Position numbers and translations under genes: made by a program. From positions 7,403 through 71,402 of the forward strand of contig JAKSVZ010000002.1 in assembly GCA_024407725.1 (NCBI GenBank): DNA of 64,000 nucleotides, in the 5' to 3' direction. The DNA comes from Opitutales bacterium. Its GTDB lineage: Bacteria; Verrucomicrobiota; Verrucomicrobiia; Opitutales; UBA9783. Each line of letters starts with the position of its first letter. Within the stretch, counting starts at the first letter, position 1. The notes below the pieces were generated by a model. That model worked only from the letters and a program-made list of their open reading frames with translations, had not been told where the DNA came from and did no database searches. Shown here piece after piece: positions 1 to 64,000 of this stretch.

Positions 1-1047
1 TCCGATTACGATACCGGTAATTAAACCAGCAACCAACGCTGACCATAACGCAGCGTCAAAGCCTAAAATCCGGCATAAGAAATAAGAAACAACAATCAAT
101 CCACCTGCCGCTATATGAATTCCTTTATCCAAGGCCTTTAAAATCGATTTTCCGGATTCTGCTCCAGTAACTTTTACGTTAAAAATACCTACCAACGATA
201 AGAAGATACCAAAAGCTCCTACGAGTACAGGCGCTAATACTGCATTCCATTGCAGGTCAGAATTTGCAAAGGCAATTGCACCTAAAGAAGCAGCTGCAAT
301 GATCGAGCCATAGTAAGATTCATACAAATCAGCTCCCATTCCTGCAACATCCCCTACATTATCTCCAACGTTATCTGCAATCGTCGCTGGATTTCTTGGA
401 TCATCTTCAGGAATATTGGCTTCTACTTTACCCACTAAATCAGCACCAACATCTGCTGCTTTTGTAAAAATTCCACCGCCAACACGCGCTAGCAATGCAT
501 TTAAGGAAGCTCCAACCCCGAAGGTAACCATCGTGGTTGTGATCAACGTGGCACGTTCGCTTGATGGAATATTTCCCGTAAACTGATTCAAAACAAAGAA
601 CCAGAATGAATAATCGAGAATCGCCAAGCCTACGACCACCAATCCCATAACGGAACCGCTACGGAAAGCAATCATCAATCCTTTGTTCAATGAATGACGA
701 GCGGCTTCTGCCGTACGAGCTGAAGCTGCAGTTGCTGTTTTCATTCCTAAGAATCCAGCAAGACCCGAAAAGAATCCACTCGATAAAAATGCAAACGGTA
801 CCCATTGGTTTTGCAATTGGAACCCATAGGCTAAAATCGCTAAAAATATAGCTAAGCAACCAAATAAGCATGCTACAATCTTATACTGTTGCTTTAAGTA
901 GGCCATGGCTCCTTCGCGCACATACCCTGCAATGGTACGCATCGTTTCGTTACCTTCATCTGCTTGCCTCATTTGCCCATAAAAATAGGCGGCAAATCCT
1001 AGGGCTGTTAAACCCGCTAATGGCGCTAGCCAGAACAATCCACTCAT
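1..1047 (-). CDS. hppA: Membrane-bound H+/Na+-translocating inorganic pyrophosphatase. N-terminal 349 codons only; the gene continues past the window start.
   Basis: Not in the ORF track because no stop codon lies in the window. The reverse complement from the ATG at 1047-1045 reads MSGLFWLAPLAG... with no stop down to nt 1. Nt ~330-420 encode ANIPEDDPRNPATIADNVGDNVGDVAGMGAD, the classic H+-PPase signature. Confidence 0.9.
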   Translation of the reverse strand, partial: MSGLFWLAPLAGLTALGFAAYFYGQMRQADEGNETMRTIAGYVREGAMAYLKQQYKIVACLFGCLAIFLAILAYGFQLQNQWVPFAFLSSGFFSGLAGFLGMKTATAASARTAEAARHSLNKGLMIAFRSGSVMGLVVVGLAILDYSFWFFVLNQFTGNIPSSERATLITTTMVTFGVGASLNALLARVGGGIFTKAADVGADLVGKVEANIPEDDPRNPATIADNVGDNVGDVAGMGADLYESYYGSIIAAASLGAIAFANSDLQWNAVLAPVLVGAFGIFLSLVGIFNVKVTGAESGKSILKALDKGIHIAAGGLIVVSYFLCRILGFDAALWSALVAGLITGIVIG

Positions 1048-1123
1048 AATCCTTATTATTTTTACAATTTCAGTATAGTTACTTTAAAAAATTTTACAAG
1101 CCCCTTAACGAAACTTCCCTTCC

Positions 1124-1837
1124 TCAATAATTAAAATCCAGCTGAATCGATGTAATACCTTTTTCGCGGATTAACGAACGCAACTTCGCATCTTGTTCCT
1201 CAAAACCCGGCATGCAATGCACATGCGTTACCACCAACATATGCTTAATTTTTTTGTACAAACCAGTTTCAATCAGTTTAATCACAATCGGGTATTCGCA
1301 CCCTTCTACTGCCAGCTTTAAAACATCAATGTCCGTCTGCAAATCCTCAATAAAAGCACATAAATCGATACATTCAATATCGATGGTATCGCCCTTAAAG
1401 CTTTTACGTACGTTATAGATAGAGCTTTCTTCTGAAAAGAAAACATCGTATTTCCCATAAGACTCTAAATACAGTTTCGTATTCAACGGCTTATCTAAAA
1501 CTCCCTTTTGATACAAATGGACATTGGGATTCGACCCAAATTTCTTTTGTAATTCTGCGATACACTTGGGATTGGGTTCAAATCCGTAAACAACTGCACC
1601 CTTTTCGACAAACAATTGCGCTACTTGCCCTAAATTCATCCCGCAATCAATATAAATAGCTCCAGGTTTTAATGCCTGATACCAATCGGTGTTTCGGAGT
1701 TCTTCTAAGCATCGTTCTTCACGACCCGTAGAACCCATCCATTTAACCAACATGGCTCTAGCGCGCTCAGGGAAAGCCCATCGGACGCACGCACGAATAA
1801 CCCCGTTTTCATATAATTTACGCAAAAAATGCTTCAT
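1124..1837 (-). CDS. FkbM-family SAM-dependent methyltransferase
   Basis: 237-aa ORF with an ATG start. IYIDCGMNLGQVAQLFVEKGAVVYGFEPNP resembles the FkbM-type SAM-binding core. Looks AT-rich relative to the housekeeping genes. Confidence 0.7.
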   Translation of the reverse strand: MKHFLRKLYENGVIRACVRWAFPERARAMLVKWMGSTGREERCLEELRNTDWYQALKPGAIYIDCGMNLGQVAQLFVEKGAVVYGFEPNPKCIAELQKKFGSNPNVHLYQKGVLDKPLNTKLYLESYGKYDVFFSEESSIYNVRKSFKGDTIDIECIDLCAFIEDLQTDIDVLKLAVEGCEYPIVIKLIETGLYKKIKHMLVVTHVHCMPGFEEQDAKLRSLIREKGITSIQLDFNY

Positions 1838-1962
1838 ACGTATCTTTGGTGTAAAAGAAAATCAGTTTTGTAGCAAGCACAAGTTCATACATGAATTTGT
1901 CTCTTTTTAAAATAAGCTTGATTATCAGAAAACTAATTTACACCTTTTTTGATAGTTGCTTC

Positions 1963-4449
1963 ATGAAACAGCTGGTAATTGCTGAAAAACCAAGCGTTGC
2001 GAAAGATTTAGCGAAAGCGCTAGGGGGATTTAAGACTAATAAAGCCGGATATTTTGAGCGGGATGATATGATTTTATCTTCCGCCTTAGGACATTTGGTA
2101 GAGTTGTATTTACCCGGAGACATTGATAAAAAATATAAATTTTGGACACTCAAAAATTTGCCCATTTTACCGGAAAAATTTCAACTAAAGCCCATTGAAA
2201 AAAGCGCTGAGCGTTTCCATTTTTTAAAAAAGCTGATGGAGCGTTCGGATGTATCAGGGTTAATCAATGCCTGTGATGCCGGTCGCGAAGGGGAATTGAT
2301 TTTTGCGTATCTATGTGAATTGGCGAATTGTAAAAAACCCACGCAACGGTTATGGCTTTCATCCATGACGCCTGATGCCATCCGCGATGCCTTTGATCAT
2401 CTACGAAGCGCCGAAAGTATGCAGTCGTTAGAAGCTGCCGCCCGTTGCCGTTCTGAAGCGGATTGGTTGGTAGGAATCAATGGAACGCGTGCGGTTACCG
2501 GACGTATGATGGGGAATCGCTCAAAAGATGTTGCGAGCGTCGGTCGAGTGCAAACTCCTACCTTGGCACTGATTTGCGAACGCGAACAAGAAATTCGCGA
2601 CTTCAAACCCACTCCTTTTTGGACCCTAGAAGGAACGTTTAAGTTGCACTCAGGTACTTATACGGGTTGGCTTCAGCGCCCAAACTTTAAAAAGCAACAG
2701 GAAGCAGATCGCAGTGACCGTTTTTGGAAGGAATCGGAAACGCAAGCCTTAATAACCCAACTTAATAGCCTTAAGCCAACGGATTGGGTGGTTCAGGACA
2801 GCCAAAAACTATCCAAAACAGCTGCTCCGCGTTTGTTTGACTTAACCTCCTTGCAACGTACCTGCAACCAACGCTTTGGGTATTCGGCAAAATTTACGTT
2901 GGATATGGCGCAAAGTTTGTATGAAAAGCATAAAGCGCTCACATACCCCCGTACCGATTCGCGTGCCTTGCCTGAAGATTATGGACCAACCTGTATTAAC
3001 ATCCTTAAAAAATTAAGCGGGGCTTATGCACCTTTAGCAACTAAGGTGATTGAACATCATTGGGTCAATCCTCAGTCGAAAATCATTTTTAATAACAAAG
3101 CAATTTCAGACCACTTTGCTATTATTCCAACCGAAATTGCTCCCAAGGAGCTCAAGGAAAGCGAACGAAAGGTATACGATTGCGTTGTACGACGCTTTAT
3201 TGCTGCCTTTTTTCCACCTGCTGAATTTTCAACCACTACACGCTTAACCACTCAGGCTGAGTTAACCTTTAAAACAGAAGGGAAGATACTCGTTCAACCG
3301 GGGTGGTTAGAAGTAACCGGAAAGCCAGAATCAAAAGAAGAACTGCCTGCCTTAACCCCTGACGATCAGGAGCATGCAACCAGCGAGGCTTTTCAGGTTC
3401 AAGCAGACGAAACGCATCCACCCGCTCGCTTCACCGAAGCGACCTTGTTAACCAGCATGGAGCACGCAGGTCAACAAGTGGAAGATGCGGAATGGGCTGA
3501 AGCCATGAAAGAACGTGGATTAGGAACTCCTGCCACACGCGCTCAAATCATTGAGAATTTAATCGGAGTTCATTATCTCGAACGGGTTGAAAAGCATCTA
3601 TGTCCTACGCCTAAAGCTGAACAGCTATTAGCGTTTTTAAACCTAACGCAGGTGCAAGACTTAGCAAGTCCAACCCTTACGGGCGAATGGGAGTATCGGT
3701 TAAATCAGATCCAAGATGGATCTCTGAATCGTGAACAATTCATGGAAGATATAAAGACGATGACAAAGCAGCTCGTGGAAAAGATTACCACGTTCCAAGA
3801 CTATCAAAACACGCTAAAGGTGCTAGCTCCAACCGACGGGAAACCAATGATTGAAACCTTTCGGTCGTATCAATCCCAAGATGGCACCTTGGTGATTTAC
3901 AAAACCATCGGTAACCGCAAGTTATCGCTTGAAGAGCTCGGTACGCTGATCAACCAAAAGCGGATTGGACCCCTGACCGGCTTTACCTCTAAATTAGGCA
4001 AGCTTTATACGGCTTCGCTTGTTTTAGGCGATGATTATAAGGTGAAGTTTGAGTTTGAATCCAAAACCGAATCAGCTCCAATCGATTTAAGCCTATGCGA
4101 ATGGATCGGAACCTGCCCCCTCTGCGGAGCTAAGGTTTATGTGAATGACCAATCCTTGGTATGTGAACATTTTTTGGAAAAAACCTGCGGATTGCGCATC
4201 AAACGCACGATTTTGGACTATACCTTATCGAACGATCAGTTGGTATACTTGTTAAAAAATGGTAAAACAGAGCTGATTACTCGCTTTAAATCAAAACGAA
4301 CTGGAAAGTTTTTCTCAGCCTATTTGGTGCTCAACAAAAACGGTTCTCTCAGCTTTGAATTTGAGTCCAAAGCCACCAAGGCTACCGATGAAAAGCAGCC
4401 GAAAAAGGCGAAAAAAGCGAAAGCTAAAACAAAAACAAAATCAGCTTAA
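1963..4449 (+). CDS. topB: Type IA DNA topoisomerase, topoisomerase III-like, with C-terminal zinc-ribbon/repeat modules and a Lys-rich tail
   Basis: MKQLVIAEKPSVAKDLAKALGG is a Toprim N-terminus of the TopB type, so the start was moved to the ATG at 1963. A C-terminal module is duplicated (...YTASLVLGDDYKVKFEFES / ...FSAYLVLNKNGSLSFEFES). CPLCG / C..C cysteines are present. The tail reads KQPKKAKKAKAKTKTKSA. Confidence 0.85.
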   Translation: MKQLVIAEKPSVAKDLAKALGGFKTNKAGYFERDDMILSSALGHLVELYLPGDIDKKYKFWTLKNLPILPEKFQLKPIEKSAERFHFLKKLMERSDVSGLINACDAGREGELIFAYLCELANCKKPTQRLWLSSMTPDAIRDAFDHLRSAESMQSLEAAARCRSEADWLVGINGTRAVTGRMMGNRSKDVASVGRVQTPTLALICEREQEIRDFKPTPFWTLEGTFKLHSGTYTGWLQRPNFKKQQEADRSDRFWKESETQALITQLNSLKPTDWVVQDSQKLSKTAAPRLFDLTSLQRTCNQRFGYSAKFTLDMAQSLYEKHKALTYPRTDSRALPEDYGPTCINILKKLSGAYAPLATKVIEHHWVNPQSKIIFNNKAISDHFAIIPTEIAPKELKESERKVYDCVVRRFIAAFFPPAEFSTTTRLTTQAELTFKTEGKILVQPGWLEVTGKPESKEELPALTPDDQEHATSEAFQVQADETHPPARFTEATLLTSMEHAGQQVEDAEWAEAMKERGLGTPATRAQIIENLIGVHYLERVEKHLCPTPKAEQLLAFLNLTQVQDLASPTLTGEWEYRLNQIQDGSLNREQFMEDIKTMTKQLVEKITTFQDYQNTLKVLAPTDGKPMIETFRSYQSQDGTLVIYKTIGNRKLSLEELGTLINQKRIGPLTGFTSKLGKLYTASLVLGDDYKVKFEFESKTESAPIDLSLCEWIGTCPLCGAKVYVNDQSLVCEHFLEKTCGLRIKRTILDYTLSNDQLVYLLKNGKTELITRFKSKRTGKFFSAYLVLNKNGSLSFEFESKATKATDEKQPKKAKKAKAKTKTKSA

Positions 4450-5472
4450 CGCGGTTTTGATGATTTCCCAATAACGGCGCACTCTCCACGAATAATGGGG
4501 CTGGAAGAACGTACAATCTCCGCCTTCATAATTTACCAAACCGGTTGACATACAATCTTTGCAAAAATCAACCTTTTGATGCCATAATGGTAGATTTTCT
4601 TTCGTAACATCAAAAACGCTTCCAATGGGTTCTTGAATATTACAACAGGCTATAATTTCTCCCTTTGCGTTCATAGCCAATTGATGATCAAACCAATAAC
4701 AGGTTTTAGATGGTTTAAAGCATTTTGCATTTAATCCCATCAAAAGATCTTCAACGAGGCATTTTAAATATTCTTGTGGTAAAGTATTTTTAATATATTG
4801 CATCCAGATTTTAAAATCTAATGGAATTGCGTAATAAGGGATAAGCATAACGTTCAACGATTTTGCAAATTCGTAGGCCGCTGGAATTTCATGAATATTG
4901 AACTGATACACATGAAAACGAATCATAATTCGTCCGATACATCCTCGTTGTCTCAACGTGCGGACCAATGTACGAATATTGTTTTTGATGTGTTCGAAAT
5001 CAAAACGATGAATCCGATCGTAGGATGCCTGGCTAAAACCACACATGGAAATGAACATAGACATAATTGGGCTTGCATCAAAGGTGCTGGGCAACGATGG
5101 CAAAACATTCGCATTAGTGCTTAAATCCAACAAACATTGCTCTTCGTTTGCGATTTCAACAATTTTTGCAAACTCCGGGTGCAGTAGCGGTTCATACCAA
5201 ATATATAAAATTAATTCACTACCAACCGTTAAAAAACCTTTTGCCTTTAAATCCTTAATAATCCTTCGGAAAAGCTCTACATCCATGAATCGATTACCTT
5301 CGCAGACAACAGGCGCATGGTTACGGTTCGCCATTCCCGTTGGGCAAAAATAACATTGAGCGTTACATACCTGACTAATATCCATCAACACCTGATTCTT
5401 TGCTGAATCGGGTAGTTTGCGGTACGCATTAATGCGTTTAATCGTCGATAGGGTTTTTAGGATCTGGGGCAT
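4441..5472 (-). CDS. Radical SAM enzyme with a C-terminal Cys-rich (SPASM/twitch-like) domain, paralog A
   Basis: 343 aa with an ATG start. Has the CX3CX2C motif CNAQCYFC, then YEPLLHPEF. The C-terminal cysteines read ...GEIIACCNIQEPIG...FCKDCMSTG...C. Its 3' end overlaps the topB 3' end by 9 nt (convergent). Confidence 0.8.
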   Translation of the reverse strand: MPQILKTLSTIKRINAYRKLPDSAKNQVLMDISQVCNAQCYFCPTGMANRNHAPVVCEGNRFMDVELFRRIIKDLKAKGFLTVGSELILYIWYEPLLHPEFAKIVEIANEEQCLLDLSTNANVLPSLPSTFDASPIMSMFISMCGFSQASYDRIHRFDFEHIKNNIRTLVRTLRQRGCIGRIMIRFHVYQFNIHEIPAAYEFAKSLNVMLIPYYAIPLDFKIWMQYIKNTLPQEYLKCLVEDLLMGLNAKCFKPSKTCYWFDHQLAMNAKGEIIACCNIQEPIGSVFDVTKENLPLWHQKVDFCKDCMSTGLVNYEGGDCTFFQPHYSWRVRRYWEIIKTALS

Positions 5473-5512
5473 TTTTTAAAATGATATTAACATTATCGTT
5501 TGTATGTAAATT

Positions 5513-6571
5513 TTACAAAAAGTATGATAAAGATGGTAAATCGAATTCATCGTTGTCTTCACACTGTATACGCGGGACACCTGCTGCCTTGCAGGTTTTA
5601 CAGAATTCAGACGTAGCATAATATGCCTGCAAGCTTTCTGGGGTCATGTTAAATAAACTGCCTATAGGTTTTGGGAACATAACACAAACATTTAAATCCC
5701 CATCCGGATTAATACAGATGTCCGTAAAGGAACATGTATTTACCGGTCCTCTTGGATGGCTACCATGAAACAAATACTGAGACATTAGTGTTAGATAATC
5801 TACAGGTAACTCTCGATTGTGGTATTTTAAAGCTCGTTCTCCATCCACAAGAAAAGCCCATACGGGCCAAAATCCTATATGTAACGAGCGTGCAAATTCG
5901 GCTGCAGCTTTAATTTCATGTGTGTTAAATTGATAAACATGAAATATTAATGTAAAATATCCTATACAACCATGTGCACGAAATTCATGAACTACTGATG
6001 CAATATTTTTCTTACACTGTTCAAAATCACTCATAAAAATCTTATCGTAAGATTTTTGACTAAACCCACACATGCTCAGTCTAAAGAAGGAAACACAAGA
6101 TGCATCAAATTTATCAGAAAATTTAGGTAAGAAAATTCCATTAGTAGATAAAGAAATGTGACGTTTTTTACGAGTTATGTAATCCATAAACCGTTCGAAT
6201 TCCGGGTGCAGCATAGGTTCGCCCCAGTTATACAAAGCAACCATCTGGTTGTTGTTTGTATGCAAAAAATGCTGTTTTTCTAGGTAATCCAGGATTTTTT
6301 TAAAAAGTTCAAAATCCATAAAATGACCTTTTTCAGTCGGAGCACACCCGTTGCGATTTTTATTTCCGGTTGAACAAAATATACACTTAGAATTACATAC
6401 GTTGCCTATATCTATATAAAATCCTGTCTCTTTCAGGCATTGTCGATAAGACAAAACGCGTTTTAATGCTTCAAGTTTATTAGGGATAAACTTTGATGTG
6501 CTAATTGTTTTAAGAATCTCCCAGCGTTGAGCTAATTTCAAACATTGATCAATTCGAAATAACTTATTCAT
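5513..6571 (-). CDS. Radical SAM enzyme with a C-terminal Cys-rich (SPASM/twitch-like) domain, paralog B
   Basis: 352 aa. Has CNSKCIFC (CX3CX2C) and YNWGEPMLHPEF. CSFTDICINPDGDLNVC fits C-x10-G-x4-C and is followed by CKTC...C. Roughly 60% aa identity to paralog C by eye. Confidence 0.8.
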   Translation of the reverse strand: MNKLFRIDQCLKLAQRWEILKTISTSKFIPNKLEALKRVLSYRQCLKETGFYIDIGNVCNSKCIFCSTGNKNRNGCAPTEKGHFMDFELFKKILDYLEKQHFLHTNNNQMVALYNWGEPMLHPEFERFMDYITRKKRHISLSTNGIFLPKFSDKFDASCVSFFRLSMCGFSQKSYDKIFMSDFEQCKKNIASVVHEFRAHGCIGYFTLIFHVYQFNTHEIKAAAEFARSLHIGFWPVWAFLVDGERALKYHNRELPVDYLTLMSQYLFHGSHPRGPVNTCSFTDICINPDGDLNVCVMFPKPIGSLFNMTPESLQAYYATSEFCKTCKAAGVPRIQCEDNDEFDLPSLSYFL

Positions 6572-6769
6572 ATTATCCTAAACGTAACCTATTGTTTTTG
6601 TAAGTACAACTTATTTTATCAGCCATTGGTTTCTTAAAAAGAAAGATTCTGATATACTAAATTATAATTATAAATTTATGCTAGGTATTACCCAAACCCC
6701 GTTATTCAGCCTTTTAGGGCAAAAAATAGCGGAAGATCCGTTTCGGCTGATCAGTGCGGTTATTTTCTT
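6561..6769. repeat. Copy 1 of a 209-nt perfect direct repeat (partner at 7994-8202)
   Basis: Compared base by base: 6561-6769 is identical to 7994-8202 (offset 1433). It covers the first codons of the rSAM gene (minus strand), the whole divergent intergenic region and the first 30 codons plus 2 nt of the plus-strand membrane protein gene. Confidence 0.95.
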
Positions 6770-6812
6770 GTGTGCTATTTTACATATCTGTGCGACATTT
6801 ATCCGCACTTGA
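6678..6812 (+). pseudogene. Truncated 5' copy of the 8111-9463 membrane protein gene (44 codons plus stop)
   Basis: Reads MLGITQTPLFSLLGQKIAEDPFRLISAVIFLCAILH, identical to the first 36 aa of the 8111 ORF. It then diverges (ICATFIRT*) at the duplication junction. Too short for the ORF track. Confidence 0.8.
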
Positions 6813-6882
6813 TCATTTGCTGATTCGGGCAGTTTCCGATAAGCCTAGATGTGTTTAATAATTGATAAGATTTTTTAAGATC
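6793..6882 (-). pseudogene. Decayed 5' fragment of a radical-SAM gene related to paralog A
   Basis: 6808-6882 aligns by eye to 5391-5464, the codon ~4-27 region of paralog A, at about 75% nt identity. The start codon is lost (gatcttacttgt versus gatctggggcat) and the frame contains stops. Boundaries are approximate. Confidence 0.65.
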
Positions 6883-6942
6883 TTACTTGTGAGTAAATAA
6901 ATGAAATTGTTTTATGATCCACTTTATCTCAATTACAATCAT

Positions 6943-8004
6943 TTATAAATAATACTTCAAAGCACGTAAATCGAATTCGTCGTCATCTTCGCACAATAAA
7001 CGCGGAAACCCTGCAGCTTTGCATTCTGTGCAAAACGGATAAGAATCACACAACGCTTTCCAGGAATCAGGTGTCATATCAAAAATGCTACCCATAGACT
7101 CTCGAAACATACAACATCGATGTACTCCTCCTCGTGGATTAATACAGAGTTGTGCAAAATGACATGTGTTAACGGGACCACGTTTATGGCCTCCATAAAA
7201 CAAGTATTGAAACATTTTACTCAAATATTCTGTTGGTAATTCTCCTTTTAAAAACTGCATGCCTCGCTTTCCATCCACTTGATATGCCCAAACTGGCCAA
7301 AAATCTATATGTAGCGATCGTGCAAATTCAGCCGCTGCTTGAATTTCATGTGTATTAAATTGATAAACACAAAAAATCAAACCAAAACCCCCAATATATC
7401 CATGATGTGCACGAAGATTTTTAACAAGCGTTGCAATATTGCGTTTACATTGTTCAAAATCCGCCATGAAAATTTTATCGTATGAAGCCTGACTAAAGCC
7501 ACACATTGTGAATCTAATAAAACGAATAGAAGATGCATTAACATTTGCCGAAAATTTAGGAAGATAGATTCCATTGGTGGATAACACAATTTTTCGTTTC
7601 TCTTGCGTTAAATAATCAATAATACGCTCGAATTCCGGATGAAGTAAGGGTTCTCCCCAGTTATACAAAGAAATTCGTTGATCTTTTGGGGTATGTATAA
7701 AACCCACTTCTTTAAGATGAGTCCAAACCTGTTTAAAAAATTCAAAGTTCATAAAGCTGCCTCTTTCTTCAGAGGAGCATCCGTTGCGATTTTTAATGCC
7801 GGTCGAACAAAATAAACATTTCGAATTACACACGTCTCCGATATCAAGGAATATATTATCTACATCCATCTCATGCCGATAACATACTAACTGCTTGATA
7901 GCCTTTAGTTTATTTGGCACAAATTTTGAAGTACTGATCGTTTTTAAAATTTCTAAAGCTTGATATAGTTTTAGGTGCCTACGCAACCGAAACAACTTAT
8001 TCAT
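6943..8004 (-). CDS. Radical SAM enzyme with a C-terminal Cys-rich (SPASM/twitch-like) domain, paralog C
   Basis: 353 aa. Has CNSKCLFC and YNWGEPLLHPEF. C-terminal cysteines read CHFAQLCINPRGGVHRCC...CTECKAAG...C. Shares the acidic tail CEDDDEFDL with paralog B. Confidence 0.8.
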   Translation of the reverse strand: MNKLFRLRRHLKLYQALEILKTISTSKFVPNKLKAIKQLVCYRHEMDVDNIFLDIGDVCNSKCLFCSTGIKNRNGCSSEERGSFMNFEFFKQVWTHLKEVGFIHTPKDQRISLYNWGEPLLHPEFERIIDYLTQEKRKIVLSTNGIYLPKFSANVNASSIRFIRFTMCGFSQASYDKIFMADFEQCKRNIATLVKNLRAHHGYIGGFGLIFCVYQFNTHEIQAAAEFARSLHIDFWPVWAYQVDGKRGMQFLKGELPTEYLSKMFQYLFYGGHKRGPVNTCHFAQLCINPRGGVHRCCMFRESMGSIFDMTPDSWKALCDSYPFCTECKAAGFPRLLCEDDDEFDLRALKYYL

Positions 8005-8202
8005 ATTATCCTAAACGTAACCTATTGTTTTTGTAAGTACAACTTATTTTATCAGCCATTGGTTTCTTAAAAAGAAAGATTCTGATATACTAAATTATAA
8101 TTATAAATTTATGCTAGGTATTACCCAAACCCCGTTATTCAGCCTTTTAGGGCAAAAAATAGCGGAAGATCCGTTTCGGCTGATCAGTGCGGTTATTTTC
8201 TT
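7994..8202. repeat. Copy 2 of the 209-nt perfect direct repeat (partner at 6561-6769)
   Basis: Identical to 6561-6769. Here it sits at the intact rSAM-C / membrane-gene divergent junction. Confidence 0.95.
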
Positions 8203-9463
8203 ATGCGCCATCCTGCATACCTTTTTCTGCAGTAAATTCAGCACAAAAGCGCGGCAATTGGAGCAGGCGAACTGTGATAGCTACAAAGTATCCATTTTCC
8301 ATTGGCTTGGAGAAGTAGAGGTAATTTTTGGATTATGGCTCATTCCGCTTTTATTGAGCTTCATTTGCTTCAAAGGCTGGAATGCCAGTGTTCAGTATTT
8401 TTCCACGCGGCATTATACCGAACCCATCTTTGTGTGCATCATCATGATGATAGCAGCTACACGTCCTATTTTATACGTAGCAGAACGTTTTATCAATTTA
8501 GCGGTTAACACCCTAGGGGGAGAACGTCCATCCACTTGGTGGTTTTGCATTCTAACCATTGCCCCTTTGTTTGGCTCTCTGATTACCGAACCCGCTGCGA
8601 TGACGATTGCTGCCCTGCTCTTGTCGCATAAGGTTTTTGTTTACAAACCGAACGCTTGGTTTTCGTACGCGACCCTAGGCTTGCTGTTCGTTAATGTATC
8701 CATTGGGGGAACTCTAACCCACTTTGCCGCCCCTCCCATCCTGATGGTAGCCAACACGTGGCATTGGACCACCGCTTATGTATTCTCGCATTTTGGGATT
8801 AAAACAATCATGAGCGTTATCATCTCAAGCGTACTGTACTTTTTACTCTTTGCCCCTCACTTGCATACGCTCAATAAGCGCGCAAAAATGGAAACGCTAT
8901 CCTCCCAGAATGAACAAAGACTACCGCTGGGAATTATTCTAACCCATGTCGGCTTTTTAACCTGGACGGTGCTCAATGCACACCATACGGCTTTGGTTGT
9001 ATTCGGAGGATTGCTATTTTTGATGGTAGCTCAAATCTTTAAAAAGTATCAATCCCCCATGGCGCTCAAAGAATCTCTGTTGGTGGGATGTTTCTTGGCA
9101 GGGCTTGTAACACACGGCGGACTGCAAGAATGGTGGATCGAGGCTGTTTTATCACGGCTCAATGATGCCTGTTTGTTCTACGGATCGGTTATTTTAACCT
9201 CTTTTAATGATAATGCATCGTTAACCTATCTAGCATCCTTGGTTCCAGCGTTTGCCGATCATTTTCAATTGCAATCAGCGGTGGTTAGCGGCGCAGTGAT
9301 TGGTGGGGGATTAACGGTTATTGCCAATGCACCTAATCCAGCTGGACAATCCATCTTATCCAAGTTTTTTGCCCATAACATCGTAAAGCCCCTACCTTTG
9401 TGCTTAGGTGCTTTATTGCCCACCTGCGTCACGATTTATATCTTCCGCTATTTAATGGGATAG
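8111..9463 (+). CDS. Polytopic inner-membrane protein, probable ion/solute transporter (family not identified with confidence)
   Basis: 450-aa ORF with an ATG start. About 11-12 hydrophobic segments are visible in the translation. It resembles uncharacterised putative cation antiporter-like proteins, but I cannot verify the family. Confidence 0.75.
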   Translation: MLGITQTPLFSLLGQKIAEDPFRLISAVIFLCAILHTFFCSKFSTKARQLEQANCDSYKVSIFHWLGEVEVIFGLWLIPLLLSFICFKGWNASVQYFSTRHYTEPIFVCIIMMIAATRPILYVAERFINLAVNTLGGERPSTWWFCILTIAPLFGSLITEPAAMTIAALLLSHKVFVYKPNAWFSYATLGLLFVNVSIGGTLTHFAAPPILMVANTWHWTTAYVFSHFGIKTIMSVIISSVLYFLLFAPHLHTLNKRAKMETLSSQNEQRLPLGIILTHVGFLTWTVLNAHHTALVVFGGLLFLMVAQIFKKYQSPMALKESLLVGCFLAGLVTHGGLQEWWIEAVLSRLNDACLFYGSVILTSFNDNASLTYLASLVPAFADHFQLQSAVVSGAVIGGGLTVIANAPNPAGQSILSKFFAHNIVKPLPLCLGALLPTCVTIYIFRYLMG

Positions 9464-9567
9464 GCTTCTAAAAAAGCAAAACACAAAAAAATTTCGCTTT
9501 TTTAGCGACAGTAAGCCTAAGGGTTATATACTGTTTTTGTCCTTCTAATTTAGCATGAAATGAATTT

Positions 9568-9599
9568 AAAAGTAAGGATGCTTGGGATCCTTTACTTTT
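9568..9599. terminator. Candidate bidirectional intrinsic terminator downstream of the membrane protein gene
   Basis: aaaagtaaggat / gcttggg / atcctttactttt forms a 12-bp stem with one bulged T and a 7-nt loop. A-run and T-run arms flank it. It lies about 100 nt after the stop at 9463. Confidence 0.45.
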
Positions 9600-9602
9600 G
9601 AG

Positions 9603-9631
9603 TTGACATTAAGATGAAAAACAGATTAAAT
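9603..9631 (+). promoter_or_regulatory. Sigma70-like promoter with no ORF downstream
   Basis: TTGACA (9603-9608), an exact 17-nt spacer, then TTAAAT (9626-9631). Confidence 0.4.
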
Positions 9632-10143
9632 TTATCTTAATTTGTATACCATATGCAGTGGACAAAATTATTTTATCCCAACAAGATTTTTTGTCAAGCT
9701 CTTTATAAGAGGGGGATGCTTTGGGGGGACTTTCCCTATTTGTTTTTTATCTGCTAAACGGATCCATTGTACATCACCGAGAAAACACTGATGAAATACT
9801 CTTTGTGCCTCTGTTTTTTATCGACATGGATTAACAATTACCGTATGATACGGTATTGCCTTTTCTGATTCTGCTTTTCCAAGAAAAAGTTTATTTCAAA
9901 AAAACCATCCTGTCGAGCCTTTTTAAGATAAATCCTAAAAGGATCCTATGGGTTGATTGGGATTTTCCGTCTTTATAAATGAAGGTTAAAACAAGCAAAC
10001 TTACTGTTTTCGCTTGATAGCCCTGTAAAAAAGCAACCGCTCCCAAAGAGGGCATGGGGCATTATAGGTTTATCGTTTAAAAAACCAATTTTTTTAGAAA
10101 AGGCTCATAGTAAAAAGAGAACCTATGAACTTTCGCTTTTTTA

Positions 10144-10172
10144 TTGACATAGGCACATAGGTTGAATAAAAT
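10144..10172 (+). promoter_or_regulatory. Sigma70-like promoter with no ORF downstream
   Basis: TTGACA (10144-10149), an exact 17-nt spacer, then TAAAAT (10167-10172). Confidence 0.5.
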
Positions 10173-10228
10173 TACCTATGTAAGGAAGCAATCCTCCAAT
10201 TAATGGAATTTTTGTCCCTCAAGCATTC

Positions 10229-10270
10229 ATAGGCTTACAGCAGGTGATAATTGGTAAATTTATCATGTTC
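10229..10270 (+). repeat. Non-coding element related to the 21868-21948 and 22251-22332 elements (copy U3)
   Basis: ataggcttac (10229-10238) and gtgataat (10244-10251) are exact matches to 22287-22296 and 22297-22304. A related atcatgttc / atcatctcc tail follows. Confidence 0.45.
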
Positions 10271-10363
10271 TTCTTGGTCTTTTTTAGGAGATTCTCATAA
10301 AGATTTTAACCAATCCTTATCGAACAGTCAAGGACAAAAGCGGAGCAAGAACCCTAACGAACA

Positions 10364-10402
10364 TTAAAAAATATCGCCTAGAGGGAAACCTTTAGGCGAT
10401 AT
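10364..10402 (-). terminator. Rho-independent terminator of ald (possibly bidirectional)
   Basis: atatcgcctagagg-GAAA-cctttaggcgatat forms a 14-bp stem (one G-U pair) with a GAAA tetraloop. On the minus strand it is followed by TTTTTT. It lies 24 nt downstream of the ald stop at 10426. Confidence 0.7.
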
Positions 10403-10425
10403 TCATAGGTTTTAATAGCTTATGC

Positions 10426-11565
10426 TTATTTCTTAGAACAAGTGCAATGGCCACCGAACAAGGTTTCGGGGCAAACGAACTTCATCTTTAAGGAATCAGC
10501 AACTGCTTTATGGGTAATAGAACCCTTATAAACGTTCAAGCCGTTCAGCAAGTGCTTGTCTTCCTTAAGGGCGCGTTCGTAACCCAAGTTCGCCAATTTT
10601 TCAACGAATGGGAACGTTGCGTTGTTCAAGGAGATGGTAGAAGTACGAGCAAAAGCTCCAGGCATATTGGCTACGCAATAGTGGACAATACCGTTTACTT
10701 CAAACACGGGATGATCGTGTGTTGTTGCATGGCTGGTTTCGCAGCATCCACCTTGGTCAATAGCGACATCAACAATGACGCTACCCGGTTTCATGGTCTT
10801 CAGCATGCTCTTCATAATCAAGCGTGGAGTCGATAATCCAGGGATTAAAGCCGCACCAATAACGATATCAGTTGAAGGAAGGAGCGCTTTAATGTTTTCA
10901 GATGACGAATAAACGGTTTTTACGCGGCTTTTAAATACATTGGCAATGTGTTCCAACGTTGGTTGATAGGAATCAACAATCGTTACATCGGCACCCATTC
11001 CGCTTGCGATTAACGCTGCATTTTGTCCGACGCAACCACCACCTAAGATAAGAACTTTGGCGGGTAATACACCGGGAACGCCGCAAGGTAATAAGCCACT
11101 ACCACCGAATTGTTTTTGTAAGAAATAGCTTCCCATGAGGGCTGACATGCGTCCTGCAATGGTACTCATAGGCATCAACAACGGTAATTTTCCGCGTGCA
11201 TCGGTAACGGTTTCGTAAGCGATACAAACAGCTTTGGATTTAACCAACGCATCGGTTAATGGACGATCGGCCGCCAAGTGTAGGTACGTAAAGACAATCT
11301 GATCTTTGCGAATTTTGGAGTATTCTGCTTTTAACGGCTCTTTGACCTTAACGATCATATCGGCCTGCTTCCAAATCTCATCTGCAGTTTTGCAAATTTT
11401 AGCTCCAGCTTTCTTGTAATCTTGATCTGAGAAGCCAGCGCCAACTCCTGCTGAGGCTTCAACCAAAACAGTATGTTTTTGATGGGTTAAACTGGCTACA
11501 AACGCCGGTATTAACCCAACCCGATTTTCTCTTTCTTTAATTTCTTTTACGATACCTATTTTCAT
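10426..11565 (-). CDS. ald: Alanine dehydrogenase
   Basis: 379 aa. MKIGIVKEIKERENRVGLIP is an Ald-type N-terminus. Has a GGGCVG NAD-binding loop and Ald-like similarity along its length by eye. Confidence 0.9.
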   Translation of the reverse strand: MKIGIVKEIKERENRVGLIPAFVASLTHQKHTVLVEASAGVGAGFSDQDYKKAGAKICKTADEIWKQADMIVKVKEPLKAEYSKIRKDQIVFTYLHLAADRPLTDALVKSKAVCIAYETVTDARGKLPLLMPMSTIAGRMSALMGSYFLQKQFGGSGLLPCGVPGVLPAKVLILGGGCVGQNAALIASGMGADVTIVDSYQPTLEHIANVFKSRVKTVYSSSENIKALLPSTDIVIGAALIPGLSTPRLIMKSMLKTMKPGSVIVDVAIDQGGCCETSHATTHDHPVFEVNGIVHYCVANMPGAFARTSTISLNNATFPFVEKLANLGYERALKEDKHLLNGLNVYKGSITHKAVADSLKMKFVCPETLFGGHCTCSKK

Positions 11566-11723
11566 AAATGTGCATCCTTTCGTTCTAGGAAAATAGCGAA
11601 CCTCCTATGCGTCAACTCTAAACCGTTACATAAAAATAGGTTCGCGATTTAACCGTATTTTATATTATAAAAGGTACGTACTAACGGAGCAATAGGTGAG
11701 TTGCTCCCATTCAAACACACAGC

Positions 11724-14240
11724 ATGACGCACGCTATTGATTCTATCGCTTCCTTTCAACTGGACAATGGTTTGTCGGTTGTGGTTATTCCAACCCAATC
11801 GCCTGTGTTAGCGCTGCAATTATGGGTAAAAACCGGCAGTATTCATGAAGAAAGTTATTTGGGGGCAGGGCTATCGCACTTTGTAGAACACATGGTGTTT
11901 AAAGGAACGGAAGACTATACCTATCAAGAACTGTTTAAAACCGTTCAAAACGCAGGCGCCAAGCTCAATGCTTATACGACCTTTGACCATACCGTTTATA
12001 CCTTTGACGGAACCGCTTCTGCATTTACAACGGGTCTGGCTATTCTCAACAATTTGGGCTTTAAACCCACCTTTCCGGAACAAGAATGGGGCAAGGAACG
12101 GGATGTGATTTTGCGGGAAATTGCGCTGTATGCCGATGACCCTGATGACCGCTTGGATACGTTAGTATTATCCACGGCTTATCGCGTTCACCCTTATCGC
12201 TATCCGGTTATTGGCTATCAAAAGCTATTTGAACAACTGACCCTAGATCATTTGAAACAGTACTGGCAAAAGCGGTATGGGGTTAATAATGCGATTTTGG
12301 TCGTTGCCAGTAATCTACCGGACGATCAAATCCGGACGCAAGTAACCTCGGTTTTTGGCGCGCATAGTCAGCGTTACATGGCGCCTTTATGGATTCCAGA
12401 CGAACCCTTGCAGTTGGTCGAACGTTCTCAACGCTTAACAGGGCATTATCAATTAACGCGCGGCATTCTTGCGTTTAAAATCCCTGGGTTAGGGCATCCT
12501 GATTTAGTACCGTTGCAGGTCATTGGAACCGTATTAGGCAGCGGCGAAAGCTCCATTTTATACCAAAAACTGCGCAAAGAGCTACGGTGCGTATACCAAG
12601 TGGATACTTCGGTTTGCGCTGAATTATACCAAGGGCTTTTGATCATCAAATACACCTGTGATGCCGACAAACGCACATTGGTTGAGCAACAGCTACAGGA
12701 ACATTTGGTTCAATGGACCTTGGATGCCCTAGACCAAAAAGCCATTGATAAGACCTATCGGCAGGCTTTGATTACGGAAATAGATACCAATCGCAGCGCA
12801 TCTGAATTAGCTCAGCATATCGGTTGGGTTAAGCTCAATTTTGACGATTTTAGCTATCCGCAGCACTATCTAGATCAACTCAAAACCTTAACGGTTGAAG
12901 CGGTACAAACGGTTATTCATCGGTATTTAATTCCCTCTCAGCGCGTTCAGGTATCCTTAGAGCCCACCCCTCAAAGCACCCCATCCGCAACAGTTAATCC
13001 GACCTCTGTTCCTCAGCAAAAATTAGCTACCTTTGAACTGCAATCCGTACGCTTGGTCTATCAACGCTGTACGCATTTACCCAAAACCCACATCGTAGCA
13101 TTATTTCCAGCAGGAGCTTTGAGGGAAACGCCCCAAGAACGCGGTATTTCGCACCTATTTGCAACCCTGTTAACCAAAGACACCCGCCAACAGTCAGCCT
13201 TGGATATCGCCAATCAAATTGAGGCTATCGGCGGACAATGGCAGGGGTTTGTAGGCAATGATTACCTAGGGTTATCCATTGAAACGTTGGCCGAAAACAC
13301 CACCTTGGCCATTCAACTCCTACAGGAAGCATTAACCCAGTACAACCTTGTTCCACAAACCTTTAAGGTGGAAAAACAGGCGCAAATTGCCGCCTTAAAC
13401 GACCTACAGGATGACATTACCTATGTCGGTCTTCAAGGGCTCAGACAGCAGTTTTTTCAAAACCATCCTTATGCGGTGCCCCCAAACGGAACTCAGAAAA
13501 CACTTGCTGGTATTACCTTGGAGGATTGTCAGCGCTTTGGGGATCGCCTCATTCAAGCCAACAACTGCGTTCTATCGATTGTTTCATCGTTACCTAAACA
13601 ATTCTTTGTGGATGCCTTAGGACCTCTATGCAATACCTTACCAACGGCTTCCAGCTCCAATCATATCTTGGACGATCAGCCCTTTACACCGCAACCTACA
13701 GAGCGCGTTCCGGTTCATTTTCAACAAGCCATGGTACTCCTAGGGTACCCCATTGCTGGCTATACCCATCCGGATTTCTTAATAGGAGCTTTACTAGAAA
13801 CCTTGCTCAATGAAATCTCAAGTGTTTTGGAGGAACCGATACGCGAAATCCATGGCTTAGCGTATACCGTTGGAGCTACCCGTATTCTAGGCAGTCAACT
13901 CGGCCTGTTAGGCGTATTGGCCAATACCAAAACCGAGCAGGTGGATAAGGTACACCAAGAGATGATTCAATGCATGAATACCCTCCTGACGCACCGCTTA
14001 ACCTCTGAAATCTTTACCGCTTGCCGTAATTGCCTAAAAACCAACCGACAAATTTGTTTACAAAGCATAGGTTACCGCGCCTTTACCGCCGGTTACCATT
14101 GCTTGTTAAAACTCCCCATGAAGGATTATCTATCGTATGATGCCCTCGTCGATTCAATCACCCTTGACGATTTTATCGATCGATGCCATGATTTTATTGA
14201 AAATCCCATTGTACGAATTTTAACCCATCATGATAAATAA
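11724..14240 (+). CDS. M16 (pitrilysin/insulinase) family zinc peptidase, double-length, no obvious signal peptide
   Basis: 838 aa. HFVEHMVFKG is the inverted zinc motif HxxEH. A second M16-like half is present. Confidence 0.85.
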   Translation: MTHAIDSIASFQLDNGLSVVVIPTQSPVLALQLWVKTGSIHEESYLGAGLSHFVEHMVFKGTEDYTYQELFKTVQNAGAKLNAYTTFDHTVYTFDGTASAFTTGLAILNNLGFKPTFPEQEWGKERDVILREIALYADDPDDRLDTLVLSTAYRVHPYRYPVIGYQKLFEQLTLDHLKQYWQKRYGVNNAILVVASNLPDDQIRTQVTSVFGAHSQRYMAPLWIPDEPLQLVERSQRLTGHYQLTRGILAFKIPGLGHPDLVPLQVIGTVLGSGESSILYQKLRKELRCVYQVDTSVCAELYQGLLIIKYTCDADKRTLVEQQLQEHLVQWTLDALDQKAIDKTYRQALITEIDTNRSASELAQHIGWVKLNFDDFSYPQHYLDQLKTLTVEAVQTVIHRYLIPSQRVQVSLEPTPQSTPSATVNPTSVPQQKLATFELQSVRLVYQRCTHLPKTHIVALFPAGALRETPQERGISHLFATLLTKDTRQQSALDIANQIEAIGGQWQGFVGNDYLGLSIETLAENTTLAIQLLQEALTQYNLVPQTFKVEKQAQIAALNDLQDDITYVGLQGLRQQFFQNHPYAVPPNGTQKTLAGITLEDCQRFGDRLIQANNCVLSIVSSLPKQFFVDALGPLCNTLPTASSSNHILDDQPFTPQPTERVPVHFQQAMVLLGYPIAGYTHPDFLIGALLETLLNEISSVLEEPIREIHGLAYTVGATRILGSQLGLLGVLANTKTEQVDKVHQEMIQCMNTLLTHRLTSEIFTACRNCLKTNRQICLQSIGYRAFTAGYHCLLKLPMKDYLSYDALVDSITLDDFIDRCHDFIENPIVRILTHHDK

Positions 14241-17124
14241 ATCATTTTTGTTTGCTTTTGCTGAATGCTTATGCCTACCGTTGATGGCTCAAACGGTTGC
14301 GTCTGCGAACCCATCAGAGGTTCCGAATCTCCCAAAAATTCATGAAAAAACATCGGCAGAACCCATAAGCCAACAACTATCGTTAGCACCCACCACCTCT
14401 TGGGAACAGCCCCTTGTTGCGGATTCCGCCATTCGTTCCGGAACCTTAGCCAACGGAATGCATTATTATTTATACCCCATGCAGCACCCATCCAATTCTA
14501 TTAGTCTCCAGTTGCTCGTACAGGCTGGTGCGCTTATGGAAACAGATGCGGAGGATGGATTAGCTCATTTTATTGAACACATGGTGTTTTGCGGAAGCCG
14601 CCATTTTGAGCCTAAAACCCTCGTACATTTCTTTCAGAAAAACGGAATGAATCTAGGCCCCGATAGCAACGCGTATACCGGTTGGTTTCATACGTGCTAT
14701 CTTTTAGATTTGCCCAATAACGAACCAGCTAATTTACAAAAGGCGTTGACCGTATTAAACGACTTCATGTTTGAAGCCTCATTTCTAAAATCCGAAATTG
14801 AACGCGAACGAGAGGTCATTTTATCGGAAAAACGCTTACGAGACTCCATAGCCTATCGCGCATCGGTATCGTTTTTAAAGCAGTTTTATCCCGAACATCA
14901 ATTAGGTAAACGCTTCGTCATAGGTACGGAAGACGTAATTAAAGCGGTTACCGCGGAAAACTTTTTTAACTTTTACAAGCAATGGTACACGCCCAACCGC
15001 ATGGCGTTGATTATCGCTGGAAACATCGATGCTGATAAGACCTTAACCTTGCTACAAAACACCTTTAAGGCAAGCCGTCCGGAAACCCCTACGCCTGATT
15101 ACGGGACCATCAAACCATTCAAGAAAACCCCCGCGGTATCGGTATATAGCGATAAAGAATTACCCGAAGCTACTTTGTTATTAGCAGCGCGACGTCCGTT
15201 TGCTAATCCGCACCCATCCACATTGAACGATTTTAAGTATTTCGTCACTTGGTCCTTGATGAGCATTATGCTCAATCAACGCTTAAATGAATTGGTCAAC
15301 ACAACCGATCTGATTCGCGCAATTTTTGAGCACGAAAACATGGCAGGATGCATCGAAAGCACCAGCTTTTCCTTTTCATGCGCGCACGACCATCTTCTTA
15401 AGATCGTGCCTTTGATCGAACAAGCCTACCGTTCCGTTAACTTGTTTGGCTTTTCCGAACAAGAATTAGCTGCCGCTAAGGTTATTTTGGAAAACAGCTT
15501 AAAAACCGCCTGTATTTCCGAAAAGAACGAAACTCCTAAGCAGCGCGCCGATCGGATGTGCGGGGTTCTAAGCATTAACCAACCGATTATATCCGCTCCT
15601 CAACGGCTGACCCATTTTCAACAAATTCAATCGAGTATTACCCCCCAAACCTGTAAGGAATTGTGGAATTCCTTTTGGAAGAATGGCTATTATTTGTTCG
15701 CCCAAGGTTCGTTTGATGAAAAACTAAACGCTGCCGCCTTAGAAGCTGCGTTCGCCCAATCTCAACAGCAAGCATTACAACAACCGAATCTTTCGCGTCC
15801 AACAGAGTTAAAATCCGTCTTCCCATCCGGTCATCAGGTAAAAATCACTCACTACGTCTATCATCCCGATTTGCAATTGGAAACTTTTACCTTCGACAAC
15901 AATGTACGGGTAAACTTACGACATACAACCTTTGAAAAAGAAAAAATCGATATTCACGTAGCCATGGGTTGTGGATTGATGGAGCACAAGAATCATCCAT
16001 TACCTGGATTGCATTACTTCTTAAACGGAACCTTTATTGAAGGCGGTATTCAGCAATATTCCAAAGTAGAATTGGATCGCCTATTTGAAGGGAAACCGGT
16101 CTCCATTAATTTTTCGGTTAATTCCGATTGCTATGCTTTGTCCGGCCATACCAATCAACGTTATTTGTCGCAAGAATTGCAATTGATTGGCGCTTATTTG
16201 CTACAACCCGGTTATCGCCCTGAGGGAGAAAAGAACTTCCGTAAACACCTACTGGGATTGTACGAAAGCTTTAAGCACGATCCCTTTGGCGTAATGAAAA
16301 CCCAAGGCAATGCGTTTATGACCAACAACGATATGCGTATCGCTTATCCCGAGTTATCCGTCATGCAACAACGCACCACAGAAGAAGCACGCGCCTTGTT
16401 GGAGCCTGTCCTACAAAAACAGTATATGGAGCTGACCATCGTGGGGGATTTCGATCGCAACGTGTTACTGGATCAACTATTTAAAACCTTCGGTCAATTG
16501 CCTGCGCGTGAAGCAACCAAGCACATACCCAATGATTACGAAAATACCTTTTGGCCCACCAAGCGTTCGGTTAAAGTACTAACTTTTCAATCAACGGTGG
16601 ATGAAAAAGCAATGGCGGTGCTTTTGTTCCCTTGTAAGGGCGATCAAAATCCCATCTATGCCCGTAAATTAAGTCTTATTGCTTCGATTATTAGCCATCG
16701 TTTATACGATGAAATTCGAGAAGATTTGGGCGATTGCTATACCGCCAATGCGTGGCTAAGTCAAAACGAGGTCTTTAACCGCGGAGCTATTTTTTCCTAC
16801 TCAATCGTCACCCCTCAAAAATTAAGCACAGTAGCCGACCGCATGCTAAAGATTGCTGACGATATTGCGCATCATGGCGCCACACAAGATGAATTGAATC
16901 GAGCCATTAAACCCATGGTAGGTACCCTTGAAAAAGCACGGGTCACCAATGGCTTTTGGATGAATTGGATGAGCGGTATTCAAGCCAATCCCCATCGTTT
17001 AACATGGGATTTGGCCAATAGCGCTACTTATACCCAAGTAACCCTTGAGGAAATCAACAAATATGCACGGGATTATCTCAACCGCGGATGGGCCATCTCC
17101 CTGCAGATACAACCTGAAAAGTAA
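14230..17124 (+). CDS. M16 family zinc peptidase, secreted
   Basis: 964 aa. N-terminal signal MINKSFLFAFAECLCLPLMAQTVASA. Has HFIEHMVFCG (HxxEH). Overlaps the upstream M16 gene by 11 nt. Confidence 0.85.
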   Translation: MINKSFLFAFAECLCLPLMAQTVASANPSEVPNLPKIHEKTSAEPISQQLSLAPTTSWEQPLVADSAIRSGTLANGMHYYLYPMQHPSNSISLQLLVQAGALMETDAEDGLAHFIEHMVFCGSRHFEPKTLVHFFQKNGMNLGPDSNAYTGWFHTCYLLDLPNNEPANLQKALTVLNDFMFEASFLKSEIEREREVILSEKRLRDSIAYRASVSFLKQFYPEHQLGKRFVIGTEDVIKAVTAENFFNFYKQWYTPNRMALIIAGNIDADKTLTLLQNTFKASRPETPTPDYGTIKPFKKTPAVSVYSDKELPEATLLLAARRPFANPHPSTLNDFKYFVTWSLMSIMLNQRLNELVNTTDLIRAIFEHENMAGCIESTSFSFSCAHDHLLKIVPLIEQAYRSVNLFGFSEQELAAAKVILENSLKTACISEKNETPKQRADRMCGVLSINQPIISAPQRLTHFQQIQSSITPQTCKELWNSFWKNGYYLFAQGSFDEKLNAAALEAAFAQSQQQALQQPNLSRPTELKSVFPSGHQVKITHYVYHPDLQLETFTFDNNVRVNLRHTTFEKEKIDIHVAMGCGLMEHKNHPLPGLHYFLNGTFIEGGIQQYSKVELDRLFEGKPVSINFSVNSDCYALSGHTNQRYLSQELQLIGAYLLQPGYRPEGEKNFRKHLLGLYESFKHDPFGVMKTQGNAFMTNNDMRIAYPELSVMQQRTTEEARALLEPVLQKQYMELTIVGDFDRNVLLDQLFKTFGQLPAREATKHIPNDYENTFWPTKRSVKVLTFQSTVDEKAMAVLLFPCKGDQNPIYARKLSLIASIISHRLYDEIREDLGDCYTANAWLSQNEVFNRGAIFSYSIVTPQKLSTVADRMLKIADDIAHHGATQDELNRAIKPMVGTLEKARVTNGFWMNWMSGIQANPHRLTWDLANSATYTQVTLEEINKYARDYLNRGWAISLQIQPEK

Positions 17125-17133
17125 AGTTTAGCC

Positions 17134-17457
17134 ATGAATTCCATCACCATACTTACTTCCGAAAATTTTGATACCTTTATTCAACAACCCTTTGCCTTGG
17201 TCGATTTTTTCGCACCTTGGTGTGGGCCTTGCAATGCCTTAGCTCCCATTTTAGAGGATATCGCTACGACGCACAACATCCCTGTCGGAAAAGCATCGGT
17301 TGATGAAGCAGCTAATCAGGAACTCGCAAGTTCCTATCATGTACGGAGTATTCCCACTTTACTCTTCTTCCAAAACGGTAAGCTGGTAGAACAACACGTT
17401 GGTGCGCTTTCCAAACAGGAACTATTGGAAAAAATCAAAACCTATGTCACCCTTTGA
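17134..17457 (+). CDS. trxA: Thioredoxin
   Basis: 107 aa with the WCGPC active site. Confidence 0.9.
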   Translation: MNSITILTSENFDTFIQQPFALVDFFAPWCGPCNALAPILEDIATTHNIPVGKASVDEAANQELASSYHVRSIPTLLFFQNGKLVEQHVGALSKQELLEKIKTYVTL

Positions 17458-18049
17458 TTATTTGTCCGATTTGGGACAGCGTTACCCCCAATTGCATCCC
17501 CATATACACGCCATTCAAGAAGCAGTGCAGTTGATCGTCACAACCTTTCAGCAAGGAGGTAAAATGCTCACGGCAGGTAACGGCGGAAGCGCTTCCGACG
17601 CGGAGCATATTTCTGGAGAATTATTAAAATCCTTCAAAAATCCTCAACATCCCAAGGATTTACCATCGAATTTGGCGATGCATTTACAATGCGCGTTGCC
17701 CGTTATCCCTTTAGGAAGCCTACAGGCTGCTTATACTGCATTTTCTAACGACTGCGACCCTCAATGGGCGTTTGCGCAGTTGGTCTATGCATTAGGACGC
17801 AAAGGAGATACCTTGTTAGCCATCAGCACCTCAGGACGTTCAAAAAACATCTGTTACGCAGCTGAAGTTGCCAAAGCCAAACACATGACCGTGATAGGTT
17901 TGTCGGGCAATACCGGCGGAGATTTAAAAGCGCTTTGTGATGTATGCATTTGCGTTCCCGAAACGGAAACCTACAAAATCCAAGAATTCCACTTAGCCAT
18001 CTATCATACGCTGTGCCTCATCATCGAAGAGCGTATGCATACGATGTAA
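17444..18049 (+). CDS. SIS-domain protein, phosphoheptose isomerase (GmhA)/DiaA-like
   Basis: Has GNGGSASDAEHISGE and ISTSGRS SIS motifs. The start was moved to the ATG at 17444, which overlaps the trxA stop. Confidence 0.7.
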   Translation: MSPFDYLSDLGQRYPQLHPHIHAIQEAVQLIVTTFQQGGKMLTAGNGGSASDAEHISGELLKSFKNPQHPKDLPSNLAMHLQCALPVIPLGSLQAAYTAFSNDCDPQWAFAQLVYALGRKGDTLLAISTSGRSKNICYAAEVAKAKHMTVIGLSGNTGGDLKALCDVCICVPETETYKIQEFHLAIYHTLCLIIEERMHTM

Positions 18050-18054
18050 ATCAT

Positions 18055-18381
18055 TTAACCCGCACGCGATGCGTCCCCTGAATGCGGATTATTATGATGC
18101 ATCGGAGTAGAAGACGAATGGTGTTTGGGTCCAAAGCTACGTTTCGGGGGATTTGAATTCGCTAGGGTTGTTCTTAAACGATAGCAAATACGGGCTTTGG
18201 TTAAATCATAGGGGCTCATTTCCATTAGCACCCGATCCCCAATACCAATTTTAATAAAATTTTTTCTTAATTTTCCGGAAATATGAGCTAACAATTCTTG
18301 TTGATTATCCAAGCGCACTCTAAAAAGCGTTTTAGGGAGTACTTTAACAATGGTTCCTTCAACTTCAATTAACTCTTCCAT
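18055..18381 (-). CDS. infA: Translation initiation factor IF-1 with a ~35-aa C-terminal extension
   Basis: The S1-like core runs [67 protein letters not shown] His/Pro/Ser-rich tail follows. The ATG is at 18381; the track start at 18384 is TTG. Confidence 0.85.
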
Positions 18382-18489
18382 CAATAATTTATTACTATAC
18401 CCTTTTTACAGAATCGGTCAAGTGTAAAGGGTAACCCCATTCATCACTTTAACTTGCTCCCTGTCTCCAAACCTGCTTTGATTTTTCTT

Positions 18490-19143
18490 ATGGCAAAGCA
18501 TAAAAAATGGCTAGGAATCGTTCTGTTGCTTGGCAGCTGTATTTGCTTCTTGTTGCCCCAGAGAACTACATGGGATTGTGCTGGATACACCTTATGCCCG
18601 CATTATTTTAAAACCACGCAAGCAGCTAAGGATTTTGTACAAAGCGCCGATTTTAACGAAAACAAACACTATCGGTATTATTGGTCTTGGACGCTTGTTT
18701 TTTCGGACAACCAAGGCAGTAGATCATCCGATTCTACTGGTTCCCAACCCATTTTATGGGCGTTTTTAAGAATACCGCATTATGGTTGGTTCAAAACCAA
18801 GCCCGACAAATGGGTACGCTTGGTATTAGCACAACAAATACAAGCTCAAATACCCCATCGAACGGTAGAAGTTCAAGGCAATGCAATCCTCGTTGATCAT
18901 CAAAGGATTGGAGTGTGTATCGCACAAGAAGAGCGTAATGGAGCATTTTGGGATTACGTAATCGAATTAGCGCTCAATACCCCTAAGGACGCTCTAGCTG
19001 GCACCTCATTTAATACCTCGTTAGCATTAGAATCCCAACAGGTCTATAACAGCGAAACCTTCTTAAAAGCCTTTTGGGTTGCTTTTCTGAAAAATCGAGA
19101 CCCAAGATCGTTCGATCTTAAAACTCCTTTGCCAGAGTGGTAG
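18490..19143 (+). CDS. Hypothetical exported protein or lipoprotein
   Basis: The ATG at 18490 gives MAKHKKWLGIVLLLGSCICF, a signal-like sequence with a possible lipobox LGSC. I recognised no motif. Confidence 0.55.
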   Translation: MAKHKKWLGIVLLLGSCICFLLPQRTTWDCAGYTLCPHYFKTTQAAKDFVQSADFNENKHYRYYWSWTLVFSDNQGSRSSDSTGSQPILWAFLRIPHYGWFKTKPDKWVRLVLAQQIQAQIPHRTVEVQGNAILVDHQRIGVCIAQEERNGAFWDYVIELALNTPKDALAGTSFNTSLALESQQVYNSETFLKAFWVAFLKNRDPRSFDLKTPLPEW

Positions 19144-19247
19144 CGATTCCTCGGTTGCAGATATAAAAAGCATAGGCAGCTAGGACATAGTTGCAAGATG
19201 CCTTGAAAATAGTTGCTTAAAAAGGGCGAATCCTCTAGTGTTGCACT

Positions 19248-19796
19248 ATGGATTACATTATTCGCACCCTACCCTCAACGGCCAACCTAAGGAAATCGTT
19301 AGGAATCTGTGTTTTCGGTAGCTTATTGCTCGCAATTTGCTCTCAAATCCAAATCCCTTTGTGGCCTGTACCCATGACCTTACAAACGGCTGCAGTTTTA
19401 TTTTTGGCTTATCGCTTTGGCAGTACCCACGCCGTTCGCGCAGTATTAGCTTGGGTTCTGGTCGGAAGCTTTAATCTGCCTGTGTTTTCGCATTTAACAG
19501 GCATAGGGGCGCTCAGCGGACCATCCGCTGGATATATCTATGGAATGGTGCTGCAAGCGTATAGTGCCCGTTGGTTTTTTAAATCGGGGTTAAGCATCCC
19601 ACGCCTCATTGCTGGAGGCTATCTATGCGTAGCGCTTACTTTTATCGTTGGATATGCTTGGCTTAGCGGATTTGTTGGAACAAACATGGCTTTTACAACC
19701 GGAGTTGCTCCGTTTTTACTGAGCGAAAGTCTCAAAATTATAGTGACTTCATGGTTTTGCAACCAGAACTCATCCCGCTGCGTCCACACCATTTAG
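19248..19796 (+). CDS. bioY: Biotin transporter BioY
   Basis: 182 aa with 5-6 TM segments. The BioY-like N-terminal region reads ...AICSQIQIPLWPVPMTLQTAAVLFLAYRFG. Confidence 0.75.
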   Translation: MDYIIRTLPSTANLRKSLGICVFGSLLLAICSQIQIPLWPVPMTLQTAAVLFLAYRFGSTHAVRAVLAWVLVGSFNLPVFSHLTGIGALSGPSAGYIYGMVLQAYSARWFFKSGLSIPRLIAGGYLCVALTFIVGYAWLSGFVGTNMAFTTGVAPFLLSESLKIIVTSWFCNQNSSRCVHTI

Positions 19797-20164
19797 TGTG
19801 CTTGCAGTATTTTGTCGGCAATGGATACAGCACAGGGTTTACCGCCAACACCACCCGCGTGCTTACTTACCTTAAACAACATCCAACCCTTGCGTGTATT
19901 CAAATCGTGCAAGGAGCTGATACTCTTTGTCAATCCTGCCCGAATATGCATACGCAATGTGAAACTGCTCAGCAACATGACCAAGGTTATTTACAAGCGC
20001 TTCATTTAACCATCGGACAACAGCTATCGTTCCAAGAAGCCATTGAACGCTTCCAACGGTACGTTAACGATACGGTATTTCACACAATTTGCGGCACCTG
20101 TCCGTGGTATGATCTATGTTCTTCTTTACGTCAAAAGCGAACGCTTGATATACTCGATACGTAA
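19751..20164 (+). CDS. DUF1284-family Cys-rich protein
   Basis: PLRPHHLVCLQYFVGNGYS is typical of DUF1284. Also has CQSCPNMHTQC and CGTCPWYDLC. Overlaps bioY by 46 nt. Confidence 0.65.
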   Translation: MVLQPELIPLRPHHLVCLQYFVGNGYSTGFTANTTRVLTYLKQHPTLACIQIVQGADTLCQSCPNMHTQCETAQQHDQGYLQALHLTIGQQLSFQEAIERFQRYVNDTVFHTICGTCPWYDLCSSLRQKRTLDILDT

Positions 20165-20175
20165 GTAGTTACGCT

Positions 20176-21093
20176 ATGAATGCATCTCATTTTTTGTTGG
20201 TTGACGGTACCAATTTGGCGTTTCGCAGCTTCTATGGGATACAATACCTATCCAACAGCCAACAGCTGCCGGTGAATGCCATTTACGGCTTTTTCAATTC
20301 ACTTCTGACTTTAGCCCAAACGCATTCGTTTGAACGCGCGATTATTTGCTTTGATTGCGGTCATTCAAGTGCCAGAACAGAAATCTTGGATGCCTATAAG
20401 AAAAACCGCACCCCAACACCGGATGATTTCAAAAAACAACTGCCTTACATTAAGGAACTTATTCCGTTGTTTGGATGGGTGTGTTGTGAGCAAATGGGGA
20501 TTGAAGCTGATGATTTAATCGCAACCTGGGCTCAATGGGCCACCCAAAATCAACAATCGGTAGCCATTGTCAGCGCGGATAAAGATCTCATGCAGTGCGT
20601 TACGAATACGGTGCATCAAATCGTTCCAAATTCCAACGGTTGGTATTCCTTAGATCCTGCGGGAGTGGTAGAAAAGGTAGGCGTTTATCCCCATCAAATC
20701 GTTGATTATTTAGCGCTTATTGGGGATTCTGCCGATAATTACCCAGGATTGCTGGGAGTGGGGCCTAAAACAGCTGCAAAATGGCTCAACGCTTATCAAT
20801 CAATCGAGGGTATTTACACTCATTTATCCGCCATAAAACCCGAACGTTTTCAGTCGGTTTTATCCCAATCAAAAACCTTAATCGAACGAAATCAATCCTT
20901 GGCGCGCCTTTCCTGTTCCCTTGATTGGATTGACCCTAAATTCAACCCTCAACCTCAGCCTCAAGCGTTAGATGCTAAGTTAACGGAGCTTAATTTGAAC
21001 AAATTAAGGGGTAAATGCCGTCAGTTTTTCCAACAGCATCCATCGATAATCCCTGATTCTAAGCCCTTGCAACAAGGGGAGTTTGCCTTTTGA
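20176..21093 (+). CDS. Stand-alone 5'-3' exonuclease / flap endonuclease (Pol I N-terminal domain family)
   Basis: Has LLVDGTNLAFRSFYG, IVSADKDLMQ and GDSADNYPGLLGVGPKTAAKWL (H3TH). At 305 aa there is no polymerase domain. Confidence 0.85.
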   Translation: MNASHFLLVDGTNLAFRSFYGIQYLSNSQQLPVNAIYGFFNSLLTLAQTHSFERAIICFDCGHSSARTEILDAYKKNRTPTPDDFKKQLPYIKELIPLFGWVCCEQMGIEADDLIATWAQWATQNQQSVAIVSADKDLMQCVTNTVHQIVPNSNGWYSLDPAGVVEKVGVYPHQIVDYLALIGDSADNYPGLLGVGPKTAAKWLNAYQSIEGIYTHLSAIKPERFQSVLSQSKTLIERNQSLARLSCSLDWIDPKFNPQPQPQALDAKLTELNLNKLRGKCRQFFQQHPSIIPDSKPLQQGEFAF

Positions 21094-21106
21094 GCACCCG
21101 AAAACT

Positions 21107-21763
21107 ATGAACTCCACAGACTTGCCCAATCCCAATACCGTCTTTCCTATTAAAAACCTAACTACGTTAACCTATGTAAAGCCGACCCTTAAAAATCCGA
21201 ATATTAGCGTTGGGGATTTTACTTACTTCGGAGCTAGCGATTTCGAAAGCCATGTGACCCACCATTATGATTTCATCGGGGATAAGCTGATCATTGGTAA
21301 ATTTTGCCAAATTGCCAAGGGGGTCAATTTCGTGATGAACGGCGCCAACCATCAAATGAATACCGTTTCTACCTATCCTTTTTACATTTTTGCCGGCTGG
21401 GGTCAAAAAGCGCCTGATAAGGCCGATATGCCCCTCAAAGGCGACACAGTGGTCGGTAACGATGTTTGGATTGGACAGGACGCAACCATTTTACCTGGAG
21501 TTCATATTGGGGATGGCGCTATTATTGGTTTAAACAGTGTCGTAGGGTCTCATGTTCCTCCTTATACTATTGTGGCGGGAAATCCTGCAAAACCTATCAG
21601 AAAACGCTTTGACGACGAATTAATTGCGCTCATGCTGCGCTTGAAATGGTGGGACAAAAGCATTGAGGAAATTCGTCGACTAATCCCCACGCTAACCAAT
21701 TGCCATTTGGATGAAGTAAAAGCTGCTATCAAACAGCTACTAGCCTCCGATTGCTCAAGATAA
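21107..21763 (+). CDS. Vat-family xenobiotic (streptogramin A-type) O-acetyltransferase, hexapeptide-repeat
   Basis: Similar to Vat/SatA proteins along its length by eye: HHYDFIGDKLIIGKFCQIAKGVNFVMNGANHQMNTVSTYPF...GDTVVGNDVWIGQDATILPGVHIGDGAIIG...AGNPAKPIRKRF...LKWWD. The ATG is at 21107. Confidence 0.8.
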   Translation: MNSTDLPNPNTVFPIKNLTTLTYVKPTLKNPNISVGDFTYFGASDFESHVTHHYDFIGDKLIIGKFCQIAKGVNFVMNGANHQMNTVSTYPFYIFAGWGQKAPDKADMPLKGDTVVGNDVWIGQDATILPGVHIGDGAIIGLNSVVGSHVPPYTIVAGNPAKPIRKRFDDELIALMLRLKWWDKSIEEIRRLIPTLTNCHLDEVKAAIKQLLASDCSR

Positions 21764-21768
21764 AAGCC

Positions 21769-21797
21769 TTGACACTCTAACCGTTTAGAGTTACCAT
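21769..21797 (+). promoter_or_regulatory. Sigma70-like promoter with no ORF downstream (overlaps a weak hairpin that could instead terminate the acetyltransferase gene)
   Basis: TTGACA (21769-21774), a 17-nt spacer, then TACCAT (21792-21797). The spacer contains ctctaa-ccgt-ttagag. Confidence 0.35.
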
Positions 21798-21867
21798 TAT
21801 TTTTGATGGGTGAAACTGGTTGCGGGAAGACATTTTTGATCGGCCATATGGCTGTCCTTCAAGAAAC

Positions 21868-21948
21868 TCGGCTGTTTTTTAGGAACCAGATGGCGTCACT
21901 TGATAGCTTCACGTAATAATAGACTATCAACACTTACGATCATCTCGT
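21868..21948 (+). repeat. Non-coding element, copy U1 (paralog of 22251-22332)
   Basis: Hand alignment shows tcggctgtt identical in both copies. The core ggcgtcacttgatagcttcacgtaataatagactatcaacacttacgatcatctc matches U2 at about 43 of 58 positions. Stops occur in all frames. Confidence 0.55.
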
Positions 21949-22186
21949 GCACCCAAATAGTAAATGAAGGACGTTAAATAAAATATAGTTCCATCATTCA
22001 TAGGTTGGCATGTTCTTTCAAGAAATATTGTACAACCTATCCCCTCCTAGAGTCAAGCCAAAAGCCAAAACTATATAATTTAAATACTAAACACTGCTTG
22101 TTAAAATGTCTTTAAAGAAATGAAAAAAGCAGCAATAAACAGCACAAAATTCCCCGAATCTGTACTGCTTTGATTCGATAAAAATC

Positions 22187-22215
22187 TTGACACAACAAAA
22201 CTTTATTCCTATGAT
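22187..22215 (+). promoter_or_regulatory. Sigma70-like promoter with no ORF downstream
   Basis: TTGACA (22187-22192), an exact 17-nt spacer, then TATGAT (22210-22215). Confidence 0.5.
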
Positions 22216-22250
22216 TTAAGTAGGATGTAGTAAAAGTTTTTTATTACTCA

Positions 22251-22332
22251 TCGGCTGTTCTTCAATAGACTAGAGGGCGTTACCTGATAGGCTTACGTGA
22301 TAATAAGCTGCTAACACTCACAATCATCTCCT
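22251..22332 (+). repeat. Non-coding element, copy U2 (paralog of 21868-21948; shares a core with 10229-10270)
   Basis: See U1. It lies about 35 nt downstream of the predicted TSS of the 22187 promoter. Confidence 0.55.
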
Positions 22333-22497
22333 CTGGCGCTCTGCAACTAAAAGCAGGATCACTAGAAGCAAGAAACGTTAGTGTTGATTCATCCATTTCG
22401 CTTCTACCAAACAGAATTTAACTCATTATTGCCTGAGCGTCAATAAAAAAGATAAGGATGTTCCTTTCCTTTTTTATCTCTTAAAATGCTTTTATCC

Positions 22498-22526
22498 TTG
22501 ACCCTTGGCCAAATAAAGAATATAAT
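22498..22526 (+). promoter_or_regulatory. Sigma70-like promoter pointing at the 3' end of pnp (convergent)
   Basis: TTGACC (22498-22503), an exact 17-nt spacer, then TATAAT (22521-22526). No ORF follows. Confidence 0.5.
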
Positions 22527-22758
22527 TGTTCTTAAGCGAACAAATGGCTCCAATATTCAAAATCTTTTGCACGCAAACCAAATTTTTTGATTTATCGCAT
22601 CTGCCAGCTACCATAGCAAAACATTAAAATACACGCTACAACTTAACGTTTTGACGTTAACTTTAACTTGAGCATTTTCTGGCGAAGCATGCTTGCTTAT
22701 TTTAAGCGCTTTCGCCATCGAATGTCAATTACAACGTAAAGGCTTTTGCCAATCCTTA

Positions 22759-24897
22759 TTATTTACTTGGCTGTTGTTGCATAGCTGCCTTACGGCTTAA
22801 GCGGACACGACCTTTTTCATCAATCCCAACACAGGTAACTACCATCGTATCACCAAGAGCGCATACATCGCTTGGATGATTGACTCGGCAATCAGATAAT
22901 TCGGATACATGCACCAATCCTTCCTGTCCGGGCAAGCATTCCACGAACACACCAAAATCCTTAATGGATTTAACGATGGCTTGGTAGGTTTTCCCAACTT
23001 CGATTTTTTGATCGAGCGCTTGGATTTGCTCAACTACCTTCTTGAGCATTTCCTCATCGCAGGCATAGATTGAAACTTTTCCAGAATTATCTTCGCAGAT
23101 ATCGATTTGGCAGCCGGTTGATTCCGTTAAACGTTTAATGTTCTTACCGCCAGGACCGATTAAAGCACCGATCTTGTCTGGAGAAATCATAACGGTTGCA
23201 ATGCGTGGAGCAAAGGGGCTGGTAGACGTACGCGGTTGCGCCAAGGCGCCTTTCATAACTTCCAAAATACGCGCTCTTGCTTGAGTATTTTGATGAATCG
23301 CTTCCTCCATGATTTCTAGAGGCAATCCAGCAATCTTCAAATCCAATTGAAATCCGGTAATTCCCTTGTCGGTTCCACAGATCTTAAAATCCATATCGCC
23401 GTAATGGTCTTCATCACCGATGATATCCGTTAACAGCTTATAACGCGCGATAGAGCCCGTTTGATCCATTTCGGTTACCAACCCAATGGATATACCCGAT
23501 ACAGGGGCTAAAATGGGCACTCCTGCGTCCATCAACGCTAAGGTACCACCGCAAACGGATGCCATGGAGGTTGAACCGTTTGAGCTCATGATATCCGAAA
23601 CCACACGAATGGCATAAGGGAAATCAGTTTCCGATGGAATAACGGGCAACAACGAACGTTCTGCTAAGGCACCATGTCCTACTTCACGGCGGCTAAGGAA
23701 TCCAAAGCGTCCTGTTTCTCCTGTTGAATAAGGCGGGAAGTTGTAATGAAGGATAAACGATTTCGATTGTGCTCCTCCGGTTAATCCATCCAAATCCTGA
23801 GCATCGCTATTAGCGCCCAAGGTTACGCTCACCAAGGCTTGGGTTTGACCCCGTTCGAACACAGCAGACCCATGCACGCGCTTCGGCAAAACATCAACCG
23901 CACAGGATAATTTACGGATTTCATCCAACGAACGGCCATCTAAGCGCTGATCTTGGTCTAAAACTGCCTTACGGCACACGTCCTCTTGCAAAGCTTCAAA
24001 AGCAATCGATACGGCTTCTTTTGCCTTTTCTTCATCGTCGAACCATTGCTCATCAATCGCCATTTTGAACGCGGACTGTTTGAGCAAGCGTACCCCTTCA
24101 TCAGCCGCTGAACGATCGGCATTGAACCAAGTGTTGCGCAAGGGTTCCGTAAAACTGGCTCTGCACCATTCCATGGCTTCTGTTGTAGCTACATGAGGAA
24201 CGTACGCACTTTTTACACGTCCTACTTGGCGCGCCAACGCTTCTTGGGCGTCTAAAATTGGCTGAATGGCCTGTTGAGCCTTATGTAAAGCCTCAATAAA
24301 ACGTGCTTCCGGCAATTGATCCGCGCATCCTTCAATCATCAAGGCACGGTCTCGGGTACCCACATAGATTAAATCCAAATCCGAATCGAATTGCTGATTG
24401 TTGGTTGGGTTAATAACAAACTCGCCATTGACCTGAGCAATCCGCACGCAACCAATGGGTCCGCCCCAAGGGATATCAGAACACATCAACGCCGCAGAAG
24501 CTCCATTGACCATCAAAATATCCGATTCATTCTTCAAATCGGTCGATAAGAGCAAACCAATAATTTGCACTTCATTTAAAAAGTCACTTGGAAATAAAGG
24601 ACGTAGCGGACGATCGCACAAACGCGAGGTTAAAATTTCTTTTTCGGTTGGCTTTCCTTCGCGCTTTATATAGCCGCCTGGGAAACGACCGGCAGCAGAA
24701 AATTTTTCGCGATAATCAACGGTTAAAGGGAAGAAATCCTGATCTGGAGCCACTTCCTTGGCCATGGTAGCGCTTACAAACACTACCGTATCTCCCGATT
24801 GTACCATCACCGAACCGTTGGCTCGTTGCGCTAACGTTCCGGTCGAAAACGACAATGGCATCCCCTCAACCTCAACGGTATATTTTTGCTTCAGCAT
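22759..24897 (-). CDS. pnp: Polynucleotide phosphorylase
   Basis: 712 aa with two RNase PH-like halves (SSNGSTSMASVCGGTLALMDAGVP). C-terminal KH (GPGGKNIKRL) and S1 (GVFVECLPGQEGLVHVSEL) domains are present. Confidence 0.95.
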   Translation of the reverse strand: MLKQKYTVEVEGMPLSFSTGTLAQRANGSVMVQSGDTVVFVSATMAKEVAPDQDFFPLTVDYREKFSAAGRFPGGYIKREGKPTEKEILTSRLCDRPLRPLFPSDFLNEVQIIGLLLSTDLKNESDILMVNGASAALMCSDIPWGGPIGCVRIAQVNGEFVINPTNNQQFDSDLDLIYVGTRDRALMIEGCADQLPEARFIEALHKAQQAIQPILDAQEALARQVGRVKSAYVPHVATTEAMEWCRASFTEPLRNTWFNADRSAADEGVRLLKQSAFKMAIDEQWFDDEEKAKEAVSIAFEALQEDVCRKAVLDQDQRLDGRSLDEIRKLSCAVDVLPKRVHGSAVFERGQTQALVSVTLGANSDAQDLDGLTGGAQSKSFILHYNFPPYSTGETGRFGFLSRREVGHGALAERSLLPVIPSETDFPYAIRVVSDIMSSNGSTSMASVCGGTLALMDAGVPILAPVSGISIGLVTEMDQTGSIARYKLLTDIIGDEDHYGDMDFKICGTDKGITGFQLDLKIAGLPLEIMEEAIHQNTQARARILEVMKGALAQPRTSTSPFAPRIATVMISPDKIGALIGPGGKNIKRLTESTGCQIDICEDNSGKVSIYACDEEMLKKVVEQIQALDQKIEVGKTYQAIVKSIKDFGVFVECLPGQEGLVHVSELSDCRVNHPSDVCALGDTMVVTCVGIDEKGRVRLSRKAAMQQQPSK

Positions 24898-24916
24898 AGC
24901 TGATCCCGTGGTTGAA

Positions 24917-25183
24917 TTAATGACGTAACTTTAATTGCTCTACAACCGTTTTATAGGCTTCTGGATTCTTGCGCTCCAAGTATTTTAATAACTTTTTGCG
25001 TTGATTGGACAAAGCCTGCAAGCCGTACAAGGAATGCACGTCTTTTTTATGGGTCTTAAAGTGCTCGGTTAGACCCGAAATCCTATCGGTTAATAAAGCA
25101 ATCTGGACTTGGGATGAACCCGCATCTTTTTCGTGTGTCTGAAACTTCTTAATAATATCTTGTTTTGCCGCTTTTATAGACAT
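24917..25183 (-). CDS. rpsO: 30S ribosomal protein S15
   Basis: MSIKAAKQDIIKKFQTHEKDAGSSQVQIALLTDRISGLTEHFKTHKKDVHS...; 88 aa from the ATG at 25183. The longer track ORF adds an implausible N-terminus. Confidence 0.9.
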   Translation of the reverse strand: MSIKAAKQDIIKKFQTHEKDAGSSQVQIALLTDRISGLTEHFKTHKKDVHSLYGLQALSNQRKKLLKYLERKNPEAYKTVVEQLKLRH

Positions 25184-25292
25184 GTCTTTTTTCTCTCTTA
25201 ATACATTTTTATAAAACAAGATTATTTTTGGCTTTTCAAGTAAAAACTCCATCAAACAAAAGGTTTGAACTTTAGCAAAAACCTAACAAGAT

Positions 25293-25304
25293 GGGGGGGG
25301 GGGG
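25293..25304 (+). repeat. Homopolymeric G12 tract directly abutting the start codon of an OMP gene
   Basis: Counted directly: atg-gggggggggggg... There are 12 consecutive G at 25293-25304 and the OMP ATG is at 25305. An out-of-frame ATG sits at 25291. Confidence 0.95.
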
Positions 25305-26159
25305 ATGATAAAACGAACTACTCTATTATTAAGTATCTGTATTGCTTTAGGAATACATACCCCCTGTTATGGTCTATACGTCATGGTACGTTCGGGATTT
25401 GGAACCCTAAAGGGAGATCCTATCTCGTTTGAGTATGAGGATCCAGATTTTCCTGACCCAGGAGTTATACAGTATAACTTGTATGATTACACAGATAACG
25501 CTTTCATTTACAAAGATCACAAAAACTTATCGGTGGCTTTAGGCGGACGCTTAGATGTGTTTGATATCGGCGCTTTAGGGCTGGAAGTTGAAATCCTAGG
25601 TGCTTATGCCAATTTAGATGCAAACAGGGGAAAGAGTGATTGGGGAGGAGATGATAGAAATGCAATATGGCAAAACATACCCGATCCTGATTTTTTTGTG
25701 GAAATCTATCGGAAGGTTCTTCCCTATAATCACAATCATTACTATGTATCCATGCGATTGCTCTACCTAAAAAATCAACGCATTGCTGGAACACAAGTAA
25801 ACGTCTATTGGGAACAGTATCTATTGGATTGGTTATCCGCTGGTATCGGTTGCGGGCTTGGCGGCGCTTATGTTTGCACCAAATTTACGACGTTGGAATG
25901 GGGTGAAATCGTAAATGATCGCGATGACTGGCAGGGTAATACGGAACTAAGCAGCCGCCGTAAGTACGTCCATTCCGGATCATTGCTGTACAACTTTAGC
26001 CTCTTTGTACGCGCAGAGAAATTTGAAACCTTATTCGAAGTCGGTTACCGCCATATCGGTTTACATCAGATGTGGAATAAATGCTATGGATATACAATCC
26101 CGAAGTTGGCTAACATGCATTCCGACCAAGTATACATTGGCGTAGGACGGACGTTCTAA
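25305..26159 (+). CDS. Outer-membrane beta-barrel protein, family 1 paralog 1
   Basis: 284 aa. Signal peptide MIKRTTLLLSICIALGIHTPCYG. Has alternating beta-strand-like segments and a C-terminal ...VYIGVGRTF. Paralog of 29428-30288. Confidence 0.75.
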   Translation: MIKRTTLLLSICIALGIHTPCYGLYVMVRSGFGTLKGDPISFEYEDPDFPDPGVIQYNLYDYTDNAFIYKDHKNLSVALGGRLDVFDIGALGLEVEILGAYANLDANRGKSDWGGDDRNAIWQNIPDPDFFVEIYRKVLPYNHNHYYVSMRLLYLKNQRIAGTQVNVYWEQYLLDWLSAGIGCGLGGAYVCTKFTTLEWGEIVNDRDDWQGNTELSSRRKYVHSGSLLYNFSLFVRAEKFETLFEVGYRHIGLHQMWNKCYGYTIPKLANMHSDQVYIGVGRTF

Positions 26160-26725
26160 AAACGGTGCTCAGTGGCGTTCCAAAGGCGTTTAAGATTTGC
26201 ACGGTGGCGCCAAAAAACTCCTATATTGAGGATAAGCAACGGTAGGGCATGCACGCGCGATGCTTCGAAACCGTAGCATAAGCAACAAAAAGGCAGCAGG
26301 GATAGGACGCAACAAAGGGATGCACACGATACATAACGTAACCATTTAAAGACGATTCCCCAAACCACCAACGCAAGCACCAGCGGTACCGGAATAATAT
26401 ACAATAGACCGCCAATCAGGGTTGCAACCCCCTTACCGCCTTTGAAATGGGCAAACAGGGGATAACAGTGACCCAATAATGCGCCCAACAATCCCCCATA
26501 AGGAGATTGCCAGCAAAGGGTACCGATGATAACCGCCCAACAACCTTTCAACGCATCCAAGGCAAACACCGTATACCCTGCTTTTTTCCCCACAGTACGC
26601 AATACATTGGTTGCTCCTGGGTTTCCGCTCCCTACCTCAAAAATGCACACGCCGTATAGCTTGGCAATCCATACGCCAAAGGGTAACGAACCCAACAAAT
26701 ATCCCACTAATAGCGCTATTCCCAT
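26156..26725 (-). CDS. plsY: Glycerol-3-phosphate acyltransferase PlsY
   Basis: 189 aa, multi-TM, with the GSGNPGATNV motif. Confidence 0.9.
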   Translation of the reverse strand: MGIALLVGYLLGSLPFGVWIAKLYGVCIFEVGSGNPGATNVLRTVGKKAGYTVFALDALKGCWAVIIGTLCWQSPYGGLLGALLGHCYPLFAHFKGGKGVATLIGGLLYIIPVPLVLALVVWGIVFKWLRYVSCASLCCVLSLLPFCCLCYGFEASRVHALPLLILNIGVFWRHRANLKRLWNATEHRF

Positions 26726-26743
26726 ATTTCTTTTAATTCACGG

Positions 26744-29305
26744 TTATTTTACTACAAAATTAACCAATTTATTGGGTACATAAACCGTACGGATTAAGGT
26801 TTTTTGTTCCAAATAAGGTGCAACCTTCGCATCGCCTTTGGCTGCTTGAATCACTTCCGCTTCTTGAGCAGGAACTGGAACAACAATCATTCCGCGCAGC
26901 TTCCCATTCACCTGAATAGGGATGTTTAATTGCTGGGATGCGCACAAACCCGCATCTGCCTTAGGCCATGGAGCATCCACAAGCGCTTCTGTTCGTCCGC
27001 AGCGGTGCCATAATTCCTCCGTAATATGCGGCGCAAACGGAGCCAGTAGTTGCAAAAACACCTCCATCGATTGCTTCGAAATCGTCGCTTCCTTTTGAAA
27101 ACCATTGAGGCAAATCATTAACTGCGAAATGGCGGTATTAAAGCGCAAATGTTCGATGGCATCCGTCACTTTTTGAATGCTTTCATGCAAAAGTTTTTGA
27201 CAATCGTCTGAAGGTGCATCCTGCGTAATGTTTTTAGACAACTCGCCATCTGTACCAATACACGCGCGCCATAGCTTGTTTAAGAAACGCGCTACTCCCT
27301 CAATGTTTTGCGTACTCCAAGGCTTCGAGGCTTCCAGCGGCCCCATAAACAATTCATACAGACGCAACGCATCCGCTCCGTATTGATCGACAATGTCGTT
27401 CGGATTCACCACATTCCCTAAGGATTTGGACATCTTATTGCCATCCGTTCCCAAAATAATACCAGGGTGGAATAAGTGCGTAAATGGTTCAGACGTGGGT
27501 AGCACACCGATATCAAACAAAAAATGATGCCAAAAGCGCGCATACAGGAGGTGTAAAACCGCATGTTCCGCTCCCCCTACATACAAATCGGGCGTTCCCC
27601 AATAAGCTAAAGCCTTGGGGTCTACCAAATGCTCCTCGTTATGCGGCGACAAATAACGCAGATAATACCAACAGGACCCCGCCCATTGCGGCATAGTATT
27701 GATTTCCCGCGCTCCCTCAATCCATTCAGTTGATGCACCTTGGTCTCCCGATTCAATCGCTCCTGTGGCTAAATTGATGCGTATGTGCAACCATTGAGCA
27801 TCGGCATTTTGTAAAGGAGTTGTGGAACCCTCAGTCGGTTGATAAGAATCCACCTTAGGCAAGGTTACCGGTAGGTGTTGTGACGTTAACGGTACAGCAT
27901 AAAACTTCATGCCATCCGCTTCATACGTTACCGGTTGAACCGGTAAAAATTCATGCAAAGGCGAGTTTTTGCACTGCAATAAACGTTGATAGTCCGCTTC
28001 CTTTACCCAAATAATCGGGAAGGGTTCCCCCCAATACCGTTGGCGCGAAAACAACCAATCATGCAGTTTGTATTGCACGGTTGCTTCTCCCAGTTGATGC
28101 TCGACCAATGCGTGCGTTATGCGCTCCTGAGCTTCATCGGTTGAAAGTCCCGAAAATTCCTTTGAATTGATGAGCACACCTGATTCACAAAACGGCAAAG
28201 GCGCTTCCTTTTCTGCTTGAATAACGGGAACAATGGGCAAATGCGCCATTTGGGCAAATGCGTAATCGCGGGTATCATGAGCCGGTACGCCCATAACCGC
28301 CCCTGTTCCATGGTACATCAACACATAATCGGCTACCCAAACCGGAACAGGTTCGTGCGTCAGCGGATGCGTTGCATACGAACCGGTAAACACTCCTGTT
28401 TTGTTTTTGGCAAGATCCGTTCGCTCCAAATCACTTTTGGCTGCAATACTCGCCTGATAAGCTTGAACCGCAGCCCGCTGTTCATCTGTGGTCAATTGGC
28501 CTACGGCCGGATGTTCGGGGGCTATCGCAATAAACGACACCCCAAATAACGTATCGGGGCGGGTGGTAAACACCTCTAAATAATCCCCATTGGGAATTTG
28601 GAACTTTACACGTGCTCCTTTGGAACGCCCTATCCACAATTTCTGTTGCCTTAGGGTCGCTTCCGGCCAATGCAATTGCGCTAATCCATCCAGCAATTTA
28701 TCCGCATAAGCCGTAATGTTCAGTACCCATTGCCGCAACGCTCGACGCTCCACCGGATAATGCCCGCGCTCCGATTTGCCATCGATTACCTCTTCGTTGG
28801 CTAACACCGTCCCTAATTTGGGACACCACCAAACCGGCTTGTTTTCAACGTGCGCCAACCCATGCTTAAAAAGTTGTAAAAAAATCCACTGCGTCCATCG
28901 GTAATAACTCGGCGCGGTCGTATCAATTTCGCGCGACCAATCAATCCCAATACCAACTCGCTGTATTTGCTTACGGAACGCATTGATATTGTTTTGCGTA
29001 TTGATGGATGGATGAACACCGGTCGCAATCGCATTTTGTTCCGCAGGAAGCCCAAACGCATCCCATCCCATCGCATGCAGCACGTTAAATCCACAGGCAC
29101 GCTTATACCGACCTAAAACATCCGTAGCGGTATAACCCTCAATGTGCCCTACATGCAATCCTGCAGCCGATGGATAAGGAAACATATCCAAAATCCAATA
29201 CTTGGATTTATCTGCCGATTCGGTTACACAAAACAATTGCTGGCGTTGCCATTCTTGCTGCCAATAAGCCTCAATCGCATTGAAATCGTAATGTGCATCC
29301 CTCAT
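26744..29305 (-). CDS. leuS: Leucyl-tRNA synthetase
   Basis: 853 aa. PYPSAAGLHVGHIEGY is the HIGH region, KMSKSLGN is the KMSKS motif, and a LeuRS-type editing insertion is present. Confidence 0.95.
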   Translation of the reverse strand: MRDAHYDFNAIEAYWQQEWQRQQLFCVTESADKSKYWILDMFPYPSAAGLHVGHIEGYTATDVLGRYKRACGFNVLHAMGWDAFGLPAEQNAIATGVHPSINTQNNINAFRKQIQRVGIGIDWSREIDTTAPSYYRWTQWIFLQLFKHGLAHVENKPVWWCPKLGTVLANEEVIDGKSERGHYPVERRALRQWVLNITAYADKLLDGLAQLHWPEATLRQQKLWIGRSKGARVKFQIPNGDYLEVFTTRPDTLFGVSFIAIAPEHPAVGQLTTDEQRAAVQAYQASIAAKSDLERTDLAKNKTGVFTGSYATHPLTHEPVPVWVADYVLMYHGTGAVMGVPAHDTRDYAFAQMAHLPIVPVIQAEKEAPLPFCESGVLINSKEFSGLSTDEAQERITHALVEHQLGEATVQYKLHDWLFSRQRYWGEPFPIIWVKEADYQRLLQCKNSPLHEFLPVQPVTYEADGMKFYAVPLTSQHLPVTLPKVDSYQPTEGSTTPLQNADAQWLHIRINLATGAIESGDQGASTEWIEGAREINTMPQWAGSCWYYLRYLSPHNEEHLVDPKALAYWGTPDLYVGGAEHAVLHLLYARFWHHFLFDIGVLPTSEPFTHLFHPGIILGTDGNKMSKSLGNVVNPNDIVDQYGADALRLYELFMGPLEASKPWSTQNIEGVARFLNKLWRACIGTDGELSKNITQDAPSDDCQKLLHESIQKVTDAIEHLRFNTAISQLMICLNGFQKEATISKQSMEVFLQLLAPFAPHITEELWHRCGRTEALVDAPWPKADAGLCASQQLNIPIQVNGKLRGMIVVPVPAQEAEVIQAAKGDAKVAPYLEQKTLIRTVYVPNKLVNFVVK

Positions 29306-29367
29306 GGTCTTTTATCCTACACCCCAAGGATATTTCAGCAAGCGAAAACCCATCCACCCCCCATAAG

Positions 29368-29396
29368 TTGCGATTTCTGGAATTATCGAATATAAT
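29368..29396 (+). promoter_or_regulatory. Sigma70-like promoter of the OMP gene at 29428
   Basis: TTGCGA (29368-29373), an exact 17-nt spacer, then TATAAT (29391-29396). It lies 32 nt upstream of the ATG. Confidence 0.55.
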
Positions 29397-29427
29397 TCTT
29401 TTAAGGTTTCCCCAGAAAGAACATAAC

Positions 29428-30288
29428 ATGATTCACAGATGGATGGTTTTAGGCACCTTAAGCCTAGGGCTAATAATGTGTGTACCTTGCCATGGATATG
29501 TCATGGTACGCGGAGGATTTGGAGATTTACACAGTGATGATACCGGAAGTTTCGAAAAAACAAACGGCGCTGTCGATAATCCTCCACCCGATGGACAGGA
29601 AATACATGGAATTTGCCGCCAAAATCAATGTACAACCGGATCATTTCATTACAGCAGTAAAAACCTATCCGTTGCATTAGGCCGTCGCTTCGATATATTT
29701 GCCTTCGGAGCATTAGGATTAGAATTAGAAATCTTAGGCACTTACGCCAAGTTAAAAGACCCAACACGAACACTCACAAATCAATTGGGAAATATGATCG
29801 CTATACCTATGCCGGATATGTATGGCGTCATTGCTAAACGAATTCGGGAACCCGGCAATCCTAATCCTGCCACGCTCTTGAATCCACGTTTTTTATACCT
29901 CAAAAACCAATATGTTGCCGGAGCTCAGGTCAACGTGTATTGGGAACAGTATCTATTGGATTGGTTATCGGCTGGTATCGGAGGAGGTATTGGCGGTGCT
30001 TACGTCAGCACACGCTTTAGCACCTTGGAATTTTATGTAAGAGGAATTGGAGCTGGTGCCCCTTTTGCTACCCCCGCGACCAATCACTCAAAGTACGTCC
30101 ATTCCGGCTCATTGTTGTATAACTTTAGCCTCTTTGTACGCGCAGAAAAATTTGAGACGCTATTCGAGGTTGGTTACCGCCATATCGGTTTGCATCAGAT
30201 GTGGAATAAATGCTATGGATATACAATCCCAAAGTTGGCTAACATGCATTCCGACCAAGTATACATTGGTGTAGGAAGAACGTTCTAA
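29428..30288 (+). CDS. Outer-membrane beta-barrel protein, family 1 paralog 2
   Basis: The ATG at 29428 gives MIHRWMVLGTLSLGLIMCVPCHG. The last 65 aa are identical to those of the 25305 paralog. Confidence 0.75.
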   Translation: MIHRWMVLGTLSLGLIMCVPCHGYVMVRGGFGDLHSDDTGSFEKTNGAVDNPPPDGQEIHGICRQNQCTTGSFHYSSKNLSVALGRRFDIFAFGALGLELEILGTYAKLKDPTRTLTNQLGNMIAIPMPDMYGVIAKRIREPGNPNPATLLNPRFLYLKNQYVAGAQVNVYWEQYLLDWLSAGIGGGIGGAYVSTRFSTLEFYVRGIGAGAPFATPATNHSKYVHSGSLLYNFSLFVRAEKFETLFEVGYRHIGLHQMWNKCYGYTIPKLANMHSDQVYIGVGRTF

Positions 30289-30310
30289 CAGAACAAAAAT
30301 GCCGCTAAAT

Positions 30311-31198
30311 CTACTTCAAATCCCACGAAAAGAAGTATTCATCTATCGGTTTGTGCTGTTTAAAATAGTCGTACGACTTGGCTATATGACCTAAATCGAG
30401 CGCTTGATAACCCTTCAATGCTAAATCATAAGCCAAAACAGTAGCGGTTGTCCCTAAAATCACCACTACTAAGGATTGTTTATCAATCGTCAGAGCTTGT
30501 TTTAAAATGGCATCGTATTCCGCAAATGCTTCCCGTTCAGGGGCATATTGATAACGCACCTCTGCCGCATTATCAAAAACGTTATACTTAAAATGTTTAA
30601 AAGTATAACGCCCACAGATAACCACGACGTTACGCTTTTCCCATAACTGCCGAAGTTTTCGGTAATAAGCATCTTCCTCCGAATGACACACAAACGGAAT
30701 ACTTAAACAAGCCTCATAGTACGTCATACCTTGGTGAATAACAGCTTCTAGGAACCCTCGATGTTCATAGGCCGTCAACATATGTTCGTGATCACAACGG
30801 GTATCTAAATAATAATAGGAGCGCTTAATCCCAATCAAAATATCCGGATGATTGGAGTGCAAAATTGCCTTCAGGCGCTCAGCAAGCATCGGATTGGGCT
30901 GCTGAAAAACATTCGGGCGTCCCATCATAGTATCGATTTCCCCGTCCCCAAAGCGCACAATACTCACACGCCGCGATAGAAGTTCGTTTACTGTTTCTTC
31001 AGCCGTTTTAATCGTCGGAATACACACCTTGGGTAATTCATCATGCAGGGCGTATTTTAACGTTTCTTTTAAAAAATCCATGTTTTCACACAACAAAAAC
31101 TGAAACTGTTTGTTGTATCGACGTAAGATATAATGCAAACACTGAGCCAAAACCCATCGAGGGGTCCAATGACGTATATTCTTTAAGCGCTTAAACAT
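30311..31198 (-). CDS. DUF1792 / GT-D-type glycosyltransferase-like protein
   Basis: 295 aa. SIVRFGDGEIDTMMG resembles the conserved R-x-GDGE motif of the DUF1792 (GT-D fold) family. The assignment is from memory of that motif only. Confidence 0.5.
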   Translation of the reverse strand: MFKRLKNIRHWTPRWVLAQCLHYILRRYNKQFQFLLCENMDFLKETLKYALHDELPKVCIPTIKTAEETVNELLSRRVSIVRFGDGEIDTMMGRPNVFQQPNPMLAERLKAILHSNHPDILIGIKRSYYYLDTRCDHEHMLTAYEHRGFLEAVIHQGMTYYEACLSIPFVCHSEEDAYYRKLRQLWEKRNVVVICGRYTFKHFKYNVFDNAAEVRYQYAPEREAFAEYDAILKQALTIDKQSLVVVILGTTATVLAYDLALKGYQALDLGHIAKSYDYFKQHKPIDEYFFSWDLK

Positions 31199-31225
31199 TG
31201 ATTTTTGAATACATTAAAGCATCTA

Positions 31226-31302
31226 TGGTCGGGATGATCGGATTCGAACCGACGGCCTCTACGTCCCGAACGTAGCGCTCTACCAGGCTAAGCTACATCC
31301 CG
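31226..31302 (-). tRNA. tRNA-Pro (anticodon CGG), CCA encoded
   Basis: The reverse complement is CGGGATGTAGCTTAGCCTGGTAGAGCGCTACGTTCGGGACGTAGAGGCCGTCGGTTCGAATCCGATCATCCCGACCA. Acceptor stem CGGGATG/CATCCCG, anticodon loop TTCGGGA, T-loop GGTTCGAATCC. Confidence 0.9.
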
Positions 31303-31328
31303 ATTATGCTATTACATAAAACCGAAAA

Positions 31329-31829
31329 TTAAACGTAACTCAAACCTTTTGATGAAAAACAATAACATAAGGCAGCTGCACTCGCATCCGATTCATCATA
31401 AGGGAGGGGGCTGGGTAGGTGTAACAACTGCATAACCATTTGCGCCACTTGTTGTTTGGTCGCTTGTCCACGGCCTGTAATCGATTTTTTAATCCGCAAA
31501 GGCGTAAACTCTTGCACAGGAAGCTGAGCCAAAGCAACTGCGCTTAAACACGCTCCGCGCGCAGACCCCAAAATATGCGCTGTCCGAACATTCTGAACAT
31601 AAATCGTTTGTTCAACCGCAACTGCTGTTATCGGATACTTTTGCAAAAACCGCTGAGTCGTTAAAAAAATCTCCCCTAAACACTCCGTAAAACTTTTGCT
31701 TGCGCTTAATTTTAACGTTAAGGAATCAAGTAAACGAATCGTATGCATCGGGCTAGCCTCAATAACGCTAAATCCTGATCCTCGCAAACTGGGATCGATT
31801 CCCAATACCGTACCTGCAAAAGGCGCCAT
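31329..31829 (-). CDS. ruvC: Holliday junction resolvase RuvC
   Basis: From the ATG at 31829: MAPFAGTVLGIDPSLRGSGFSVIE... (catalytic Asp region). About 167 aa, which is RuvC-like in length. Confidence 0.85.
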   Translation of the reverse strand: MAPFAGTVLGIDPSLRGSGFSVIEASPMHTIRLLDSLTLKLSASKSFTECLGEIFLTTQRFLQKYPITAVAVEQTIYVQNVRTAHILGSARGACLSAVALAQLPVQEFTPLRIKKSITGRGQATKQQVAQMVMQLLHLPSPLPYDESDASAAALCYCFSSKGLSYV

Positions 31830-31935
31830 GTCGGTATTGATTGATCGTGCACGCGGCTTAGTTTTACCCTTAATATGAGCCGTCCATAACGCCCGTCGTC
31901 CCGTCATTCCCATAAATTGGCTTTCGGTAGTTAAA

Positions 31936-32664
31936 TTACTCTTTGGGAGTATTTGCCGGTATCCGTAATTTCATCCCTACGCGTACGCTATTAGCGGACG
32001 GCAACACATCTCGGTTGGCATCATAAATGCGCTTCCATTTACCGGCATTTCCGTACATTTTAAGGCTGATTTTGGATAACGAATCGCCATCCTGAACCGT
32101 ATACAAACTTCCCTGTTGGGCTACCATGGGAACCACTGGCGTCACTACATTATTGGGGGTATGAGTCGCAAGGGTATTGGATAGGCGTGCTTGAGCTAAG
32201 GCAACTTTCAGGCGATCGTTTTCAGCACGCACCTGCTTTAAAACATCCAATAAATCCAAATGTTCTTTGTTTTCGGTATAACGATCGTTCAAGGGTAGGG
32301 TGCGGATAAATTCCTTTTTGGCGGTATCAATCAAATCTACCACCACGCGCGCTAACTTTCCCTCTGGGCTCTTTTCCAAATAACACCGAAAATGATAAAT
32401 GGCAAAAATTGGATCTTTTTTGATACGCAAGTAAAGCTGTCCCAATTCAAAATGGGTTTCGGGGCAAGCTCCCTTCCGTTTTTCCAATAAGCGATTGAAC
32501 AAATCGAACGCTTCCTCGTTGCGGTTTTCTTGCAAACACAACTGCCCTTCTTGGAACAAGGGCTCTTCTCGCTCTTCTACAATTTTCTTGGAATAATCAC
32601 AGCCCCCGAGATGGATTAAACCCATCAACAGGATAATGCCAAAATTGTATCGAAATGCCTTCAT
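31936..32664 (-). CDS. Lipoprotein with a TPR-like region and a C-terminal LysM domain
   Basis: Lipobox LGGC in the signal peptide. The LysM domain reads YTVQDGDSLSKISLKMYGNAGKWKRIYDANRDVL...GMKLRIP. Confidence 0.75.
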   Translation of the reverse strand: MKAFRYNFGIILLMGLIHLGGCDYSKKIVEEREEPLFQEGQLCLQENRNEEAFDLFNRLLEKRKGACPETHFELGQLYLRIKKDPIFAIYHFRCYLEKSPEGKLARVVVDLIDTAKKEFIRTLPLNDRYTENKEHLDLLDVLKQVRAENDRLKVALAQARLSNTLATHTPNNVVTPVVPMVAQQGSLYTVQDGDSLSKISLKMYGNAGKWKRIYDANRDVLPSANSVRVGMKLRIPANTPKE

Positions 32665-32702
32665 GTAATTTTATTATAGCACTTGGGTACACACGTTGAT
32701 AT

Positions 32703-34559
32703 TCACGCTTCCTTTTCCTGAAACGCTTCTGGTAATAAGCGTTGATCGATTTCAGTGCGTAACAAGGCAATCAATTGGTCAATGGGATAAGTTCCATTGT
32801 TATGCGGCTGACAACGCGAACGTATAGAAACCGAACGTGCTGATTGCTCTTTCTCTCCTAAAATACAAACATAGGGGATTTTGTCGCCTTCGGCACTGCG
32901 AATCTTTGAATTTAACGTTTCCGCACGGTCGTCTACCGAACAACGGATCTTCGCTTGCTTTAACAAGGCATACACTTCGTCCGCATAAGCAATACAGCTA
33001 TCCTTAATCGGCAATAAACGCACTTGTTCAGGCGCTAACCACAAGGGGAAATCACCCCCAAAGTGCTCGATTAATAGACCGCAGAAGCGTTCCATAGAAC
33101 CAAACGGTGCGCGATGGATCATAATCGGTACATGCGGCTGGTTATCTGAACCCACATAGTGAATCTTAAACCGATACGGAAGGTTATAATCGATTTGAAT
33201 GGTTCCTAATTGCCACTCACGCCCTAATACGTCCCGCACGATAAAATCCAATTTTGGGCCATAAAACGCTGCTTCTCCGATGGCTTCGGTCGATGGCTTA
33301 TCCAGCTGTTTAGCTGCTTCCCGTAAGGCCTGCTCCGATTTTTCCCATAAAGCACTATCGCCAATATACTTATCAGATGCGGGATCCCGTAGGGAAATAC
33401 GCACACGATAATCACTCATGCCCAAGGTTGTGAAAATAATATTAACTAACTTCAGGCATCCCTTCAGTTCATCTGCAACCTGATCTTCACGGCAAAAGAT
33501 ATGGGCATCATCTTGGGTAAAGCCTCGAACACGCGTTAACCCTCCAAGTTCTCCCGATTGTTCCCAACGATAAACCGTACCAAATTCTGCCAAACGCAAC
33601 GGCAATTCACGGTAGGAACGCATCTGAGAGGCATACAAACGGACGTGCATGGGACAATTCATGGGCTTTAACAAAAAGCCATCGATATCCAGTTTGTCTC
33701 TTACACGCTCTTTTATTTCATCTAAACTCTGCGCTTGAGCAACAGCTCGTTCCATGCATTCTCGATCCCAAATAGGATGGAATTGCGAATCTTTATAGTA
33801 CGGATAATGCCCAGAAACCTTAAAGAGGTCTAATTTTCCAATATGAGGGGTCATCACTTGGTCATAACCTTGTTTGTCCAATTCCTCCTCTAGAAACAAC
33901 TGCAATTGTTTCCGCAAAATGGTACCCTTCGGCGTCCACAAAATCAATCCTTGACCAACCAAGCTGTCGATTAGGAACAGATTTAACTTAACCCCCAATT
34001 TACGATGATCCCGTTCTTTTGCCTGCTCCATACGTTGCAGGTACTGCTCCAAATCTTTTTTGGAAGCAAAGGCGGTTCCATAAATCCGTTGCATCTGCTG
34101 ACGAGTCTCATCGCCCTGATAATAACACCCAGCAATGGATAACAACTTAATAGCCTTAATACACCCAGTACTTTTTACGTGAGGGCCGCGGCACAAATCT
34201 AAAAAATCGCCAGTTTTATATAGCGAAATAACCTCGCCTTCCGGAATAGCGTCCAAACGTTCACACTTGTACGATTGATGGAGGGCTTGCATTTTCTGAC
34301 GCGCTGTTTCGCGCGATACCTCCATGCGCTCAAAAGGCTCATTGGCTGCTATAATCGACTGCATTTCAGCTTCAATAGCAGTTAGGTCTTTTTCGGTTAA
34401 TGATCTGGGAAGATCGAAATCGTAAAAAAAGCCATTTTCGGTGGCAGGACCTATATCATACTTTGCATCCGGAAACAAACGTAGTACTGCTGCTGCTAAC
34501 ACGTGAGCCGCCGAATGACGTAAGATCTGCAATTGATTCTGTTCGTCGTTAGAAGCCAT
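32703..34559 (-). CDS. thrS: Threonyl-tRNA synthetase (no N-terminal TGS domain)
   Basis: The ATG at 34559 gives MASNDEQNQLQILRHSAAHVLA, which starts at the editing-domain HxxxH motif. Class II core YRWEQSGELGGLTRVRGFTQDDAHIF. Confidence 0.9.
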   Translation of the reverse strand: MASNDEQNQLQILRHSAAHVLAAAVLRLFPDAKYDIGPATENGFFYDFDLPRSLTEKDLTAIEAEMQSIIAANEPFERMEVSRETARQKMQALHQSYKCERLDAIPEGEVISLYKTGDFLDLCRGPHVKSTGCIKAIKLLSIAGCYYQGDETRQQMQRIYGTAFASKKDLEQYLQRMEQAKERDHRKLGVKLNLFLIDSLVGQGLILWTPKGTILRKQLQLFLEEELDKQGYDQVMTPHIGKLDLFKVSGHYPYYKDSQFHPIWDRECMERAVAQAQSLDEIKERVRDKLDIDGFLLKPMNCPMHVRLYASQMRSYRELPLRLAEFGTVYRWEQSGELGGLTRVRGFTQDDAHIFCREDQVADELKGCLKLVNIIFTTLGMSDYRVRISLRDPASDKYIGDSALWEKSEQALREAAKQLDKPSTEAIGEAAFYGPKLDFIVRDVLGREWQLGTIQIDYNLPYRFKIHYVGSDNQPHVPIMIHRAPFGSMERFCGLLIEHFGGDFPLWLAPEQVRLLPIKDSCIAYADEVYALLKQAKIRCSVDDRAETLNSKIRSAEGDKIPYVCILGEKEQSARSVSIRSRCQPHNNGTYPIDQLIALLRTEIDQRLLPEAFQEKEA

Positions 34560-34677
34560 AATTTTATTTTTTAGCATAGCCCTTTGATAAAACCCGCGCA
34601 ATGAAATTTATAACAACTTATTTTAAAAATAAATTGCGCTTGCAGATTCGCTACAGATAGCTTAGCGTTAAAACGTT

Positions 34678-34763
34678 GCCGGAGTGGCGGAATGGTAGAC
34701 GCTGAGGACTTAAAATCCTTTGATCGTAAGGTCGTGCGGGTTCAAGTCCCGCCTTCGGCACCA
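34678..34763 (+). tRNA. tRNA-Leu (anticodon UAA), long variable arm, CCA encoded
   Basis: GCCGGAGTGGCGGAATGGTAGACGCTGAGGACTTAAAATCCTTTGATCGTAAGGTCGTGCGGGTTCAAGTCCCGCCTTCGGCACCA. Anticodon loop CTTAAAA, T arm GCGGG-TTCAAGT-CCCGC. Confidence 0.9.
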
Positions 34764-34782
34764 ATCCCAAAGTTAGCTTTTT

Positions 34783-37700
34783 TTAAGAAGTAAAAGCCCT
34801 ACGACCCGTGTTTTTCATAGGAAATGGCGCTATTTCACGAACCCCCACCTCTAACGCATAAAACGCCGGATGCGCGCGCAATTCCTGAAGATCGTTCAAA
34901 GACATAAAGCACTTAGCTCCATACGGCAAAGAGCCTTCTAACGCAAACTGGTCATTGACCTTAAAGCTTACTTTTTGCTCCACCGACCCATCATTTCGCT
35001 CAATTTTTTCACGCAAACACTTAAAGAAATCAATTGCAGCCTCTGTTGGCTTGATAATCCAATGAAACGATTGAATGAGGGTATTAAAGCTTGAATGAAA
35101 GTCCAACACACGCTGAACGGTTAACGAATACCCTGTGTCATTTTTCCGCACGGTTCCTTCAACCACCAACAGTGATCCTTCTTGTACCAATGCTCCATAG
35201 CGCTCAAAAGCATCCGAAAACAATTGCATTTCGTAACGAAAGGTCTTGGTAGAAAGATTAAAGTTTAACCAAGGGCGGTTCGTTTTGCGCGAAATCCGTT
35301 TGGTCACCTCATCAACAACTCCACAGATACGAAAAACTTCATTGTTGGGAACCAGAGGCAATTCTTCCGGCAAAAAGGTTTGTAAACGCTCATCCAAGCC
35401 TTGCAGCGCATCCAAAGGATGACCGGATAGATAAAATCCAAGCAGTTCATGCTCGTCACGCAATTGGTCAAACAGTATCGTGCTGTTCGGCGGTTGAATC
35501 GACTCATCCGCTCCTTTTGCATTGTCGTCCTGAACCTCTGAAGCGCTTTCGCCGCTGCCCATCAGGGTACCTAGGTCAAACAAAGAGGTTTGCCCGCGTT
35601 GGCGGTCGGATTGAACCGATGCAGCCGTTTTCAACAAATCATCCATGTGGGTCAGCAAATACTGACGATTCGCATTCATACTATCAAACGCGCCCGTTTT
35701 AATCAGATTTTCTACCACACGCCGATTGGACGCCTTGGAATCCACCCGCTGAATAAAATCGATAAAAGAATGAAACGGCCCATTGCGTTTTCTCTCTTCT
35801 AAAATACTGTTGGCGGCTACATCCCCAACCCCTTTAATAGCGGATAAACCAAAACGAATGTGCCTTTGTCCCTTGCTGACAATAGGCGTAAAGGTTGCCC
35901 CTGATTCATTTACATCTGGGCCTAAAATCGTGATATGCAGCTCGGAGCGTGCGTTTTCAATATAGTAGGACAGACGGTCGCTATTGCCCAATTCGGACGA
36001 TAAAACCGCTGCCATAAATTGAACTGGATAATGTGCCCTTAAATACGCCGTTCGATAGATAATAATCGCATAGGCATCCGAATGGGATTTGTTAAACCCA
36101 TAACCAGCAAATTTGGCCAAAACATCGAAAATTTCATTCGCTTTGCCCTCTGAAATGCTGTTATGCTCCCAAGCGCCTTTGACAAATACCGCTCGTTGTG
36201 CATTCATCACCTCCACTTTCTTTTTCCCCATGGCACGCCGCAAAATATCTGCTTCTCCCAAGGAATAACCGGCAATCACACGCGCAGCCTGCATTACCTG
36301 TTCTTGGAACACCAAAATTCCATAGGTCTGTTTACAAACCGGCTCTAACAATGGATGGATGTAATGGATGCTATCCGGATTCTTTTTCCCGTTGATATAC
36401 TCGGGTATCCATTCCATCGGCCCCGGACGATTCAACGCACTTAAGGCACTGATTTCATCAATTGAACGAAATTGAAACTGACTGCACAGCTTTTGAATAA
36501 ACGGAGATTCAAATTGAAACACCCCAACCGTCTCCCCGCGGGTTAACATTTGAAAGGTAGCTGCATCCTCAAATGAAATTGTGCGTATATCAAAATCCGG
36601 ATCGCCCTGTTCATGGATAAAGGTTTCGGTATCTTGAATAATGGTTAAGGTTTTTAGACCCAAAAAATCCATTTTCAATAGCCCTAATTCCTCAACGTAT
36701 TCCTTGGAATATTGCGTTGTTAACTCATCCTCTTGCAAGGTGGTAGGAACAAAATCCGTTAGCGGATGATCACTGACAATAATACCGCACGCATGCGTAC
36801 CGGAATTACGTGCAATCCCTTCCAACACCAACCCTTGCTCAATGAGCTTCTGGGCTGCCGGATCGGCATCAACCGCCTCTTTAAGCTCAAGCGAGCGTTC
36901 CAAAGCATCCCTAAGGGTAATGTGTATGTCATCCGGAATCATTTTTGCCAAACGATCCGCCTGAGCATAGGACATATCGTACACCCGTGCTAAATCTCGC
37001 ACAACCATCTTGGCACCCAAGGTACCAAACGTAATAATTTTGCCGACGTTCTCATCGCCATACGTCCGCCGTACATACTGAATCACTTCGTCGCGGCGCC
37101 GCATGCAAAAATCAATATCGATATCCGGAGGAGATACACGGTCTGGATTGAGGAAACGCTCAAACAGCAGGTTAAACCGTATAGGATCGGTATCCGTGAT
37201 GGTTAAAACGTAAGCCACCAATGAACCGGCAGCAGAACCTCGTCCGGGACCCACAGCAATCCCTTGCGTTTTAGCCCAATGGATAAAATCCCAAACAATC
37301 AAAAAATAATCAATAAAGCCTGCTTGCTCAATAATACGCCATTCATACTTCAGGCGTTCCACCATGTCATGCGCCGATAGGCCAAATACATCCGGACCTG
37401 TTTCGCTTGCAAAATCAATTCCATAGCGATTCTTGAGCCCCTGAATGCACAAGCCCATAAACAGCTCTTTGTTGTTCTTATACTGCTTTTGATAGGCTTC
37501 TGATAAGTGCGAAGCGGTAAACACCGGATAATGATTTTCCCCAAATGGCAAAACAGCCGAACACTGCTCCATAACCCTCAGCGTATGGGTCAACACCTCG
37601 GGGTGATCCGGAAACGCCAAAGCCATTTCTTCAGCTGATTTTAAATAAAATTGACGGGTTGGCATGCGCATACGCTCTTCATCGCTAACCTTCATACCGG

Positions 37701-38391
37701 TTTGAATGCATAACAAGGCATCCTGTGCTTCCCATTCAACATCGCGAATATAATGGACATCGTTAGTTGCGATGCAGCGTACTCCAAGTTCTTTCCCGAG
37801 CTGAAACAAGGAGGGGTTGATCGCATGCTGCTCAGGCATCCCTTGGTTTTGTACTTCGATGAAAAAATGGTCTTTGCCAAAAATATCTAAATAAACCCCA
37901 AGCGCTTGCTTGGCTTTTTCATACTCTCCGCGCAACAAAAACTGCGGAATCGCGCCATTGATACAGCCAGATGATACGGTCAAGCCCTCGTGATAACGCG
38001 CCAACTGTTCTAAGTCGGTTCGGGGTTTATAGTAAAACCCATGCACATGCGCATCCGAAACCAATTGCGTCAAATGCTTAAGTCCAACTTCATTTTCAGC
38101 CCACGCGCACATATGGGCTAGCTTCAATCCCTCAGAACCTTGTTGACGCTGCCGCTCCAAACGCGACCCTTCATGCAACAGATAAAGTTCACACCCCAAA
38201 ATAGGCTTAATACCTGCCGCTTTTGCCGCCTTATAAAACGCAGGTAATCCGAACAAATTCCCATGGTCGGTTAGCGCAATGGCTGGCATGTTCAATTCAA
38301 CCGCTCGATTGATCAAACGATTGATCTTACACGCACCATCCAACAGGCTATATTCCGAGTGAACGTGCAAATGAACGAAGGAATCAGTCAC
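34783..38391 (-). CDS. dnaE: DNA polymerase III alpha subunit
   Basis: 1202 aa with a GTG start. PHP domain [15 protein letters not shown]. DnaE-like along its length. Confidence 0.95.
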
Positions 38392-38469
38392 AAGAAAAGT
38401 TTGTCAAAACTCGATCGATCACTCCAGCTAAAAAACAATCCGAGATATACCCCCAATCGCCTTAGAAAA

Positions 38470-38835
38470 TTAGCTGATAACCGCCATTGCTAACGCGTAC
38501 GTTTTGCAATGAGACAAGGAAATATGCACCTGAGTAGCCCCACACTGCTTCAAAAGCGCCTGCCCTCGCTCATCCAGCCGTACATAGGGCATTCCGTTGG
38601 GCTGGTGTAATACCTCAATCGATAACCACCCCAGCTGTTGACAAAAGCCCGTTGTTAATGCCTTAGCTACCGCTTCCTTGGCTGCAAAACAAGCAGCAAA
38701 TGAAGCACACGTGGGCTTGCCATAACAGTATTTCCATTCGCTTGGCGTAAATATAAAACGGCATAATGATTGTTCATACCGCTCCAACAACCGTTGTACG
38801 CGGCTAATTTCAACAATATCCGTTCCTATATACAT
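38470..38835 (-). CDS. acpS: Holo-ACP synthase
   Basis: MYIGTDIVEISRV... and AAKEAVAKAL are AcpS-type motifs. I prefer the ATG at 38835 over the TTG at 38844. Confidence 0.85.
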   Translation of the reverse strand: MYIGTDIVEISRVQRLLERYEQSLCRFIFTPSEWKYCYGKPTCASFAACFAAKEAVAKALTTGFCQQLGWLSIEVLHQPNGMPYVRLDERGQALLKQCGATQVHISLSHCKTYALAMAVIS

Positions 38836-38840
38836 AGCGT

Positions 38841-39980
38841 TCAATTTTGAATGCGGGTTCTAGGCTTTCCGGCACGCAACCAAGCCTCAATAAATCTATC
38901 GATATCCCCATCCATCACTGCTTGCACATTACCTGTTTCTACATTGGTACGCAAATCCTTAACCATCTGATACGGCTGAAATACATAGCTTCGGATTTGA
39001 TACCCCCAGCCAATTTCACCTTTTTCCCCATAAAAACGCTCTAAAGACGAACGTTTTTCATCCTGCATCCGTTCATACAAACGTGCTTTGAGAACCGCCA
39101 TCGCTGCTTCACGGTTTTTAATCTGCGAGCGTTCGTTTTGGCAAGTAACCACAATACCGGTTGGGAAATGCGTAATGCGCACCGCCGATTCCGTTTTATT
39201 AACATGCTGCCCACCCGCGCCACTCGAACGATAGACATCAATCCGTATATCCTTATCCACAATCGGGACCTCAATGTCCTCTTTAAGTTCGGCCACCACA
39301 TCCACCGCACAAAACGACGTATGACGTTTACGGTTGGCATCAAAGGGACTAATGCGCACCAGACGATGCACCCCTCGCTCTGCTTTTAAATTGCCGTAAG
39401 CATATAAACCTTCAACCCGAAACGTTACGCTGCTAATACCCGCCTCATCGCCGTTTTGCATCGATTGCAGTGTTAAAGTAAAGCCTTTGCGTTCAACCCA
39501 ACGGGTATACATCCGCAACACCATTTGTGCCCAATCGCATGCCTCGGTACCCCCTGCCCCCGCGTGAATGGTTACAATCGCATTGTTGGCATCCATGGGG
39601 TCTGACAAAAATGCCTGAAGCTCCATGCTATCCAAAAGCTTTTGGGTGGTTTCAATCGTTTGGTTCAATTCCGTTACCCACGTGTTGATTTCGTCATCCG
39701 ATAAGGCTTCCTTGCACAACGTTAAAATCTCCTGAGCATTGCCCACCAACTGATACGCTTGATCCAATTGCGCCAACGCACGCGTTAAATCTTTGCTTTC
39801 GCGCTGCAGAGATTGAGCAAGTTCCAAATTACCCTCTTGCCACAAACGATCGTCCGTCAATTGTTTTTGGATCGCCTGCAAACGCTCCTTCTTCTCTTTG
39901 TGCTTCAAAAAGCTGGCAATCTGCTCCAAACGATGCGCAAGCGTTTCAACGGCATTGACTGTAGTAATATCCACCGTCAT
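38841..39980 (-). CDS. prfB: Peptide chain release factor 2, single uninterrupted ORF
   Basis: Has the SPF tripeptide (RISPFDANRKRHTSF) and GGQHVNKTESAVRITH. 379 aa with no in-frame UGA. Confidence 0.9.
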   Translation of the reverse strand: MTVDITTVNAVETLAHRLEQIASFLKHKEKKERLQAIQKQLTDDRLWQEGNLELAQSLQRESKDLTRALAQLDQAYQLVGNAQEILTLCKEALSDDEINTWVTELNQTIETTQKLLDSMELQAFLSDPMDANNAIVTIHAGAGGTEACDWAQMVLRMYTRWVERKGFTLTLQSMQNGDEAGISSVTFRVEGLYAYGNLKAERGVHRLVRISPFDANRKRHTSFCAVDVVAELKEDIEVPIVDKDIRIDVYRSSGAGGQHVNKTESAVRITHFPTGIVVTCQNERSQIKNREAAMAVLKARLYERMQDEKRSSLERFYGEKGEIGWGYQIRSYVFQPYQMVKDLRTNVETGNVQAVMDGDIDRFIEAWLRAGKPRTRIQN

Positions 39981-40018
39981 ACGTAGGTACCCTAACGTTT
40001 TACCTGCATAAATGCAAG

Positions 40019-40513
40019 TTATGAACCCTCATCCAGCAAAATCGTACTGACCAATCCGGTTGTTCCTGTTTTATGGTAAGCCTCCTCAGAAGCCTTGATA
40101 AACCCATCCGATTCAGGCACCGGAATGGCTTTAATCCGACGGCAATGATAGGGGTACATGGGATTATCTTCGCACCCCAATTCAGGTTTGGGCGCATCCG
40201 GTAACACACTCATCAATAAATCATCCATATGGCGCTCAGCTTCCCACAAACGCCGTTCAAAATACCGAACAAGCAACGGTTTACCTTGGAAAGGCGTCTG
40301 CGAATAACAGGAAAAGTTATAATCCGTATGGATATAATCGGCTCGGTCATCGCTAATTACCGCTTCACCTGCATCCATAGCGGTTAACGATAAAAACGAC
40401 TGTCGGGATTCAGGAAACAACAACACGGGACGATCCGCTTTAAAGGGCAAATCTGACCAACACCGCAGGGCACAAAACCCTACTACCAAGCAAAAACCCA
40501 CTGCTACTCGCAT
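40019..40513 (-). CDS. Hypothetical exported or membrane-anchored protein in the TonB/TolA position of the exbBD cluster
   Basis: 164 aa. N-terminal hydrophobic segment MRVAVGFCLVVGFCALRC. Overlaps exbD by 10 nt. I recognised no motif. Confidence 0.55.
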   Translation of the reverse strand: MRVAVGFCLVVGFCALRCWSDLPFKADRPVLLFPESRQSFLSLTAMDAGEAVISDDRADYIHTDYNFSCYSQTPFQGKPLLVRYFERRLWEAERHMDDLLMSVLPDAPKPELGCEDNPMYPYHCRRIKAIPVPESDGFIKASEEAYHKTGTTGLVSTILLDEGS

Positions 40514-40953
40514 GATGCATTAACTGCTAACTGAACCGATGTCCATCCATGGGTTTTAGCAAATGAGGTTAGCTCCAACACCTTGCTCAACGGCACCTGC
40601 CCATCCGCTTTCAACAACAGCGTACCATCGCTTTCCGGAATCGCGCGAAACACTTGTTCCAATTGCGTAAAATCATACAGGCGGTGATTAAAAAAGATAC
40701 GCAGATCTGCATCAATCGTAATGCTTTCGCGAAACGGCCGTGCATATTGGTAACTCATGGATTGCGCTACCGCCGGAACAGCCACGGGGAATCCGGGGGG
40801 GCAGAGCCAATGCGAGCTCAACAACACAAGCCCCAAAGCCAAGGTCAGCACATTAACATACGGAATCCATTGCCAACCCCGTGCGTTGATGATTTCAGCA
40901 CGCTCCCAATGCGACACCAACTCAAGCGGTTCCAACGTACTAATGCTTTTCAT
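40504..40953 (-). CDS. exbD: ExbD/TolR-family biopolymer transport protein
   Basis: 149 aa with a single N-terminal TM (IPYVNVLTLALGLVLLS). The periplasmic domain reads ...LLLKADGQVPLSKVLELTSFAKTHGW. Confidence 0.7.
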   Translation of the reverse strand: MKSISTLEPLELVSHWERAEIINARGWQWIPYVNVLTLALGLVLLSSHWLCPPGFPVAVPAVAQSMSYQYARPFRESITIDADLRIFFNHRLYDFTQLEQVFRAIPESDGTLLLKADGQVPLSKVLELTSFAKTHGWTSVQLAVNASCE

Positions 40954-41609
40954 TTAACGTTCGTGCTAGGATTCAATGGCTCGCTGGGGTTGTCAAAACG
41001 CAACGGGTTTTGTTGAAAAAACACTACCCATTCGTTTGCTACCCATTCCAAATCAAACACAATTCTTCGTGCACGCGAATTTAAAAAATAATAACCTACC
41101 GCCAACAGCAGCATTTCAACAAGCCCTAAAAAGGTAACTGAGCAGGCAGATACAATGTAAGGCGAAAACGTGGTTAATTGCGTATACGCTTGAACGCTGC
41201 CCATCATCCAAAACCCCTTCAAGAGAAAAAAGACCGTACCGATTAATCCAATCATTGGAGCAATAGCGCTCAAAAGACGCACAGATTCAATCCGCTTGCG
41301 CAACAGTGGGAGTTCAATCAAGGCACTTTGTTGCAAAATCAAACGTAATACCGCCGCCGGTTGTTGATGATTTAACAGCGCCCCTTTGGTTAGCCGTGCC
41401 ACAGCTCCCTGTGTATGTTCGCACAAGGTTAGCGCTTCCATAAAACGCCCCTTAATCAACAGCCCTTTAATGCCATCCACAAAGCCTCTTGAGGATAAAG
41501 CGGTTTTGTTAAGGAAGCTTAAACGCTCTACAAAAAACAAAGCCCCTAAAAACCCAATTATACCCAATGGGAATAAAAACCAACCGATTGTTTTGCAGAT
41601 TTCAACCAT
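40950..41609 (-). CDS. exbB: MotA/TolQ/ExbB-family proton channel
   Basis: 219 aa with a 3-TM topology. The C-terminal region is ExbB-like (...LLSAIAPMIGLIGTVFFLLKGF...). Has a 4-nt overlap with exbD. Confidence 0.75.
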   Translation of the reverse strand: MVEICKTIGWFLFPLGIIGFLGALFFVERLSFLNKTALSSRGFVDGIKGLLIKGRFMEALTLCEHTQGAVARLTKGALLNHQQPAAVLRLILQQSALIELPLLRKRIESVRLLSAIAPMIGLIGTVFFLLKGFWMMGSVQAYTQLTTFSPYIVSACSVTFLGLVEMLLLAVGYYFLNSRARRIVFDLEWVANEWVVFFQQNPLRFDNPSEPLNPSTNVK

Positions 41610-41612
41610 GCA

Positions 41613-42653
41613 CTAGTTAGCAGCAGGTTTTTCGGTCGGAATATACTGCGCTTTCCCAAACAATTTATCAGCCCAATTGGTTGGAATCGGTTTTTCATCA
41701 CGAATGAACTGAATACGTTCTTGCGCCAATTCGGTACTATCCGAAGCCGGAGTAAACCGTCTGGCTTCCTCGTAGAAAATCATCGCTCCATCCGGATAAT
41801 GGCGGCGGAACAAAAAGAAATCGCCCATGACTACGCGACTACCGGTATGGTAATTATAGGCTGTTTTTAAGCCCTCTTTGGCTCGCTCCGTTAAATCAGC
41901 TAAATCGCTGCGGTTACCAAATAACACCAAAAAATCCTTATAAGCATTAATAGCTTTTCGGGTCATTCCCTGATCCTGCGCCGGCCCATTAACAAAGGCT
42001 AAATACAAATCGCCTTGAAACACATAGGCTTTCGGGGTCCATGGGCTGTTGGGATAACGATCAATCAACTGATCCAGCGCCTGAATGGCCTTTGCTTTTT
42101 CATTATCCATTTGGTGCATTTCTGCAATGTAATAAAAGGCTTTGGGGGCTTTTTCGGTACGCGGAGCCCGCTCAATGATATGATTGAAGCTTTCAATAGC
42201 CTTTTTGGGATCTTGGAAAAAGGCTGTAAAGCGCGAGGAAGTACGTTTCTTGGTTTTATACTCATCGCATAGCTGACACGCTACCTCAAATTCATCGTCC
42301 ATAACCTCCCCATAACGGTCATACGCAGGAAAGTTTTTGGTTACAAATTTGAATTTATCAAAAGCCTCTTTTTTGCGATCCATACGCAACAGCAATTTAC
42401 CCCATGAATAATGGGCTTCTGCTGCTGCCTCGGTTCCCAAATACGATTTGGCAATGGTCTTGTAAATTTTTTCAGCACCTTGGTCGTTGCCTGCTCGCTC
42501 AAACTGTAAAGCTCGCTCTAATAGTTCCTGTGCTTCTGCTTCCTGTTGATCGTTGTAGGCTACAATTTGCTGCGGGGGTATATCGTTTTTAACGGTTTTA
42601 CATCCGCCTAAAACCAACAATGCAATTGGGATAAAATACAATCCTTTGCTCAT
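41613..42653 (-). CDS. TPR-repeat lipoprotein (BamD/YfiO-like)
   Basis: The ATG at 42653 gives MSKGLYFIPIALLVLGGCKTV, containing the lipobox LGGC. Multiple TPR-like repeats follow. Confidence 0.6.
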   Translation of the reverse strand: MSKGLYFIPIALLVLGGCKTVKNDIPPQQIVAYNDQQEAEAQELLERALQFERAGNDQGAEKIYKTIAKSYLGTEAAAEAHYSWGKLLLRMDRKKEAFDKFKFVTKNFPAYDRYGEVMDDEFEVACQLCDEYKTKKRTSSRFTAFFQDPKKAIESFNHIIERAPRTEKAPKAFYYIAEMHQMDNEKAKAIQALDQLIDRYPNSPWTPKAYVFQGDLYLAFVNGPAQDQGMTRKAINAYKDFLVLFGNRSDLADLTERAKEGLKTAYNYHTGSRVVMGDFFLFRRHYPDGAMIFYEEARRFTPASDSTELAQERIQFIRDEKPIPTNWADKLFGKAQYIPTEKPAAN

Positions 42654-42655
42654 AG

Positions 42656-43639
42656 TTAGTACTGTATTAAACTTGCGCCCCAAGTCAACCCTCCTCCAAA
42701 AGCAACCAACAAAATGCGTTCACCTGGGTTAAAACGCCCTGCCGCTTCTGCTTGTGCCAACGCCACTGGGATGGAAGCCGCCGAGGTATTGCCGGTTTGA
42801 TCGATATTACAAATCATCCGATCCATTGGGAATCCCAATTCATCTGCCAATGCTTGAACAATGCGTAAATTAGCCTGATGAGGAACCATCCATTTGATAT
42901 CTGCTATCGTTAACTGCTGGCGTTCTAACACTCCCCGCACGGCTTCTACCATCCGACGAACCGCTACCTTAAAGATTTCGCGTCCATTCATCGACACAAA
43001 ATGCAAATTATCCGCCACGGTGGTTGCGGTAGCCGGTTGTAAAGAACCGCCTGCGGGTACGCACAACAAACTGGGATTGGAACCATCTGCCCCCAATACC
43101 CCATCGACCACACAGTGTGCATTCGTATCCGATTGACCTAATACGCAAGCGCCGGCACCATCTCCGAACAACACGCAGGTATTGCGATCCTTCCAATTAA
43201 CGATGGCGGATAGTTTTTCACTGCCAATCACCAAGGCATGGCGATAAACCCCGTTGGCTAAAAAATGGCGTGCAACATCCAATGCATAGACAAAACCCGA
43301 ACAGGCGGCGTTGATATCAAACGCCATAATAGGTCGCAGTCCCAATTTCGCCTGTAATATAGCTGCAGTGGATGGCAGTGGCATATCGGGCGTAACCGTT
43401 GCGACAATCAATAAATCAATCGCTTCGGGGGCAATTTTGGCGTTGGTTAACGCTTGTTTAGCGGCCTGTAATGCTAAATCTGAACAGGCTTCGTTTTCAG
43501 CTGCAATGTGGCGTTGAGCAATACCGGTACGGGTACGAATCCACTCGTCTGAAGTATCAACACACTTCGACAAATCATCATTGGTTACTACCTTTTTCGG
43601 CAGATAATAACCCGTTCCCATGATACGAACAAATGCCAT
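42656..43639 (-). CDS. fabH: 3-oxoacyl-ACP synthase III
   Basis: 327 aa. Active-site Cys context INAACSGFVYAL. Also has HQANLRI and GNTSAASIP. Confidence 0.95.
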   Translation of the reverse strand: MAFVRIMGTGYYLPKKVVTNDDLSKCVDTSDEWIRTRTGIAQRHIAAENEACSDLALQAAKQALTNAKIAPEAIDLLIVATVTPDMPLPSTAAILQAKLGLRPIMAFDINAACSGFVYALDVARHFLANGVYRHALVIGSEKLSAIVNWKDRNTCVLFGDGAGACVLGQSDTNAHCVVDGVLGADGSNPSLLCVPAGGSLQPATATTVADNLHFVSMNGREIFKVAVRRMVEAVRGVLERQQLTIADIKWMVPHQANLRIVQALADELGFPMDRMICNIDQTGNTSAASIPVALAQAEAAGRFNPGERILLVAFGGGLTWGASLIQY

Positions 43640-44718
43640 TATGACCGTACTCCTTCACTTGCTAACAACACCGCATTGGAATAAGCCACATCCGACTTAA
43701 CCGTTTGCACATCAAAAACCTCAATACACTTAAGGCATACTTGAATACAACCCGCAATCGCTTCTGCCTTACTCGAACCGTGGGCTTTAAATACCCAGCC
43801 ATTAAGACCCAATAAGGGGGCTCCGCTGAACTGTTCTGGAGCAAATTTCTGTTTCATCTCCTTAAACGCCCCGTTACATAATAACGCACCCAATTTACGG
43901 ATAGGATACCGTTGAAATTCCTGCTTCAAAAAGCCCTTTAAGCATCCAAATAACGACTCGCAGCTTTTGAGCAAAATATTACCGACAAAACCGTCGCAAA
44001 CTACCACATCCACCCCGTTGGAAAACAGGTCAAATCCTTCTACCAACCCGATATAATGGATGCGGTCGGTACACTGTTTGAGAACCGCATGAGCCGCTTG
44101 AATGGAGGCAGTTCCTTTTCCTTCTTCCTTACCAATGGTTAACAGTCCTACCCGAGGTTTTTCGCAATGTAAAACGGCTTTTGCAAAATGTGCCCCTAAA
44201 ATAGCATTATGCACTAAATAATGAGCATCGTTAGCTGGATTTGCTCCTACATCCACTAAGATAAAAGGATCGGTGCTGGTAGGAATAATACTCGCTAAAG
44301 CAGGGCGTATAACCCCCTCGATGGTTTTGAGCTTCAACGTACTTCCGGCCATTAATCCACCGGTGTTACCGCAGCTAATCACAGCATCTGCTTTCCCCTG
44401 CGTTACTAAATCAATCGTTTTAAAAACGGATGCTTCTTTTTTATGGCGCAATCCATCCAAAGGATGATCGTCCATCTTTAACACTTCAGGGGTATGGCAC
44501 AGTTGAATGTTTTTGGCACAATCCAACCCGTTTTGTTTCATCAACGGTTGGACAATAGCCTCATCCCCAACCAACGTAAGCGAACCAATACGATGCCCGA
44601 CGGAGGCTAAGGCTAGGCTTACCCCCTTAATCAGTTGTTCTGGGCCATAATCTGAACCCATAACATCCACCCCAATGCGCGGCAATGCCAGCGTAGGGCA
44701 ATGTGAAGCATTAGACAT
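43639..44718 (-). CDS. plsX: Phosphate acyltransferase PlsX
   Basis: The ATG at 44718 gives MSNASHCPTLALPRIGVDVMGSDYGP..., which is PlsX-like. The rpmF-plsX-fabH order is conserved in bacteria. Confidence 0.9.
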   Translation of the reverse strand: MSNASHCPTLALPRIGVDVMGSDYGPEQLIKGVSLALASVGHRIGSLTLVGDEAIVQPLMKQNGLDCAKNIQLCHTPEVLKMDDHPLDGLRHKKEASVFKTIDLVTQGKADAVISCGNTGGLMAGSTLKLKTIEGVIRPALASIIPTSTDPFILVDVGANPANDAHYLVHNAILGAHFAKAVLHCEKPRVGLLTIGKEEGKGTASIQAAHAVLKQCTDRIHYIGLVEGFDLFSNGVDVVVCDGFVGNILLKSCESLFGCLKGFLKQEFQRYPIRKLGALLCNGAFKEMKQKFAPEQFSGAPLLGLNGWVFKAHGSSKAEAIAGCIQVCLKCIEVFDVQTVKSDVAYSNAVLLASEGVRS

Positions 44719-44726
44719 GAAGCGGA

Positions 44727-44927
44727 TTACAAAGTAACATCCAACACCTGACGTCCACGGTACATACCGGTGTCCGGATTGACATGATGACTTTTTACCC
44801 AAGAACCATCCGTTGGATCTTGAACCAGATTTGGCTGCGAATATCCCAAGCGCCGCTTTGTGGAGCTATTGGCTCCCCGCCTTAAACCGCTACGTCTTTT
44901 GGATTGTTTTCTTTTTGGCTGTCCCAT
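44727..44927 (-). CDS. rpmF: 50S ribosomal protein L32
   Basis: MGQPKRKQSKRRSGLRRGAN...; 66 aa, located upstream of plsX. Confidence 0.85.
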   Translation of the reverse strand: MGQPKRKQSKRRSGLRRGANSSTKRRLGYSQPNLVQDPTDGSWVKSHHVNPDTGMYRGRQVLDVTL

Positions 44928-45008
44928 AGCAAATAGTTTTTATTGATTTTTTATAAAGCAAACATTCCTAACGATTGATGTCAATGACGAACCTTATCAA
45001 TCAACCCA

Positions 45009-46376
45009 CTAAGCTTGTTGTGTCTTTGCGCATTGCCGCTTTTTCATCCAAATAGAAAGCGCTAACCCAATGGCCATTAAGGGAGGATAAAATTCGCAGC
45101 GCATAATATCCACTGCGCTTAAATGGACTGCCGTAGATAAGCTAGTAGCAATCAACACTTGCGCGCCATAAGGAATCATGCCCTGAACCACGCACGACGT
45201 AATGTCCATCAAACTGGCAATACGCTTTGGATCTACTTTATAGCACAACCCCATTTCTTTTGCCAAAGGCCCTGCAGTGATAATCGCAATCGTATTGTTG
45301 GCGGTAAACAAATTGATAATGCCGGTTAGGCAACAAATTCCCAATTCGCAAGTATATCGATTTTTAATCAACCGACCTGCTGCCTGAATTAAATACGCAA
45401 TACCGCCATTGTATCGAATCAGCACCATTAAACCGCCAGACAACAAGGCAATAATCAAGGTGGGTGCCATTTCCACAGTACCGTTGCCAATAATGCTAAA
45501 CGCATCGAAGATATTAAAGCTCTGGTACCAAAGCCCAATGCCTATATTGAGTGCGATCCCCAAAAACAACAACAGCAGGACATTAACGCCCGCTACTCCT
45601 AGGATTAACAAGAGAACATAAGGCATTACCTTAATACAATCGGTAAGCGTCACAGCAACCACATCAGTCGCTACCCTTGGCGCAGCAAACGTTGGTAACG
45701 CATACAACAGGATGCAAAGCAAAGCTGGCACACAAACAATTTTGATATTACACAGCATTTTATCGCGCATTTCGACCCCTTGAGTACGGGTAGCAGCAAT
45801 CGTGGTATCCGATACCAACGATAAATTGTCGCCAAACATAGACCCTCCAACAATCGCACCGGTAATAACAGCTGGATTTAACCCCAAGGTGGTTGCCAAC
45901 GAAATTCCGATAGGTACCAAGGTTGCAATGGTTCCGCAGGACGTTCCCATAGCCAAAGCGATAAAGCAAGCCACCATAAACATTCCGGGGAGTAAAAACG
46001 CATCCGGAACCAACGCGCGTGCAATCGTTACTGATGCATCGACTCCGCCGACCGCCTTAGCAATTTCCGTAAACGCTCCAGCTAGGATAAAGATAAGGCA
46101 CATAATCATGATGTCTTGATGCCCCATGCCTAACGCAAACAGTTCGATTTTCCGTTGCAGCTTTTCCTTGCGGTTCAACATTAAGGCGGTTGCAGACGAA
46201 ATTAAAAACGCAATGGTCATGGGCACCTTGTAAAAATCGCGCGTTATCAACGCAAAACCGAAATAAAATGCCACAAATACACCAAAGGGCAACAAAGCCT
46301 TGGGGCGTGGAGGGCACCAAGGATCCAACAATGCATCTAACCGAGGATCTTTAGCAGGTCGGTTTGATAAGTTCAT
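45009..46376 (-). CDS. NhaC-family Na+/H+ antiporter-like membrane transporter
   Basis: About 455 aa from the ATG at 46376, with ~11-12 TM segments. The family call rests on overall resemblance only. Confidence 0.6.
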   Translation of the reverse strand: MNLSNRPAKDPRLDALLDPWCPPRPKALLPFGVFVAFYFGFALITRDFYKVPMTIAFLISSATALMLNRKEKLQRKIELFALGMGHQDIMIMCLIFILAGAFTEIAKAVGGVDASVTIARALVPDAFLLPGMFMVACFIALAMGTSCGTIATLVPIGISLATTLGLNPAVITGAIVGGSMFGDNLSLVSDTTIAATRTQGVEMRDKMLCNIKIVCVPALLCILLYALPTFAAPRVATDVVAVTLTDCIKVMPYVLLLILGVAGVNVLLLLFLGIALNIGIGLWYQSFNIFDAFSIIGNGTVEMAPTLIIALLSGGLMVLIRYNGGIAYLIQAAGRLIKNRYTCELGICCLTGIINLFTANNTIAIITAGPLAKEMGLCYKVDPKRIASLMDITSCVVQGMIPYGAQVLIATSLSTAVHLSAVDIMRCEFYPPLMAIGLALSIWMKKRQCAKTQQA

Positions 46377-46436
46377 GATATAGGATAATGAAGGCGTATA
46401 GCCGTTAAACGTCAACCTTGTTACGCAATGAGGGAA

Positions 46437-47045
46437 TTATAAAACCTTCGCTATCTGCTTGAACACCGCATAATGCCCTTGCCGTCCGGTTACGCGTGCA
46501 AAAAACGTATCTACAACATAAGGCTCAACCTCAACTAGCTGCCAATCGGGATGGTCGGTAACCGTTTGGCAAACCGCCTCAAAATAATCAATAGCGTCGG
46601 TTTCAAAATGAATACAGGCGTCAGGGCTTACCTTGCGCGCCAATTGCGATAAAAACGGCGCCTGCAACAAACGATGCTTGTGATGGCGCTTTTTTGGCCA
46701 AGGATCCGGATAAAAAATAAGCACCTCATTCCATAACCATTGCTCCGGCAAACAATCCAGCAATTCTTCCGCGCGTGCCTTTAAAAATTGACAGTTGGTT
46801 AGACCCAACCGCTGGGCTTTGCGGTTCGATTTACCCACCCGCTGCGTAATAAGATCAATCCCAAAGCAAAACCGTTCCGGATAACGCTGCGCATACGATA
46901 CCAAAAAATCCCCGTGTCCGCTGCCAATTTCCAACGTTTTAAACGCACAATCAGTATGTAGAAGTTCGGATAAGGTTTTCGACAAAGTAGCTTTGCGCGC
47001 CTCAACTGAAGCAAGGTACGCTGTATAGCTAGAACTCGTGTTCAT
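46437..47045 (-). CDS. trmB: tRNA (guanine-N7)-methyltransferase
   Basis: 202 aa. Has LEIGSGHGDFLV (SAM motif) and ...FYPDPWPKKRHHKHRL, typical of TrmB. Confidence 0.85.
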   Translation of the reverse strand: MNTSSSYTAYLASVEARKATLSKTLSELLHTDCAFKTLEIGSGHGDFLVSYAQRYPERFCFGIDLITQRVGKSNRKAQRLGLTNCQFLKARAEELLDCLPEQWLWNEVLIFYPDPWPKKRHHKHRLLQAPFLSQLARKVSPDACIHFETDAIDYFEAVCQTVTDHPDWQLVEVEPYVVDTFFARVTGRQGHYAVFKQIAKVL

Positions 47046-47062
47046 TTTTTAAAAAACGTCTT

Positions 47063-47113
47063 GAACTTTATTTATGGAACTTTATTTATGGAACTTTATT
47101 TATGGAACTTTAT
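47063..47113 (+). repeat. 14-bp tandem repeat (gaactttatttatg) x3 plus a 9-nt partial unit, containing the OMP start codon
   Basis: Units at 47063-47076, 47077-47090 and 47091-47104, with a partial unit at 47105-47113. Each unit carries an ATG (47074, 47088, 47102) and only the last opens the long ORF. Confidence 0.95.
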
Positions 47114-47860
47114 AAAAAATTATTGTTTGTAAGTGGGCTGTGTCTAGCAAACTTTTATGCGTTTGCAGATGCGGAGAGCGAATACGATGATTTGGAAGCA
47201 ATTTCTGAGAATAGCTTTTCAGAAGTTGAAGATACAGAGTCTTCCTGTTGGTTAGCGGAGTATCCAACCTACCTCGATCTAAACATAGGACTTGGGTTTG
47301 GCAATAAATTTAACTATGCCAAAAATGCTGAAGAATTGAAATTAACGGGAGGTTCTCCTAAAGCAAAAGTAATAACGGGGCCAATGGGTTTAGAAATAGG
47401 AAAAATCATCAATGAGTGGCGCTTTGGTGTTGAAGCAATATTCATTTATGGAAAGACCGGAAACTTTGAGCTGAAAATAAATGGCAAAGAATATGTAATT
47501 AAAAACACTATATGGGGAGGTAGTTTAATGGGAAACGTTTATTATGATATTCCTTTACACACACATATAGCTTGGTATATGGGAGGTGGCTTGGGTTTTG
47601 ACTATTTAAAAATAAAAATGAAAAAAGAAGAATTGGGGCTCCACGGTAAAAGTTTCTGGGCTCCTGTTTGCCAATTTCGAATAGGCTTAGCTTTTTATTA
47701 CGAAAGTTATATCATGAGTGCTGGCTATCGCATTCGTCATATTTTCCAAAACCTTAAGATCGATAATTCAATAAAATATTATACTGATAAAAAGTTAAAC
47801 AGTGAATGGAAATCTCCAACTATTCATGTTCTTGAATGCGCATTCGCATGGACGTTTTAA
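47102..47860 (+). CDS. Small outer-membrane beta-barrel protein, family 2 paralog a
   Basis: 252 aa. Signal peptide ...LCLANFYAFADA, an acidic N-terminal stretch, Gly/aromatic-rich strand pattern and C-terminal ...CAFAWTF. Confidence 0.75.
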   Translation: MELYKKLLFVSGLCLANFYAFADAESEYDDLEAISENSFSEVEDTESSCWLAEYPTYLDLNIGLGFGNKFNYAKNAEELKLTGGSPKAKVITGPMGLEIGKIINEWRFGVEAIFIYGKTGNFELKINGKEYVIKNTIWGGSLMGNVYYDIPLHTHIAWYMGGGLGFDYLKIKMKKEELGLHGKSFWAPVCQFRIGLAFYYESYIMSAGYRIRHIFQNLKIDNSIKYYTDKKLNSEWKSPTIHVLECAFAWTF

Positions 47861-47894
47861 ATAAAAATCAGCTTAAGTAATTATCACTATTAAC

Positions 47895-47936
47895 GAGCGA
47901 AGCAGAACTTAATGTTCCTTCGCTCGTTTGCTTTTT
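47895..47936 (+). terminator. Intrinsic terminator after OMP paralog a (copy of the one at 48851)
   Basis: gagcgaag-cagaacttaatgttc-cttcgctc forms an 8-bp stem plus an inner gaac/gttc pairing. It is followed by gtttgcttttt. Confidence 0.6.
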
Positions 47937-47990
47937 ACCGCTACCATTAGCACCTGTATATCCGATGGATTAACCCCACTGATACGGGAG
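47895..47990 (-). pseudogene. Duplicated 3'-terminal fragment of mnmG (95/96 nt identical to 48851-48946)
   Basis: Compared base by base at offset 956, with a single mismatch (cacctg versus cacttg). It encodes the last ~27 codons of MnmG plus the stop but has no upstream gene body. Confidence 0.9.
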
Positions 47991-48051
47991 AGTTTTACAA
48001 AAATGTAAGGGATGTAGCGACAGCATCTCTTTTTTTTGTTATACTTTCTCT

Positions 48052-48825
48052 ATGAGATGCTACAAAAAACAACTTTTGGCAATAAGCATTTGTTTAATGA
48101 ATTTTTATGCTTTTGCAGATACAACAGAATACAACGATACAGAAGCGATTTCTGAAGAAAGTATTTCAGAAGTCGATGATACGCCCTCCCGTTTAAGTTG
48201 GTTCATCGATGCTCCAACTTATTTTCAGATGCACGTCGCTCGTGGTCGTGCAAGCGGATTTGAATATTGCAAAAATATTCAAGAAATTAATCCACGATTA
48301 AACTGTAATTCTAAAGTACTAACTGATCTTGATTGGGTCGGAATAGAAGTAGGAAAAGTTTTTGGTAATTGGCGTTTTGGGCTAGAAGGAACGTACTATA
48401 AAGGAGACATGCGGGATGCTTATCTCGATATGGGTCGAGATGAAGCCTACAGAATAGACGCTAAAACGCGGGGATGGGGTATAATAGGTAATGTTTATTA
48501 CACTATTCCACTCACAGCCAATAATGCTTTTCTTTGCATTTTGGGCGTTGGCTTGGGACTTGAGGATCGAAAAATCGAAGCAAACAGCTCCATGCCACTA
48601 AAATTACACGATCATGTCCTTAGAGGATTAGCTTACCAATTGTATGTTGGGCTAGCCTATAACTTTGACGATTATCATGCTTTGAGTATGGGGTATCGCT
48701 TCCATCATTTTACCAAAAATATGGAGTGGAATTCTGCAAGTGAGGGGAATGACCATATAATTTCTCAGTGGGACTCACCAAAGAGTCATATGTTTGAATG
48801 TGCCTTTACCTGTCTGTTTGAATAA
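48052..48825 (+). CDS. Small outer-membrane beta-barrel protein, family 2 paralog b
   Basis: 257 aa. Signal peptide ...ICLMNFYAFADT. Shares an acidic EAISE.S.SEV.DT segment and a ...ECAFTCLFE end with paralog a. Confidence 0.75.
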   Translation: MRCYKKQLLAISICLMNFYAFADTTEYNDTEAISEESISEVDDTPSRLSWFIDAPTYFQMHVARGRASGFEYCKNIQEINPRLNCNSKVLTDLDWVGIEVGKVFGNWRFGLEGTYYKGDMRDAYLDMGRDEAYRIDAKTRGWGIIGNVYYTIPLTANNAFLCILGVGLGLEDRKIEANSSMPLKLHDHVLRGLAYQLYVGLAYNFDDYHALSMGYRFHHFTKNMEWNSASEGNDHIISQWDSPKSHMFECAFTCLFE

Positions 48826-48850
48826 AAAATCCTAGTGTCTATAACCTAAT

Positions 48851-48892
48851 GAGCGAAGCAGAACTTAATGTTCCTTCGCTCGTTTGCTTTTT
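48851..48892 (+). terminator. Intrinsic terminator after OMP paralog b, overlapping the 3' end of the convergent mnmG
   Basis: Same hairpin and T-tract as at 47895-47936. The right arm and T-tract lie inside the last mnmG codons. Confidence 0.6.
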
Positions 48893-50718
48893 ACCGCTAC
48901 CATTAGCACTTGTATATCCGATGGATTAACCCCACTGATACGGGAGGCTTGCCCTAAGGTTAACGGTCGTACTGCCATTAACTTTTGGCGGCTTTCATTT
49001 CTTAAACTCAATACGGTCGTATAATCAAACTCAGCTGGGATTTTAATCGAATCCAGCAACTGCGTACGTTCAATCACCTTCTGTTCGCGCTCCAAATACC
49101 CTTGATAGCAAACCCGATACAAAACTTCTTCGCGTACAGCATCCGGTAGGGTCAAAAATGCAGCAGGTAAGTCAACGGTAGGCTTTGGTTCTTGATTCTG
49201 AGAACGGCGCAATGCGTCACCAAAAGAAATTCCTGCTTCGCAGGGTGTTTGTTCTAGGGTACGTACCCAATCCTCAACCGTTTGCTTTTTGTGCTTAATG
49301 GCCTGAATCCGTTCAGGGCTTAGGCAATGATAACGCGCCGCCTGATCAATCAAACGCAATTCGGCGCTCGCATGATTCAACAACAAACGGTATTCGGCGC
49401 GTCCCGTAAACATACGGTAAGGCTCCTTGGTGCCTTTTGTGGTTAAATCATCAATGAGAACCCCTATATAACTAGCGTCGCGGGATAACACACAGGGTTC
49501 TTCGCCTAAAACAGCCGCGCTTGCATTGATACCGGCGATCACTCCTTGACCCGCTGCTTCTTCATACCCCGAAGTACCGTTGATTTGACCTGCCATGAAT
49601 AACCCACGTACACGTTTGCTTTCTAGGCTTGCGTTTAAATCCGTCGGGTCGGAAAACACATATTCGACAGCATAAGCCGGACGCACCATCACCGCATGCT
49701 CTAACCCCGGAATCGTTTGCAACATCGCCTGTTGGACGTCGAACGGCAAACTGGTGGAAAGCCCATTGATATACCATTCGTCCGTACTCAATCCTTCCGG
49801 CTCTAAAAACAACCGATGCCGTTCCCGATCGGCAAACCGAACGCATTTGTCCTCGATGCTGGGGCAATAACGCGGGCCTGTTCCCTGAATATTGCCTGAA
49901 AATAAGGCAGAACGTTTCAAATTATCCAAAATAATCTTATGCGTATCCTTATTAGTATAGGTCATCCAACACGAACGCCTGTGGGTGTCGGGATCCCAAG
50001 CCATGGGTATCGGCAACACCCCATGGGAGCTTCGGGTATCATAAAACGCAAATAAACACGGATGTTCGTCGCTCTTTTGTTCTTCGCAACGTGAAAAGTC
50101 GATAGTGCGTCCTAAAATCCGTGCAGGCGTACCGGTTTTTAACAGCCCTACCGGAAAGCCTAATTGCGCTAAATTATCCGCCAACGCATAACTGGCTGAG
50201 TCTCCCATACGCCCTCCGGGGAAATGGGTATGGCCTACGTGCAAGGTGCCTTTTAAAAAGGTACCTGTGGTTAAAATGACCGTTTTAGCCTCTAGGGTAC
50301 CCGCTAAACGCGTTTGTACGCCAGTTATACGTCCTTCTTGAACGCATAAACTTAGCACTTCGTCTTGCAACAGCCGAATGTTTGGTACTTGTTCCAACCG
50401 GCGTTTCATGCTGAATTGATAGGCTTTTTTATCACATTGAGCCCGTGGAGCTTGAACCGCCATCCCTTTGGAACGATTCAATATCCGAAACTGAATAGCC
50501 GTTTCGTCCGCATTTACCGCCATCAGCCCCCCTAAGGCATCGATTTCACGCACAATGTGCCCCTTGGCTAGGCCGCCAATAGAAGGATTGCAGCTCATTT
50601 GGGCAATGGTATCCAATTGGTGAGTAATCAGGAGCACTGACACCCCCCGTTTAGCTGCTATCCAAGCTGCTTCGCAACCTGCATGACCACCGCCACATAC
50701 AATCACATCGATACTCAT
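48865..50718 (-). CDS. mnmG: tRNA uridine 5-carboxymethylaminomethyl modification enzyme MnmG (GidA)
   Basis: 617 aa. FAD site [15 protein letters not shown]. GidA-like throughout. Confidence 0.95.
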
Positions 50719-50736
50719 AGCTCCCTTATACCCTCT

Positions 50737-52098
50737 TTATTTACCGATGCAAAACTTAGAAAAGATTACATCGAGGATTTGTTCATAATCCACACGCCCT
50801 ACCACCGCTTCTAAAGCGCGCAGTGCTGATTTTAAATCCGCCGCAAGGCAATCATCATAAGCATGCGTTTGCAACAACGATTGAGCGTGCGTTAACCACT
50901 GCTGAGCTTGTCGAAACGCTTCCGCATGACGTTCGTTCACCATAAACGCTACTTGGGTCGGATCCGCATAATGGGTTTGTAAAAAGTGACGCAACTCGCT
51001 TTGCACCTTAGGCAATTGATCACCATCGGTTAAGCTCAGGGAACAAATAGTATATCCTTCCAAAAGCGCTTTGATGGCAGGATTAACCCCCAAATCCGCT
51101 TTGTTCAACAGTACCAATGTCCGCTCTTGGGGAAATTTCGGCTGAAGTTCCTTCAAGCCATCAAGGGTCGATTGAGAACCATCCACCACCCAAACAATCA
51201 TATCCGCCGTTTGTAATTGTGCGTAGGTTTGTTCAATCCCCATGCGCTCCAACATATCCTCTGAGGTTCGTAACCCTGCCGTATCGATCAAGGTTAAAAG
51301 GTAAGGGTCTAAAGCATAGCGCTCCGTCACATAATCGCGGGTGGTTCCAGGAATCGCACTGACCAACACCCGTTGGCGCCCTAATAAGCCGTTTAACAGC
51401 GTACTTTTGCCTGCATTCGGCTGACCCGCAATTACCACTTGAATGCCTTTGTGCAACGGAGCATACGCCGCATGAGCTTGAATTAACTGCTGCAGTTCTT
51501 TCCCCAATTCCTGTAGGTGCGTATCCAATTCCTGCCGATCTTGTTCCGGCAAATCCTCTTCGGGGAAATCCAAATACGCTTCCACTTTGGCAATTTGCTC
51601 GCTCAATAGGTCAACAAACTGCGTAACTTTTTGGCTGAGCGCGCCCCCTAACTGTTTTTGAGCTAACTGCAGCGCTTGTAATGATTGTGCATGAATCACC
51701 TCTTCCACCGCTTCTGCTTGGCATAAATCCAAAACTCCATTGGTAAAAGCTCGGCGGGTAAATTCCCCTGGCTCCGCTTGCCGACAACCGCGTTGGATAC
51801 AATCGCGCACAATCTGTTGAATAATGATTGGGTTTCCATGGCAGGAAAGCTCCAACATCGCTTCACCCGTATAGGAAGCATGTTCCGCAAAGAGCACAAA
51901 AACCACTTCATCTAAAGCAGTTTCTGGATGATCAAGCAAACGATAATGTCCATAGTAGGCTTGGCGTGGAACCAACGACGTACGTTTAAAGATTGCCTGC
52001 GCTAAGCTTAAGCATAAAGGCCCACTGAGCCGAATAACCCCAATTCCGGATACCCCCCATGGAGTTGATAGAGCCACAATGGTATCGCTTGTTTCCAT
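50737..52098 (-). CDS. mnmE: tRNA modification GTPase MnmE (TrmE)
   Basis: 453 aa. G1 motif GQPNAGKSTLLN, also DTAGLR, and a C-terminal CIGK. Confidence 0.95.
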   Translation of the reverse strand: METSDTIVALSTPWGVSGIGVIRLSGPLCLSLAQAIFKRTSLVPRQAYYGHYRLLDHPETALDEVVFVLFAEHASYTGEAMLELSCHGNPIIIQQIVRDCIQRGCRQAEPGEFTRRAFTNGVLDLCQAEAVEEVIHAQSLQALQLAQKQLGGALSQKVTQFVDLLSEQIAKVEAYLDFPEEDLPEQDRQELDTHLQELGKELQQLIQAHAAYAPLHKGIQVVIAGQPNAGKSTLLNGLLGRQRVLVSAIPGTTRDYVTERYALDPYLLTLIDTAGLRTSEDMLERMGIEQTYAQLQTADMIVWVVDGSQSTLDGLKELQPKFPQERTLVLLNKADLGVNPAIKALLEGYTICSLSLTDGDQLPKVQSELRHFLQTHYADPTQVAFMVNERHAEAFRQAQQWLTHAQSLLQTHAYDDCLAADLKSALRALEAVVGRVDYEQILDVIFSKFCIGK

Positions 52099-52377
52099 AA
52101 CCTCTTAAGCCTTTTCCAGAGCGAGTTTCCTTGGTTTGTTAATAACCCAGTGAATAAATAAGGATAAAAAGGTCAACAAAGGTAAATTGCTCATTTTTGT
52201 TCACCAAAAACCCCTTTCATTCTCAACTTATTCACACTGTAGTATTCAAGTCTACAAGCGGTTTTGTGTCAATTTTTAGCACTTATTCGCCTGTATAATA
52301 AGAATAATAAATAAAACAATTTATTTTCATATAATAAAGCTTTGCAATATCATTCCCAAAATCACTAGATTATACAA

Positions 52378-53289
52378 ATGAATGATGCATTAACGAACGC
52401 TACAGAAAACTATTGGCATGCGTTGTTGCAAGCCTGTGGGGAAGATAGTAGCCGCGAGGGATTGGTAAAAACCCCGCAACGTTTTTTAAATGCCTTTGAG
52501 GAATTAACTTCGGGTTATCATCATACCTTGGAGGAAGTGGTTAATGATGCTTTGTTTCCCTGTACCAACTCCAATCCTATTTACATACAAGATATTCCAT
52601 TTTTTTCGCTGTGTGAGCATCACGTATTGCCTTTTTATGGTACCTGCGCGGTAGCTTACATCCCGAATGGTACGGTTTTAGGGTTATCTAAGGTTTACCG
52701 CATTATTGCCTTATATGCTCAACGCTTACAGCTGCAGGAACAATTAACGCAACAGATTGGTGAGGCTATTCAATCCGTTACGCATGCTAAAGGTGTACAG
52801 GTGGATATGCACGGAACCCATTTGTGTGTAGCGATGCGGGGGGTTAAGCAATCGCAATCGTTCATGCATACCCATTATCAGAACGGAGAAGCCATTCCGC
52901 CTTCCACTCAACAGGCTGCATCCGAACCTACCTGTTCCCTTTATTGTACCTCTCAATGGATTCCGTTATTCATTGGGTGCACCGAAGGAGAACAAAAGCA
53001 GCCGACTCCCATTCAGCTAAGCCTGCAATTACGTATGCCGGTGGATTATGGTACCCGCAAAGACGATTTAAGCACCACGGTGGATTATGATGCCTTGATG
53101 ACGGGGATTAAGCAGGAATGTTTGAACCAACGCTTTCAGTTGATTGAATTTGCGGGTCAAACCATCTATCAATGGGTTCATGAGTATTTAGCGCGCCATT
53201 ATCAAGATATGCCGATAAAAATTACGTTACAGAAGCGTTTGTCGCACGAATGGTTACAGGATAGTCAATTTGCTATAGGAGATTTTTAA
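52378..53289 (+). CDS. folE: Fusion protein: GTP cyclohydrolase I (FolE) N-terminal domain plus a dihydroneopterin aldolase/epimerase-like (FolB/FolX) C-terminal domain
   Basis: The N-terminal part reads GLVKTPQRF...[30 protein letters not shown]...HLCVAMRGV. The C-terminal ~115 aa read [20 protein letters not shown]...[12 protein letters not shown]...[11 protein letters not shown]...ITLQK, which matches the FolB pattern. Confidence 0.8.
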
Positions 53290-53296
53290 ACCTGTA

Positions 53297-54505
53297 ATGA
53301 ATCGGTGGGCACAGTGGGTTTATTATCGCTTGCAATCGCTGCAACAAGACCGTTTGGATTGCGATTGGGTCAATCCCATTATCATGCTGATTTTAAGCGC
53401 CATTGGGCTTGCCTTAATCTATTCCGTGCAACTGGATGTCGAGGCTCATGCTAAGTGGCACCAACAGCTTTTGTGGATCTTAGTTGGTTTATGTGTCTAT
53501 GGGGTGACCGCGCGTATTCATTATAAATTCTTTTTTCAAAACGCTCATTGGTTATACCTGTTGTCCATTCTTGCTTTGTGCGCTTTATGGACCCCATTGG
53601 GAAAAAGTATTGGGGGTAGCCGCCGCTGGATTCATTGCGGAGCATTTGCCGTACAACCGTCCAATTTTGGTACCCTAGCGGCTCTGTTAATGTGCGTTAA
53701 TCACTTAGCCCGTATGCAGTTTGTCTCCTTAAAAGATCATATGGAAGGCATCCTTTATACTGCTGTTATTGGCGGAATTCCTTGCTTGTTAATCTTTATT
53801 CAACCCGATTTTGGTTCAGCCATTCTAATTCCAATGGTACTCATTGGTTTATGGTTTGTTGCGAATATCAAACTGCGGTTCTTTGTAGGGATGATGGTGG
53901 TAAGCGTGTTGGGATTGGGAATTGTGGCTTTGGATAGCTATGCCTACAGCGCACAATTGCAGCAAAAAACGTTAAAAATTAAGCCCTTTTTGCCCTTAAA
54001 GGATTATCAGCGGAACCGCATTTTGTCGTTTGCAGCACCCAGCGTGGTGGATCCGCGAGGAGTTACGGTGGGTTGGCAGCTGAAACAATCGTTGATTGCC
54101 ATTAGTTCTGGGGGTACCTCAGGGAAGGGTTGGTTGAAAAACATGCAATCGCGGCTGGGGTTTTTACCCAAAGCTACTTCGTTGGATGACTTTATCTTTT
54201 CAGTGCTCGCAGAAGAAACCGGTTTATGGGGTACGTATTTTGTATTTGCACTTTATGGAATTTTAATTTTGAATACTTTACGTATTGCATTAATAGCAAG
54301 GGATCTCTTTGGATACTATTTGTGTGTTGGAATCGCCCTATTGATGTCAATGCATGTTTGGATTAACGTTGGGATGACACTAGGGATTATGCCTATTACT
54401 GGGATATCCATCCCCTTTTTGAGCTATGGTGGATCCTTTATGCTTATGTGCTTTTTTAGTCAAGGCTTAGTGCAGAGTGTGTATCGCTTCCGTTTGTCTG
54501 AATAG
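53297..54505 (+). CDS. SEDS-family peptidoglycan polymerase (RodA/FtsW)
   Basis: 402 aa with ~10 TM segments. Has FIQPDFGSA, and ISSGGTSGKGW...LP...DDFIFSVLAEE is typical of FtsW/RodA/SpoVE. Confidence 0.85.
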   Translation: MNRWAQWVYYRLQSLQQDRLDCDWVNPIIMLILSAIGLALIYSVQLDVEAHAKWHQQLLWILVGLCVYGVTARIHYKFFFQNAHWLYLLSILALCALWTPLGKSIGGSRRWIHCGAFAVQPSNFGTLAALLMCVNHLARMQFVSLKDHMEGILYTAVIGGIPCLLIFIQPDFGSAILIPMVLIGLWFVANIKLRFFVGMMVVSVLGLGIVALDSYAYSAQLQQKTLKIKPFLPLKDYQRNRILSFAAPSVVDPRGVTVGWQLKQSLIAISSGGTSGKGWLKNMQSRLGFLPKATSLDDFIFSVLAEETGLWGTYFVFALYGILILNTLRIALIARDLFGYYLCVGIALLMSMHVWINVGMTLGIMPITGISIPFLSYGGSFMLMCFFSQGLVQSVYRFRLSE

Positions 54506-54532
54506 AAACCATTAGTCTTATATGAGCCTACC

Positions 54533-56224
54533 ATGTCTGAAAGTAATCAAAAACAACTGGCAGATACTATTTGTTATCAAGTAAAACCAAAAGAAACCCC
54601 CGTAACCGTTAATAAGAAAGCGATTCAAACAGCCGCAGAACAACGTTCGAAAGAGCAAAACCTTTTTAAGCGTATTCTTGATTTATTCAAAAGGGATAAA
54701 CGCTTTACGGAAGTTTTTATCAATGGCGTATTAAGCCACAAACGCGTTGCGGTTTCGGTTAATGGAATCCTAGAGTCGTTTGAAACCGAAACGGATCGCC
54801 AGCAACTGTTTGGATCGATTTTTAAGGGAAAAATTCAAAATCTAGAGTCAGGATTAAAGGCGGCTTTTGTTGATATTGGGCAAGAAAAGAACGCTTTTTT
54901 GCATTATTGGGATATCCTTCCTTGCCTCAATGGTGAAGGGTACAATGAGCATAATCACGATGATGAGATTGAAATTATCAATCGAGAAGAGCGTAAATCT
55001 GCCTCATCAGCCACCATTGATATGGTACCGGAGCGCTTTCCGATTGGTTCCGACATTATTGTGCAAGCCATCAAAAGTTGTATTGGCACCAAGGGTCCTC
55101 GGGTAACCACCCATATTACCTTGCCGGGACGTTATTTAATCCTTACGCCTTGTTCGGTTCAATGCGGTATTTCTAAAAAAATTGAGAACAAACACGAACG
55201 CGAACGCCTCAAGGGTATTTTAAAAAAATTAACGCTTCCCAATGATATGGGGGTGATTTTCCGTACGGCGAGCAATGGGTGTCCGATGCGTCATTTAGTG
55301 CGCGATTTGCAGGTGTTATTGAACACGTGGCGTCGTATCAAAGCCAAGCTGGCGGAAGCCAAGGAACCCTGTTTGTTATACACCGAACCAACGTTGTTGG
55401 AACGGGTCGTGCGCGATGTGTTAACGGATGATGTGGATCGCGTTTTGGTTGATAACGAAGCGGATTTTGCGTTTATTACCGAGCGTGTAAAGGAGATTGC
55501 TCCGCACATGCTTAAGAAAATTAAACTGTATCGGGATTCGATTCCGATTTTTGAGCGTTTCAATGTTGAATGTCAAATTGAGCAAACCCTAGCGACCCGC
55601 GTTCCATTGCCCTCAGGCGGTGAAATTGTCATCCAAGAAACCGAAGCGTTAACAGCGGTGGATGTCAATACGTCGTCGCACAAAGGTGGGGAGAACAAAA
55701 CCTTTATTTTCCAAGTTAATTTGGAAGCAGCTCGCGAGATTGTCCGTCAAATTCGTTTGCGCAACATTGGGGGGGTAACCATTGTTGACTTTGTGGATAT
55801 GAAGCAGGCAAAGAGCCGCCGCTTGTTGTTTGAATTTGTTCAGAAGGAATTGGAAACCGATAAAGTACATACGCAGGTATTTCCCCTGACCCAGCTAGGG
55901 TTGATGCAAATTTCGCGTCAACGGCATACAGAGAGCTTGCATAGCCAATTATATGCCCCGTGTTGTTACTGCAACGGTGAAGGGAAACTGCAATCATTTT
56001 GGTTTTTGTGGATGAAGGTACAAACGGCGTTATGGGAACAACGGCAGAGCATACCGGAAGCCCCGTTAAGCTTTAAGGTGGTGGTGAACCCGTTAGTGAA
56101 AACCTACTGGTTAGGGCATTATCAGGATTCGATTCAAGCCATAGAGCACAAATGGTCGTTGCATTTGAATTTTAGCGAAGACGCGCAGATACATGTTGAA
56201 CATTTTCGCTTAACCCGCCAATGA
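54533..56224 (+). CDS. rng: Ribonuclease G/E family endoribonuclease
   Basis: 563 aa. S1 domain GSIFKGKIQNLESGLKAAFVDIGQEKNAFLH. Catalytic-region motifs ALTAVDVNT and GGVTIVDFVDM. Confidence 0.85.
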   Translation: MSESNQKQLADTICYQVKPKETPVTVNKKAIQTAAEQRSKEQNLFKRILDLFKRDKRFTEVFINGVLSHKRVAVSVNGILESFETETDRQQLFGSIFKGKIQNLESGLKAAFVDIGQEKNAFLHYWDILPCLNGEGYNEHNHDDEIEIINREERKSASSATIDMVPERFPIGSDIIVQAIKSCIGTKGPRVTTHITLPGRYLILTPCSVQCGISKKIENKHERERLKGILKKLTLPNDMGVIFRTASNGCPMRHLVRDLQVLLNTWRRIKAKLAEAKEPCLLYTEPTLLERVVRDVLTDDVDRVLVDNEADFAFITERVKEIAPHMLKKIKLYRDSIPIFERFNVECQIEQTLATRVPLPSGGEIVIQETEALTAVDVNTSSHKGGENKTFIFQVNLEAAREIVRQIRLRNIGGVTIVDFVDMKQAKSRRLLFEFVQKELETDKVHTQVFPLTQLGLMQISRQRHTESLHSQLYAPCCYCNGEGKLQSFWFLWMKVQTALWEQRQSIPEAPLSFKVVVNPLVKTYWLGHYQDSIQAIEHKWSLHLNFSEDAQIHVEHFRLTRQ

Positions 56225-56254
56225 GCTGATAAGCGTTAAAACCATCCAAAGCGT

Positions 56255-57040
56255 ATGATTCATCCAACAGCACAAGTTGATCCGTCGGTTACGGTACCCG
56301 AATCGACGATCATTGGTCCCTTTTGTGTCGTTGAGCGAGGCGTCCAACTAGGGCAGCAGGTTCGGTTGGATTCCCATGTGGTCTTAAAACGAGGCGTGAT
56401 TTTAGAAGATCAGGTGGAGGTACATTCAGGAGCGATTGTGGGAGACGACCCGCAAATCATTCCTGCAGCTTTCGATTTCGATAGTGGCGTATCGGTTGGC
56501 GCACGTACGGTGATTCGCGAAGGGGTTACGATTCATCGCTCGTCAAAGCCGAATCAAAACACAACCATCGGTCATGATTGCCTCCTGATGGCCTTTTCAC
56601 ACGTTGGTCATGATTGTGAGATTGGCAATTACTGCATTCTGGTCAATCAGGTATTGTTGGCCGGTCATGTCGTTGTTCACGATTATGCGTGTTTAAGCGG
56701 CCATGTTGTTATTCACCAGTGGGTGCATATTGGCGAAAGCGCATTTGTTTCGGGGCAATCCGCTATTACCCAAAATATTCCGCCGTTCGTTATTGCTTGG
56801 AGCCGTGATGATCTATCGGGGTTAAATTTGGTAGGGTTACAGCGGCGAGGATTTACGCATGAAGCGATTGCGGATATCAAACAGATGTATCGATGGACTT
56901 ATCAATCGTTATCGGTTAAACGCAACGCCCAACAAGCGTTAACCGAGCATAGATACACAACGGACTTTGGACGTCAATTTTTGGAGTTTTTTATAAACAC
57001 GCTAGGAGACCGCGGATTTTTACATCCCCATAAGGCTTAA
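56255..57040 (+). CDS. lpxA: Acyl-ACP--UDP-N-acetylglucosamine O-acyltransferase
   Basis: 261 aa. MIHPTAQVDPSV..., hexapeptide repeats, and ...GLNLVGLQRRGF... in the C-terminal helical domain. Confidence 0.85.
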   Translation: MIHPTAQVDPSVTVPESTIIGPFCVVERGVQLGQQVRLDSHVVLKRGVILEDQVEVHSGAIVGDDPQIIPAAFDFDSGVSVGARTVIREGVTIHRSSKPNQNTTIGHDCLLMAFSHVGHDCEIGNYCILVNQVLLAGHVVVHDYACLSGHVVIHQWVHIGESAFVSGQSAITQNIPPFVIAWSRDDLSGLNLVGLQRRGFTHEAIADIKQMYRWTYQSLSVKRNAQQALTEHRYTTDFGRQFLEFFINTLGDRGFLHPHKA

Positions 57041-58560
57041 CGTTTTTTCTGTAGATAGCGGTTCCATAAGGGTTGCAGGAGCGCAAAATACTTACGTTCT
57101 AACGTTAACAATCCCAGTCCATAGATCAACAGACTTACGCTGATAACACCCCCTAAATAAAGCGTATCATGTAGTTTATCGTAGGCCCAAGGAATTTGCC
57201 GATTAACAAAGACTAAGAATACCCCCAAAAGGATATTGCTGATCCAAGGAACTTGCAGCAGGGATCGATAGCTAACCTTCAAATTTGGGTATTGGTGCTG
57301 GATGCTGCGGATTTGTAGCCACAGCTGTAATCCATTGCTGACGACGGATGCCCAAACCAACCCAGGAACTTGAAAGAAGTGGGATAGCCCCAAAGCGCTG
57401 ATTAAATAGACAATGAAGGTAAAAAAGCTGATTTTTACCGGAATCATGGCTTCGTGATGGGCGTAAAAAATACGGGCGAATAGCGCGGTTAGTCCAAACA
57501 GGGGAAGTCCAATGGTAAAAATCCGCAACAGAGGAACCACCTGTTCAACCGATTGACTTGCAAAACGATTCCAGCAAAAGAACACATTAAGGATGGGGCT
57601 TGCTAAACACGCAAGGCCGATGGCTGATGGGATTAATAGCAACTGTAGCAGTTGAATATGATTGTGGAGCAATTGGTGGGTATGCTGCGCGTCTTTTTGA
57701 GCGATGGACAACGACAGTTTTGGAAGTAGGATGGAGATGATGGAAAAGGCAAACAGGCCTAACGGAAGCTCTAGGAAACGATTAGCAAGGTATAAGAACG
57801 AAACGCTGGTTGGGTCAATAGCATAGGCAAATAACCGTCCACAAAGGGCATTGATTTGGTAAATAGCGACCCCCAAAATGCTGGGGACAAATAGATGCCA
57901 TACTTCGGTAAAGCCCTCATCGGGTTCCCAACACCAGCTAAAAGGATAACCTTTGCGTTTGAGTTGCCCTTTGGGTAGAATCCATTGAAAAAATCCACCG
58001 ATTACAACGCTTAACGATAGCACCATCACCCATTGCATTGGGGTAGAATATAGCCCGCAACAAGCGATACCTAGAATCATGCTCAGATTGAGTAAAATAG
58101 GCGAAAAGGCTGTGATAGCAAAGGCATTTAATACGTTTAGAGCACCATTCAGTAAGGCTGCGGTACAAATGAACCATAGATAAGGCAGCATGAGGGTGGT
58201 TAATTCGCAAACCACATGCCATTTAGAACAGGATATGCCGCGCATCAATAACCGTAAAAAGATACCCACGCATACCGTTGAAACGCCTAAATACACACCG
58301 AATTTGGAGAAAAAAATGTTTAAAAATTTAGCGGCTGTGATGGGATGTTGCGCATAACGTTTAGAAAACACGGGGATAAACGCAGCGCTTAAGGCTCCTT
58401 CTCCGCAGAGTCGACGAAACAGATTAGGAATAGCAAACGCAATTAAAAATGCGGATGTTTCCATGGATGCTCCCAGCATGGAAAACAAGAGGATATCGCG
58501 CAAAAATCCTGAAATACGGGAGCAAAACGTCCCAGTAATCATTTTTAACAATGCGTGCAT
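57037..58560 (-). CDS. murJ: Lipid II flippase MurJ (MviN)
   Basis: 507 aa with ~14 TM segments. The N-terminal region SRISGFLRDILLFSMLGAS...AFAIPNLFRRL..EGALSAAFIPVF is MurJ-typical. Confidence 0.85.
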   Translation of the reverse strand: MHALLKMITGTFCSRISGFLRDILLFSMLGASMETSAFLIAFAIPNLFRRLCGEGALSAAFIPVFSKRYAQHPITAAKFLNIFFSKFGVYLGVSTVCVGIFLRLLMRGISCSKWHVVCELTTLMLPYLWFICTAALLNGALNVLNAFAITAFSPILLNLSMILGIACCGLYSTPMQWVMVLSLSVVIGGFFQWILPKGQLKRKGYPFSWCWEPDEGFTEVWHLFVPSILGVAIYQINALCGRLFAYAIDPTSVSFLYLANRFLELPLGLFAFSIISILLPKLSLSIAQKDAQHTHQLLHNHIQLLQLLLIPSAIGLACLASPILNVFFCWNRFASQSVEQVVPLLRIFTIGLPLFGLTALFARIFYAHHEAMIPVKISFFTFIVYLISALGLSHFFQVPGLVWASVVSNGLQLWLQIRSIQHQYPNLKVSYRSLLQVPWISNILLGVFLVFVNRQIPWAYDKLHDTLYLGGVISVSLLIYGLGLLTLERKYFALLQPLWNRYLQKKR

Positions 58561-59283
58561 TTAGCGTAATGAAAACAAATGTTTTTTCAAAATCCAGCCA
58601 TCTTCGCCGGTTAAGGTGCTGACAAAGTAGTAATCTGCCTGTTCAGCTTTAATCCAACAAAAGGTTCCTATAGGCCATTGATAACGCGTTGGGCTTTGAG
58701 TGCTGGGGGCAAAATACCCAGTGGTTTTTTCAGGCAATATGCACAAGGAGCGATAAGGAGCGTTAACCATTATCCCCATGCTTGTAGTTAAGCCTATACC
58801 TCCGAACAGGAGAGATAATGCCAAGCAATAAGTCCGTTTGTTGCCTAAAAAATAGAGCGTTAAAAATACAGCACAGACCCAAAAAGCACCTGCAGCGATC
58901 CATCGCCAAGCGGTATCGGTTAAAAACGTAAAGGCGTTATGATACCAAGGGAAGGTAGGGGGATATAAATCAGGGCATTCGGTATACACCTGCTGAATGG
59001 CTTGGCGATTAGCCTGCCACCGAGGATCGCACCGTTGAGCTTTTAGCAAGTAGGCTAAGGCCCATCCGTATTGACCGTTATGGGCATAGGCCTGTCCTAT
59101 ATTATGGTAAACTTGAGGGCTTTGACCGAACGCCAACGCCTGTTGATAGGATTCAATCGCCTGCTTAAAGTGCTGATGACTAAAGTGTTGATTGCCAGCC
59201 TGATACGCAGCTTCGGCTTCTGACCGGTTGATGGCAGACAACACACCCGGCAATAACAAAAGGAACAACAAATAAGGTTTCAT
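58561..59283 (-). CDS. batE: BatE-like protein (signal peptide, TPR, TM segments, C-terminal SH3-like)
   Basis: 240 aa and the last gene of the bat cluster. Has TPR-like repeats (YHNIGQAYAHNGQYGWALAYLLKA). The call rests on position and architecture. Confidence 0.6.
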   Translation of the reverse strand: MKPYLLFLLLLPGVLSAINRSEAEAAYQAGNQHFSHQHFKQAIESYQQALAFGQSPQVYHNIGQAYAHNGQYGWALAYLLKAQRCDPRWQANRQAIQQVYTECPDLYPPTFPWYHNAFTFLTDTAWRWIAAGAFWVCAVFLTLYFLGNKRTYCLALSLLFGGIGLTTSMGIMVNAPYRSLCILPEKTTGYFAPSTQSPTRYQWPIGTFCWIKAEQADYYFVSTLTGEDGWILKKHLFSLR

Positions 59284-61031
59284 CGGAGGGTATGAATAAG
59301 GTTTTTGATCGCATCTAAGGAATCGGGCATAGGTACATTGTGGCGCCCAAATTGTCCTTCTTGGTACCGTTGCTCTAAGGTACGCAACAACTGGATTTGG
59401 TCGGAACTTAATTGAGTCAGTTTCCCTCCCAATGCCGCTTCTAGTGAACTTCCGTTATGGGTGAGTTCGCATTCGATAAGCGCATGGGTAGTTGCGTAAA
59501 GGACTACGCTTTGTTGCTGTTGGAACGCCTGTTGAAGGTCTTGTTCCAATTGCGCAACGTTTTGCTTATAGTGCTTGTGCGTACGATGCGTTGGTTTTTG
59601 AATGCGTTTGTACAAGCAAATACTGGTGATGAACCCTAAGGCAAGCATCAGCTGGATAGGCCAAAACCAAGCAGTATGCGGATGAATCCATTGAGGGGTT
59701 CCGAGCACATTAGGATGGTCGAATGATGAACGATGAGGCGCTACCGGTTTGGGTTGAGGAGCTGCTTTTGTTTGAACGATGGGTTGTGCAGCAGCAACAA
59801 CTGGGGTTGGTTGTGAAGCGCGAATGGCAGGTTTAACCGATACGAATTGCCCTGCAGACTTGAGGGTTTGGTACTGCTTGGTTTCTGGGTTAAAGTAGCA
59901 AAATTCAACGGACGGCAAGGGTAAAGCGCCTTCTTTAAGCGGAACAACCGTGTAGGTAAATTGCATTACGCCTTGGTATCCATAGTCGTCTTTTGCATCA
60001 AAGACGGCTTTGGGGTCATACGCACGCCAAACAGTTGAGTCGTAGTGTAGTTGGGGGGCTTGGATGGCTGAAAAATTCCCCTTTCCGCTAATGCTCACCC
60101 TTAACGACACAGGTTCGTTTTGAATCCGTTCGTTTTCAATGATTTTTAAGGGTAATAGCGAAAATTGTCCTATGCCCTGTGAAAATTGCTGAGGAAGGGG
60201 TGTGGGCAACGGTAGCACTTCGACCGGAACGGATTCTGTGGTTATCTGCAGGGGTTCTAGTTTATGAACCCCAAGGCTTTGAAACATCGAAAATGCATCG
60301 GTTGGGTCATCGAACGGATTTCTGGATTTTACCACCTTATCCACTTGGATCACAATGGAAACTTGTAAGTTAGTTTTAGCCGGTTGAAATGCGGTTATAA
60401 GAGCCGGCCAAGTAAGCGTTAAGTAGGTTTGACCATTGATTGTGGTGGAGGATGTTTTGGGTTCATCCGGAAGCTTAAAGGCCGAAAATGCTTCGTTGGA
60501 GTGAGTCGGATAGGAGGCAATTTGACCATGAATATGCGGTTTAATGGCTAATTGCAGGTTCATCGGATAACATTGCCCCACATACCATTTGGTTGGCATG
60601 GGATGCGTGCAACGGAATTCAATGCCTTCTTGCCGAGCTACCGGAAGGGGTTCGTCGACCGAAAAGGTGATTTCCGGAATCGTAAATGATCCTTTGCTGC
60701 CCGTACAGTGAAACGAAGGAATGACAAACGTTCCTGGTTTTTTAGGGCGTAAACGGAAATGCAGAGCTTCTTCGTGCGTTTGCTTGCCGTTAATAAACAG
60801 CGTATTGATCGATTTACCTTCGTAATAGATTTCTAGATCTTTTACGGTTGGCAATTGGTACTGTAATTTCCCAATCGATTGATGAGCGGTAACGATTAAA
60901 AATATCGGTTGATGGAGCGCAGGACGCTCAGGTTCAATGCGCGTTGTAACCTCTAGGACTTTTTGTGTGTCTGCAAAAACAGCACATCCACAGCCGATTA
61001 ACGCTAGTATCCAAACGATAATTCGTTTCAT
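59280..61031 (-). CDS. batD: BatD-like oxygen-tolerance protein
   Basis: 583 aa with a signal peptide, a large periplasmic region, a TM near the C-terminal third and a cytoplasmic tail. Sits between the batC-like and batE-like genes with 4-nt overlaps. Confidence 0.65.
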   Translation of the reverse strand: MKRIIVWILALIGCGCAVFADTQKVLEVTTRIEPERPALHQPIFLIVTAHQSIGKLQYQLPTVKDLEIYYEGKSINTLFINGKQTHEEALHFRLRPKKPGTFVIPSFHCTGSKGSFTIPEITFSVDEPLPVARQEGIEFRCTHPMPTKWYVGQCYPMNLQLAIKPHIHGQIASYPTHSNEAFSAFKLPDEPKTSSTTINGQTYLTLTWPALITAFQPAKTNLQVSIVIQVDKVVKSRNPFDDPTDAFSMFQSLGVHKLEPLQITTESVPVEVLPLPTPLPQQFSQGIGQFSLLPLKIIENERIQNEPVSLRVSISGKGNFSAIQAPQLHYDSTVWRAYDPKAVFDAKDDYGYQGVMQFTYTVVPLKEGALPLPSVEFCYFNPETKQYQTLKSAGQFVSVKPAIRASQPTPVVAAAQPIVQTKAAPQPKPVAPHRSSFDHPNVLGTPQWIHPHTAWFWPIQLMLALGFITSICLYKRIQKPTHRTHKHYKQNVAQLEQDLQQAFQQQQSVVLYATTHALIECELTHNGSSLEAALGGKLTQLSSDQIQLLRTLEQRYQEGQFGRHNVPMPDSLDAIKNLIHTLR

Positions 61032-61032
61032 A

Positions 61033-61779
61033 TTACCAATCTTTTAGCACGGGTTCGTGGTTTTGGGGAGCCGAAAAATGTGCAGGGAACAATTTTTCAT
61101 TTTGTTGCTCTTGTTTTAGCAATAATTCACTGGTTTGCTGCTCTTCGTTGGGGCTTTGTTTTTGTTCGGCTTGATCTTCCTGAGGCGCTTGTTGAGGCTT
61201 GTTGGCCGCCGGCTCTTGAGCTTGTTCTTGCGGTTGCTGTTGCTGGTTTTGCCCCTCTTGCTGCTGCTGATTATCACGCGATGGGTTTTGTTGGTTCTTA
61301 TCCGAGGTGTTTTGTTGCTGATTATCCTGCTGCTGTTGTTGCTTGCTCTGTTCCTTTTTTAACTCCTCTAATAGCTTTTGTACCGTTGAACGATTGGCCT
61401 GAGCATCTTGAGCTGTTTTATCAAACGCCAAAGCGGAATCATAGGCCTGTAAGCTTTTTTCTAGCAATGCTATCTTAGCAGGTAATTGCCCCTGTAAGGA
61501 TTTTGCTTTTTCAAAATACGCATGTCCTAAGTTGTAAAAAATGTTCCCCTGCTTGTCCTTTTGCTGACACCGTTGAAGCGCTTGATGGTTCGCTGCTATG
61601 GCTTGGTCATATTGGGCGTTTTGGTCATAGGCACGTGCTAAGTTATAATGACATTTCCAGTCTTTGGGATGCGTTTGACATTGGCGCTGCAATGATTGCA
61701 GGTTCTGATCGCTCGTATCAGAAGCAGCAGCCCCTAGAGAGCAAGGCATCCATAACAGCCAATAATAATAACGTTTCAT
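61033..61779 (-). CDS. batC: BatC-like TPR protein with a Gln-rich low-complexity C-terminal half
   Basis: 248 aa with a signal peptide and TPR repeats (YNLARAYDQNAQYDQAIAANHQAL). Sits directly downstream of batB. Confidence 0.65.
   Translation of the reverse strand: MKRYYYWLLWMPCSLGAAASDTSDQNLQSLQRQCQTHPKDWKCHYNLARAYDQNAQYDQAIAANHQALQRCQQKDKQGNIFYNLGHAYFEKAKSLQGQLPAKIALLEKSLQAYDSALAFDKTAQDAQANRSTVQKLLEELKKEQSKQQQQQDNQQQNTSDKNQQNPSRDNQQQQEGQNQQQQPQEQAQEPAANKPQQAPQEDQAEQKQSPNEEQQTSELLLKQEQQNEKLFPAHFSAPQNHEPVLKDW
61099..61359 (-). repeat. Gln/Glu/Asn-rich low-complexity coding tract within batC
   Basis: Residues ~141-227 read KKEQSKQQQQQDNQQQNTSDKNQQNPSRDNQQQQEGQNQQQQPQEQAQEP... This tract generates the spurious antisense ORFs at 61080-61478 and 61135-61362. 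Confidence 0.85.
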
Positions 61780-62777
61780 GCGTGTTTACGGCTTCTTAAG
61801 GCATACAACAAAGGGTCAACGGCAAGCAAAATGAAAGTAGCCCATAAAAACCCACGGTACCGTTCAATCGGTTTCTTTTCGATACTTTCAAAATTTTCTT
61901 TAGGTAACTGTTTGAGGGCTAGGTCATAGATACGCTGTAATCCATCGCCTGCATTTCCCAGCGGCGCGTAAAACCCTCCAGTTGCCGATGCAATAGTTTT
62001 CAGGGTCTGTTCATCCAAATGTGTAATAAGGGTATTCCCCTGATCGTCCTTTTTGTAGGTTTGCGTTCCATTGGGAGCGTCGATCAGAATGCTTCCGCCT
62101 TGAGCCGTTCCAATACCAATCGTATGTACGACAATGCCCGCCTTTTTGAGTGTTTCGATGGCATGACCAACAGTTCCGCTTAAATCCTCACCGTCTGTAA
62201 TCAGCATAAGGTGTTTGTAGGGTGCTTGAGGATTAAAACACTTTTGGGCTAACAGTAACGGAGCGGATAGGTTGGTTCCTCCGTGTTGAATGGTATCGGT
62301 GTTAATGGCCTGCAAAGAGGCTTTGAATGCACCAAAGTCGGTTGTGGGTGGGCATTGGAGAAAGGCGCTACCTGCAAACGCAATCAATCCCACTTGACTA
62401 TCCTTGAGGGATTTTGAAAGGTCGAGGATGCTCATTTTGGCTAACTCCAAGCGATTAGGTCGAACATCGTTTGCGAGCATACTTTTGGACGTATCGAGCG
62501 CAAAAAGCATGGTAACGCCCCTATGCGGTATTTTTTCTAGTCGAAAACCCCATTGTGGGCGGGCGATTGCAAGGTCAAAACTTATGATTGCAAGCATCAA
62601 ACAGAACGTCCGAAGTGCTTGGCGAATCGGTTCATGAGGCGGAACAATCGCTTGGGTTGCGGCTCCCCAACGCGCCAAACGTTTACGTTGGGTATAGCGT
62701 TGGCTTAGCATCCATGCGCTGACGCACAGGCTGATCAATACGGCTAACAAGCCTAATTTAGGGGATGCAAAGGTCAT
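61776..62777 (-). CDS. batB: BatB-like von Willebrand factor A domain membrane protein
   Basis: 333 aa with N-terminal TM segments and the vWA MIDAS motif LFALDTSKSM. Confidence 0.8.
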   Translation of the reverse strand: MTFASPKLGLLAVLISLCVSAWMLSQRYTQRKRLARWGAATQAIVPPHEPIRQALRTFCLMLAIISFDLAIARPQWGFRLEKIPHRGVTMLFALDTSKSMLANDVRPNRLELAKMSILDLSKSLKDSQVGLIAFAGSAFLQCPPTTDFGAFKASLQAINTDTIQHGGTNLSAPLLLAQKCFNPQAPYKHLMLITDGEDLSGTVGHAIETLKKAGIVVHTIGIGTAQGGSILIDAPNGTQTYKKDDQGNTLITHLDEQTLKTIASATGGFYAPLGNAGDGLQRIYDLALKQLPKENFESIEKKPIERYRGFLWATFILLAVDPLLYALRSRKHA

Positions 62778-63718
62778 GATACAACGCGATAACGGTACAA
62801 ACGCAATACGGCTTCAGTTATTAATCCTAATGCAGCCAACAAAAGGAAGTATTGGAAATAATCGTTTTGGGTTTGATAATCTTCAGCGGCGTGTTTGCTG
62901 GTTTCCAGCGTATCGATTTCATGGTAAATCATACGCAGGGTTTTGAAATCATAGGCGCGATAGAATTTGCCTTGTGTGGTTTGAGCGATTGCCGACAAAA
63001 CCGATTCGTCGGCAGGTAGCACCTGATCATTGCCTACTAAAATGGTATAAATCTTAATATTGAAGCTTTTGGCCAATTTGGCGGCCATGGTTGGGGATAT
63101 CGTACCGCAATTGTTAACCCCGTCGGTGAGTAAAATGATAATCCGACTTTTGTGCGCTTGGTCTTTCATGCGGTTAATGCCCATGGAGATGGCGCTACCA
63201 ATAGCCGTTCCGTCTTCAATAAGTCCTGCCTTCAGCCGTTTCAGGTTATCCAGCAACCAATGATGCCGCAAGGTCAGGGGGCTTACCAAGTAAGGATAAC
63301 GGGCAAAAGAAATAAGTCCGATGCGATCATTGGGACGCTGACGGATAAATTCTTCAATAACGTTCTTAGCTGCTTGAATACGGGTGGTACGATTGCCAAG
63401 GGAAGATACAAAATCGGGAGCCAGCATGGAGGTGGATAAATCAAGCGCCAATAAGATATCGATGCCATTTTTTTCGCTATCGGTGTATAAGGTAACCATT
63501 TGCGGGCGAGCCAGTGCTAAGATGATACACCCCAACGATAAGGCGCGCGCCAACAGAGGGATTTTAACAGGGTTGGTGGATAAAGGAACCAGCGCTTGAG
63601 TGGATGCATGAGCGACAAAGCGTTTTGCGTGCCACGTACGTACAGCGTACCAATACCATACGGGAATCCATAGGAGGTTTAATAAAACCCAAAGGTGTTT
63701 GAAGGTAAAGGTGGTCAT
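62774..63718 (-). CDS. batA: BatA-like von Willebrand factor A domain membrane protein
   Basis: 314 aa with N-terminal TM segments, the vWA MIDAS motif LLALDLSTSM and a C-terminal TM. Confidence 0.8.
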   Translation of the reverse strand: MTTFTFKHLWVLLNLLWIPVWYWYAVRTWHAKRFVAHASTQALVPLSTNPVKIPLLARALSLGCIILALARPQMVTLYTDSEKNGIDILLALDLSTSMLAPDFVSSLGNRTTRIQAAKNVIEEFIRQRPNDRIGLISFARYPYLVSPLTLRHHWLLDNLKRLKAGLIEDGTAIGSAISMGINRMKDQAHKSRIIILLTDGVNNCGTISPTMAAKLAKSFNIKIYTILVGNDQVLPADESVLSAIAQTTQGKFYRAYDFKTLRMIYHEIDTLETSKHAAEDYQTQNDYFQYFLLLAALGLITEAVLRLYRYRVVS

Positions 63719-64000
63719 TACGATTTGGGTTGTTCCGATAAAAGTTCTGGATGCGCAAGCTTTTCTGATTTGTTTAGAATAAATTCAGCTTGCTGGAAAA
63801 GTTTCATGCGTTCGGAAGGCGTGCAGGGCAAGGTGGTAAATTTGATTAAGTCACACGCATGGCTAAATTGCGTAATCAACGTTCGTAATTCGTCATTGAG
63901 CCGTTCGCAATGTGGTAATTGCACCAAGAGCTCGTCGGTTGTACATTCCGGCGCAGGCAACTGAAAAGTTTGGGATAGGTACAAACGTAAGGCGTCGGAT
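63718..64000 (-). CDS. Hypothetical protein, C-terminal part only; the ORF stays open to the window end, immediately upstream of batA
   Basis: The frame has no stop between 63718 and 64000, and the track start at 63984 is only a TTG. It has a 1-nt overlap with the batA start. It occupies the slot of the small uncharacterised protein that precedes batA in bat operons. Confidence 0.45.
   Translation of the reverse strand, partial: SDALRLYLSQTFQLPAPECTTDELLVQLPHCERLNDELRTLITQFSHACDLIKFTTLPCTPSERMKLFQQAEFILNKSEKLAHPELLSEQPKS

Follow-up and report, generated by a model that had tools for sequence, protein, structure and literature searches.

The full SPASM motif comprises seven Cys residues (Cx9-15Gx4C ... 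Cx2Cx5Cx3C ... C) and is associated with two auxiliary clusters. The twitch domain is a shortened form of the SPASM domain with one auxiliary cluster, and peptide maturation is frequent among radical SAM (rSAM) enzymes carrying either type of domain (PMC9012708). BtrN, the 2-deoxy-scyllo-inosamine dehydrogenase of butirosin biosynthesis (PDB 4M7T), is a twitch enzyme whose auxiliary [4Fe-4S] cluster is fully Cys-ligated, and it performs a two-electron oxidation of a carbohydrate-like substrate (PMC9012708). Both BlsE, a cytosylglucuronate decarboxylase (PDB 7VOB), and DesII, a TDP-sugar deaminase/dehydrogenase (PDB 8HZV), act through rSAM chemistry on a sugar that is nucleotide-linked or part of a nucleoside, from which they abstract hydrogen. 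Tandem rSAM paralogs are also found in an rfb/glycosyltransferase locus on the Brachyspira hyodysenteriae plasmid pBHWA1, where their strain-variable presence correlates with colonisation and virulence (PMC4267127).

The DNA considered here, referred to as the window, is a 64,000-nucleotide stretch from the metagenome-assembled genome (MAG) of a rumen Opitutales bacterium, in which an initial annotation had described a tandem array of three rSAM paralogs (A, B and C). The available evidence supports their assignment as radical SAM enzymes with a predicted auxiliary-cluster domain of the SPASM/twitch type, and they represent an uncharacterised family inside this known enzyme kind.

The array genes and their domain architecture

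The three paralogs are encoded as follows:
4441..5472, minus strand: rSAM paralog A, 343 aa, CNAQCYFC, PF04055 29.6 bits, resident copy
5513..6571, minus strand: rSAM paralog B, 352 aa, CNSKCIFC, PF04055 44.6 bits, GC3 0.289, Val297
6943..8004, minus strand: rSAM paralog C, 353 aa, CNSKCLFC, PF04055 33.0 bits, GC3 0.285

All three open reading frames are intact, and their shared strand, coordinates, lengths and CX3CX2C strings were verified as originally described. Each reaches the Pfam gathering score for PF04055 (29.5 bits), with A clearing it only barely. The three Cys residues of the CX3CX2C motif are found in 157-158 of 170 homologs, the remainder being gaps, so that every non-truncated homolog keeps them. 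B and C are 61% identical at the amino acid level, in agreement with the earlier estimate of about 60%, whereas A, previously placed at roughly 30%, is 39-40% identical to both. A GEP(L/M)LHPEF-type motif had been ascribed to each protein; WGEP(M/L)LHPEF indeed occurs in B and C, whereas A carries WYEPLLHPEF, in which GEP is replaced by YEP.

In the C-terminal region, all three proteins contain Cx9-15Gx4C (Cx12Gx4C in A and Cx10Gx4C in B and C) followed by CxxC, which in B corresponds to C280-x10-G-x4-C296 and C324xxC327. Loss of these residues in homologs had been named as an outcome that would refute the initial description; among 170 diverse homologs, however, each of the five Cys positions is retained in 152-165 (B numbering: C280 in 165, C296 in 160, C297 in 152, and C324 and C327 in 164 each). 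Position 297, the second Cys of a CC pair, is Val in B. A full SPASM domain was rejected: Pfam SPASM (PF13186) matched none of the three proteins at E<=1, the second half of the motif is reduced to CxxC, and four to five C-terminal Cys are conserved family-wide. The same Pfam model does recognise distant family members (P0026, 49 bits; P0017, 22 bits). Since C280, C296(/C297), C324 and C327 suffice for one [4Fe-4S] cluster, and given the C..C(C)..CxxC pattern without a Pfam SPASM match, the C-terminal domain looks twitch-like, with one auxiliary cluster predicted, rather than a seven-Cys SPASM domain. The spacing C-x15-17-C ... CxxC in the three proteins equals what we take to be the ligand spacing of BtrN. 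The SPASM/twitch assignment made earlier thus holds as to type, although not for a full SPASM domain.

An AF2 model (pLDDT 85.5) displays the partial TIM-barrel rSAM fold, and a Foldseek search against the PDB returned 69 chains at E<=1e-3, the matches listed being radical SAM enzymes. The top matches were BlsE, SuiB, SkfB, anSME, DesII and viperin (E 1e-8 to 1e-6, TM about 0.5), while a profile search of PDB sequences matched CteB, GDGT-MAS, BtrN and BlsE, among others. None of the curated NCBIfam subfamily models is reached by A, B or C. Their best match, TIGR04317, has a cut-off of 380 and scores 63-69 bits, and the same model is the top NCBIfam match for each family member tested (42-75 bits). 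Two more specific candidates were also rejected. The anSME resemblance is structural only (TM about 0.5), with no anSME model among the NCBIfam matches at E<=1 (full list for A; best 25 for B and C), and prokaryotic viperin is represented by 22-32 bits for PADLOC pVip and 20-28 bits for the NCBIfam viperin model, whose cut-off is 180. The verrucomicrobial clade additionally possesses a ~45-residue, two-helix N-terminal extension that is missing in members from glycan clusters and could reflect another substrate or partner.

The low-GC character of the array was borne out by measurement. GC is 0.385 in A, 0.352 in B and 0.363 in C, compared with 0.444±0.033 for 46 window genes, and GC3 in A is 0.375 against 0.435±0.049 for the same genes. 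B and C are therefore strongly AT-shifted and compositionally atypical (GC3 z = -3.0 each; A, -1.2). Substitution patterns (B versus C: dN 0.28, dS 2.28, dN/dS 0.12; A versus its ortholog in MAG UBA3869: dN/dS 0.15) indicate that the three paralogs are all functional and encode putative enzymes.

Evolutionary history of the locus

A is 79% identical in amino acid sequence to L010:9989-11026, the one rSAM gene that UBA3869 has at the syntenic topoisomerase/antiporter site, and it clusters with L010 and P0007 in a neighbour-joining tree; A is thus the resident ortholog. The divergence between the two orthologs is markedly uneven. Identity reaches 92% over residues 1-206 (dS 0.67) and 91% over residues 321-343, whereas residues 207-320 show 52% amino acid and 60% nucleotide identity with saturated dS. 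A donor paralog for this segment was searched for and not found. Every direct-repeat family at the locus is spaced 1,433 bp apart, and the features that record its history are:
4513..4854, minus strand: mosaic, hyper-divergent part of A (residues 207-320, bridging region and twitch domain)
6771..8203, no strand assigned: tandem duplication unit 2, period 1,433 bp (unit 1 at ~5338-6770)
6561..6769, no strand assigned: exact 209-bp repeat, first copy (second copy at 7994-8202)
7994..8202, no strand assigned: exact 209-bp repeat, second copy, functional divergent promoter and antiporter-like 5' end
6678..6785, plus strand: antiporter pseudogene stub, 5' remnant of Na_H_antiport_3, with 36 residues that match the beginning of 8111-9463 exactly
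6782..6874, minus strand: A-type rSAM pseudogene stub, 5' fragment with in-frame stop (KILSIIKHI*AYRKLPESANDQVRINVAQIC)

Within each duplication unit lie an A-type gene's 5' end, a single B/C-type gene, the divergent promoter region and the initial ~31-36 codons of the antiporter-like gene. The open reading frame at 6678-6812 opens with MLGITQTPLFSLLGQKIAEDPFRLISAVIFLCAILH, as does the gene at 8111-9463, and a tblastn search with the L010 antiporter matched 6693-6800; the A-type stub was recovered in the same way with the L010 ortholog of A (E = 5e-7). As judged from this repeat structure, B and C form a pair specific to this lineage; a local tandem duplication of 1,433 bp gave rise to them and left behind two pseudogene stubs. 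The triplication proposed in the initial annotation gives way to two separate histories, one for the resident A and one for the B/C pair. The 209-bp repeat spans B/C codons 1-4, all of the divergent intergenic region and the first 31 antiporter codons. Because this run is perfect while the coding parts of the units are only 55-85% identical in windows, with saturated dS, we infer recent gene conversion.

The proposed sequence of events would begin with A as the ancestral resident gene and a B/C ancestor located between A and the antiporter-like gene; the 1,433-bp tandem duplication would then have produced B and C together with the two remaining stubs, and later gene conversion may have homogenised the promoter cassette. 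We propose that the array is a fast-diverging, strain-variable cassette of the kind expected of surface-structure diversification.

Flanking genes and the search for a precursor

Domain searches verified all of the flanking genes named previously, namely an FkbM methyltransferase, a topoisomerase, a polytopic membrane protein, two M16-type peptidases and a thioredoxin (TIGR01068 99.4 bits, cut-off 96.8). The coordinates of two of them are:
1124..1837, minus strand: FkbM-family methyltransferase gene (PF05050 46 bits; TIGR01444 61.6 bits, cut-off 37.7)
8111..9463, plus strand: putative Na+/H+ antiporter gene (PF07399, 523.6 bits), divergent, with its 5' end caught in the duplication

The FkbM gene is missing from UBA3869, as are B and C. 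Its interior (1181-1788) is absent in L010, where both gene ends align, and FkbM-like genes lie <=8 kb from family members in L026 and L029. The methyltransferase, noted earlier as lying near the array, is not a conserved partner of it; it is another variable gene at the locus and, at most, a possible partner. The antiporter-like gene is 91% identical to its UBA3869 ortholog, with a raised dS of 0.66, and its association with the rSAM genes is positional. The M16 pair, which lies ~4 kb from the array, is syntenic housekeeping DNA: together with alanine dehydrogenase and thioredoxin, it is found in UBA3869 at 92-94% identity and not beside other paralogs.

The earlier failure to find a convincing precursor was extended to homologous loci, and no conserved small open reading frame was found beside any of 10 verrucomicrobial loci, the sole repeated one lying inside the 209-bp repeat. 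Pfam and NCBIfam searches of A, B and C detected no RRE or other leader- or peptide-binding domain, and no tungsten-enzyme genes are located near the array.

A family associated with glycan biosynthesis

The family, previously unnamed and defined in the present analysis, is here termed the glycan-cluster 'HVYQFN' twitch rSAM family. Some 970 clusters (50% identity) belong to it at E<=1e-30, and species-representative genomes contain 531 loci. NCBIfam holds no curated model for it, and literature searches found no paper on the family and no experimental study of any member. A, B and C carry the motifs NWGEPxLHP, LSTN, SMxGFSQxSY and HVYQFNxxE together with the five C-terminal Cys, except that A has YEP in place of GEP, C reads FCVYQFN and B has V297. 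A family profile, built including A, B and C, scores them at 385-440 bits.

Glycan genes dominate the neighbourhoods of this family. Clustering of neighbours at 76 loci identified GT2 (47), DegT (19), 4,6-dehydratase/epimerase (17), Wzt (15), RmlC (13), CmcI-type methyltransferase (13) and Wzm (11), and at least one glycan-biosynthesis neighbour is present at 50 of 66 non-verrucomicrobial loci, with at least two at 43 of 66. For example, P0014 is flanked by a Wzm/Wzt-type ABC transporter on one side and a GT2/GT1 giant on the other, P0013 and P0011 are located among WbsX, GT2, TylF/CmcI methyltransferase and RmlC/D genes, and a true family member (283 bits) is carried on a Lawsonia intracellularis glycan plasmid. 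Several members are fused to such partners (GT2-rSAM, rSAM-GT2x2, WbsX-MTase-TPR-rSAM and rSAM-WbsX). The verrucomicrobial copies are orphans at housekeeping sites, with several per genome, and share about 30-34% identity and the common motifs with glycan-cluster members. In one verrucomicrobial lineage, an ArnA-like formyltransferase gene lies immediately downstream in three of six loci. Since none of the 10 verrucomicrobial loci, the window included, has glycosyltransferase or sugar-nucleotide genes within 8 kb, we infer a glycan role at the present locus by homology only.

Proposed activity and alternative explanations

The rest of the family lies within glycan-biosynthesis clusters or occurs as fusions to glycosyltransferases, and by analogy the most likely substrate of A, B and C is a sugar, not a peptide. 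A glycan had been mentioned earlier as one fallback among several, and it is now favoured by family-wide neighbours and fusions. We hold with middling confidence the combined reading that the three are functional twitch-type rSAM paralogs acting on a sugar, with the locus history proposed above. The motif and fold of the N-terminal CX3CX2C [4Fe-4S] cluster are evident, and, as in the superfamily at large, it would cleave SAM to generate a 5'-deoxyadenosyl radical, which would take hydrogen from the substrate. This substrate might be a sugar residue in a cell-surface glycan under assembly, or its nucleotide- or lipid-linked precursor. Four to five Cys (C280, C296, C297, C324 and C327 in B numbering) would hold one auxiliary [4Fe-4S] cluster, to which the second electron may pass, as proposed for BtrN. 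The likeliest outcome, although speculative, would be a keto group formed by oxidising a sugar C-H/C-OH. Equally speculative is an alternative in which the extra conserved Cys297 returns a hydrogen atom, giving epimerisation; B, which lacks Cys297, may accordingly differ from its paralogs in outcome.

Peptide or cofactor maturation, the default reading of the initial annotation, gained no support: the searches gave no RRE domain, no peptide, and no conserved peptidase or transporter partner. RiPP maturation, with a precursor nearby or elsewhere and the M16 enzymes as leader peptidases, would suit the frequent peptide chemistry of SPASM/twitch enzymes, the SuiB, SkfB and CteB matches and the proximity of two M16 genes; however, the small-ORF and RRE searches, the housekeeping synteny of the M16 pair and a family neighbourhood of glycan genes rather than peptidase or transporter sets render it improbable. 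Somewhat less so, but still unlikely, is the modification of residues on proteins encoded elsewhere, by analogy with anSME and metalloenzyme maturases. Such trans-acting maturases would account for orphan, multi-copy verrucomicrobial genes with no adjoining partner, and the best, though weak, curated match is a maturase model (TIGR04317, 63-75 bits), with anSME among the top structural matches. Nevertheless, scores fall far under every curated cut-off, anSME models are absent from the NCBIfam matches specified above, the conserved Cys are enough for just one auxiliary cluster, and the remaining family is tied to glycosyltransferases and not to a target protein.

The same low likelihood is assigned to a departure of the verrucomicrobial clade from an ancestral glycan role toward a non-glycan small molecule, cofactor or lipid, as might be suggested by the missing local glycan context, the clade-specific N-terminal extension, and profile relatives acting on lipids (GDGT-MAS/Tes and HpnH) or nucleotides (viperin), as well as MoaA. 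On the other hand, A, B and C retain NWGEPxLHP, SMxGFSQxSY, HVYQFNxxE and the five Cys, apart from the exceptions listed above, and no conserved lipid or cofactor genes lie nearby. An explanation of another kind is that B and C are alleles from two strains misjoined in tandem via the 209-bp sequence, for which the MAG source and the unusual occurrence of a perfect repeat amid highly diverged sequence might be invoked. We consider it very improbable: the spacer carries the degraded 5' stub of an A-type gene, interrupted by an in-frame stop, and the junction of this stub with the antiporter stub occurs nowhere else in the locus, a structure that a strain chimera would not create and that argues for a real, old tandem duplication.

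Comparison with known systems

Although the SPASM-domain peptide and protein maturases anSME, SuiB, SkfB, CteB and AlbA share the overall fold and the Cx9-15Gx4C opening of the auxiliary domain, they contain the full seven-Cys SPASM with two auxiliary clusters, in contrast to C..C(C)..CxxC in the present family, and most SPASM maturases have an RRE and an adjacent precursor, neither of which was detected for A, B or C. TIGR04317 describes the rSAM maturase of a tungsten-cofactor oxidoreductase; scores under its cut-off make the three proteins non-members, and the locus lacks tungsten-enzyme genes. The pBHWA1 paralogs score 58-85 bits against the family profile, indicating related but distinct families, and their arrays lie among glycan genes, unlike the array in the window.

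In Foldseek, BlsE heads the structural matches (E = 1.5e-8, TM 0.50-0.53) and DesII ranks sixth, although both belong to secondary-metabolite pathways and are 10-14% identical to A, B and C, and the NCBIfam BlsE model, whose cut-off is 400, gives about 19-21 bits. BtrN differs in its length (about 250 aa versus 343-353 aa), its antibiotic pathway rather than polysaccharide loci, and its lack of HVYQFNxxE, GFSQxSY and the extra conserved Cys; its sequence similarity is confined to the N-terminal ~90 residues. Nevertheless, the family profile matches BtrN (E = 1e-8; Foldseek rank 43), and the two share an rSAM core together with the twitch domain predicted here.

Gene Array and Flanks

The array comprises three intact ORFs for radical SAM (rSAM) proteins, A, B, and C, in a metagenome-assembled Opitutales genome. 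Each scores above the Pfam Radical_SAM gathering threshold of 29.5 bits (A 29.6, B 44.6, and C 33.0), and the three are functional paralogs under purifying selection within an uncharacterised twitch-type rSAM family.

Genes of the array and its flanks (window coordinates)
1124-1837, minus: FkbM methyltransferase, flank
4441-5472, minus: rSAM paralog A, intact ORF, 343 aa, CNAQCYFC
5513-6571, minus: rSAM paralog B, intact ORF, 352 aa, CNSKCIFC
6943-8004, minus: rSAM paralog C, intact ORF, 353 aa, CNSKCLFC
8111-9463, plus: PF07399 putative Na+/H+ antiporter, divergently transcribed flank
Further flanking genes: bacterial type IA topoisomerase; alanine dehydrogenase (ald), two M16-type peptidases, and thioredoxin

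The initial annotation had recognised this trio by its cluster motifs and had named FkbM, a topoisomerase, a divergent membrane protein, two M16-type peptidases, and thioredoxin as its flanks, and both observations are confirmed. Its claim of low GC is also borne out: over their whole length, A, B, and C have GC fractions of 0.385, 0.352, and 0.363, where the value for 46 genes of the window is 0.444±0.033, and their GC3 is 0.375, 0.289, and 0.285 against 0.435±0.049 (z = -1.2, -3.0, and -3.0). The estimate of about 60% identity between B and C agrees with the 61% obtained, whereas A, placed at about 30%, is 39-40% identical to each of them; likewise, the GEP(L/M)LHPEF motif assigned to all three occurs in B and C as WGEP(M/L)LHPEF but reads WYEPLLHPEF in A. 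All three proteins carry a Cx10-12Gx4C motif, with a CxxC about 27 residues further on. In a consensus scan of the array, promoter-like sites were less frequent than in shuffled sequence, and no convincing terminator emerged.

Enzyme Class and Auxiliary-Cluster Domain

A, B, and C are very probably radical SAM enzymes of the twitch type. Across Pfam, NCBIfam, and PADLOC, no curated subfamily cut-off was reached by these proteins or by 10 diverse family members, which showed the same pattern. The best NCBIfam model was TIGR04317 (tungsten-enzyme maturase) at 63-69 bits versus a cut-off of 380, with MoaA, spiro-SPASM, ScmF, viperin, BlsE, AlbA, and other models scoring lower, and PADLOC returned generic viperin-level similarity only (22-32 bits). 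A confident AlphaFold model of B (pLDDT 85.5, pTM 0.85) found its best PDB matches in BlsE, SuiB, SkfB, anSME, DesII, and viperin (TM ~0.5, 10-17% identity), which are sugar- or nucleotide-acting or SPASM/twitch enzymes, while the family profile matches CteB, GDGT-MAS, BtrN, and BlsE through the N-terminal core alone.

The SPASM motif contains seven cysteines, the second half of which is absent from the family; the Pfam SPASM model has no match in A, B, or C and matches two distant family members. Among 170 diverse homologs, five C-terminal cysteines (B numbering) are largely kept, namely C280 (165/170), C296 (160/170), C297 (152/170), C324 (164/170), and C327 (164/170). Judged from its sequence, this pattern would represent a twitch domain, a shortened SPASM predicted to hold one auxiliary cluster. 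BtrN exemplifies the twitch domain, with four Cys ligands (PMC9012708). Position 297, the latter residue of a CC pair conserved in the family, is Cys in A and C and Val in B (window 5683-5685), which may set the duplicates B and C apart in function.

Duplication History of the Array

At its syntenic locus, MAG UBA3869 is collinear with the window; it carries, in this order, hppA, topoisomerase, a single rSAM gene, antiporter, a short-chain dehydrogenase, ald, M16, M16, and trx, with proteins 91-97% identical. Its single rSAM is the ortholog of A (79% identity), and B, C, and the FkbM interior are absent, such that in this single comparison FkbM, B, and C are all found in the window and none in UBA3869. 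Since both ends of the FkbM gene are still alignable, the missing interior (1181-1788) was lost by deletion in UBA3869. The short-chain dehydrogenase gene (7696-8535 of the UBA3869 locus) lies at the position matching window 9464-10425, a stretch of 962 bp with 34% GC and no ORF ≥60 aa, for which Rfam and blastx against all neighbour proteins gave no match. The roughly 1 kb upstream of the PNPase gene (21764-22758) is also of low GC (0.376 in 22001-23000), with no ORF ≥60 aa and no Rfam match at the gathering threshold; Rfam and tRNA scans of the whole window yielded two tRNAs only.

B and C form a separate branch, with no protein closer than 43% among 5.8 billion. The initial annotation proposed a triplication with deep divergence; the divergence between B and C is indeed deep (dS 2.28, dN 0.28, dN/dS 0.12), but A is the resident ortholog and B/C a separate tandem pair. 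The direct repeats of the array all share a period of 1,433 bp, and the spacer between B and C holds two pseudogene stubs.

Duplication traces in the array (window coordinates)
6678-6785, plus: pseudogene stub in the B-C spacer, first 36 codons of the antiporter gene
6874→6782, minus: pseudogene stub in the B-C spacer, A-type rSAM 5' end with in-frame stop
6561-6769 = 7994-8202: 209-bp perfect direct repeat inside the old 1,433-bp tandem duplication

The stubs and the common period are the footprint of one tandem duplication, whose segment started near codon 36 of the antiporter gene, crossed an ancestor of B and C, and reached roughly as far as codon 38 of A. This duplication is old, because the B/C dS is saturated. 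The 209-bp repeat contains the first four B/C codons, the entire divergent intergenic region, and antiporter codons 1-31; its edges are abrupt, and only synonymous differences separate the five antiporter codons that follow. The simplest explanation of its identity appears to be recent gene conversion of a promoter cassette; gene C could be lost or multiplied through recombination between the repeat copies. Assembly of the array as a strain chimera was also considered, and the decayed stubs argue against it. There is no support for B and C having come from a mobile element, as no phage matches and only 8 viral-contig loci were found.

Mosaic Structure of A and Locus Variability

Synonymous divergence between the window and UBA3869 differs markedly among genes.

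Synonymous divergence (dS) between the window and UBA3869
Topoisomerase, M16 pair, ald: 0.26-0.41
Antiporter: 0.66
A: 0.97

Such raised dS in A (0.97) and the antiporter (0.66) resembles hitch-hiking around serotype loci. Within A, residues 1-206 and 321-343 are 92% and 91% identical to the UBA3869 ortholog, respectively, and residues 207-320 (window 4513-4854), covering the bridging region and twitch domain, show 52% amino acid and 60% nucleotide identity with saturated dS. This segment resembles a C-terminal module of mosaic or recombinant origin, for which no donor was found among the sampled paralogs. The C-terminal half is the least conserved part across all paralogs, a pattern consistent with a specificity-determining module. 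Because divergence at A and the antiporter exceeds that of the outer flanks, B, C, and FkbM vary in presence, and the composition shifts toward AT, the array appears to resemble variable surface-structure loci. The sole other strongly GC3-poor genes in the window, at 47102-47860 and 48052-48825 (GC3 0.31 and 0.32), encode paralogs with 40% identity that are outer-membrane β-barrel-like, the second matching OMP_b-brl; they are probably variable surface proteins.

Family Distribution and Glycan-Biosynthesis Neighbourhoods

Only 26 relatives were retrieved by a word-indexed search; in an exhaustive profile search the clusters at 50% identity numbered 967 with a limit of E≤1e-30 and 13,681 with one of E≤1e-10. 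A scan with one genome per species located 531 loci, with hosts that are almost all anaerobes, including Clostridia, Desulfobacterota, Planctomycetota, Nitrospirota, Omnitrophota, Methanoculleus, and Methanospirillum. The family ranges over many anaerobic phyla and methanogens, with no curated model. For neighbourhood analysis, ORFs were called in 76 loci and clustered within 8 kb, and representatives were annotated with Pfam.

Neighbouring gene families within 8 kb
GT2 glycosyltransferase: 47/76 loci
DegT aminotransferase: 19/76 loci
dTDP-glucose dehydratase/epimerase: 17/76 loci
Wzt (with Wzt_C): 15/76 loci
RmlC-like: 13/76 loci
Rhamnosyl-O-methyltransferase/CmcI: 13/76 loci
Wzm: 11/76 loci
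B12-rSAM: 10/76 loci
WbsX: 7/76 loci
Flagellin: 6/76 loci

Outside the verrucomicrobial clade, the genomic company of the family is overwhelmingly glycan biosynthesis, with at least one glycan neighbour in 50/66 loci and at least two in 43/66. The settings include O-antigen-type, flagellin-glycosylation, and S-layer-type loci, and in two loci (L015, from Clostridium botulinum ATCC 25763, and L025) the rSAM gene is preceded at a distance of 13-22 bp by a gene for a CmcI-type methyltransferase. In Clostridium tertium (L049) the family gene has a flagellin gene on either side. Fusions of the rSAM domain to GT2, WbsX, a nucleotide-diphospho-sugar transferase, or class I methyltransferases occur in multi-domain members, and precomputed annotations of three relatives (P0014, P0013, and P0011) are consistent with glycan neighbourhoods. 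Members occur in sequenced or cultured pathogens, including Clostridium botulinum, C. tertium, and Lawsonia intracellularis, whose plasmid 1 encodes a bona fide member (283 bits) among GT2, class I methyltransferase, HAD, and GHMP-kinase genes. On account of these neighbours and fusions, we infer that the family acts in sugar or glycan tailoring rather than peptide maturation. A full-text literature search found no paper on the family, and mentions of 'radical SAM' in Xanthomonas proved unrelated or unverifiable as leads.

Several glycan loci, from Desulfobacter, Desulfobacterales, Geobacteraceae, Methanospirillum, and Brachyspira (L018, L029, L042, L064, and L085), contain 4-6 rSAM genes that belong to other, related families and are arranged tandemly or scattered among the neighbouring genes. 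Glycan clusters with several rSAM genes seem to be a recurrent, unstudied theme.

Orphan Loci of the Verrucomicrobial Clade

MAGs of rumen Opitutales or Verrucomicrobia are the source of all the nearest relatives of A, B, and C (38-42% identity), which make up a single clade, distinguished by an N-terminal helical extension of about 45 residues that is absent elsewhere in the family. Its members occupy three recurrent housekeeping sites.

Sites of the verrucomicrobial rSAM genes
Site 1, between topoisomerase and the antiporter-like gene: window, L010 (UBA3869)
Site 2, between a PD-(D/E)XK nuclease or MutY-like gene and a type II/IV secretion ATPase: L003, L006, L007, L009, L012, L013
Site 3, between type III secretion export genes (SctS/T/U) and dnaN: L008, L011, L014

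None of the 10 verrucomicrobial loci has glycan genes within 8 kb. The sole sugar-type hint is an ArnA-like formyltransferase gene immediately downstream of the rSAM gene in 3/6 site-2 loci (L006 11175-12212, L009 63-827, and L012 11079-12119), which scores 123 bits to the ArnA and 'formyltransferase' models versus 81 bits to Fmt. A glycan role for these copies would therefore be a transfer by homology only, and they may instead be trans-acting maturases or serve another small-molecule role. The RiPP default of the initial annotation is unsupported, because no conserved small ORF was found beside the verrucomicrobial rSAM genes and the M16 pair, which shares 92-93% identity with its UBA3869 counterparts and does not occur at the other rSAM sites, is only syntenic. 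Its overall interpretation thus stands in part: an rSAM enzyme with an auxiliary-cluster domain is supported, and peptide maturation is not.

A conserved region of about 800 nt upstream of the lineage-1 rSAM genes, with 'ORFs' conserved in all frames, was considered as a structured RNA and rejected; alignment identifies it as an HhH-GPD (MutY-like) gene, and Rfam gave no match over it. This gene is intact in L003 and L012 and is not called as one ORF in L006 (~8855-9913), L007 (~2802-4030), and L013 (~6038-7124), where the splits may be frameshifts or an artefact of the simple gene caller. The type III secretion export genes adjoining rSAM copies (L008 6694-8949, L011 259-2491, and L014 1110-2009) are of the injectisome type, comprising SctT (TIGR01401, 187.5 bits; cut-off 163) and SctS- and SctU-like genes, and UBA3869 has at this type of site a second tandem array, made up of three rSAM copies that have diverged deeply.

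Functional Implications and Comparison with Known Systems

For A, B, and C themselves, a sugar or glycan substrate has about an even chance of being correct, and oxidation or epimerisation as the specific reaction would be an outside prospect at most. It is conceivable, if rather unlikely, that the family is the first rSAM class dedicated to tailoring surface polysaccharides or protein-linked glycans in anaerobes, through sugar C-H functionalisation on or beside a glycosyltransferase; in rumen Opitutales, at least five dispersed, fast-recombining copies per genome would then form a toolkit for surface-glycan diversification, with swaps of the C-terminal substrate-domain module and copy-number change via the 209-bp repeats. 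The glycan-locus settings and fusions of the family point to an unrecognised oxygen-independent step of glycan tailoring, and its members in L. intracellularis, C. botulinum, and C. tertium make the glycan question testable. The window also offers an evolutionary case, a strain-variable cassette in which a mosaic gene occurs together with two pseudogene stubs and a promoter repeat that was homogenised recently.

To our knowledge, no rSAM enzyme has been characterised in cell-surface polysaccharide assembly. The sugar-acting rSAM enzymes BtrN, BlsE, and DesII, as well as AprD4 and NeoN, belong to antibiotic pathways. A related but distinct system is found on plasmid pBHWA1 of Brachyspira hyodysenteriae, where six rSAM genes (58-85 bits) reside in an rfb/glycosyltransferase locus, and the strain-variable presence of these genes correlates with pathogenic potential (PMC4267127).

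Follow-up and report, generated by a model that had tools for sequence, protein, structure and literature searches.

In bacteria, tandem duplication followed by the loss of redundant parts through illegitimate recombination between short repeats is an established course of genome change, and RecA-independent illegitimate recombination between short direct repeats is itself an established process. Concerted evolution of duplicated genes, in which ectopic gene conversion copies short tracts from one paralogous repeat to another, is established as well. For transporter genes of the DUF1646 type, a Na+ riboswitch, the DUF1646 motif RNA, sits upstream (PMC9337991). Here we analysed a 64-kb stretch of DNA (the window) from a metagenome-assembled genome of a gut Opitutales (Verrucomicrobia). 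One of its loci proved to be a scar, left when a radical SAM (rSAM) gene and its neighbours were duplicated in tandem long ago. The locus is real, and it is ordinary genome evolution rather than a new mechanism or kind of system. With a little better than even confidence, we favour a history, read from the sequence, in which a larger duplication was followed by long retention, a later deletion at a microhomology and then conversion of a short tract.

Gene order and the radical SAM paralogues

Topoisomerase III (1891–4449, forward strand) is followed by rSAM-A (4441–5472, reverse strand), an intact radical SAM gene of 343 amino acids, and by its intact paralogue rSAM-B (5513–6571, reverse strand; 352 amino acids, start codon at 6571). 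Next come two truncated sequences. T′ (6678–6812, forward strand) is a 44-codon open reading frame in which the start of a transporter gene reads into antisense A′, and A′ (6780–6882, reverse strand) is a decayed 5′ fragment of a gene of the rSAM-A type, running from codon ~36 to codon 3. A spacer (6883–6942) separates A′ from the stop codon of rSAM-C (6943–8004, reverse strand), a further intact paralogue of 353 amino acids; its annotated start should be moved upstream, to the start codon at 8004. The intact transporter gene, T (8111–9463, forward strand), encodes a membrane protein of 450 amino acids that matches PF07399, a putative Na+/H+ antiporter family that we take to be the former DUF1646, with 523.6 bits over profile positions 2–417 of 419. 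Self-blastn found no further copies of the rSAM genes, or of the repeated tract described below, in the rest of the window.

Profile scores and motifs place A, B and C in the radical SAM superfamily. All three reached the PF04055 cutoff of 29.5 bits (29.6, 44.6 and 33.0 bits, respectively), and all three carry a CX3CX2C motif, which reads CNAQCYFC in A, CNSKCIFC in B and CNSKCLFC in C. Matches to the named NCBIfam radical SAM subfamilies (TIGR04317, MoaA and the SPASM maturases) were all below their curated cutoffs; the nearest curated model, TIGR04317, gave 63–69 bits against a cutoff of 380. A sequence search of solved structures with rSAM-B returned no match. Among 5.8 billion proteins, B and C are mutual nearest relatives, the nearest relative of C being B (61%) and the next standing at 42%, and no A-type protein in that set falls between 50% and 79% identity to A. 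The same radical SAM family occurs as arrays of three tandem paralogues in two unrelated contigs (L010 and L011). The family is small and uncharacterised, and its members tend to stand in tandem sets of three paralogues.

To place these genes in time, we used the closest relative of the window. A search with T against 185,579 species genomes, one genome per species, identified Verrucomicrobia bacterium UBA3869 (L001), whose transporter protein is 91% identical to T (86–92% as DNA in the aligned regions) and whose A ortholog is 79% identical to rSAM-A; the next matches were several Opitutales at 63–70%. B and C are 61% identical as proteins, close to the roughly 60% given in the preliminary description of the sequence, and 70% identical as DNA. 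Their pN of 0.23 and pS of 0.72 give a dN/dS of ~0.1, indicating that both genes are under purifying selection. At four-fold degenerate sites, B and C differ at a frequency of 0.68, against a saturation level of 0.71, whereas the window differs from L001 by 0.21 in topoisomerase III, 0.35 in T and 0.44 in A. The split between B and C is thus much older than the split between the two species.

The duplicated units, their junction and the gene stubs

A pairwise alignment of the region had been proposed in the preliminary description. Self-blastn resolved the region into two units, 5363–6789 (unit 1) and 6780–8222 (unit 2), that align head to tail in a single collinear alignment with 71.9% identity over 1456 columns. 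Unit 1 comprises A codons 36–1, a spacer, rSAM-B, the promoter tract and transporter codons 1–37, and unit 2 is collinear with it. The units overlap by 10 nt (TTACATAYCT). The overlap, TTACATATCT at 6780–6789, closes unit 1 and opens unit 2, and is a microhomology between transporter codons 35–37 and rSAM-A codons 36–34; the preliminary description does not mention it. The corresponding sequence reads TTACATATCTG at the scar, TTACATACCTG in A (5363–5373), CTGCATACCTT in T and CTACATACCTT in the L001 transporter gene. At this novel junction, flanked by truncated genes, transporter codons 35–37 are fused to antisense A′ codon ~36. A fusion had been described here between transporter codon ~37 and A′ codon ~30; the fusion is real, and the codons are corrected accordingly. 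The 9–10 nt of microhomology point to RecA-independent illegitimate recombination between short direct repeats. Because the junction lies inside the microhomology, codon 35 of T′ (TTA) may derive from the A side.

Such a junction could have been made directly, in one step, by a microhomology-mediated duplication of ~1.42 kb reaching from A codon 36 to transporter codon 35–37. Under this model, A′ and T′ would never have been part of complete genes, and their likeness to A and T would come from later conversion patches, the most recent of them being the 209-nt tract described below. The model predicts that the units abut exactly, as they do, with the 10-nt overlap and without extra sequence between them. 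It also draws on a 9-nt microhomology, TACATACCT, which ties transporter codons 35–37 to A antisense and is found in both A and the L001 transporter gene, and on the fact that conversion demonstrably happens at this locus. In view of the saturated four-fold sites of B and C, the coding-type divergence of A′ at 71% identity and the randomised spacer next to it, we consider the one-step model unlikely.

A′ is a pseudogene remnant, as indicated by its homology to an intact gene and by its disabling lesions. It matches A at 77 of 109 aligned bases (71%) over A codons ~36 to 3, its ATG has become ACA, one nucleotide has been inserted, and a TAG stop lies in register. The remnant had been recognized from the sequence, together with its lost start codon and its in-frame stops, but it begins at 6780 and not at ~6793. 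Read in register, the conceptual A′ peptide is KILKILSIIKHI*AYRKLPESANDQVRINVAQIC, and its counterpart in A is QILKTLSTIKRINAYRKLPDSAKNQVLMDISQVC; 20 of 34 residues are identical.

Several measures indicated that A′ diverged from A in the manner of a coding sequence. Differences between A′ and A at codon positions 1, 2 and 3 (0.28, 0.17 and 0.43) are close to the profile of B versus C (0.30, 0.19 and 0.50). The BLOSUM score of A′ exceeded that expected from simulated neutral mutation of A with an equal number of differences (P = 0.005, or P = 0.03 with four synonymous changes allotted to the A branch), and this codon-level signal fades (P = 0.13) when at least 8 of the 29 differences are placed on the selected A branch. 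Each 40-nt piece of A′ resembles A at z = 6–11, whereas the 40-nt and 60-nt spacers that lie beyond the starts of A (5473–5512) and A′ (6883–6942) have no similarity to each other (z = −0.8, below the shuffle mean). Neutral evolution of A′ since the B/C split is rejected with P = 3e-5 to 5e-13. Together, the coding-type profile, the randomised spacer and these probabilities (P ≤ 3e-5) argue that A′ has not been neutral since B and C separated. For the one-step model to hold, at least two extra conversions would be needed, one of A onto A′ and an older one of T onto T′, and only by coincidence would the first of these tracts end no more than 8 nt from the boundary between coding and non-coding sequence. 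The conservation of A′ above the neutral expectation, both by codon position and by amino acid (P = 0.005–0.03), also counts against it. In its favour, the conservation of A′ is compatible with neutrality over a period of about the window–sister divergence time (P = 0.07–0.18).

T′ provides a second, shorter record. A tblastn search with T covered residues 1–43 at 88% identity. T′ has one hydrophobic stretch (residues 24–41) and ends in ICATFIRT*, its last eight codons being antisense A′ sequence. Over codons 31–36, T′ differs from T at six positions, all of them synonymous, and both copies encode LCAILH; translation confirmed the codon-by-codon list for codons 31–35, the common LCAILH and the tail, all of which had been given in the preliminary description. 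The run had been taken as a sign of purifying selection on a duplicated transporter. It is consistent with such selection and speaks against the one-step model, but six codons, of which codon 35 may be A-derived, are weak evidence alone. With L001 as the outgroup, the branch of the intact T takes the changes at codons 31 and 34 and at the third position of codon 35, leaving T′ with TGC>TGT, GCC>GCT and perhaps CTA>TTA. These two or three changes are all C-to-T, resembling the neutral decay that a one-step origin would entail, although the polarisation requires a duplication that postdates the L001 split, which the favoured history denies.

We also considered whether T′ is itself under selection, as a micro-protein or as a transcript antisense towards rSAM-C, so that its first 30 codons and its promoter were kept identical to those of T. 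T′ inherits the upstream region, the start codon and the first hydrophobic segment of the transporter gene, and a terminator scan found no terminator-like site 3′ of T′, in 6812–6943. These inherited start signals and the lack of a terminator-like site make its transcription, and perhaps its translation, plausible, so that T′ is probably transcribed and perhaps translated. The purely synonymous differences in codons 31–36 would also fit a functional product. However, exact-protein look-ups found T′ neither as an annotated gene nor as a product, and neither these look-ups nor searches of 5.8 billion proteins found it in any other genome. T′ has no match in Pfam, PF07399 included, and its last eight codons are antisense to a decayed gene fragment. 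Moreover, selection does not leave synonymous and intergenic sites wholly without differences. We therefore give a selected T′ hardly any credence. T′ is best regarded as a by-product, as nothing in these comparisons indicates selection on it, and we advise labelling T′ and A′ as remnants, not genes.

The identical tract around the divergent promoter

Positions 6561–6769 (copy 1, on the B side) are identical, base for base, to positions 7994–8202 (copy 2, on the C and transporter side) over 209 nt, with mismatches at 6560 on the left and at 6770 on the right. The tract contains 11 nt of rSAM-B/C coding sequence (codons 1–4), a 106-nt divergent intergenic region and, from the transporter gene, 92 nt, which amount to 30 codons plus 2 nt and reach into codon 31. 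Both the perfect repeat and its coverage agree exactly with the preliminary description. Outside the tract, a MAFFT alignment puts identity between the units at 65% and shows no exact run longer than 16 nt; a run of 209 nt is therefore far beyond chance. The edge of the tract is equally sharp, with 0 of 209 positions differing inside it and 7 of the next 20 nt differing (Fisher P = 1e-8).

Either recent gene conversion or selection had been proposed to have homogenised this tract. Selection cannot clear every intergenic and synonymous difference, which identifies the tract as a recent copy event; recent gene conversion is strongly supported by these comparisons. To examine the direction of copying, we compared the transporter part of the tract with L001 T, the intergenic part not being alignable to that genome. 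We found that 6 of 77 sites differ, a proportion similar to that in the remaining T; if the tract descended from an anciently diverged T′ paralogue, this would be expected with P = 0.0015. The tract is thus T-like, which suggests that the transporter-side copy was the donor: copy 2 (7994–8202) is the probable donor and copy 1 (6561–6769) the probable recipient. As a conversion, the event would be odd in two respects, in that the units are only ~65–70% identical and the right edge of the tract lies 10–20 nt from the end of homology.

We searched the tract for regulatory elements. No Rfam match was found in 5300–8400, even at E ≤ 1, and the tract folds no better than its shuffles (z = −0.2, −0.5 and +0.4). 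The tract is not a known RNA, and we rejected a structured RNA or riboswitch on these grounds. Scans for sigma-70 promoters and terminators returned nothing in 6572–6677 or 6812–6943, a result that says little about promoters in Verrucomicrobia. A short motif, TCTGATATACTA, lies immediately before the start of the transporter gene; it is also present in the region upstream of the L001 transporter gene and may be part of the transporter promoter.

Because the source is a metagenome-assembled genome, we considered whether the 209-nt identity or the copy number of the units could have arisen from assembly or polishing. An independent Logan contig (L013, from run SRR17543914) matches window positions 1105–5874 exactly, with rSAM-A 100% identical, and ends at 5874, short of the scar. 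However, a collapse could make neither the T′/A′ junction nor the 30–35% divergence of the flanks, and a short-read consensus could erase 209 nt of differences only if the copies were already nearly identical. In addition, a copy of the tract stands at either end of 6770–7993, so that no linear path other than the assembled order can include this segment. An assembly effect could touch only the perfect identity, or conceal a higher copy number, and we judge such an origin very unlikely. We advise treating the 209-nt repeat as a place where ambiguous assembly and varying copy number are likely.

A working role for the scar is also conceivable. The repeats might make rSAM-C prone to recombination, and the T′ promoter might fire an antisense RNA or a 44-residue membrane peptide. 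If so, the population would delete or amplify rSAM-C, and the antisense transcript or peptide would tune the paralogue array. We see only a very slim prospect that the scar acts as such a regulatory feature.

Order of events and comparison with known processes

Comparison with relatives constrained the history of the block. L001 has topoisomerase III, the A ortholog and T in divergent orientation, and so does L012, another contig from that species. B, C and the scar are absent from both contigs, the only close relatives found, in which A adjoins T and both genes are intact. Lacking an rSAM gene of the B/C type (X), these contigs show a state other than that of a single-copy A–X–T ancestor. More distant Opitutales have topoisomerase III adjoining the transporter, without any rSAM gene. 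The absence of B, C and the scar from the sister lineage means that the whole block was either lost there or gained in the lineage of the window.

Gain could have occurred from outside, by integration of the B- or C-block, stubs included, from an unsampled related lineage beside the resident locus. The differences between B and C, A and A′, and T and T′ would then be orthologue divergence under selection in separate genomes, and a foreign origin accordingly predicts the coding-type divergence of the stubs. It would also account for the sister species that lacks B, C and the scar, and for the more distant Opitutales that have no rSAM gene between topoisomerase III and the transporter, and neighbouring genes differ in how far their synonymous sites have diverged from the sister (0.21, 0.35 and 0.44). 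But a set of 5.8 billion proteins contains nothing closer to B or C than the other of the two, with the next at 42%. No donor is visible, and the T′/A′ junction and the 209-nt identity would still require the same deletion and the same conversion. We regard a foreign origin as distinctly improbable.

The favoured history, with its larger duplication and later deletion, would begin with an ancestral locus in the order rSAM-A, rSAM-X, divergent promoter, transporter. In the duplicated unit, a second A and a second transporter would both have been complete, and selection would have acted on their proteins during most of the period that followed the B/C split. A RecA-independent deletion between the TACATACCT repeats in T′ and A′ would then have removed ~2 kb or more, including the 3′ ends of both genes, after which the stubs would have decayed, A′ losing its start codon and acquiring a frameshift and a stop. 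In the most recent step, a short conversion would have copied the promoter tract from the transporter-side unit to the B-side unit, leaving B codon 4 through T′ codon 31 free of differences. On the B side, the promoter copy must still drive rSAM-B, and probably also rSAM-A, 40 nt downstream.

A larger duplication with a later deletion had been proposed in the preliminary description. The A′ profile, the randomised spacer and the rejection of neutrality (P ≤ 3e-5) favour it, but no genome with intact second copies came to light: an intact second A or second T was found neither in searches with C and A against 5.8 billion proteins nor in the search with T against 185,579 species genomes, and look-ups for exact matches to the T′, B, C, A and T proteins returned no intact second copies from other genomes. 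On the evidence of one genome, the later deletion is the likelier order of events. Against the favoured history stand the mechanistically awkward conversion and the fact that the T′ evidence amounts to six codons. No part of the earlier interpretation was contradicted, and its least obvious part, the long selection on the second rSAM-A and transporter copies of a larger duplication and their later loss, is independently supported.

The locus is a compact example of a bacterial paralogue array being built and then trimmed. The sequence that it would illustrate runs from duplication through long co-existence and a microhomology deletion with dated stubs to a short conversion over a common promoter.

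Set beside described systems, the locus has partial likenesses. As with the Na+ riboswitch, the gene downstream of the tract is of the PF07399 type, but the absence of an Rfam match at E ≤ 1 and the shuffle-like folding indicate that the tract is not a DUF1646-motif Na+ riboswitch. A, B and C have the CX3CX2C motif and the PF04055 domain in common with TIGR04317, the tungsten-cofactor oxidoreductase maturase, but score far under its cutoff. The likeness to ectopic gene conversion is closer, with a sharp-edged identical block inside ~65% identical paralogous sequence and an outgroup that, for the transporter part, suggests donor polarity. Compared with typical cases, the flanks are unusually diverged, the right edge is 10–20 nt from the end of homology and most of the converted block is promoter region, not coding sequence. 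Duplication and trimming, finally, is matched by the head-to-tail units, the junction within a 9–10-nt direct repeat, the gene stubs and a complete paralogue with its own promoter copy. Unlike in the textbook course, the junction here may stem from the duplication or from a later deletion, and the evidence favours deletion.

The predicted start of rSAM-C

In the public annotation (protein record P0001), the radical SAM paralogue rSAM-C is a protein of 308 aa that starts at Met46. We prefer a longer model because residues 1–45 (window 7870–8004) are conserved with the paralogue rSAM-B and have a coding-type divergence profile. Judged from sequence, the better model for rSAM-C is the predicted 353-aa ORF, whose start at 8004 lies inside the 209-nt identical tract.

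Divergence and gene content relative to the sister genome

Neighbouring genes in window 1891–9463 were unequal in their four-fold-site divergence from the sister genome, Verrucomicrobia bacterium UBA3869 (L001), with values of 0.21 for topoisomerase III, 0.35 for the transporter and 0.44 for rSAM-A. This unevenness suggests either recombination between lineages or differing mutation histories. The topoisomerase III and rSAM-A genes are convergent, and their 3′ ends overlap by 9 nt (window 4441–4449). We also compared the N-terminus of the transporter (window 8111–8125 versus L001 6305–6340), which reads MLGITQ in the window and MPVASDSITNFQQ in L001; the difference corresponds to an indel of approximately 12–15 nt directly after a GCTAG motif common to both species.

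Upstream, the window carries an FkbM-type methyltransferase gene (PF05050; 1124–1837), for which alignment of the window with L001 revealed no counterpart. The alignment gap spans window 1181–1788, and the L001 flanks are contiguous there. Downstream of the transporter, the approximately 960 nt at window 9464–10425 contain no ORF of at least 60 aa and gave no match in an Rfam search. At the matching position, L001 encodes a short-chain dehydrogenase of 279 aa, no remnant of which was detected in the window.

Radical SAM arrays in other contigs

The small, uncharacterized radical SAM family to which rSAM-A, rSAM-B and rSAM-C belong forms arrays of three tandem paralogues in each of two unrelated contigs (L010, 5168–9032; L011, 1–1927). 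The second and third copies in L010 lie 750 nt apart with no gene called between them, and this gap might be another scar, in addition to the one at window 6780–6789.

Follow-up and report, generated by a model that had tools for sequence, protein, structure and literature searches.

The stretch of DNA analysed here, 64,000 nucleotides long and hereafter referred to as the window, derives from an Opitutales MAG. It contains a gene-free spacer of approximately 1 kb (positions 9464-10425) located between two converging 3' ends. The flanking genes, a plus-strand Na+/H+ antiporter gene and the minus-strand ald, both terminate at the spacer, and the GenBank accessions of their products are consecutive, which suggests that no protein has been annotated between them. 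Only two gaps in the window come near 1 kb, this one and that at 21764-22758, and the first-pass annotation was right to regard a gap of this size as anomalous. The same annotation described the spacer as free of ORFs of at least 60 aa, which holds, as the longest ORF, on the minus strand, encodes 54 aa. It further noted that the short ORFs lack Shine-Dalgarno (SD) sequences. No coding support was found for these ORFs, but the lack of SD sequences is no argument against them because this genome seldom uses such motifs (SD-like in only 12 of the 51 genes of the window).

Searches for coding potential were negative. No Pfam family was matched in a six-frame search of the region, and comparison of all six frames with 5.8 billion proteins (E ≤ 10) revealed no homolog of it. 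Exact look-up of seven ORFs of the region among 15 billion called proteins found none of them. The 54-aa ORF, compared with 1.84 billion representative sequences using HMMER, yielded one weak match (E 1e-4), which is devoid of a matched stretch and meaningless. An alternative genetic code was considered and rejected, as reading any stop codon as sense produces no long ORF beyond the expectation from AT-richness. A replication origin was likewise rejected: the region features a single DnaA box with one mismatch and no DnaA-box cluster, and relatives carry a gene at the slot. The spacer is genuine non-coding DNA.

Each of the four related lineages retrieved carries a 272-aa SDR gene at this slot (loci L082-L084 and L086-L094). 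An independent Logan contig of the locus breaks off at 10112. DNA homology to the relatives ends at position 9450 and returns near 10290, and the intervening segment has a GC content of 34%, compared with 44% for the window. On the ald side, blastn homology with the relatives extends from 10367 onward, and when 10290-10369 is aligned globally with the 75 nt preceding the L082 hairpin, the z-score is 4.1 (p about 0.0005). The 80 nt of orthologous sequence before the terminator are approximately 60% identical by eye, compared with the roughly 72% expected at neutral sites, and thus do not seem to exceed neutral conservation. Differences between the window and the relatives affect 0.28 of the four-fold degenerate sites in ald, and the distance between the two amounts to some 0.35 substitutions per neutral site.

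The slot and the length (about 0.9 kb) of the relatives' SDR gene would suit a pseudogene derived by decay from that gene or from some other one, but this reading is scarcely credible. Because neutral divergence is only 0.28, an in-place SDR pseudogene should retain approximately 70% identity or more. Yet tblastn with three SDR orthologs gave a best E value of 3.7, blastn was blank, Smith-Waterman/local and global DNA alignments scored no differently from shuffled sequences, and no frame matched any Pfam family or protein. No SDR trace persists despite a neutral divergence of only 28%, and we therefore conclude that the gene was replaced and did not decay in place. The left ~840 bp of the spacer is lineage-specific DNA, and not a decayed SDR copy. 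The degraded protein gene that the first-pass annotation had listed as evidence against its own reading was thus not encountered by tblastn, blastn, alignment or Pfam. The locus lies in a hot spot of rearrangement. As to whether the SDR gene was gained or lost, the trees of ald and of the M16 peptidase conflict with each other, and synteny at the locus is lost in more distant relatives. Scanning of genome contigs with ald as the query returned relatives of at most 58% identity.

Searches of plasmids, phages, JGI metagenomes and the comparison loci (1.19 Mb) revealed nothing similar to 9451-10289. Blastn against 50,697 phage and 72,556 plasmid records returned chance matches only, and JGI metagenomes, scanned twice for exact patterns, gave no match. 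Pattern scans of IMG/VR gave matches at roughly the level of chance, itself roughly estimated and not computed, and none was meaningful. The 64-kb window and the 1.19 Mb of loci contain no second copy of the region; a MITE or IS remnant was rejected on this ground, and because the ends lack convincing terminal repeats. The ~840-bp segment was absent from every other genome and metagenome searched and hence shows no conservation or covariation. The features identified are listed in Table 1.

Table 1. Features identified in and around the spacer between the antiporter and ald genes. Promoter-like sites are given with their matches to consensus.
Feature	Position	Strand	Remarks
Lineage-specific non-coding segment, ~840 bp	9451..10289	.	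in place of the relatives' SDR gene and SDR terminator
A-tract/T-tract hairpin just 3' of the antiporter stop	9468..9505	.	inverted repeat I9
Hairpin followed by TTTTGAGTT	9563..9604	+	-16.3 kcal/mol, z -4.6
Promoter-like TTGACA-17-TTAAAT or -18-TAAATT, 10/12	9603..9632	+	predicted start near 9640
Near-consensus orphan promoter TTGACA-16-TAAAAT, 11/12	9670..9697	-	predicted start near 9662
Weak G-rich hairpin (stem 9722-9738) and long T-run TTTGTTTTTTAT	9722..9750	+	stem -6.3 kcal/mol
Promoter-like TCGACA-17-TATGAT, 10/12	9821..9855	+	overlaps the 9839-9855 hairpin
Longest ORF, 54 aa	9894..10055	-	unsupported as a gene
Copy of the 9462-9510 module, AGGCT..AAAAAG..TTTCGCTTTTTTA and (T/G)(T/C)GACA	10101..10149	+	local alignment, p about 0.005
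Six (T)TCATAGG(Y)T motifs: 10122(-), 10148, 10156, 10175(-), 10228, 10404	10120..10411	.	cluster
Near-consensus orphan promoter TTGACA-17-TAAAAT, 11/12	10144..10172	+	predicted start near 10180
Operator-like palindrome ACATAGGT-N11-ACCTATGT	10155..10181	.	read from the sequence
Orthologous spacer 3' of ald, common to relatives, ~135 bp	10290..10425	.	alignment and blastn
Promoter-like TTGACT-17-TAAAAT, 10/12	10303..10331	-	faces the 10144 promoter; predicted start near 10295
ald intrinsic terminator, hairpin then T6	10370..10403	- (also hairpin on +)	conserved in relatives

Promoter-like sites were scored by matches to the consensus (out of 12) and are not mapped starts. The region features five sigma70-like sites with at least 10 matches, compared with 0.48 expected, a number above that of all 1000 dinucleotide shuffles. 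This amounts to a tenfold excess in density as measured by a simple scanner, which is not the predictor used for promoter islands. Ten of the 21 strongest promoter-like sites in the window are found inside the two 1-kb ORF-free regions. The two plus-strand promoters described earlier, at 9603 and 10144, are both present. Three additional strong sites (minus 9697->9670, plus 9821 and minus 10331->10303) and the CATAGG palindrome had been missed. The boxes of the 10144 promoter map to 10144-10149 (TTGACA) and 10167-10172 (TAAAAT); at the other plus-strand site the -35 box TTGACA spans 9603-9608, and the scanner selects the 18-nt spacer with TAAATT. As originally claimed, the plus-strand promoters have no gene to drive, because the antiporter gene and ald both end at the region. 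Neither of the 11/12 sites, +10144 and -9697, has a gene downstream. Four of the sites form face-to-face pairs. The predicted 5' ends of the 9603(+)/9697(-) pair share about 22 nt, and the predicted transcripts of the 10144(+)/10331(-) pair share about 115 nt. Relatives possess an orphan promoter of their own, TTGACC-16-TAYAAT with an upstream TG, aimed into the shared ald-side terminator.

The region is also rich in secondary structure. Local hairpins of -10 kcal/mol or lower number 8, compared with 3.1 +/- 1.2 in shuffled sequences. Folding z-scores for the whole region are -6.5 on the plus strand and -5.1 on the minus strand, and approximately -3.8 when 5-lets are preserved in the shuffles; control regions range from -1.9 to +1.1.

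The most prominent hairpin, at 10370-10403, has a stem of 15 pairs (including one G-U), a GAAA loop and an A6 tract at its left, and folds with -19.5 kcal/mol on the minus strand and -23.9 kcal/mol on the plus strand. It is retained in L082, L083, L086 and L090, and a T-A pair of the stem has undergone a compensatory change to G-C. The first-pass annotation had correctly described this hairpin and its A6 tract, and had proposed that it terminates transcription in both directions. The hairpin does resemble bidirectional intrinsic terminators between convergent genes, as it is bordered by an A-tract at one end and by T-rich sequence at the opposite end, and is conserved. In the relatives, in which the plus-strand tail reads TTTTGTTT, the hairpin serves both ald and a convergent plus-strand transcript. 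In the window, in contrast, the tail after 10403 is interrupted (TTCATAGGTTTT). Here the hairpin acts mainly as the ald terminator because a CATAGG motif breaks the plus-strand T-tract. It had also been assigned to the second proposed transcript as a structure of its own, which does not hold, since it is the conserved ald terminator, and with the terminator removed, folding of the transcript body does not surpass that of shuffled sequences (z +0.11).

The first proposed transcript, 9638-9870, fares no better, with a z-score of -0.28 and the weaker promoter. The hairpin thought to end it (taccgta-tga-tacggta, 9839-9855) is present, but the T-run site at 9722-9750 lies nearer the promoter and possibly ends a transcript of roughly 110 nt starting at the 9603 promoter. 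The hairpin at 9563-9604 is likely the true end of the antiporter mRNA, with the 9603 -35 box directly after it. The border hairpin at 9468-9505 folds with -17.3 kcal/mol (z -4.5) on the minus strand, compared with -8.3 kcal/mol on the plus strand, and is hence steadier in minus-strand RNA; read in that direction (9505-9468), its U-run sits inside the stem. A minus-strand transcript from the 9697 promoter to this hairpin would measure about 195 nt, and the corresponding interval (9460-9662) folds with a z-score of -3.0.

CATAGG or its complement CCTATG occurs seven times in the region, compared with 0.37 expected from composition-preserving shuffles. Apart from the clustered copies, a seventh motif is found at 9945(-). 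The cluster is unique within the window and the 10 relatives' loci. The arms of the palindrome bracket the -10 box of the 10144 promoter and cover its predicted start. In addition, a module of ~50 nt, consisting of an A/T hairpin and a -35 box, is duplicated, while the remaining halves of the region are not significantly alike. A large internal tandem duplication was rejected, as only the 50-nt module is repeated and Tandem Repeats Finder returned nothing.

Some of these features call to mind the control region of a phage, plasmid or integrative element, the genes of which have since been deleted. Two face-to-face promoter pairs, an operator-like palindrome, iteron-like direct and inverted copies of CATAGG, AT-rich inverted repeats, the strong self-complementarity of either strand and displacement of a resident gene would all fit such a remnant. 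We nevertheless consider it improbable, given that six-frame Pfam and protein searches disclosed no coding remnant, that the phage, plasmid and IMG/VR searches yielded no meaningful likeness, and that terminal inverted repeats, a target duplication, an adjoining tRNA or integrase gene and a second copy in the window are all missing.

Taken together, the promoter sites, the hairpin excess, the duplicated module and the CATAGG cluster indicate that the region is organised and not random. We favour, with a probability of about 0.4, the reading of 9464-10425 as a group of short orphan transcription units, non-coding and specific to the lineage, which may yield a few short RNAs. The units would be independent of one another and consist of orphan sRNAs or of cis-antisense pairs. 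Transcription from the two near-consensus promoters would proceed outward and stop at the border hairpins, one unit running on the minus strand from ~9662 to ~9466 and the other on the plus strand from ~10180 to ~10410. Since a weaker promoter pointing inward lies opposite each of them, the two RNAs of a pair would share their 5' portions. A putative factor recognising the CATAGG palindrome around the -10 box of the 10144 promoter would probably repress that promoter. Orphan promoters elsewhere in the clade, one aimed into the shared terminator in the relatives and one after pnp, set a precedent for this reading. The right-hand unit, running from 10144 to the 10370-10403 hairpin, had already been proposed and is plausible, having a positional analogue in the relatives, although its body is unstructured and its tail interrupted.

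Intergenic sRNA genes, which combine a sigma70 promoter with a Rho-independent terminator and include cis-antisense pairs, resemble the region in several respects: orphan promoters close to consensus, candidate hairpin terminators at a distance of 195-230 nt downstream, lack of coding capacity and location between convergent genes. Many base-pairing sRNAs are largely unstructured, as are the transcript bodies predicted here. The region differs from known sRNA genes in that its units are predictions with no homolog in any relative and no Rfam family, and in that the right unit borrows the ald terminator, the U-tail of which is poor in the plus-strand direction. At the gathering threshold, Rfam models matched two tRNAs elsewhere in the window and nothing in the region. 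In E-value mode (E ≤ 10), the best match within 9300-10600 had an E value of 3.1, far under gathering, and no family could be assigned; only tRNAs were detected in the relatives' loci. Lack of conservation in relatives had been set beforehand as a finding against the ncRNA candidates, and their sequence is wholly missing there, with the SDR gene in its place. The candidates proposed at first pass thus retain their non-coding character and non-random promoters, but gain nothing from Rfam, conservation or body structure; ~840 bp without a homolog, no Rfam match and unstructured bodies all count against an sRNA reading.

AT-rich DNA throws up promoter-like sequence, and promoter islands are defined by an extreme density of predicted starts over 300 bp or more. 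We know of no H-NS-type silencing established for Verrucomicrobiota. As outlined by Panyukov and Ozoline (2013; PMC3661553), the promoter islands of E. coli bind RNA polymerase and produce almost no full-length RNA. Like the region, these islands (PMC3661553) are AT-rich, span several hundred bp, carry many sites on the two strands with no gene to drive, and are lineage-specific and probably acquired DNA. They differ in being defined by another predictor, with far denser sites, and in being tied to H-NS binding and abortive transcription (PMC3661553).

The main alternative, somewhat less probable than the favoured reading, is that the ~840-bp segment is inert filler, a scar of gene replacement or deletion made of imported or scrambled AT-rich DNA at a harmless convergent junction, in which promoter-like sites, A/T-tract hairpins and short repeats are by-products, as in promoter islands. 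Restriction of the segment to one lineage and its absence from four related ones, its low GC content, the lack of structure beyond hairpins, the rearrangement hot spot and the similar gain of roughly 700 bp of promoter-dense, lineage-specific DNA in the second 1-kb region all agree with this explanation. It is weakened by the excess of sites, hairpins and CATAGG motifs over composition-preserving shuffles, by folding that survives 5-let shuffling, by a palindrome placed exactly around the -10 box of the best promoter and by the orderly pairing of promoters and terminators at both borders.

Face-to-face promoters and antisense transcripts are well known from IS10 (pIN/pOUT) and from type I toxin-antitoxin systems such as hok/sok and symE/symR. 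The region resembles these systems in its two convergent promoter pairs, with overlaps of ~22 and ~115 nt, and differs from them in lacking a transposase, a credible toxin ORF and repeated copies. The overlapping antisense and mRNA promoters that characterise type I systems are found here as predicted sites only. Were the region a locus for a small protein or one resembling a type I toxin-antitoxin system, one of its short ORFs, either that of 34 aa at 9653 or that of 54 aa at 10055-9894 on the minus strand, would be translated and controlled by an overlapping antisense RNA from the facing promoter. The predicted minus-strand RNA from ~9662 would span the start codon (ATG) at 9653, the predicted plus-strand RNA starting at 10180 would pair as an antisense RNA with the 5' leader of a minus-strand transcript bearing the 54-aa ORF, and the lack of SD sequences does not count in a genome that rarely uses them. 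Such a locus is nonetheless quite improbable: neither peptide contains, by eye, a hydrophobic stretch of membrane-spanning length, and the ORFs are absent from called proteins, have no homologs and occur in single copy without paralogs in the window.

If the orphan units are transcribed, the locus would provide a dated case of gene-to-ncRNA turnover, in which an enzyme gene was swapped for regulated non-coding units, and, for Opitutales, an initial clue to sRNA promoters and to an operator motif. To our knowledge, the sRNA biology of Verrucomicrobiota is almost unstudied, and a literature search for sRNA biology in the phylum retrieved nothing relevant. If they are not transcribed, the spacer would be a natural case of near-consensus promoters and hairpins amassing in dispensable DNA at a convergent junction, and a caution for sRNA calling from sequence alone. 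The practical value appears modest either way, as a single genome is involved and the segment is not conserved.

The second ORF-free region (21764-22758) has several features in common with the spacer. The motif ATAGGCTTAC...GTGATAAT, reported earlier as shared with 22287-22304, is found at 10229-10251, and the 10-mer TTCATAGGTT of the CATAGG cluster reappears at 21997. Local alignment of the two regions is no better than that of shuffled sequences, and short k-mers in common are modestly enriched. Both islands are located at convergent gene junctions, underwent lineage-specific enlargement and share TTCATAGGYT. It is conceivable, though unlikely, that they represent a newborn ncRNA/antisense regulon under one predicted CATAGG-binding repressor, one of them having arisen by replacement of an enzyme gene; regulated ncRNA loci would then have been caught in the act of birth. 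The gap at 21764-22758 measures 995 bp, compared with 274 bp in L095, and the gain of DNA mentioned above was judged from such gap lengths and from homology blocks. The orphan promoter after pnp in this second region is conserved in three lineages.

The ORF-free region at 9464-10425 lies between the stop codons of an antiporter gene and the alanine dehydrogenase gene (ald), and is one of only two near-1-kb gaps in the window, the other spanning 21764-22758. Its longest ORF is 54 aa, in agreement with the first-pass annotation, which had seen no ORF of 60 aa or more. The genes on either side encode MCQ2955678.1 and MCQ2955679.1 in the Opitutales bacterium MAG GCA_024500545.1, and these consecutive accessions suggest that no GenBank protein is annotated in between. 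Positions 10112-10425 are reproduced exactly by an independent Logan contig (SRR17543914). This contig ends at 10112, exactly where the A/T hairpin that precedes the 10144 promoter begins; the break could reflect low coverage or strain-level heterogeneity leftward of 10112. Since the GC content of 9451-10289 (34%) falls inside the range seen for this genome's other larger intergenic gaps (about 22-45%), composition is no argument for foreign origin.

Four related lineages (L082, L083/L084, L086-L089 and L090-L094) were fetched via the flanking proteins, which are 84-89% (antiporter) and 91-94% (ald) identical in amino-acid sequence. All four carry at this slot a plus-strand gene, convergent with ald, for a 272-aa short-chain dehydrogenase (SDR; adh_short). 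DNA homology detected by blastn covers the antiporter as far as 9450 and starts again at 10367; in a position-restricted alignment, the right-hand homology reaches back to approximately 10290 (z 4.1, p about 0.0005). At four-fold degenerate sites of ald, 0.28 of positions differ from the closest relatives (Jukes-Cantor distance about 0.35), so a gene decaying in place should keep about 70% identity or more. With three SDR orthologs as tblastn queries, the best E value in the region was 3.7 and no hit occurred elsewhere in the window, while aligning the DNA with the SDR region, locally or globally, gave shuffle-level scores; an SDR pseudogene is thus hardly credible. Six-frame translations matched no Pfam family at E<=10, and at the same cut-off a search of 5.8 billion proteins was empty. 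Seven candidate ORFs were looked up, and none corresponds to a called protein anywhere; for the 54-aa ORF, no real relative exists in a set of 1.84 billion representatives. Recoding any stop codon uncovered no gene hidden under an alternative code. Given the missing protein traces and the low neutral divergence, about 840 bp (9451-10289) are, as judged by alignment, unrelated DNA physically in place of the SDR gene, its terminator and part of the spacer, rather than a decayed gene.

The most informative new fact is that this segment, within the databases searched, appears to exist nowhere else and replaces a gene found in every known relative. Only chance-level matches were obtained against 72,556 plasmids and 50,697 phage records, exact 20-27-mers of the segment were absent from JGI metagenomes, an IMG/VR scan returned nothing informative, and a second copy was found neither in the window nor in the fetched loci (1.19 Mb). 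It is improbable that the segment is a mobile element's control region stripped of its genes. Branching orders of ald and the M16 peptidase conflict and give no polarity (loss here or gain elsewhere), and synteny is lost in more distant relatives. Two of the findings named in advance as speaking against non-coding RNAs are a degraded gene, which was not found, and a lack of conservation in relatives, which is the case, the sequence being absent there and the SDR gene present instead.

Signals in the region exceed chance. Five sigma70-like sites match at least 10 of 12 consensus positions (0.48 expected; none of 1000 dinucleotide shuffles reached five). Two had been reported and are present, TTGACA at 9603 and at 10144, each with a 17-nt spacer, followed by TTAAAT and TAAAAT, respectively; the three at minus 9697, plus 9821 and minus 10331 had been overlooked. 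Near-consensus sites are concentrated in the two ORF-free regions, which hold 10 of the 21 sites of this quality in the whole 64-kb window; other intergenic gaps have none, except at 5510(-) and 18421(-). Local hairpins of -10 kcal/mol or below number eight (3.1 +/- 1.2 expected), and whole-region folding z is -6.5 on the plus and -5.1 on the minus strand, or -4.7 without the terminal hairpin, against -1.9 to +1.1 in five coding controls. The excess persists against 5-let-preserving shuffles (z -3.8) and is therefore not merely A-run/T-run pairing. CATAGG/CCTATG occurs seven times (0.37 expected), six of them inside 10122-10409, and a second such cluster is absent from the rest of the window and from ten loci of relatives. 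The original observation is confirmed and non-random.

Features of the region, its flanks and related loci
Feature	Position	Strand	Details
PF07399 putative Na+/H+ antiporter	8111-9463	plus	450 aa
A/T-tract hairpin, left border	9468-9505		minus RNA -17.3 kcal/mol (z -4.5), plus -8.3
Hairpin then TTTTGAGTT	9563-9604	plus	-16.3 kcal/mol
Promoter-like site	9603	plus	10/12; faces minus 9697
Promoter-like site	9697->9670	minus	TTGACA-16-TAAAAT, 11/12
Promoter-like site	9821	plus	
Promoter-like site	10144	plus	TTGACA-17-TAAAAT, 11/12
Promoter-like site	10331->10303	minus	10/12; faces plus 10144
Alanine dehydrogenase (ald)	10426-11565	minus	
Orphan extended -10 promoter	L082 8347-8515; L086 5299-5326	minus in L086 locus	
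Second ORF-free region, with hairpin + TTGAC(A/G)-17-TAnAnT	window 21764-22758 (especially 22415-22473); L095 5637-5910; L097 5634-6044	minus in window	pnp orientation

We tentatively read the region as a cluster, specific to this lineage, of short orphan transcription units that are non-coding and may form cis-antisense pairs (probability about 0.4); transcription, transcript ends and regulation of these units are inferred from sequence signals. Both 11/12 promoters point outward. The minus 9697 promoter would yield a unit of roughly 195 nt, starting near 9662 and ending near 9466 (folding z -3.0), and the plus 10144 promoter one of roughly 230 nt, starting near 10180 and ending near 10410. 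Transcripts from facing promoters would overlap at their 5' ends by about 22 nt (9603/9697) and about 115 nt (10144/10331). The -35 box at 9603 directly follows the 9563-9604 hairpin, likely the real end of the antiporter mRNA. CATAGG motifs surround the 10144 promoter, one overlapping its -35 box, and a palindrome at 10155-10181 (ACATAGGT-N11-ACCTATGT) brackets the -10 hexamer and spans the presumed start site, a predicted repressor-operator geometry; one unit of the cluster would be under a CATAGG-binding repressor. A 50-nt module at 9462-9510 is repeated at 10101-10149 (p about 0.005), while similarity between the remainders of the two halves is not significant. That the region encodes a small protein or a type I toxin-antitoxin-like system is quite improbable; by eye, its peptides are not toxin-like. 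A missing Shine-Dalgarno sequence is uninformative here because only 12 of the window's 51 long ORFs have such a motif in front of them.

The two RNAs originally proposed fare differently. The first is weakly founded; its hairpin at 9839-9855 is present, and 9640-9870 folds with a z of -0.28. The GAAA-loop hairpin of the second, with A6 on its left, is likewise present (10370-10403). It is kept in all relatives, with a compensatory change in the outer stem (T-A in the window, G-C in relatives), and on the minus strand it is followed by T6, the signature of a classic ald terminator. The "strong hairpin" of the second transcript thus belongs to ald, and the remaining body (10180-10366) folds like shuffles (z +0.11). 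In relatives, the plus-strand side is followed by TTTTGTTT, by which the hairpin would also terminate convergent plus-strand transcription; in the window, the tail is instead TTCATAGGTTTT, which probably weakens termination on the plus strand. Of the ncRNA proposal, the promoters hold up as real signals and the second unit remains a plausible one, but neither structure nor conservation backs a structured RNA.

Orphan promoters also occur elsewhere in the clade. In the L082, L086 and L090 lineages, the 300-bp SDR-ald spacer contains TTGACC-16-TA(C/T)AAT with an upstream TG, positioned after the SDR terminator and firing into the shared ald terminator; it is missing in L083. A candidate sRNA about 135 nt long would start from this promoter. 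In the second ORF-free region, which lies downstream of pnp, a terminator and the TTGAC(A/G)-17-TAnAnT that follows it are kept in three lineages with diverged flanks, making 22415-22473 a candidate conserved ncRNA. The pnp gap is 274-411 bp in relatives, and from gap lengths and homology blocks we judge 21764-22758 to contain roughly 700 bp of additional, lineage-specific DNA. It holds five strong promoter-like sites (0.44 expected) and repeats the motif TTCATAGGTT (21997-22006, 22206-22215, 22287-22304); CCTATG overlaps the -10 box of an 11/12 promoter at 22187, and 8-9-mers common to both regions are modestly enriched (95 versus 63 +/- 10).

Orphan promoter-terminator units between convergent genes thus recur, by these signals, in this group, which raises the prior that those of the window are real. 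The main rival, inert filler DNA at a harmless position, may be likened to E. coli promoter islands (PMC3661553) and is a less likely, if still serious, explanation. The 80 nt upstream of the ald terminator are about 60% identical to relatives (by eye, from the alignment), no better than the neutral expectation of ~72%, and so add no evidence of selection. The region is best placed, as a putative example, among orphan intergenic sRNA-type units.

Other oddities were noted in the window. A tandem duplication at 5363-8222 (5363-6789 versus 6780-8222; 1.45 kb at 72% identity) accounts for two additional radical-SAM genes, 5513-6571 and 6943-8004, absent from relatives. It also left, at about 6660-6789, a truncated duplicate of the antiporter 5' end together with the 20 nt upstream of it. 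The radical-SAM gene at 4441-5472, common to relatives, shows 78% amino-acid identity and a four-fold-site difference of 0.52, above that of its neighbours (0.20-0.33) and of relatives among themselves (0.24), which suggests a hypervariable or recombined segment. A 12-G run at 25293-25304 directly precedes the ATG at 25305; it may be prone to slippage or may be an artefact of assembly.

Follow-up and report, generated by a model that had tools for sequence, protein, structure and literature searches.

Locus and genomic context

The spacer described here occupies positions 21764-22758 of the window, by which we mean the whole stretch of DNA that was analysed (64,000 nucleotides). It lies between the gene of a hexapeptide-repeat CatB/Vat-type O-acetyltransferase and pnp, the gene of PNPase, and both of these genes converge on it (Table 1). 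The GC content of the spacer is 36%, compared to 44% for the window. The longest ORF between 21763 and 22759 has 40 amino acids, which bears out the statement of an earlier note on this DNA that the spacer has no ORF of 60 amino acids or more. The proteins of the two flanking genes carry consecutive accession numbers at NCBI (MCQ2955688 and MCQ2955689), therefore no CDS has been annotated in between.

The source of the DNA is a MAG of an uncultured horse-gut Opitutales bacterium. A 4978-nt Logan contig from run SRR17543914, part of a metagenome study of the equine gut (PMC9529974), was 100% identical to the window, and the exact PNPase encoded at 22759-24897 is also recorded in the NCBI assembly GCA_024500545.1. 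The members of the 90% cluster of this PNPase are named Opitutales bacterium or Opitutae bacterium at NCBI.

Two other identities of the spacer were considered and rejected. Because genes converge at the spacer, it could have been a replication terminus with a dif site, but the GC skew keeps its sign near 22 kb. We also considered that the catB-type gene might be followed by an integron attC site; on reading of the sequence, an R''/R' core pair at attC spacing was absent.

Table 1. Positions of the genes, promoter-like sites and other sequence elements in and around the spacer
Feature	Position in window	Strand	Description
5'-3' exonuclease gene	20176-21093		
Acetyltransferase gene	21083-21763	plus	
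Acetyltransferase gene 3' tail	21711-21737	plus	left end of duplicated unit 1
Terminator-like hairpin and T-run	21738-21721	minus	inside the acetyltransferase gene tail
P1	21769-21797	plus	TTGACA-17-TACCAT
U1	21848-21948		core 21885-21946 (62 nt); nhmmer E=1.5e-18
Pm1	22027-22056	minus	TTGACT-18-TACAAT; convergent with P1
Decayed acetyltransferase-tail copy	22120-22176	plus	left end of unit 2
P2	22187-22215	plus	TTGACA-17-TATGAT, 11/12; duplicate of P1
U2	22251-22332		core 22269-22330; nhmmer E=2e-22
Pm2	22415-22443	minus	TTGACG-17-TAAATT
AT-rich inverted repeat	22443-22477		16-nt arms, 88%; A-run and T-run flanks
P3	22498-22526	plus	TTGACC-17-TATAAT, 11/12; points at pnp 3' end
Perfect 16-bp palindrome	22527-22542		TGTTCTTAAGCGAACA; directly after the P3 -10
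Pm3	22699-22728	minus	TTGACA-18-TAAAAT, 11/12; convergent with P3
pnp (PNPase)	22759-24897	minus	

Promoter-like sites in the spacer

The plus-strand promoters that had been claimed at 21769, 22187 and 22498, each with a 17-nt spacer between the hexamers, were all found as given. Three minus-strand sites (22056, 22443 and 22728), which were overlooked in the earlier note, face the three plus-strand sites; therefore, the spacer contains three convergent pairs, with 287, 256 and 230 nt between the -35 hexamers of each pair. P1 contains a 7-bp hairpin (ACTCTAA/TTAGAGT) between its hexamers, and Pm3 is located 31 nt downstream of the pnp stop codon.

Near-consensus promoter-like sites are enriched in the spacer beyond chance. 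Five sites with a score of at least 10/12 were observed, compared to 0.49 expected from a composition-matched simulation, and three sites with a score of at least 11/12, compared to 0.03 expected; neither count was reached in any of 2000 simulations (P<0.0005). Within the 64 kb of the window, all five sites scoring at least 11/12 sit in two ORF-free regions (21764-22758 and 9464-10425), while the upstream regions near genes score 6-10 of 12. Promoter activity was judged here from the consensus and from conservation only, and transcription from these strong predicted promoters is plausible.

The hairpins that follow the promoters in the window are AT-rich and weak (-5 to -14 kcal/mol). The inverted repeat at 22443-22477, for example, can form a weak bidirectional terminator-like hairpin (-11.8 and -14.1 kcal/mol) in the place where the relatives have a GC-rich pnp terminator. 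As the intrinsic terminators in the window are weak, the ends of the predicted transcripts are uncertain.

The U elements and their origin by tandem duplication

U1 and U2 match over 62 nt without gaps at 76% identity, and within the window blastn aligned them over 80 nt (75%, E about 7e-11). The similarity is therefore significant, and the sequence TCGGCTGTT that the two elements had been said to share was confirmed. Within U1, 19 nt are duplicated in tandem (21849-21868 and 21869-21887), because of which the 5' end of U2 aligns to U1 in two registers. The earlier claim that stops occur in all frames of both elements was incorrect, as one frame of U1 is open throughout the element. U2 is the copy nearest to the single U of the related strains.

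The likeness extends to the left of U in collinear order. The tail of the acetyltransferase gene at 21711-21737 matches 22120-22143 (27 columns with a score of 13, which was reached by 10 of 1000 shuffles), the promoter block beginning at 21759 matches the one at 22177, and in the U elements 21868-21946 matches 22251-22330. The offsets between these duplicate parts are 409 nt for the gene tail, 418 nt for the promoter and 384 nt for U, and the duplicated stretch thus takes in about 27 nt of the acetyltransferase gene tail together with P and U. This arrangement shows that U1 and U2 resemble each other through a local tandem segmental duplication, which covered 250 nt or more from the left end of the cassette (P, U and Pm, as described below for the related strains) and was followed by substitutions and indels. 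Farther to the right, the two units could not be shown statistically to be homologous (Pm1 compared to Pm2), therefore the extent of the duplication beyond U is uncertain.

The decayed tail copy at the left end of unit 2 can form a weak hairpin (-8.4 kcal/mol on the plus strand and -13.6 kcal/mol on the minus strand) and is followed by the repeat pair GATAAAAGCCTTGACAC / GATAAAAATCTTGACAC. The divergence between U1 and U2 is about 25-29%, which is somewhat more than a duplication that postdates the separation from the single-cassette strains would lead one to expect (four-fold identity of 0.80).

No homolog of the last 280 nt of the spacer (22478-22758), which carry P3 and Pm3, was detected in the other strains. 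The window genome has gained about 280 nt with a third convergent promoter pair beside pnp.

U is not a dispersed element in the DNA that was covered: the U profile found no further copy in the window, and among 99 loci from Verrucomicrobiota (1.06 Mb) it matched only the syntenic spacer of the close relatives; in the repeat list of the window, no terminal inverted repeats or target-site duplications were seen around U1 or U2. Thus, the suggestion that the elements belong to a small sRNA family, read as a dispersed one, or are relics of a non-autonomous repeat, did not hold, as the profile matches one syntenic locus and the collinear duplication explains the copies. A shorter related core had also been proposed at 10229-10270, but nhmmer with the U profile matches only U1 and U2 in the window. 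That hand match consists of a 10-mer and an 8-mer across a 5-nt gap, with a p of about 0.04 on a preselected 118-nt target alone.

The spacer in related strains

Nine close strains (L082, L086, L087/88, L089-91, L093, L094/95 and L096/97) were collected by homology search, cluster listing and exact-protein look-ups, and their PNPases are 96-97% identical. A scan of genome contigs based on pnp returned only distant Verrucomicrobiota, with at most 61% identity and without a similar spacer. The spacer is 274-421 nt long in the close strains, giving a range of 274-995 nt when the window is included.

In all close strains except L096 and L097, the spacer holds a single cassette. Directly after the upstream gene lies P, a plus-strand promoter of the sigma-70 type (TTGACA-17-TnnnnT), followed by an interior of 200-300 nt that holds the U element, and by Pm, a minus-strand TTGAC[A/G]-17-TAnAnT just after the pnp terminator. 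This terminator, also part of the cassette, is a GC-rich bidirectional hairpin with A- and T-run flanks that adjoins the pnp stop codon, and Pm2 of the window is the ortholog of the promoter adjoining it in every related strain. L086 aligns to unit 2 from U2 through Pm2 (22256-22450, 201 columns, 64%). The best match for the P block is P1, the copy that directly adjoins the acetyltransferase gene.

The interior of the cassette varies considerably among these strains. U of L086 carries an internal 13-nt tandem duplication, and in L082 an 18-nt stretch has been duplicated and AT-rich 17-nt repeats form an array. The 3' half of U has been replaced in L082, L089 and L094, and the palindrome block of U is deleted in L093. 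In L096 and L097, P and U are wholly deleted, and in the spacer Pm is joined to the remains of an acetyltransferase gene, a truncated pseudogene (residues 7-100, E=1e-47).

The possibility that the cassette travels with the acetyltransferase gene was rejected, as an 80% paralog of this gene in another MAG is followed by a convergent gene 17 nt on. In L087 and L088, moreover, no intact acetyltransferase gene accompanies P, U and Pm, which have been retained.

Sequence constraint on U and on the promoters

The identity of four-fold degenerate sites to the window is 0.80 for L082 and L089 (pnp) and for L086 (acetyltransferase gene), and 0.71-0.73 for L087 (pnp and exonuclease gene). In comparison, the identity of U2 was 0.71 to L086 and 0.56 to L087. 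Between L086 and L087 the identity of U was 0.52, compared to 0.69 at four-fold sites, the latter value being that of L087 and L089, with L089 standing in for L086, whose contig is without a full pnp. U diverges faster than synonymous sites, and sequence constraint on it is absent.

A different pattern was found for the promoter-like sites. Among six distinct Pm sequences, none of the nine key positions (TTGAC of the -35 and T1, A2, A4 and T6 of the -10) is variable, compared to 11 of the 20 other positions (P=0.005). The spacer between the Pm hexamers is 17 nt in all six sequences, and Pm is retained in L096, where P and U have been deleted. We therefore regard Pm as probably a real promoter, judging from this pattern of variation. 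Among seven distinct P sequences, the -35 TTGACA is invariant and the -10 varies (2/9 key positions variable compared to 14/20 others, P=0.023). As the -10 of P is poorly conserved and is destroyed in L093, and as P is deleted altogether in L096, P is dispensable, although in the window, with a score of 11/12 for P2, it probably is active. Constraint looks to be confined to promoter positions, most clearly in Pm and less clearly in P.

Interpretation of the spacer

The explanation that we favour, with a probability of roughly 60%, is that the region is a strain-variable non-coding spacer in which the left part of a cassette has been duplicated, with probable overlapping sense and antisense transcripts and with U as a weakly constrained interior. 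The left part of the cassette (the acetyltransferase tail, P and U) was duplicated in tandem, and the copies have diverged into P1/U1 and P2/U2. From Pm, located just past the pnp terminator, transcription of the minus strand would run across the spacer toward the 3' end of the acetyltransferase gene and yield an RNA antisense to U and P, and plus-strand transcription from P would head for pnp. The two predicted RNAs, of roughly 250-300 nt each, would be fully complementary, and their levels could be set by transcriptional interference or by degradation of the duplex. In the window genome, the number of such modules would have been raised to three, and U1 and U2 would be the transcribed interior of the first two.

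Another possibility, although an unlikely one, is that the cassette acts as a sense/antisense RNA module that involves no protein and is specific to this lineage. Its two convergent promoters would be constitutive, the fully overlapping transcripts would titrate or interfere with each other, rapid turnover of the interior would be tolerated, and the module would have been multiplied in tandem to three copies.

It is rather improbable that the promoter-like sites have no activity or arose spuriously in spacer DNA that is rich in AT and under weak constraint, and that the whole region is functionless junk which expands and contracts. The low GC content would fit this, as would the fast turnover of duplications, deletions and tandem repeats among strains and the identities of the blocks near the promoters, which are close to the neutral level. 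However, the five sites that were observed against 0.49 in the composition-matched simulation are difficult to reconcile with junk, and so are the restriction of the variable positions of Pm to non-critical ones and the constant 17-nt spacer length across strains.

Distinctly less probable is the interpretation of U1 and U2 as paralogous functional sRNAs or cis-regulatory RNAs with promoters of their own and a conserved structure or seed. A near-consensus promoter does precede both elements, the 62-nt core is conserved better than the remainder of the units, and a U-like element was found in most relatives. Against this, the divergence of U exceeds that of four-fold sites, half of U has been replaced or deleted in several strains, and no consensus structure on either strand, stability signal or Rfam match was found. 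The Rfam scan that had been proposed for U1 and U2 was run and gave no family match: with Rfam 15 at the gathering threshold the whole window yields two tRNAs only, and a permissive scan of 21600-22900 gave only sub-threshold chance matches, none of them on U1 or U2. RNAalifold found no consensus fold among four diverged homologs (-0.7 kcal/mol for the plus strand and -3.0 kcal/mol for the minus strand). The z-scores from folding of single sequences were ordinary, both for the elements (-0.31, +0.08, -0.75 and +0.34) and for the predicted transcripts (-0.78 and -0.87). With consensus energies near zero and fast divergence in addition, the earlier suggestion of a structured sRNA or cis-regulatory RNA was not supported. 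Of the earlier reading as a whole, the non-coding nature of the region and the paralogy of U1 and U2 stand, whereas the dispersed sRNA family, the mobile repeat and the structured RNA do not. U1 and U2 are the outcome of ordinary local duplication in a spacer with fast turnover, and not members of a conserved or dispersed RNA family.

We are still more doubtful that a dimeric DNA-binding protein controls or blocks the convergent promoters through operators (TGTTC-N6-GAACA) in the conserved 5' block of U and in the palindrome at P3. The perfect 16-bp palindrome is situated at the predicted start of P3, and its TGTTC-N6-GAAC pattern recurs in the conserved 5' block of U; in most strains, the best-conserved block of U contains the pattern with 1-3 mismatches, and U1 and L082 have it in repeated form. 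However, at up to three mismatches the motif is no commoner here (5 per kb) than elsewhere in the window (4.2 per kb), L093 has lost it by deletion, and the regulator that would bind it is hypothetical. The LexA (SOS) operator of Verrucomicrobia is reportedly the palindrome TGTTC-N4-GAACA. A LexA box was rejected, as the palindromes of the spacer have N6 and not N4; the window contains one match to TGTTC-N4-GAACA with one mismatch, away from the spacer.

That each unit is a type I toxin-antitoxin-like module, in which the mRNA of a toxic peptide would be paired with a convergent antisense RNA and which would be present in tandem copies, as is common for such loci, is very unlikely. The near-consensus convergent promoter pairs at distances of 230-290 nt and the tandem duplication of the unit would suit such a module, and small ORFs encoding hydrophobic-plus-charged peptides can be read in unit 1 (MNDGTIFYLTSFIYYLGARDDRKC) and unit 2. 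However, no small ORF keeps its frame, start or stop among U1, U2 and the relatives, and the ORF lists of six homologous cassettes had no frame, start or stop in common. The indels among the cassettes (1, 13, 14 and 19 nt) are not multiples of three, and the mismatches between U1 and U2, counted manually as 6, 5 and 4 by codon position, have no three-base periodicity.

Two individual frames were rejected for the same kind of reason. A small minus-strand ORF runs through U (in unit 2, MDEST...EEMIVSVSSLLSRKPIR); it has an in-frame stop in unit 1, is shifted by 1 nt in L086, and differs in frame and end in L087, L089 and L082. This ORF had some initial appeal, since between U1 and U2 its stops coincide, four of the differences are synonymous and a 3-nt indel leaves the frame intact. 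The plus-strand frame TRxRxLI...TLTIIS, whose peptides are alike, fails across strains in the same way.

Finally, it is hardly credible that a decayed gene has left the spacer as its relic, or a small non-autonomous mobile element the U sequence: the L096/L097 homologous spacer is truly a truncated acetyltransferase pseudogene and a Walker-A-like peptide is encoded at 21773-21913, but this peptide, the one match in a Pfam search with the ten longest stop-free frames, is sub-threshold (AAA_5, E=0.001, 19.5 bits compared to a cutoff of 22) and was rejected since neither unit 2 nor any of the relatives has its frame. When the three neighbouring proteins (acetyltransferase, exonuclease and PNPase) were used in tblastn, no match was obtained in the window spacer, the spacer had no similarity to plasmids and phages, and U was found at this locus only, with no terminal inverted repeats or target-site duplications seen. 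A decayed gene had been named earlier as an outcome that would refute the first reading of the region, and these searches did not reveal one in the window.

Comparison with known systems and implications

The favoured explanation, a strain-variable spacer with a duplicated cassette and probable overlapping transcripts, can be compared with known antisense systems. In E. coli, SdsR (RyeB) and RyeA (SraC) are a fully overlapping cis-antisense pair of sRNAs, of which SdsR is conserved across enterobacteria. As in that pair, two non-coding RNAs are predicted here from facing intergenic promoters, complementary over most of their length and without a conserved ORF. Unlike in SdsR/RyeA, the interior of the spacer is unconserved even between close strains, clear intrinsic terminators are absent, there is no sequence homology, and the transcripts are predicted from the DNA sequence alone.

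Convergent transcripts that overlap, and copies in tandem, are also known from type I toxin-antitoxin loci such as bsrG/SR4 and txpA/RatA in Bacillus subtilis and ldr/rdl and ibs/sib in E. coli. The spacer resembles these loci in its near-consensus convergent promoters a few hundred nt apart, its poverty in ORFs and its tandem duplication. It differs from them in that the small hydrophobic toxin ORF (under 60 amino acids) by which they are defined is unconserved, and in that it has no Rfam match at threshold.

The likeness to ordinary intergenic turnover by tandem duplications and indels is also considerable, as the duplication is collinear, includes the 3' end of the neighbouring gene and has diverged at or above the neutral rate. 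Likewise, as in ordinary spacers between convergent genes, the length varies among strains (274-995 nt), with deletions and AT-rich tandem repeats. What sets this spacer apart from ordinary turnover is the unusual density of near-consensus promoters, at least one of which (Pm) is apparently constrained.

The main value of the finding at present is as a caution, since consensus promoters together with similar 80-nt elements can stem from a simple local duplication in a spacer. Comparison of close strains distinguishes such a local duplication from a conserved RNA family, and the locus illustrates how modules of this kind are duplicated and decay between strains.

To our knowledge, there are no characterised sRNAs from gut Opitutales. 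If the promoters are active, the transcripts of this spacer would be among the first candidate antisense RNA pairs in these bacteria. If the cassette were in fact a sense/antisense RNA module, it might act as a buffer against read-through between the acetyltransferase resistance gene and pnp, or it might silence the 3' end of the former.

The spacer between the acetyltransferase gene and pnp

The third plus-strand promoter-like site of this spacer, P3, which faces the 3' end of pnp, is followed by a perfect 16-bp palindrome (see table). This palindrome is among only three matches in the 64 kb to the pattern TGTTC-N6-GAACA with at most one mismatch, and the same pattern, with mismatches, forms the best-conserved block of the U element, the ~80-nt non-coding interior of the tandemly duplicated units 1 and 2.

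In the related strain L082, about five AT-rich tandem repeats of 17 nt each (TTAATTTTATTAATTAA) form an array that takes the place of the U element's 3' half, at approximately 4750-4840 in locus coordinates. In another related strain, L093, a run of eight C lies just after TTGACA in place of the -10 region of promoter P, the plus-strand promoter-like site of the cassette (GCCCTTTACTATT in L086, GCCCCCCCCTATT in L093), which is either a genuine promoter-killing change or a homopolymer assembly error.

An open frame in unit 1 (21773-21913, plus strand) encodes LFLMGETGCGKTFLIGHMAV, resembling a Walker A P-loop, and its peptide gave a Pfam match to AAA_5 below the cutoff (E=0.001). The frame is retained neither in unit 2 nor in the other strains, and the resemblance is probably due to chance.

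Other features of the window

A second ORF-free spacer, at 9464-10425, is flanked by two convergent genes, one encoding a Na+/H+ antiporter and the other alanine dehydrogenase. It contains five promoter-like sites (at least 10/12) and seven terminator-like hairpins, with 1.1 expected. The pairing of promoters with terminators, of which three examples are tabulated, suggests that short transcripts could be produced here, and this spacer looks more like an sRNA gene cluster than region 21764-22758 does.

Coordinates of the palindrome and of the predicted promoter-terminator pairs
Feature	Position	Strand	Detail
Perfect 16-bp palindrome TGTTCTTAAGCGAACA	22527-22542		starts one base past the P3 -10 hexamer
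Promoter-terminator pair	9603 to about 9748	+	predicted transcript about 110 nt
Promoter-terminator pair	10144 to about 10413	+	predicted transcript about 235 nt
Promoter-terminator pair	9697 to about 9485	-	predicted transcript about 180 nt

Elsewhere, the GC skew switches sign near 52 kb (region about 50000-53000), going from negative to positive where the cumulative skew has its minimum. The sign change sits in 279 nt of intergenic DNA, with the minus-strand gene mnmE (50737-52098) on one side and a GTP cyclohydrolase I/FolB gene on the other, and the replication origin may be close by.

The acetyltransferase gene

The longest ORF of the CatB/Vat-type acetyltransferase (226 aa, TTG start) shares its first 11 nt (21083-21093) with the end of the exonuclease gene. 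The true start is probably downstream of this TTG, because the NCBI product has 218 aa and homologs mostly have 211 aa. The last roughly 15 residues form a lineage-specific C-terminal extension.

A second acetyltransferase, P0122 (213 aa, 80% identical), was found outside the window in GCA_024500545.1, the MAG assembly with the exact pnp product of the window. A 'Clostridia bacterium' MAG encodes the identical protein as well; P0122 is thus far either a paralog or a contaminant introduced by binning.

The gene itself (21083-21763) is strain-variable. Most strains keep an intact copy, L087 and L088 retain only the last roughly 20 codons, and L096 and L097 carry a truncated pseudogene (residues 7-100). 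Outside the clade, Clostridia and Elusimicrobia MAGs hold the nearest intact homologs (77-80%). Together with the variation between strains, this suggests that the gene was acquired horizontally and later decayed.
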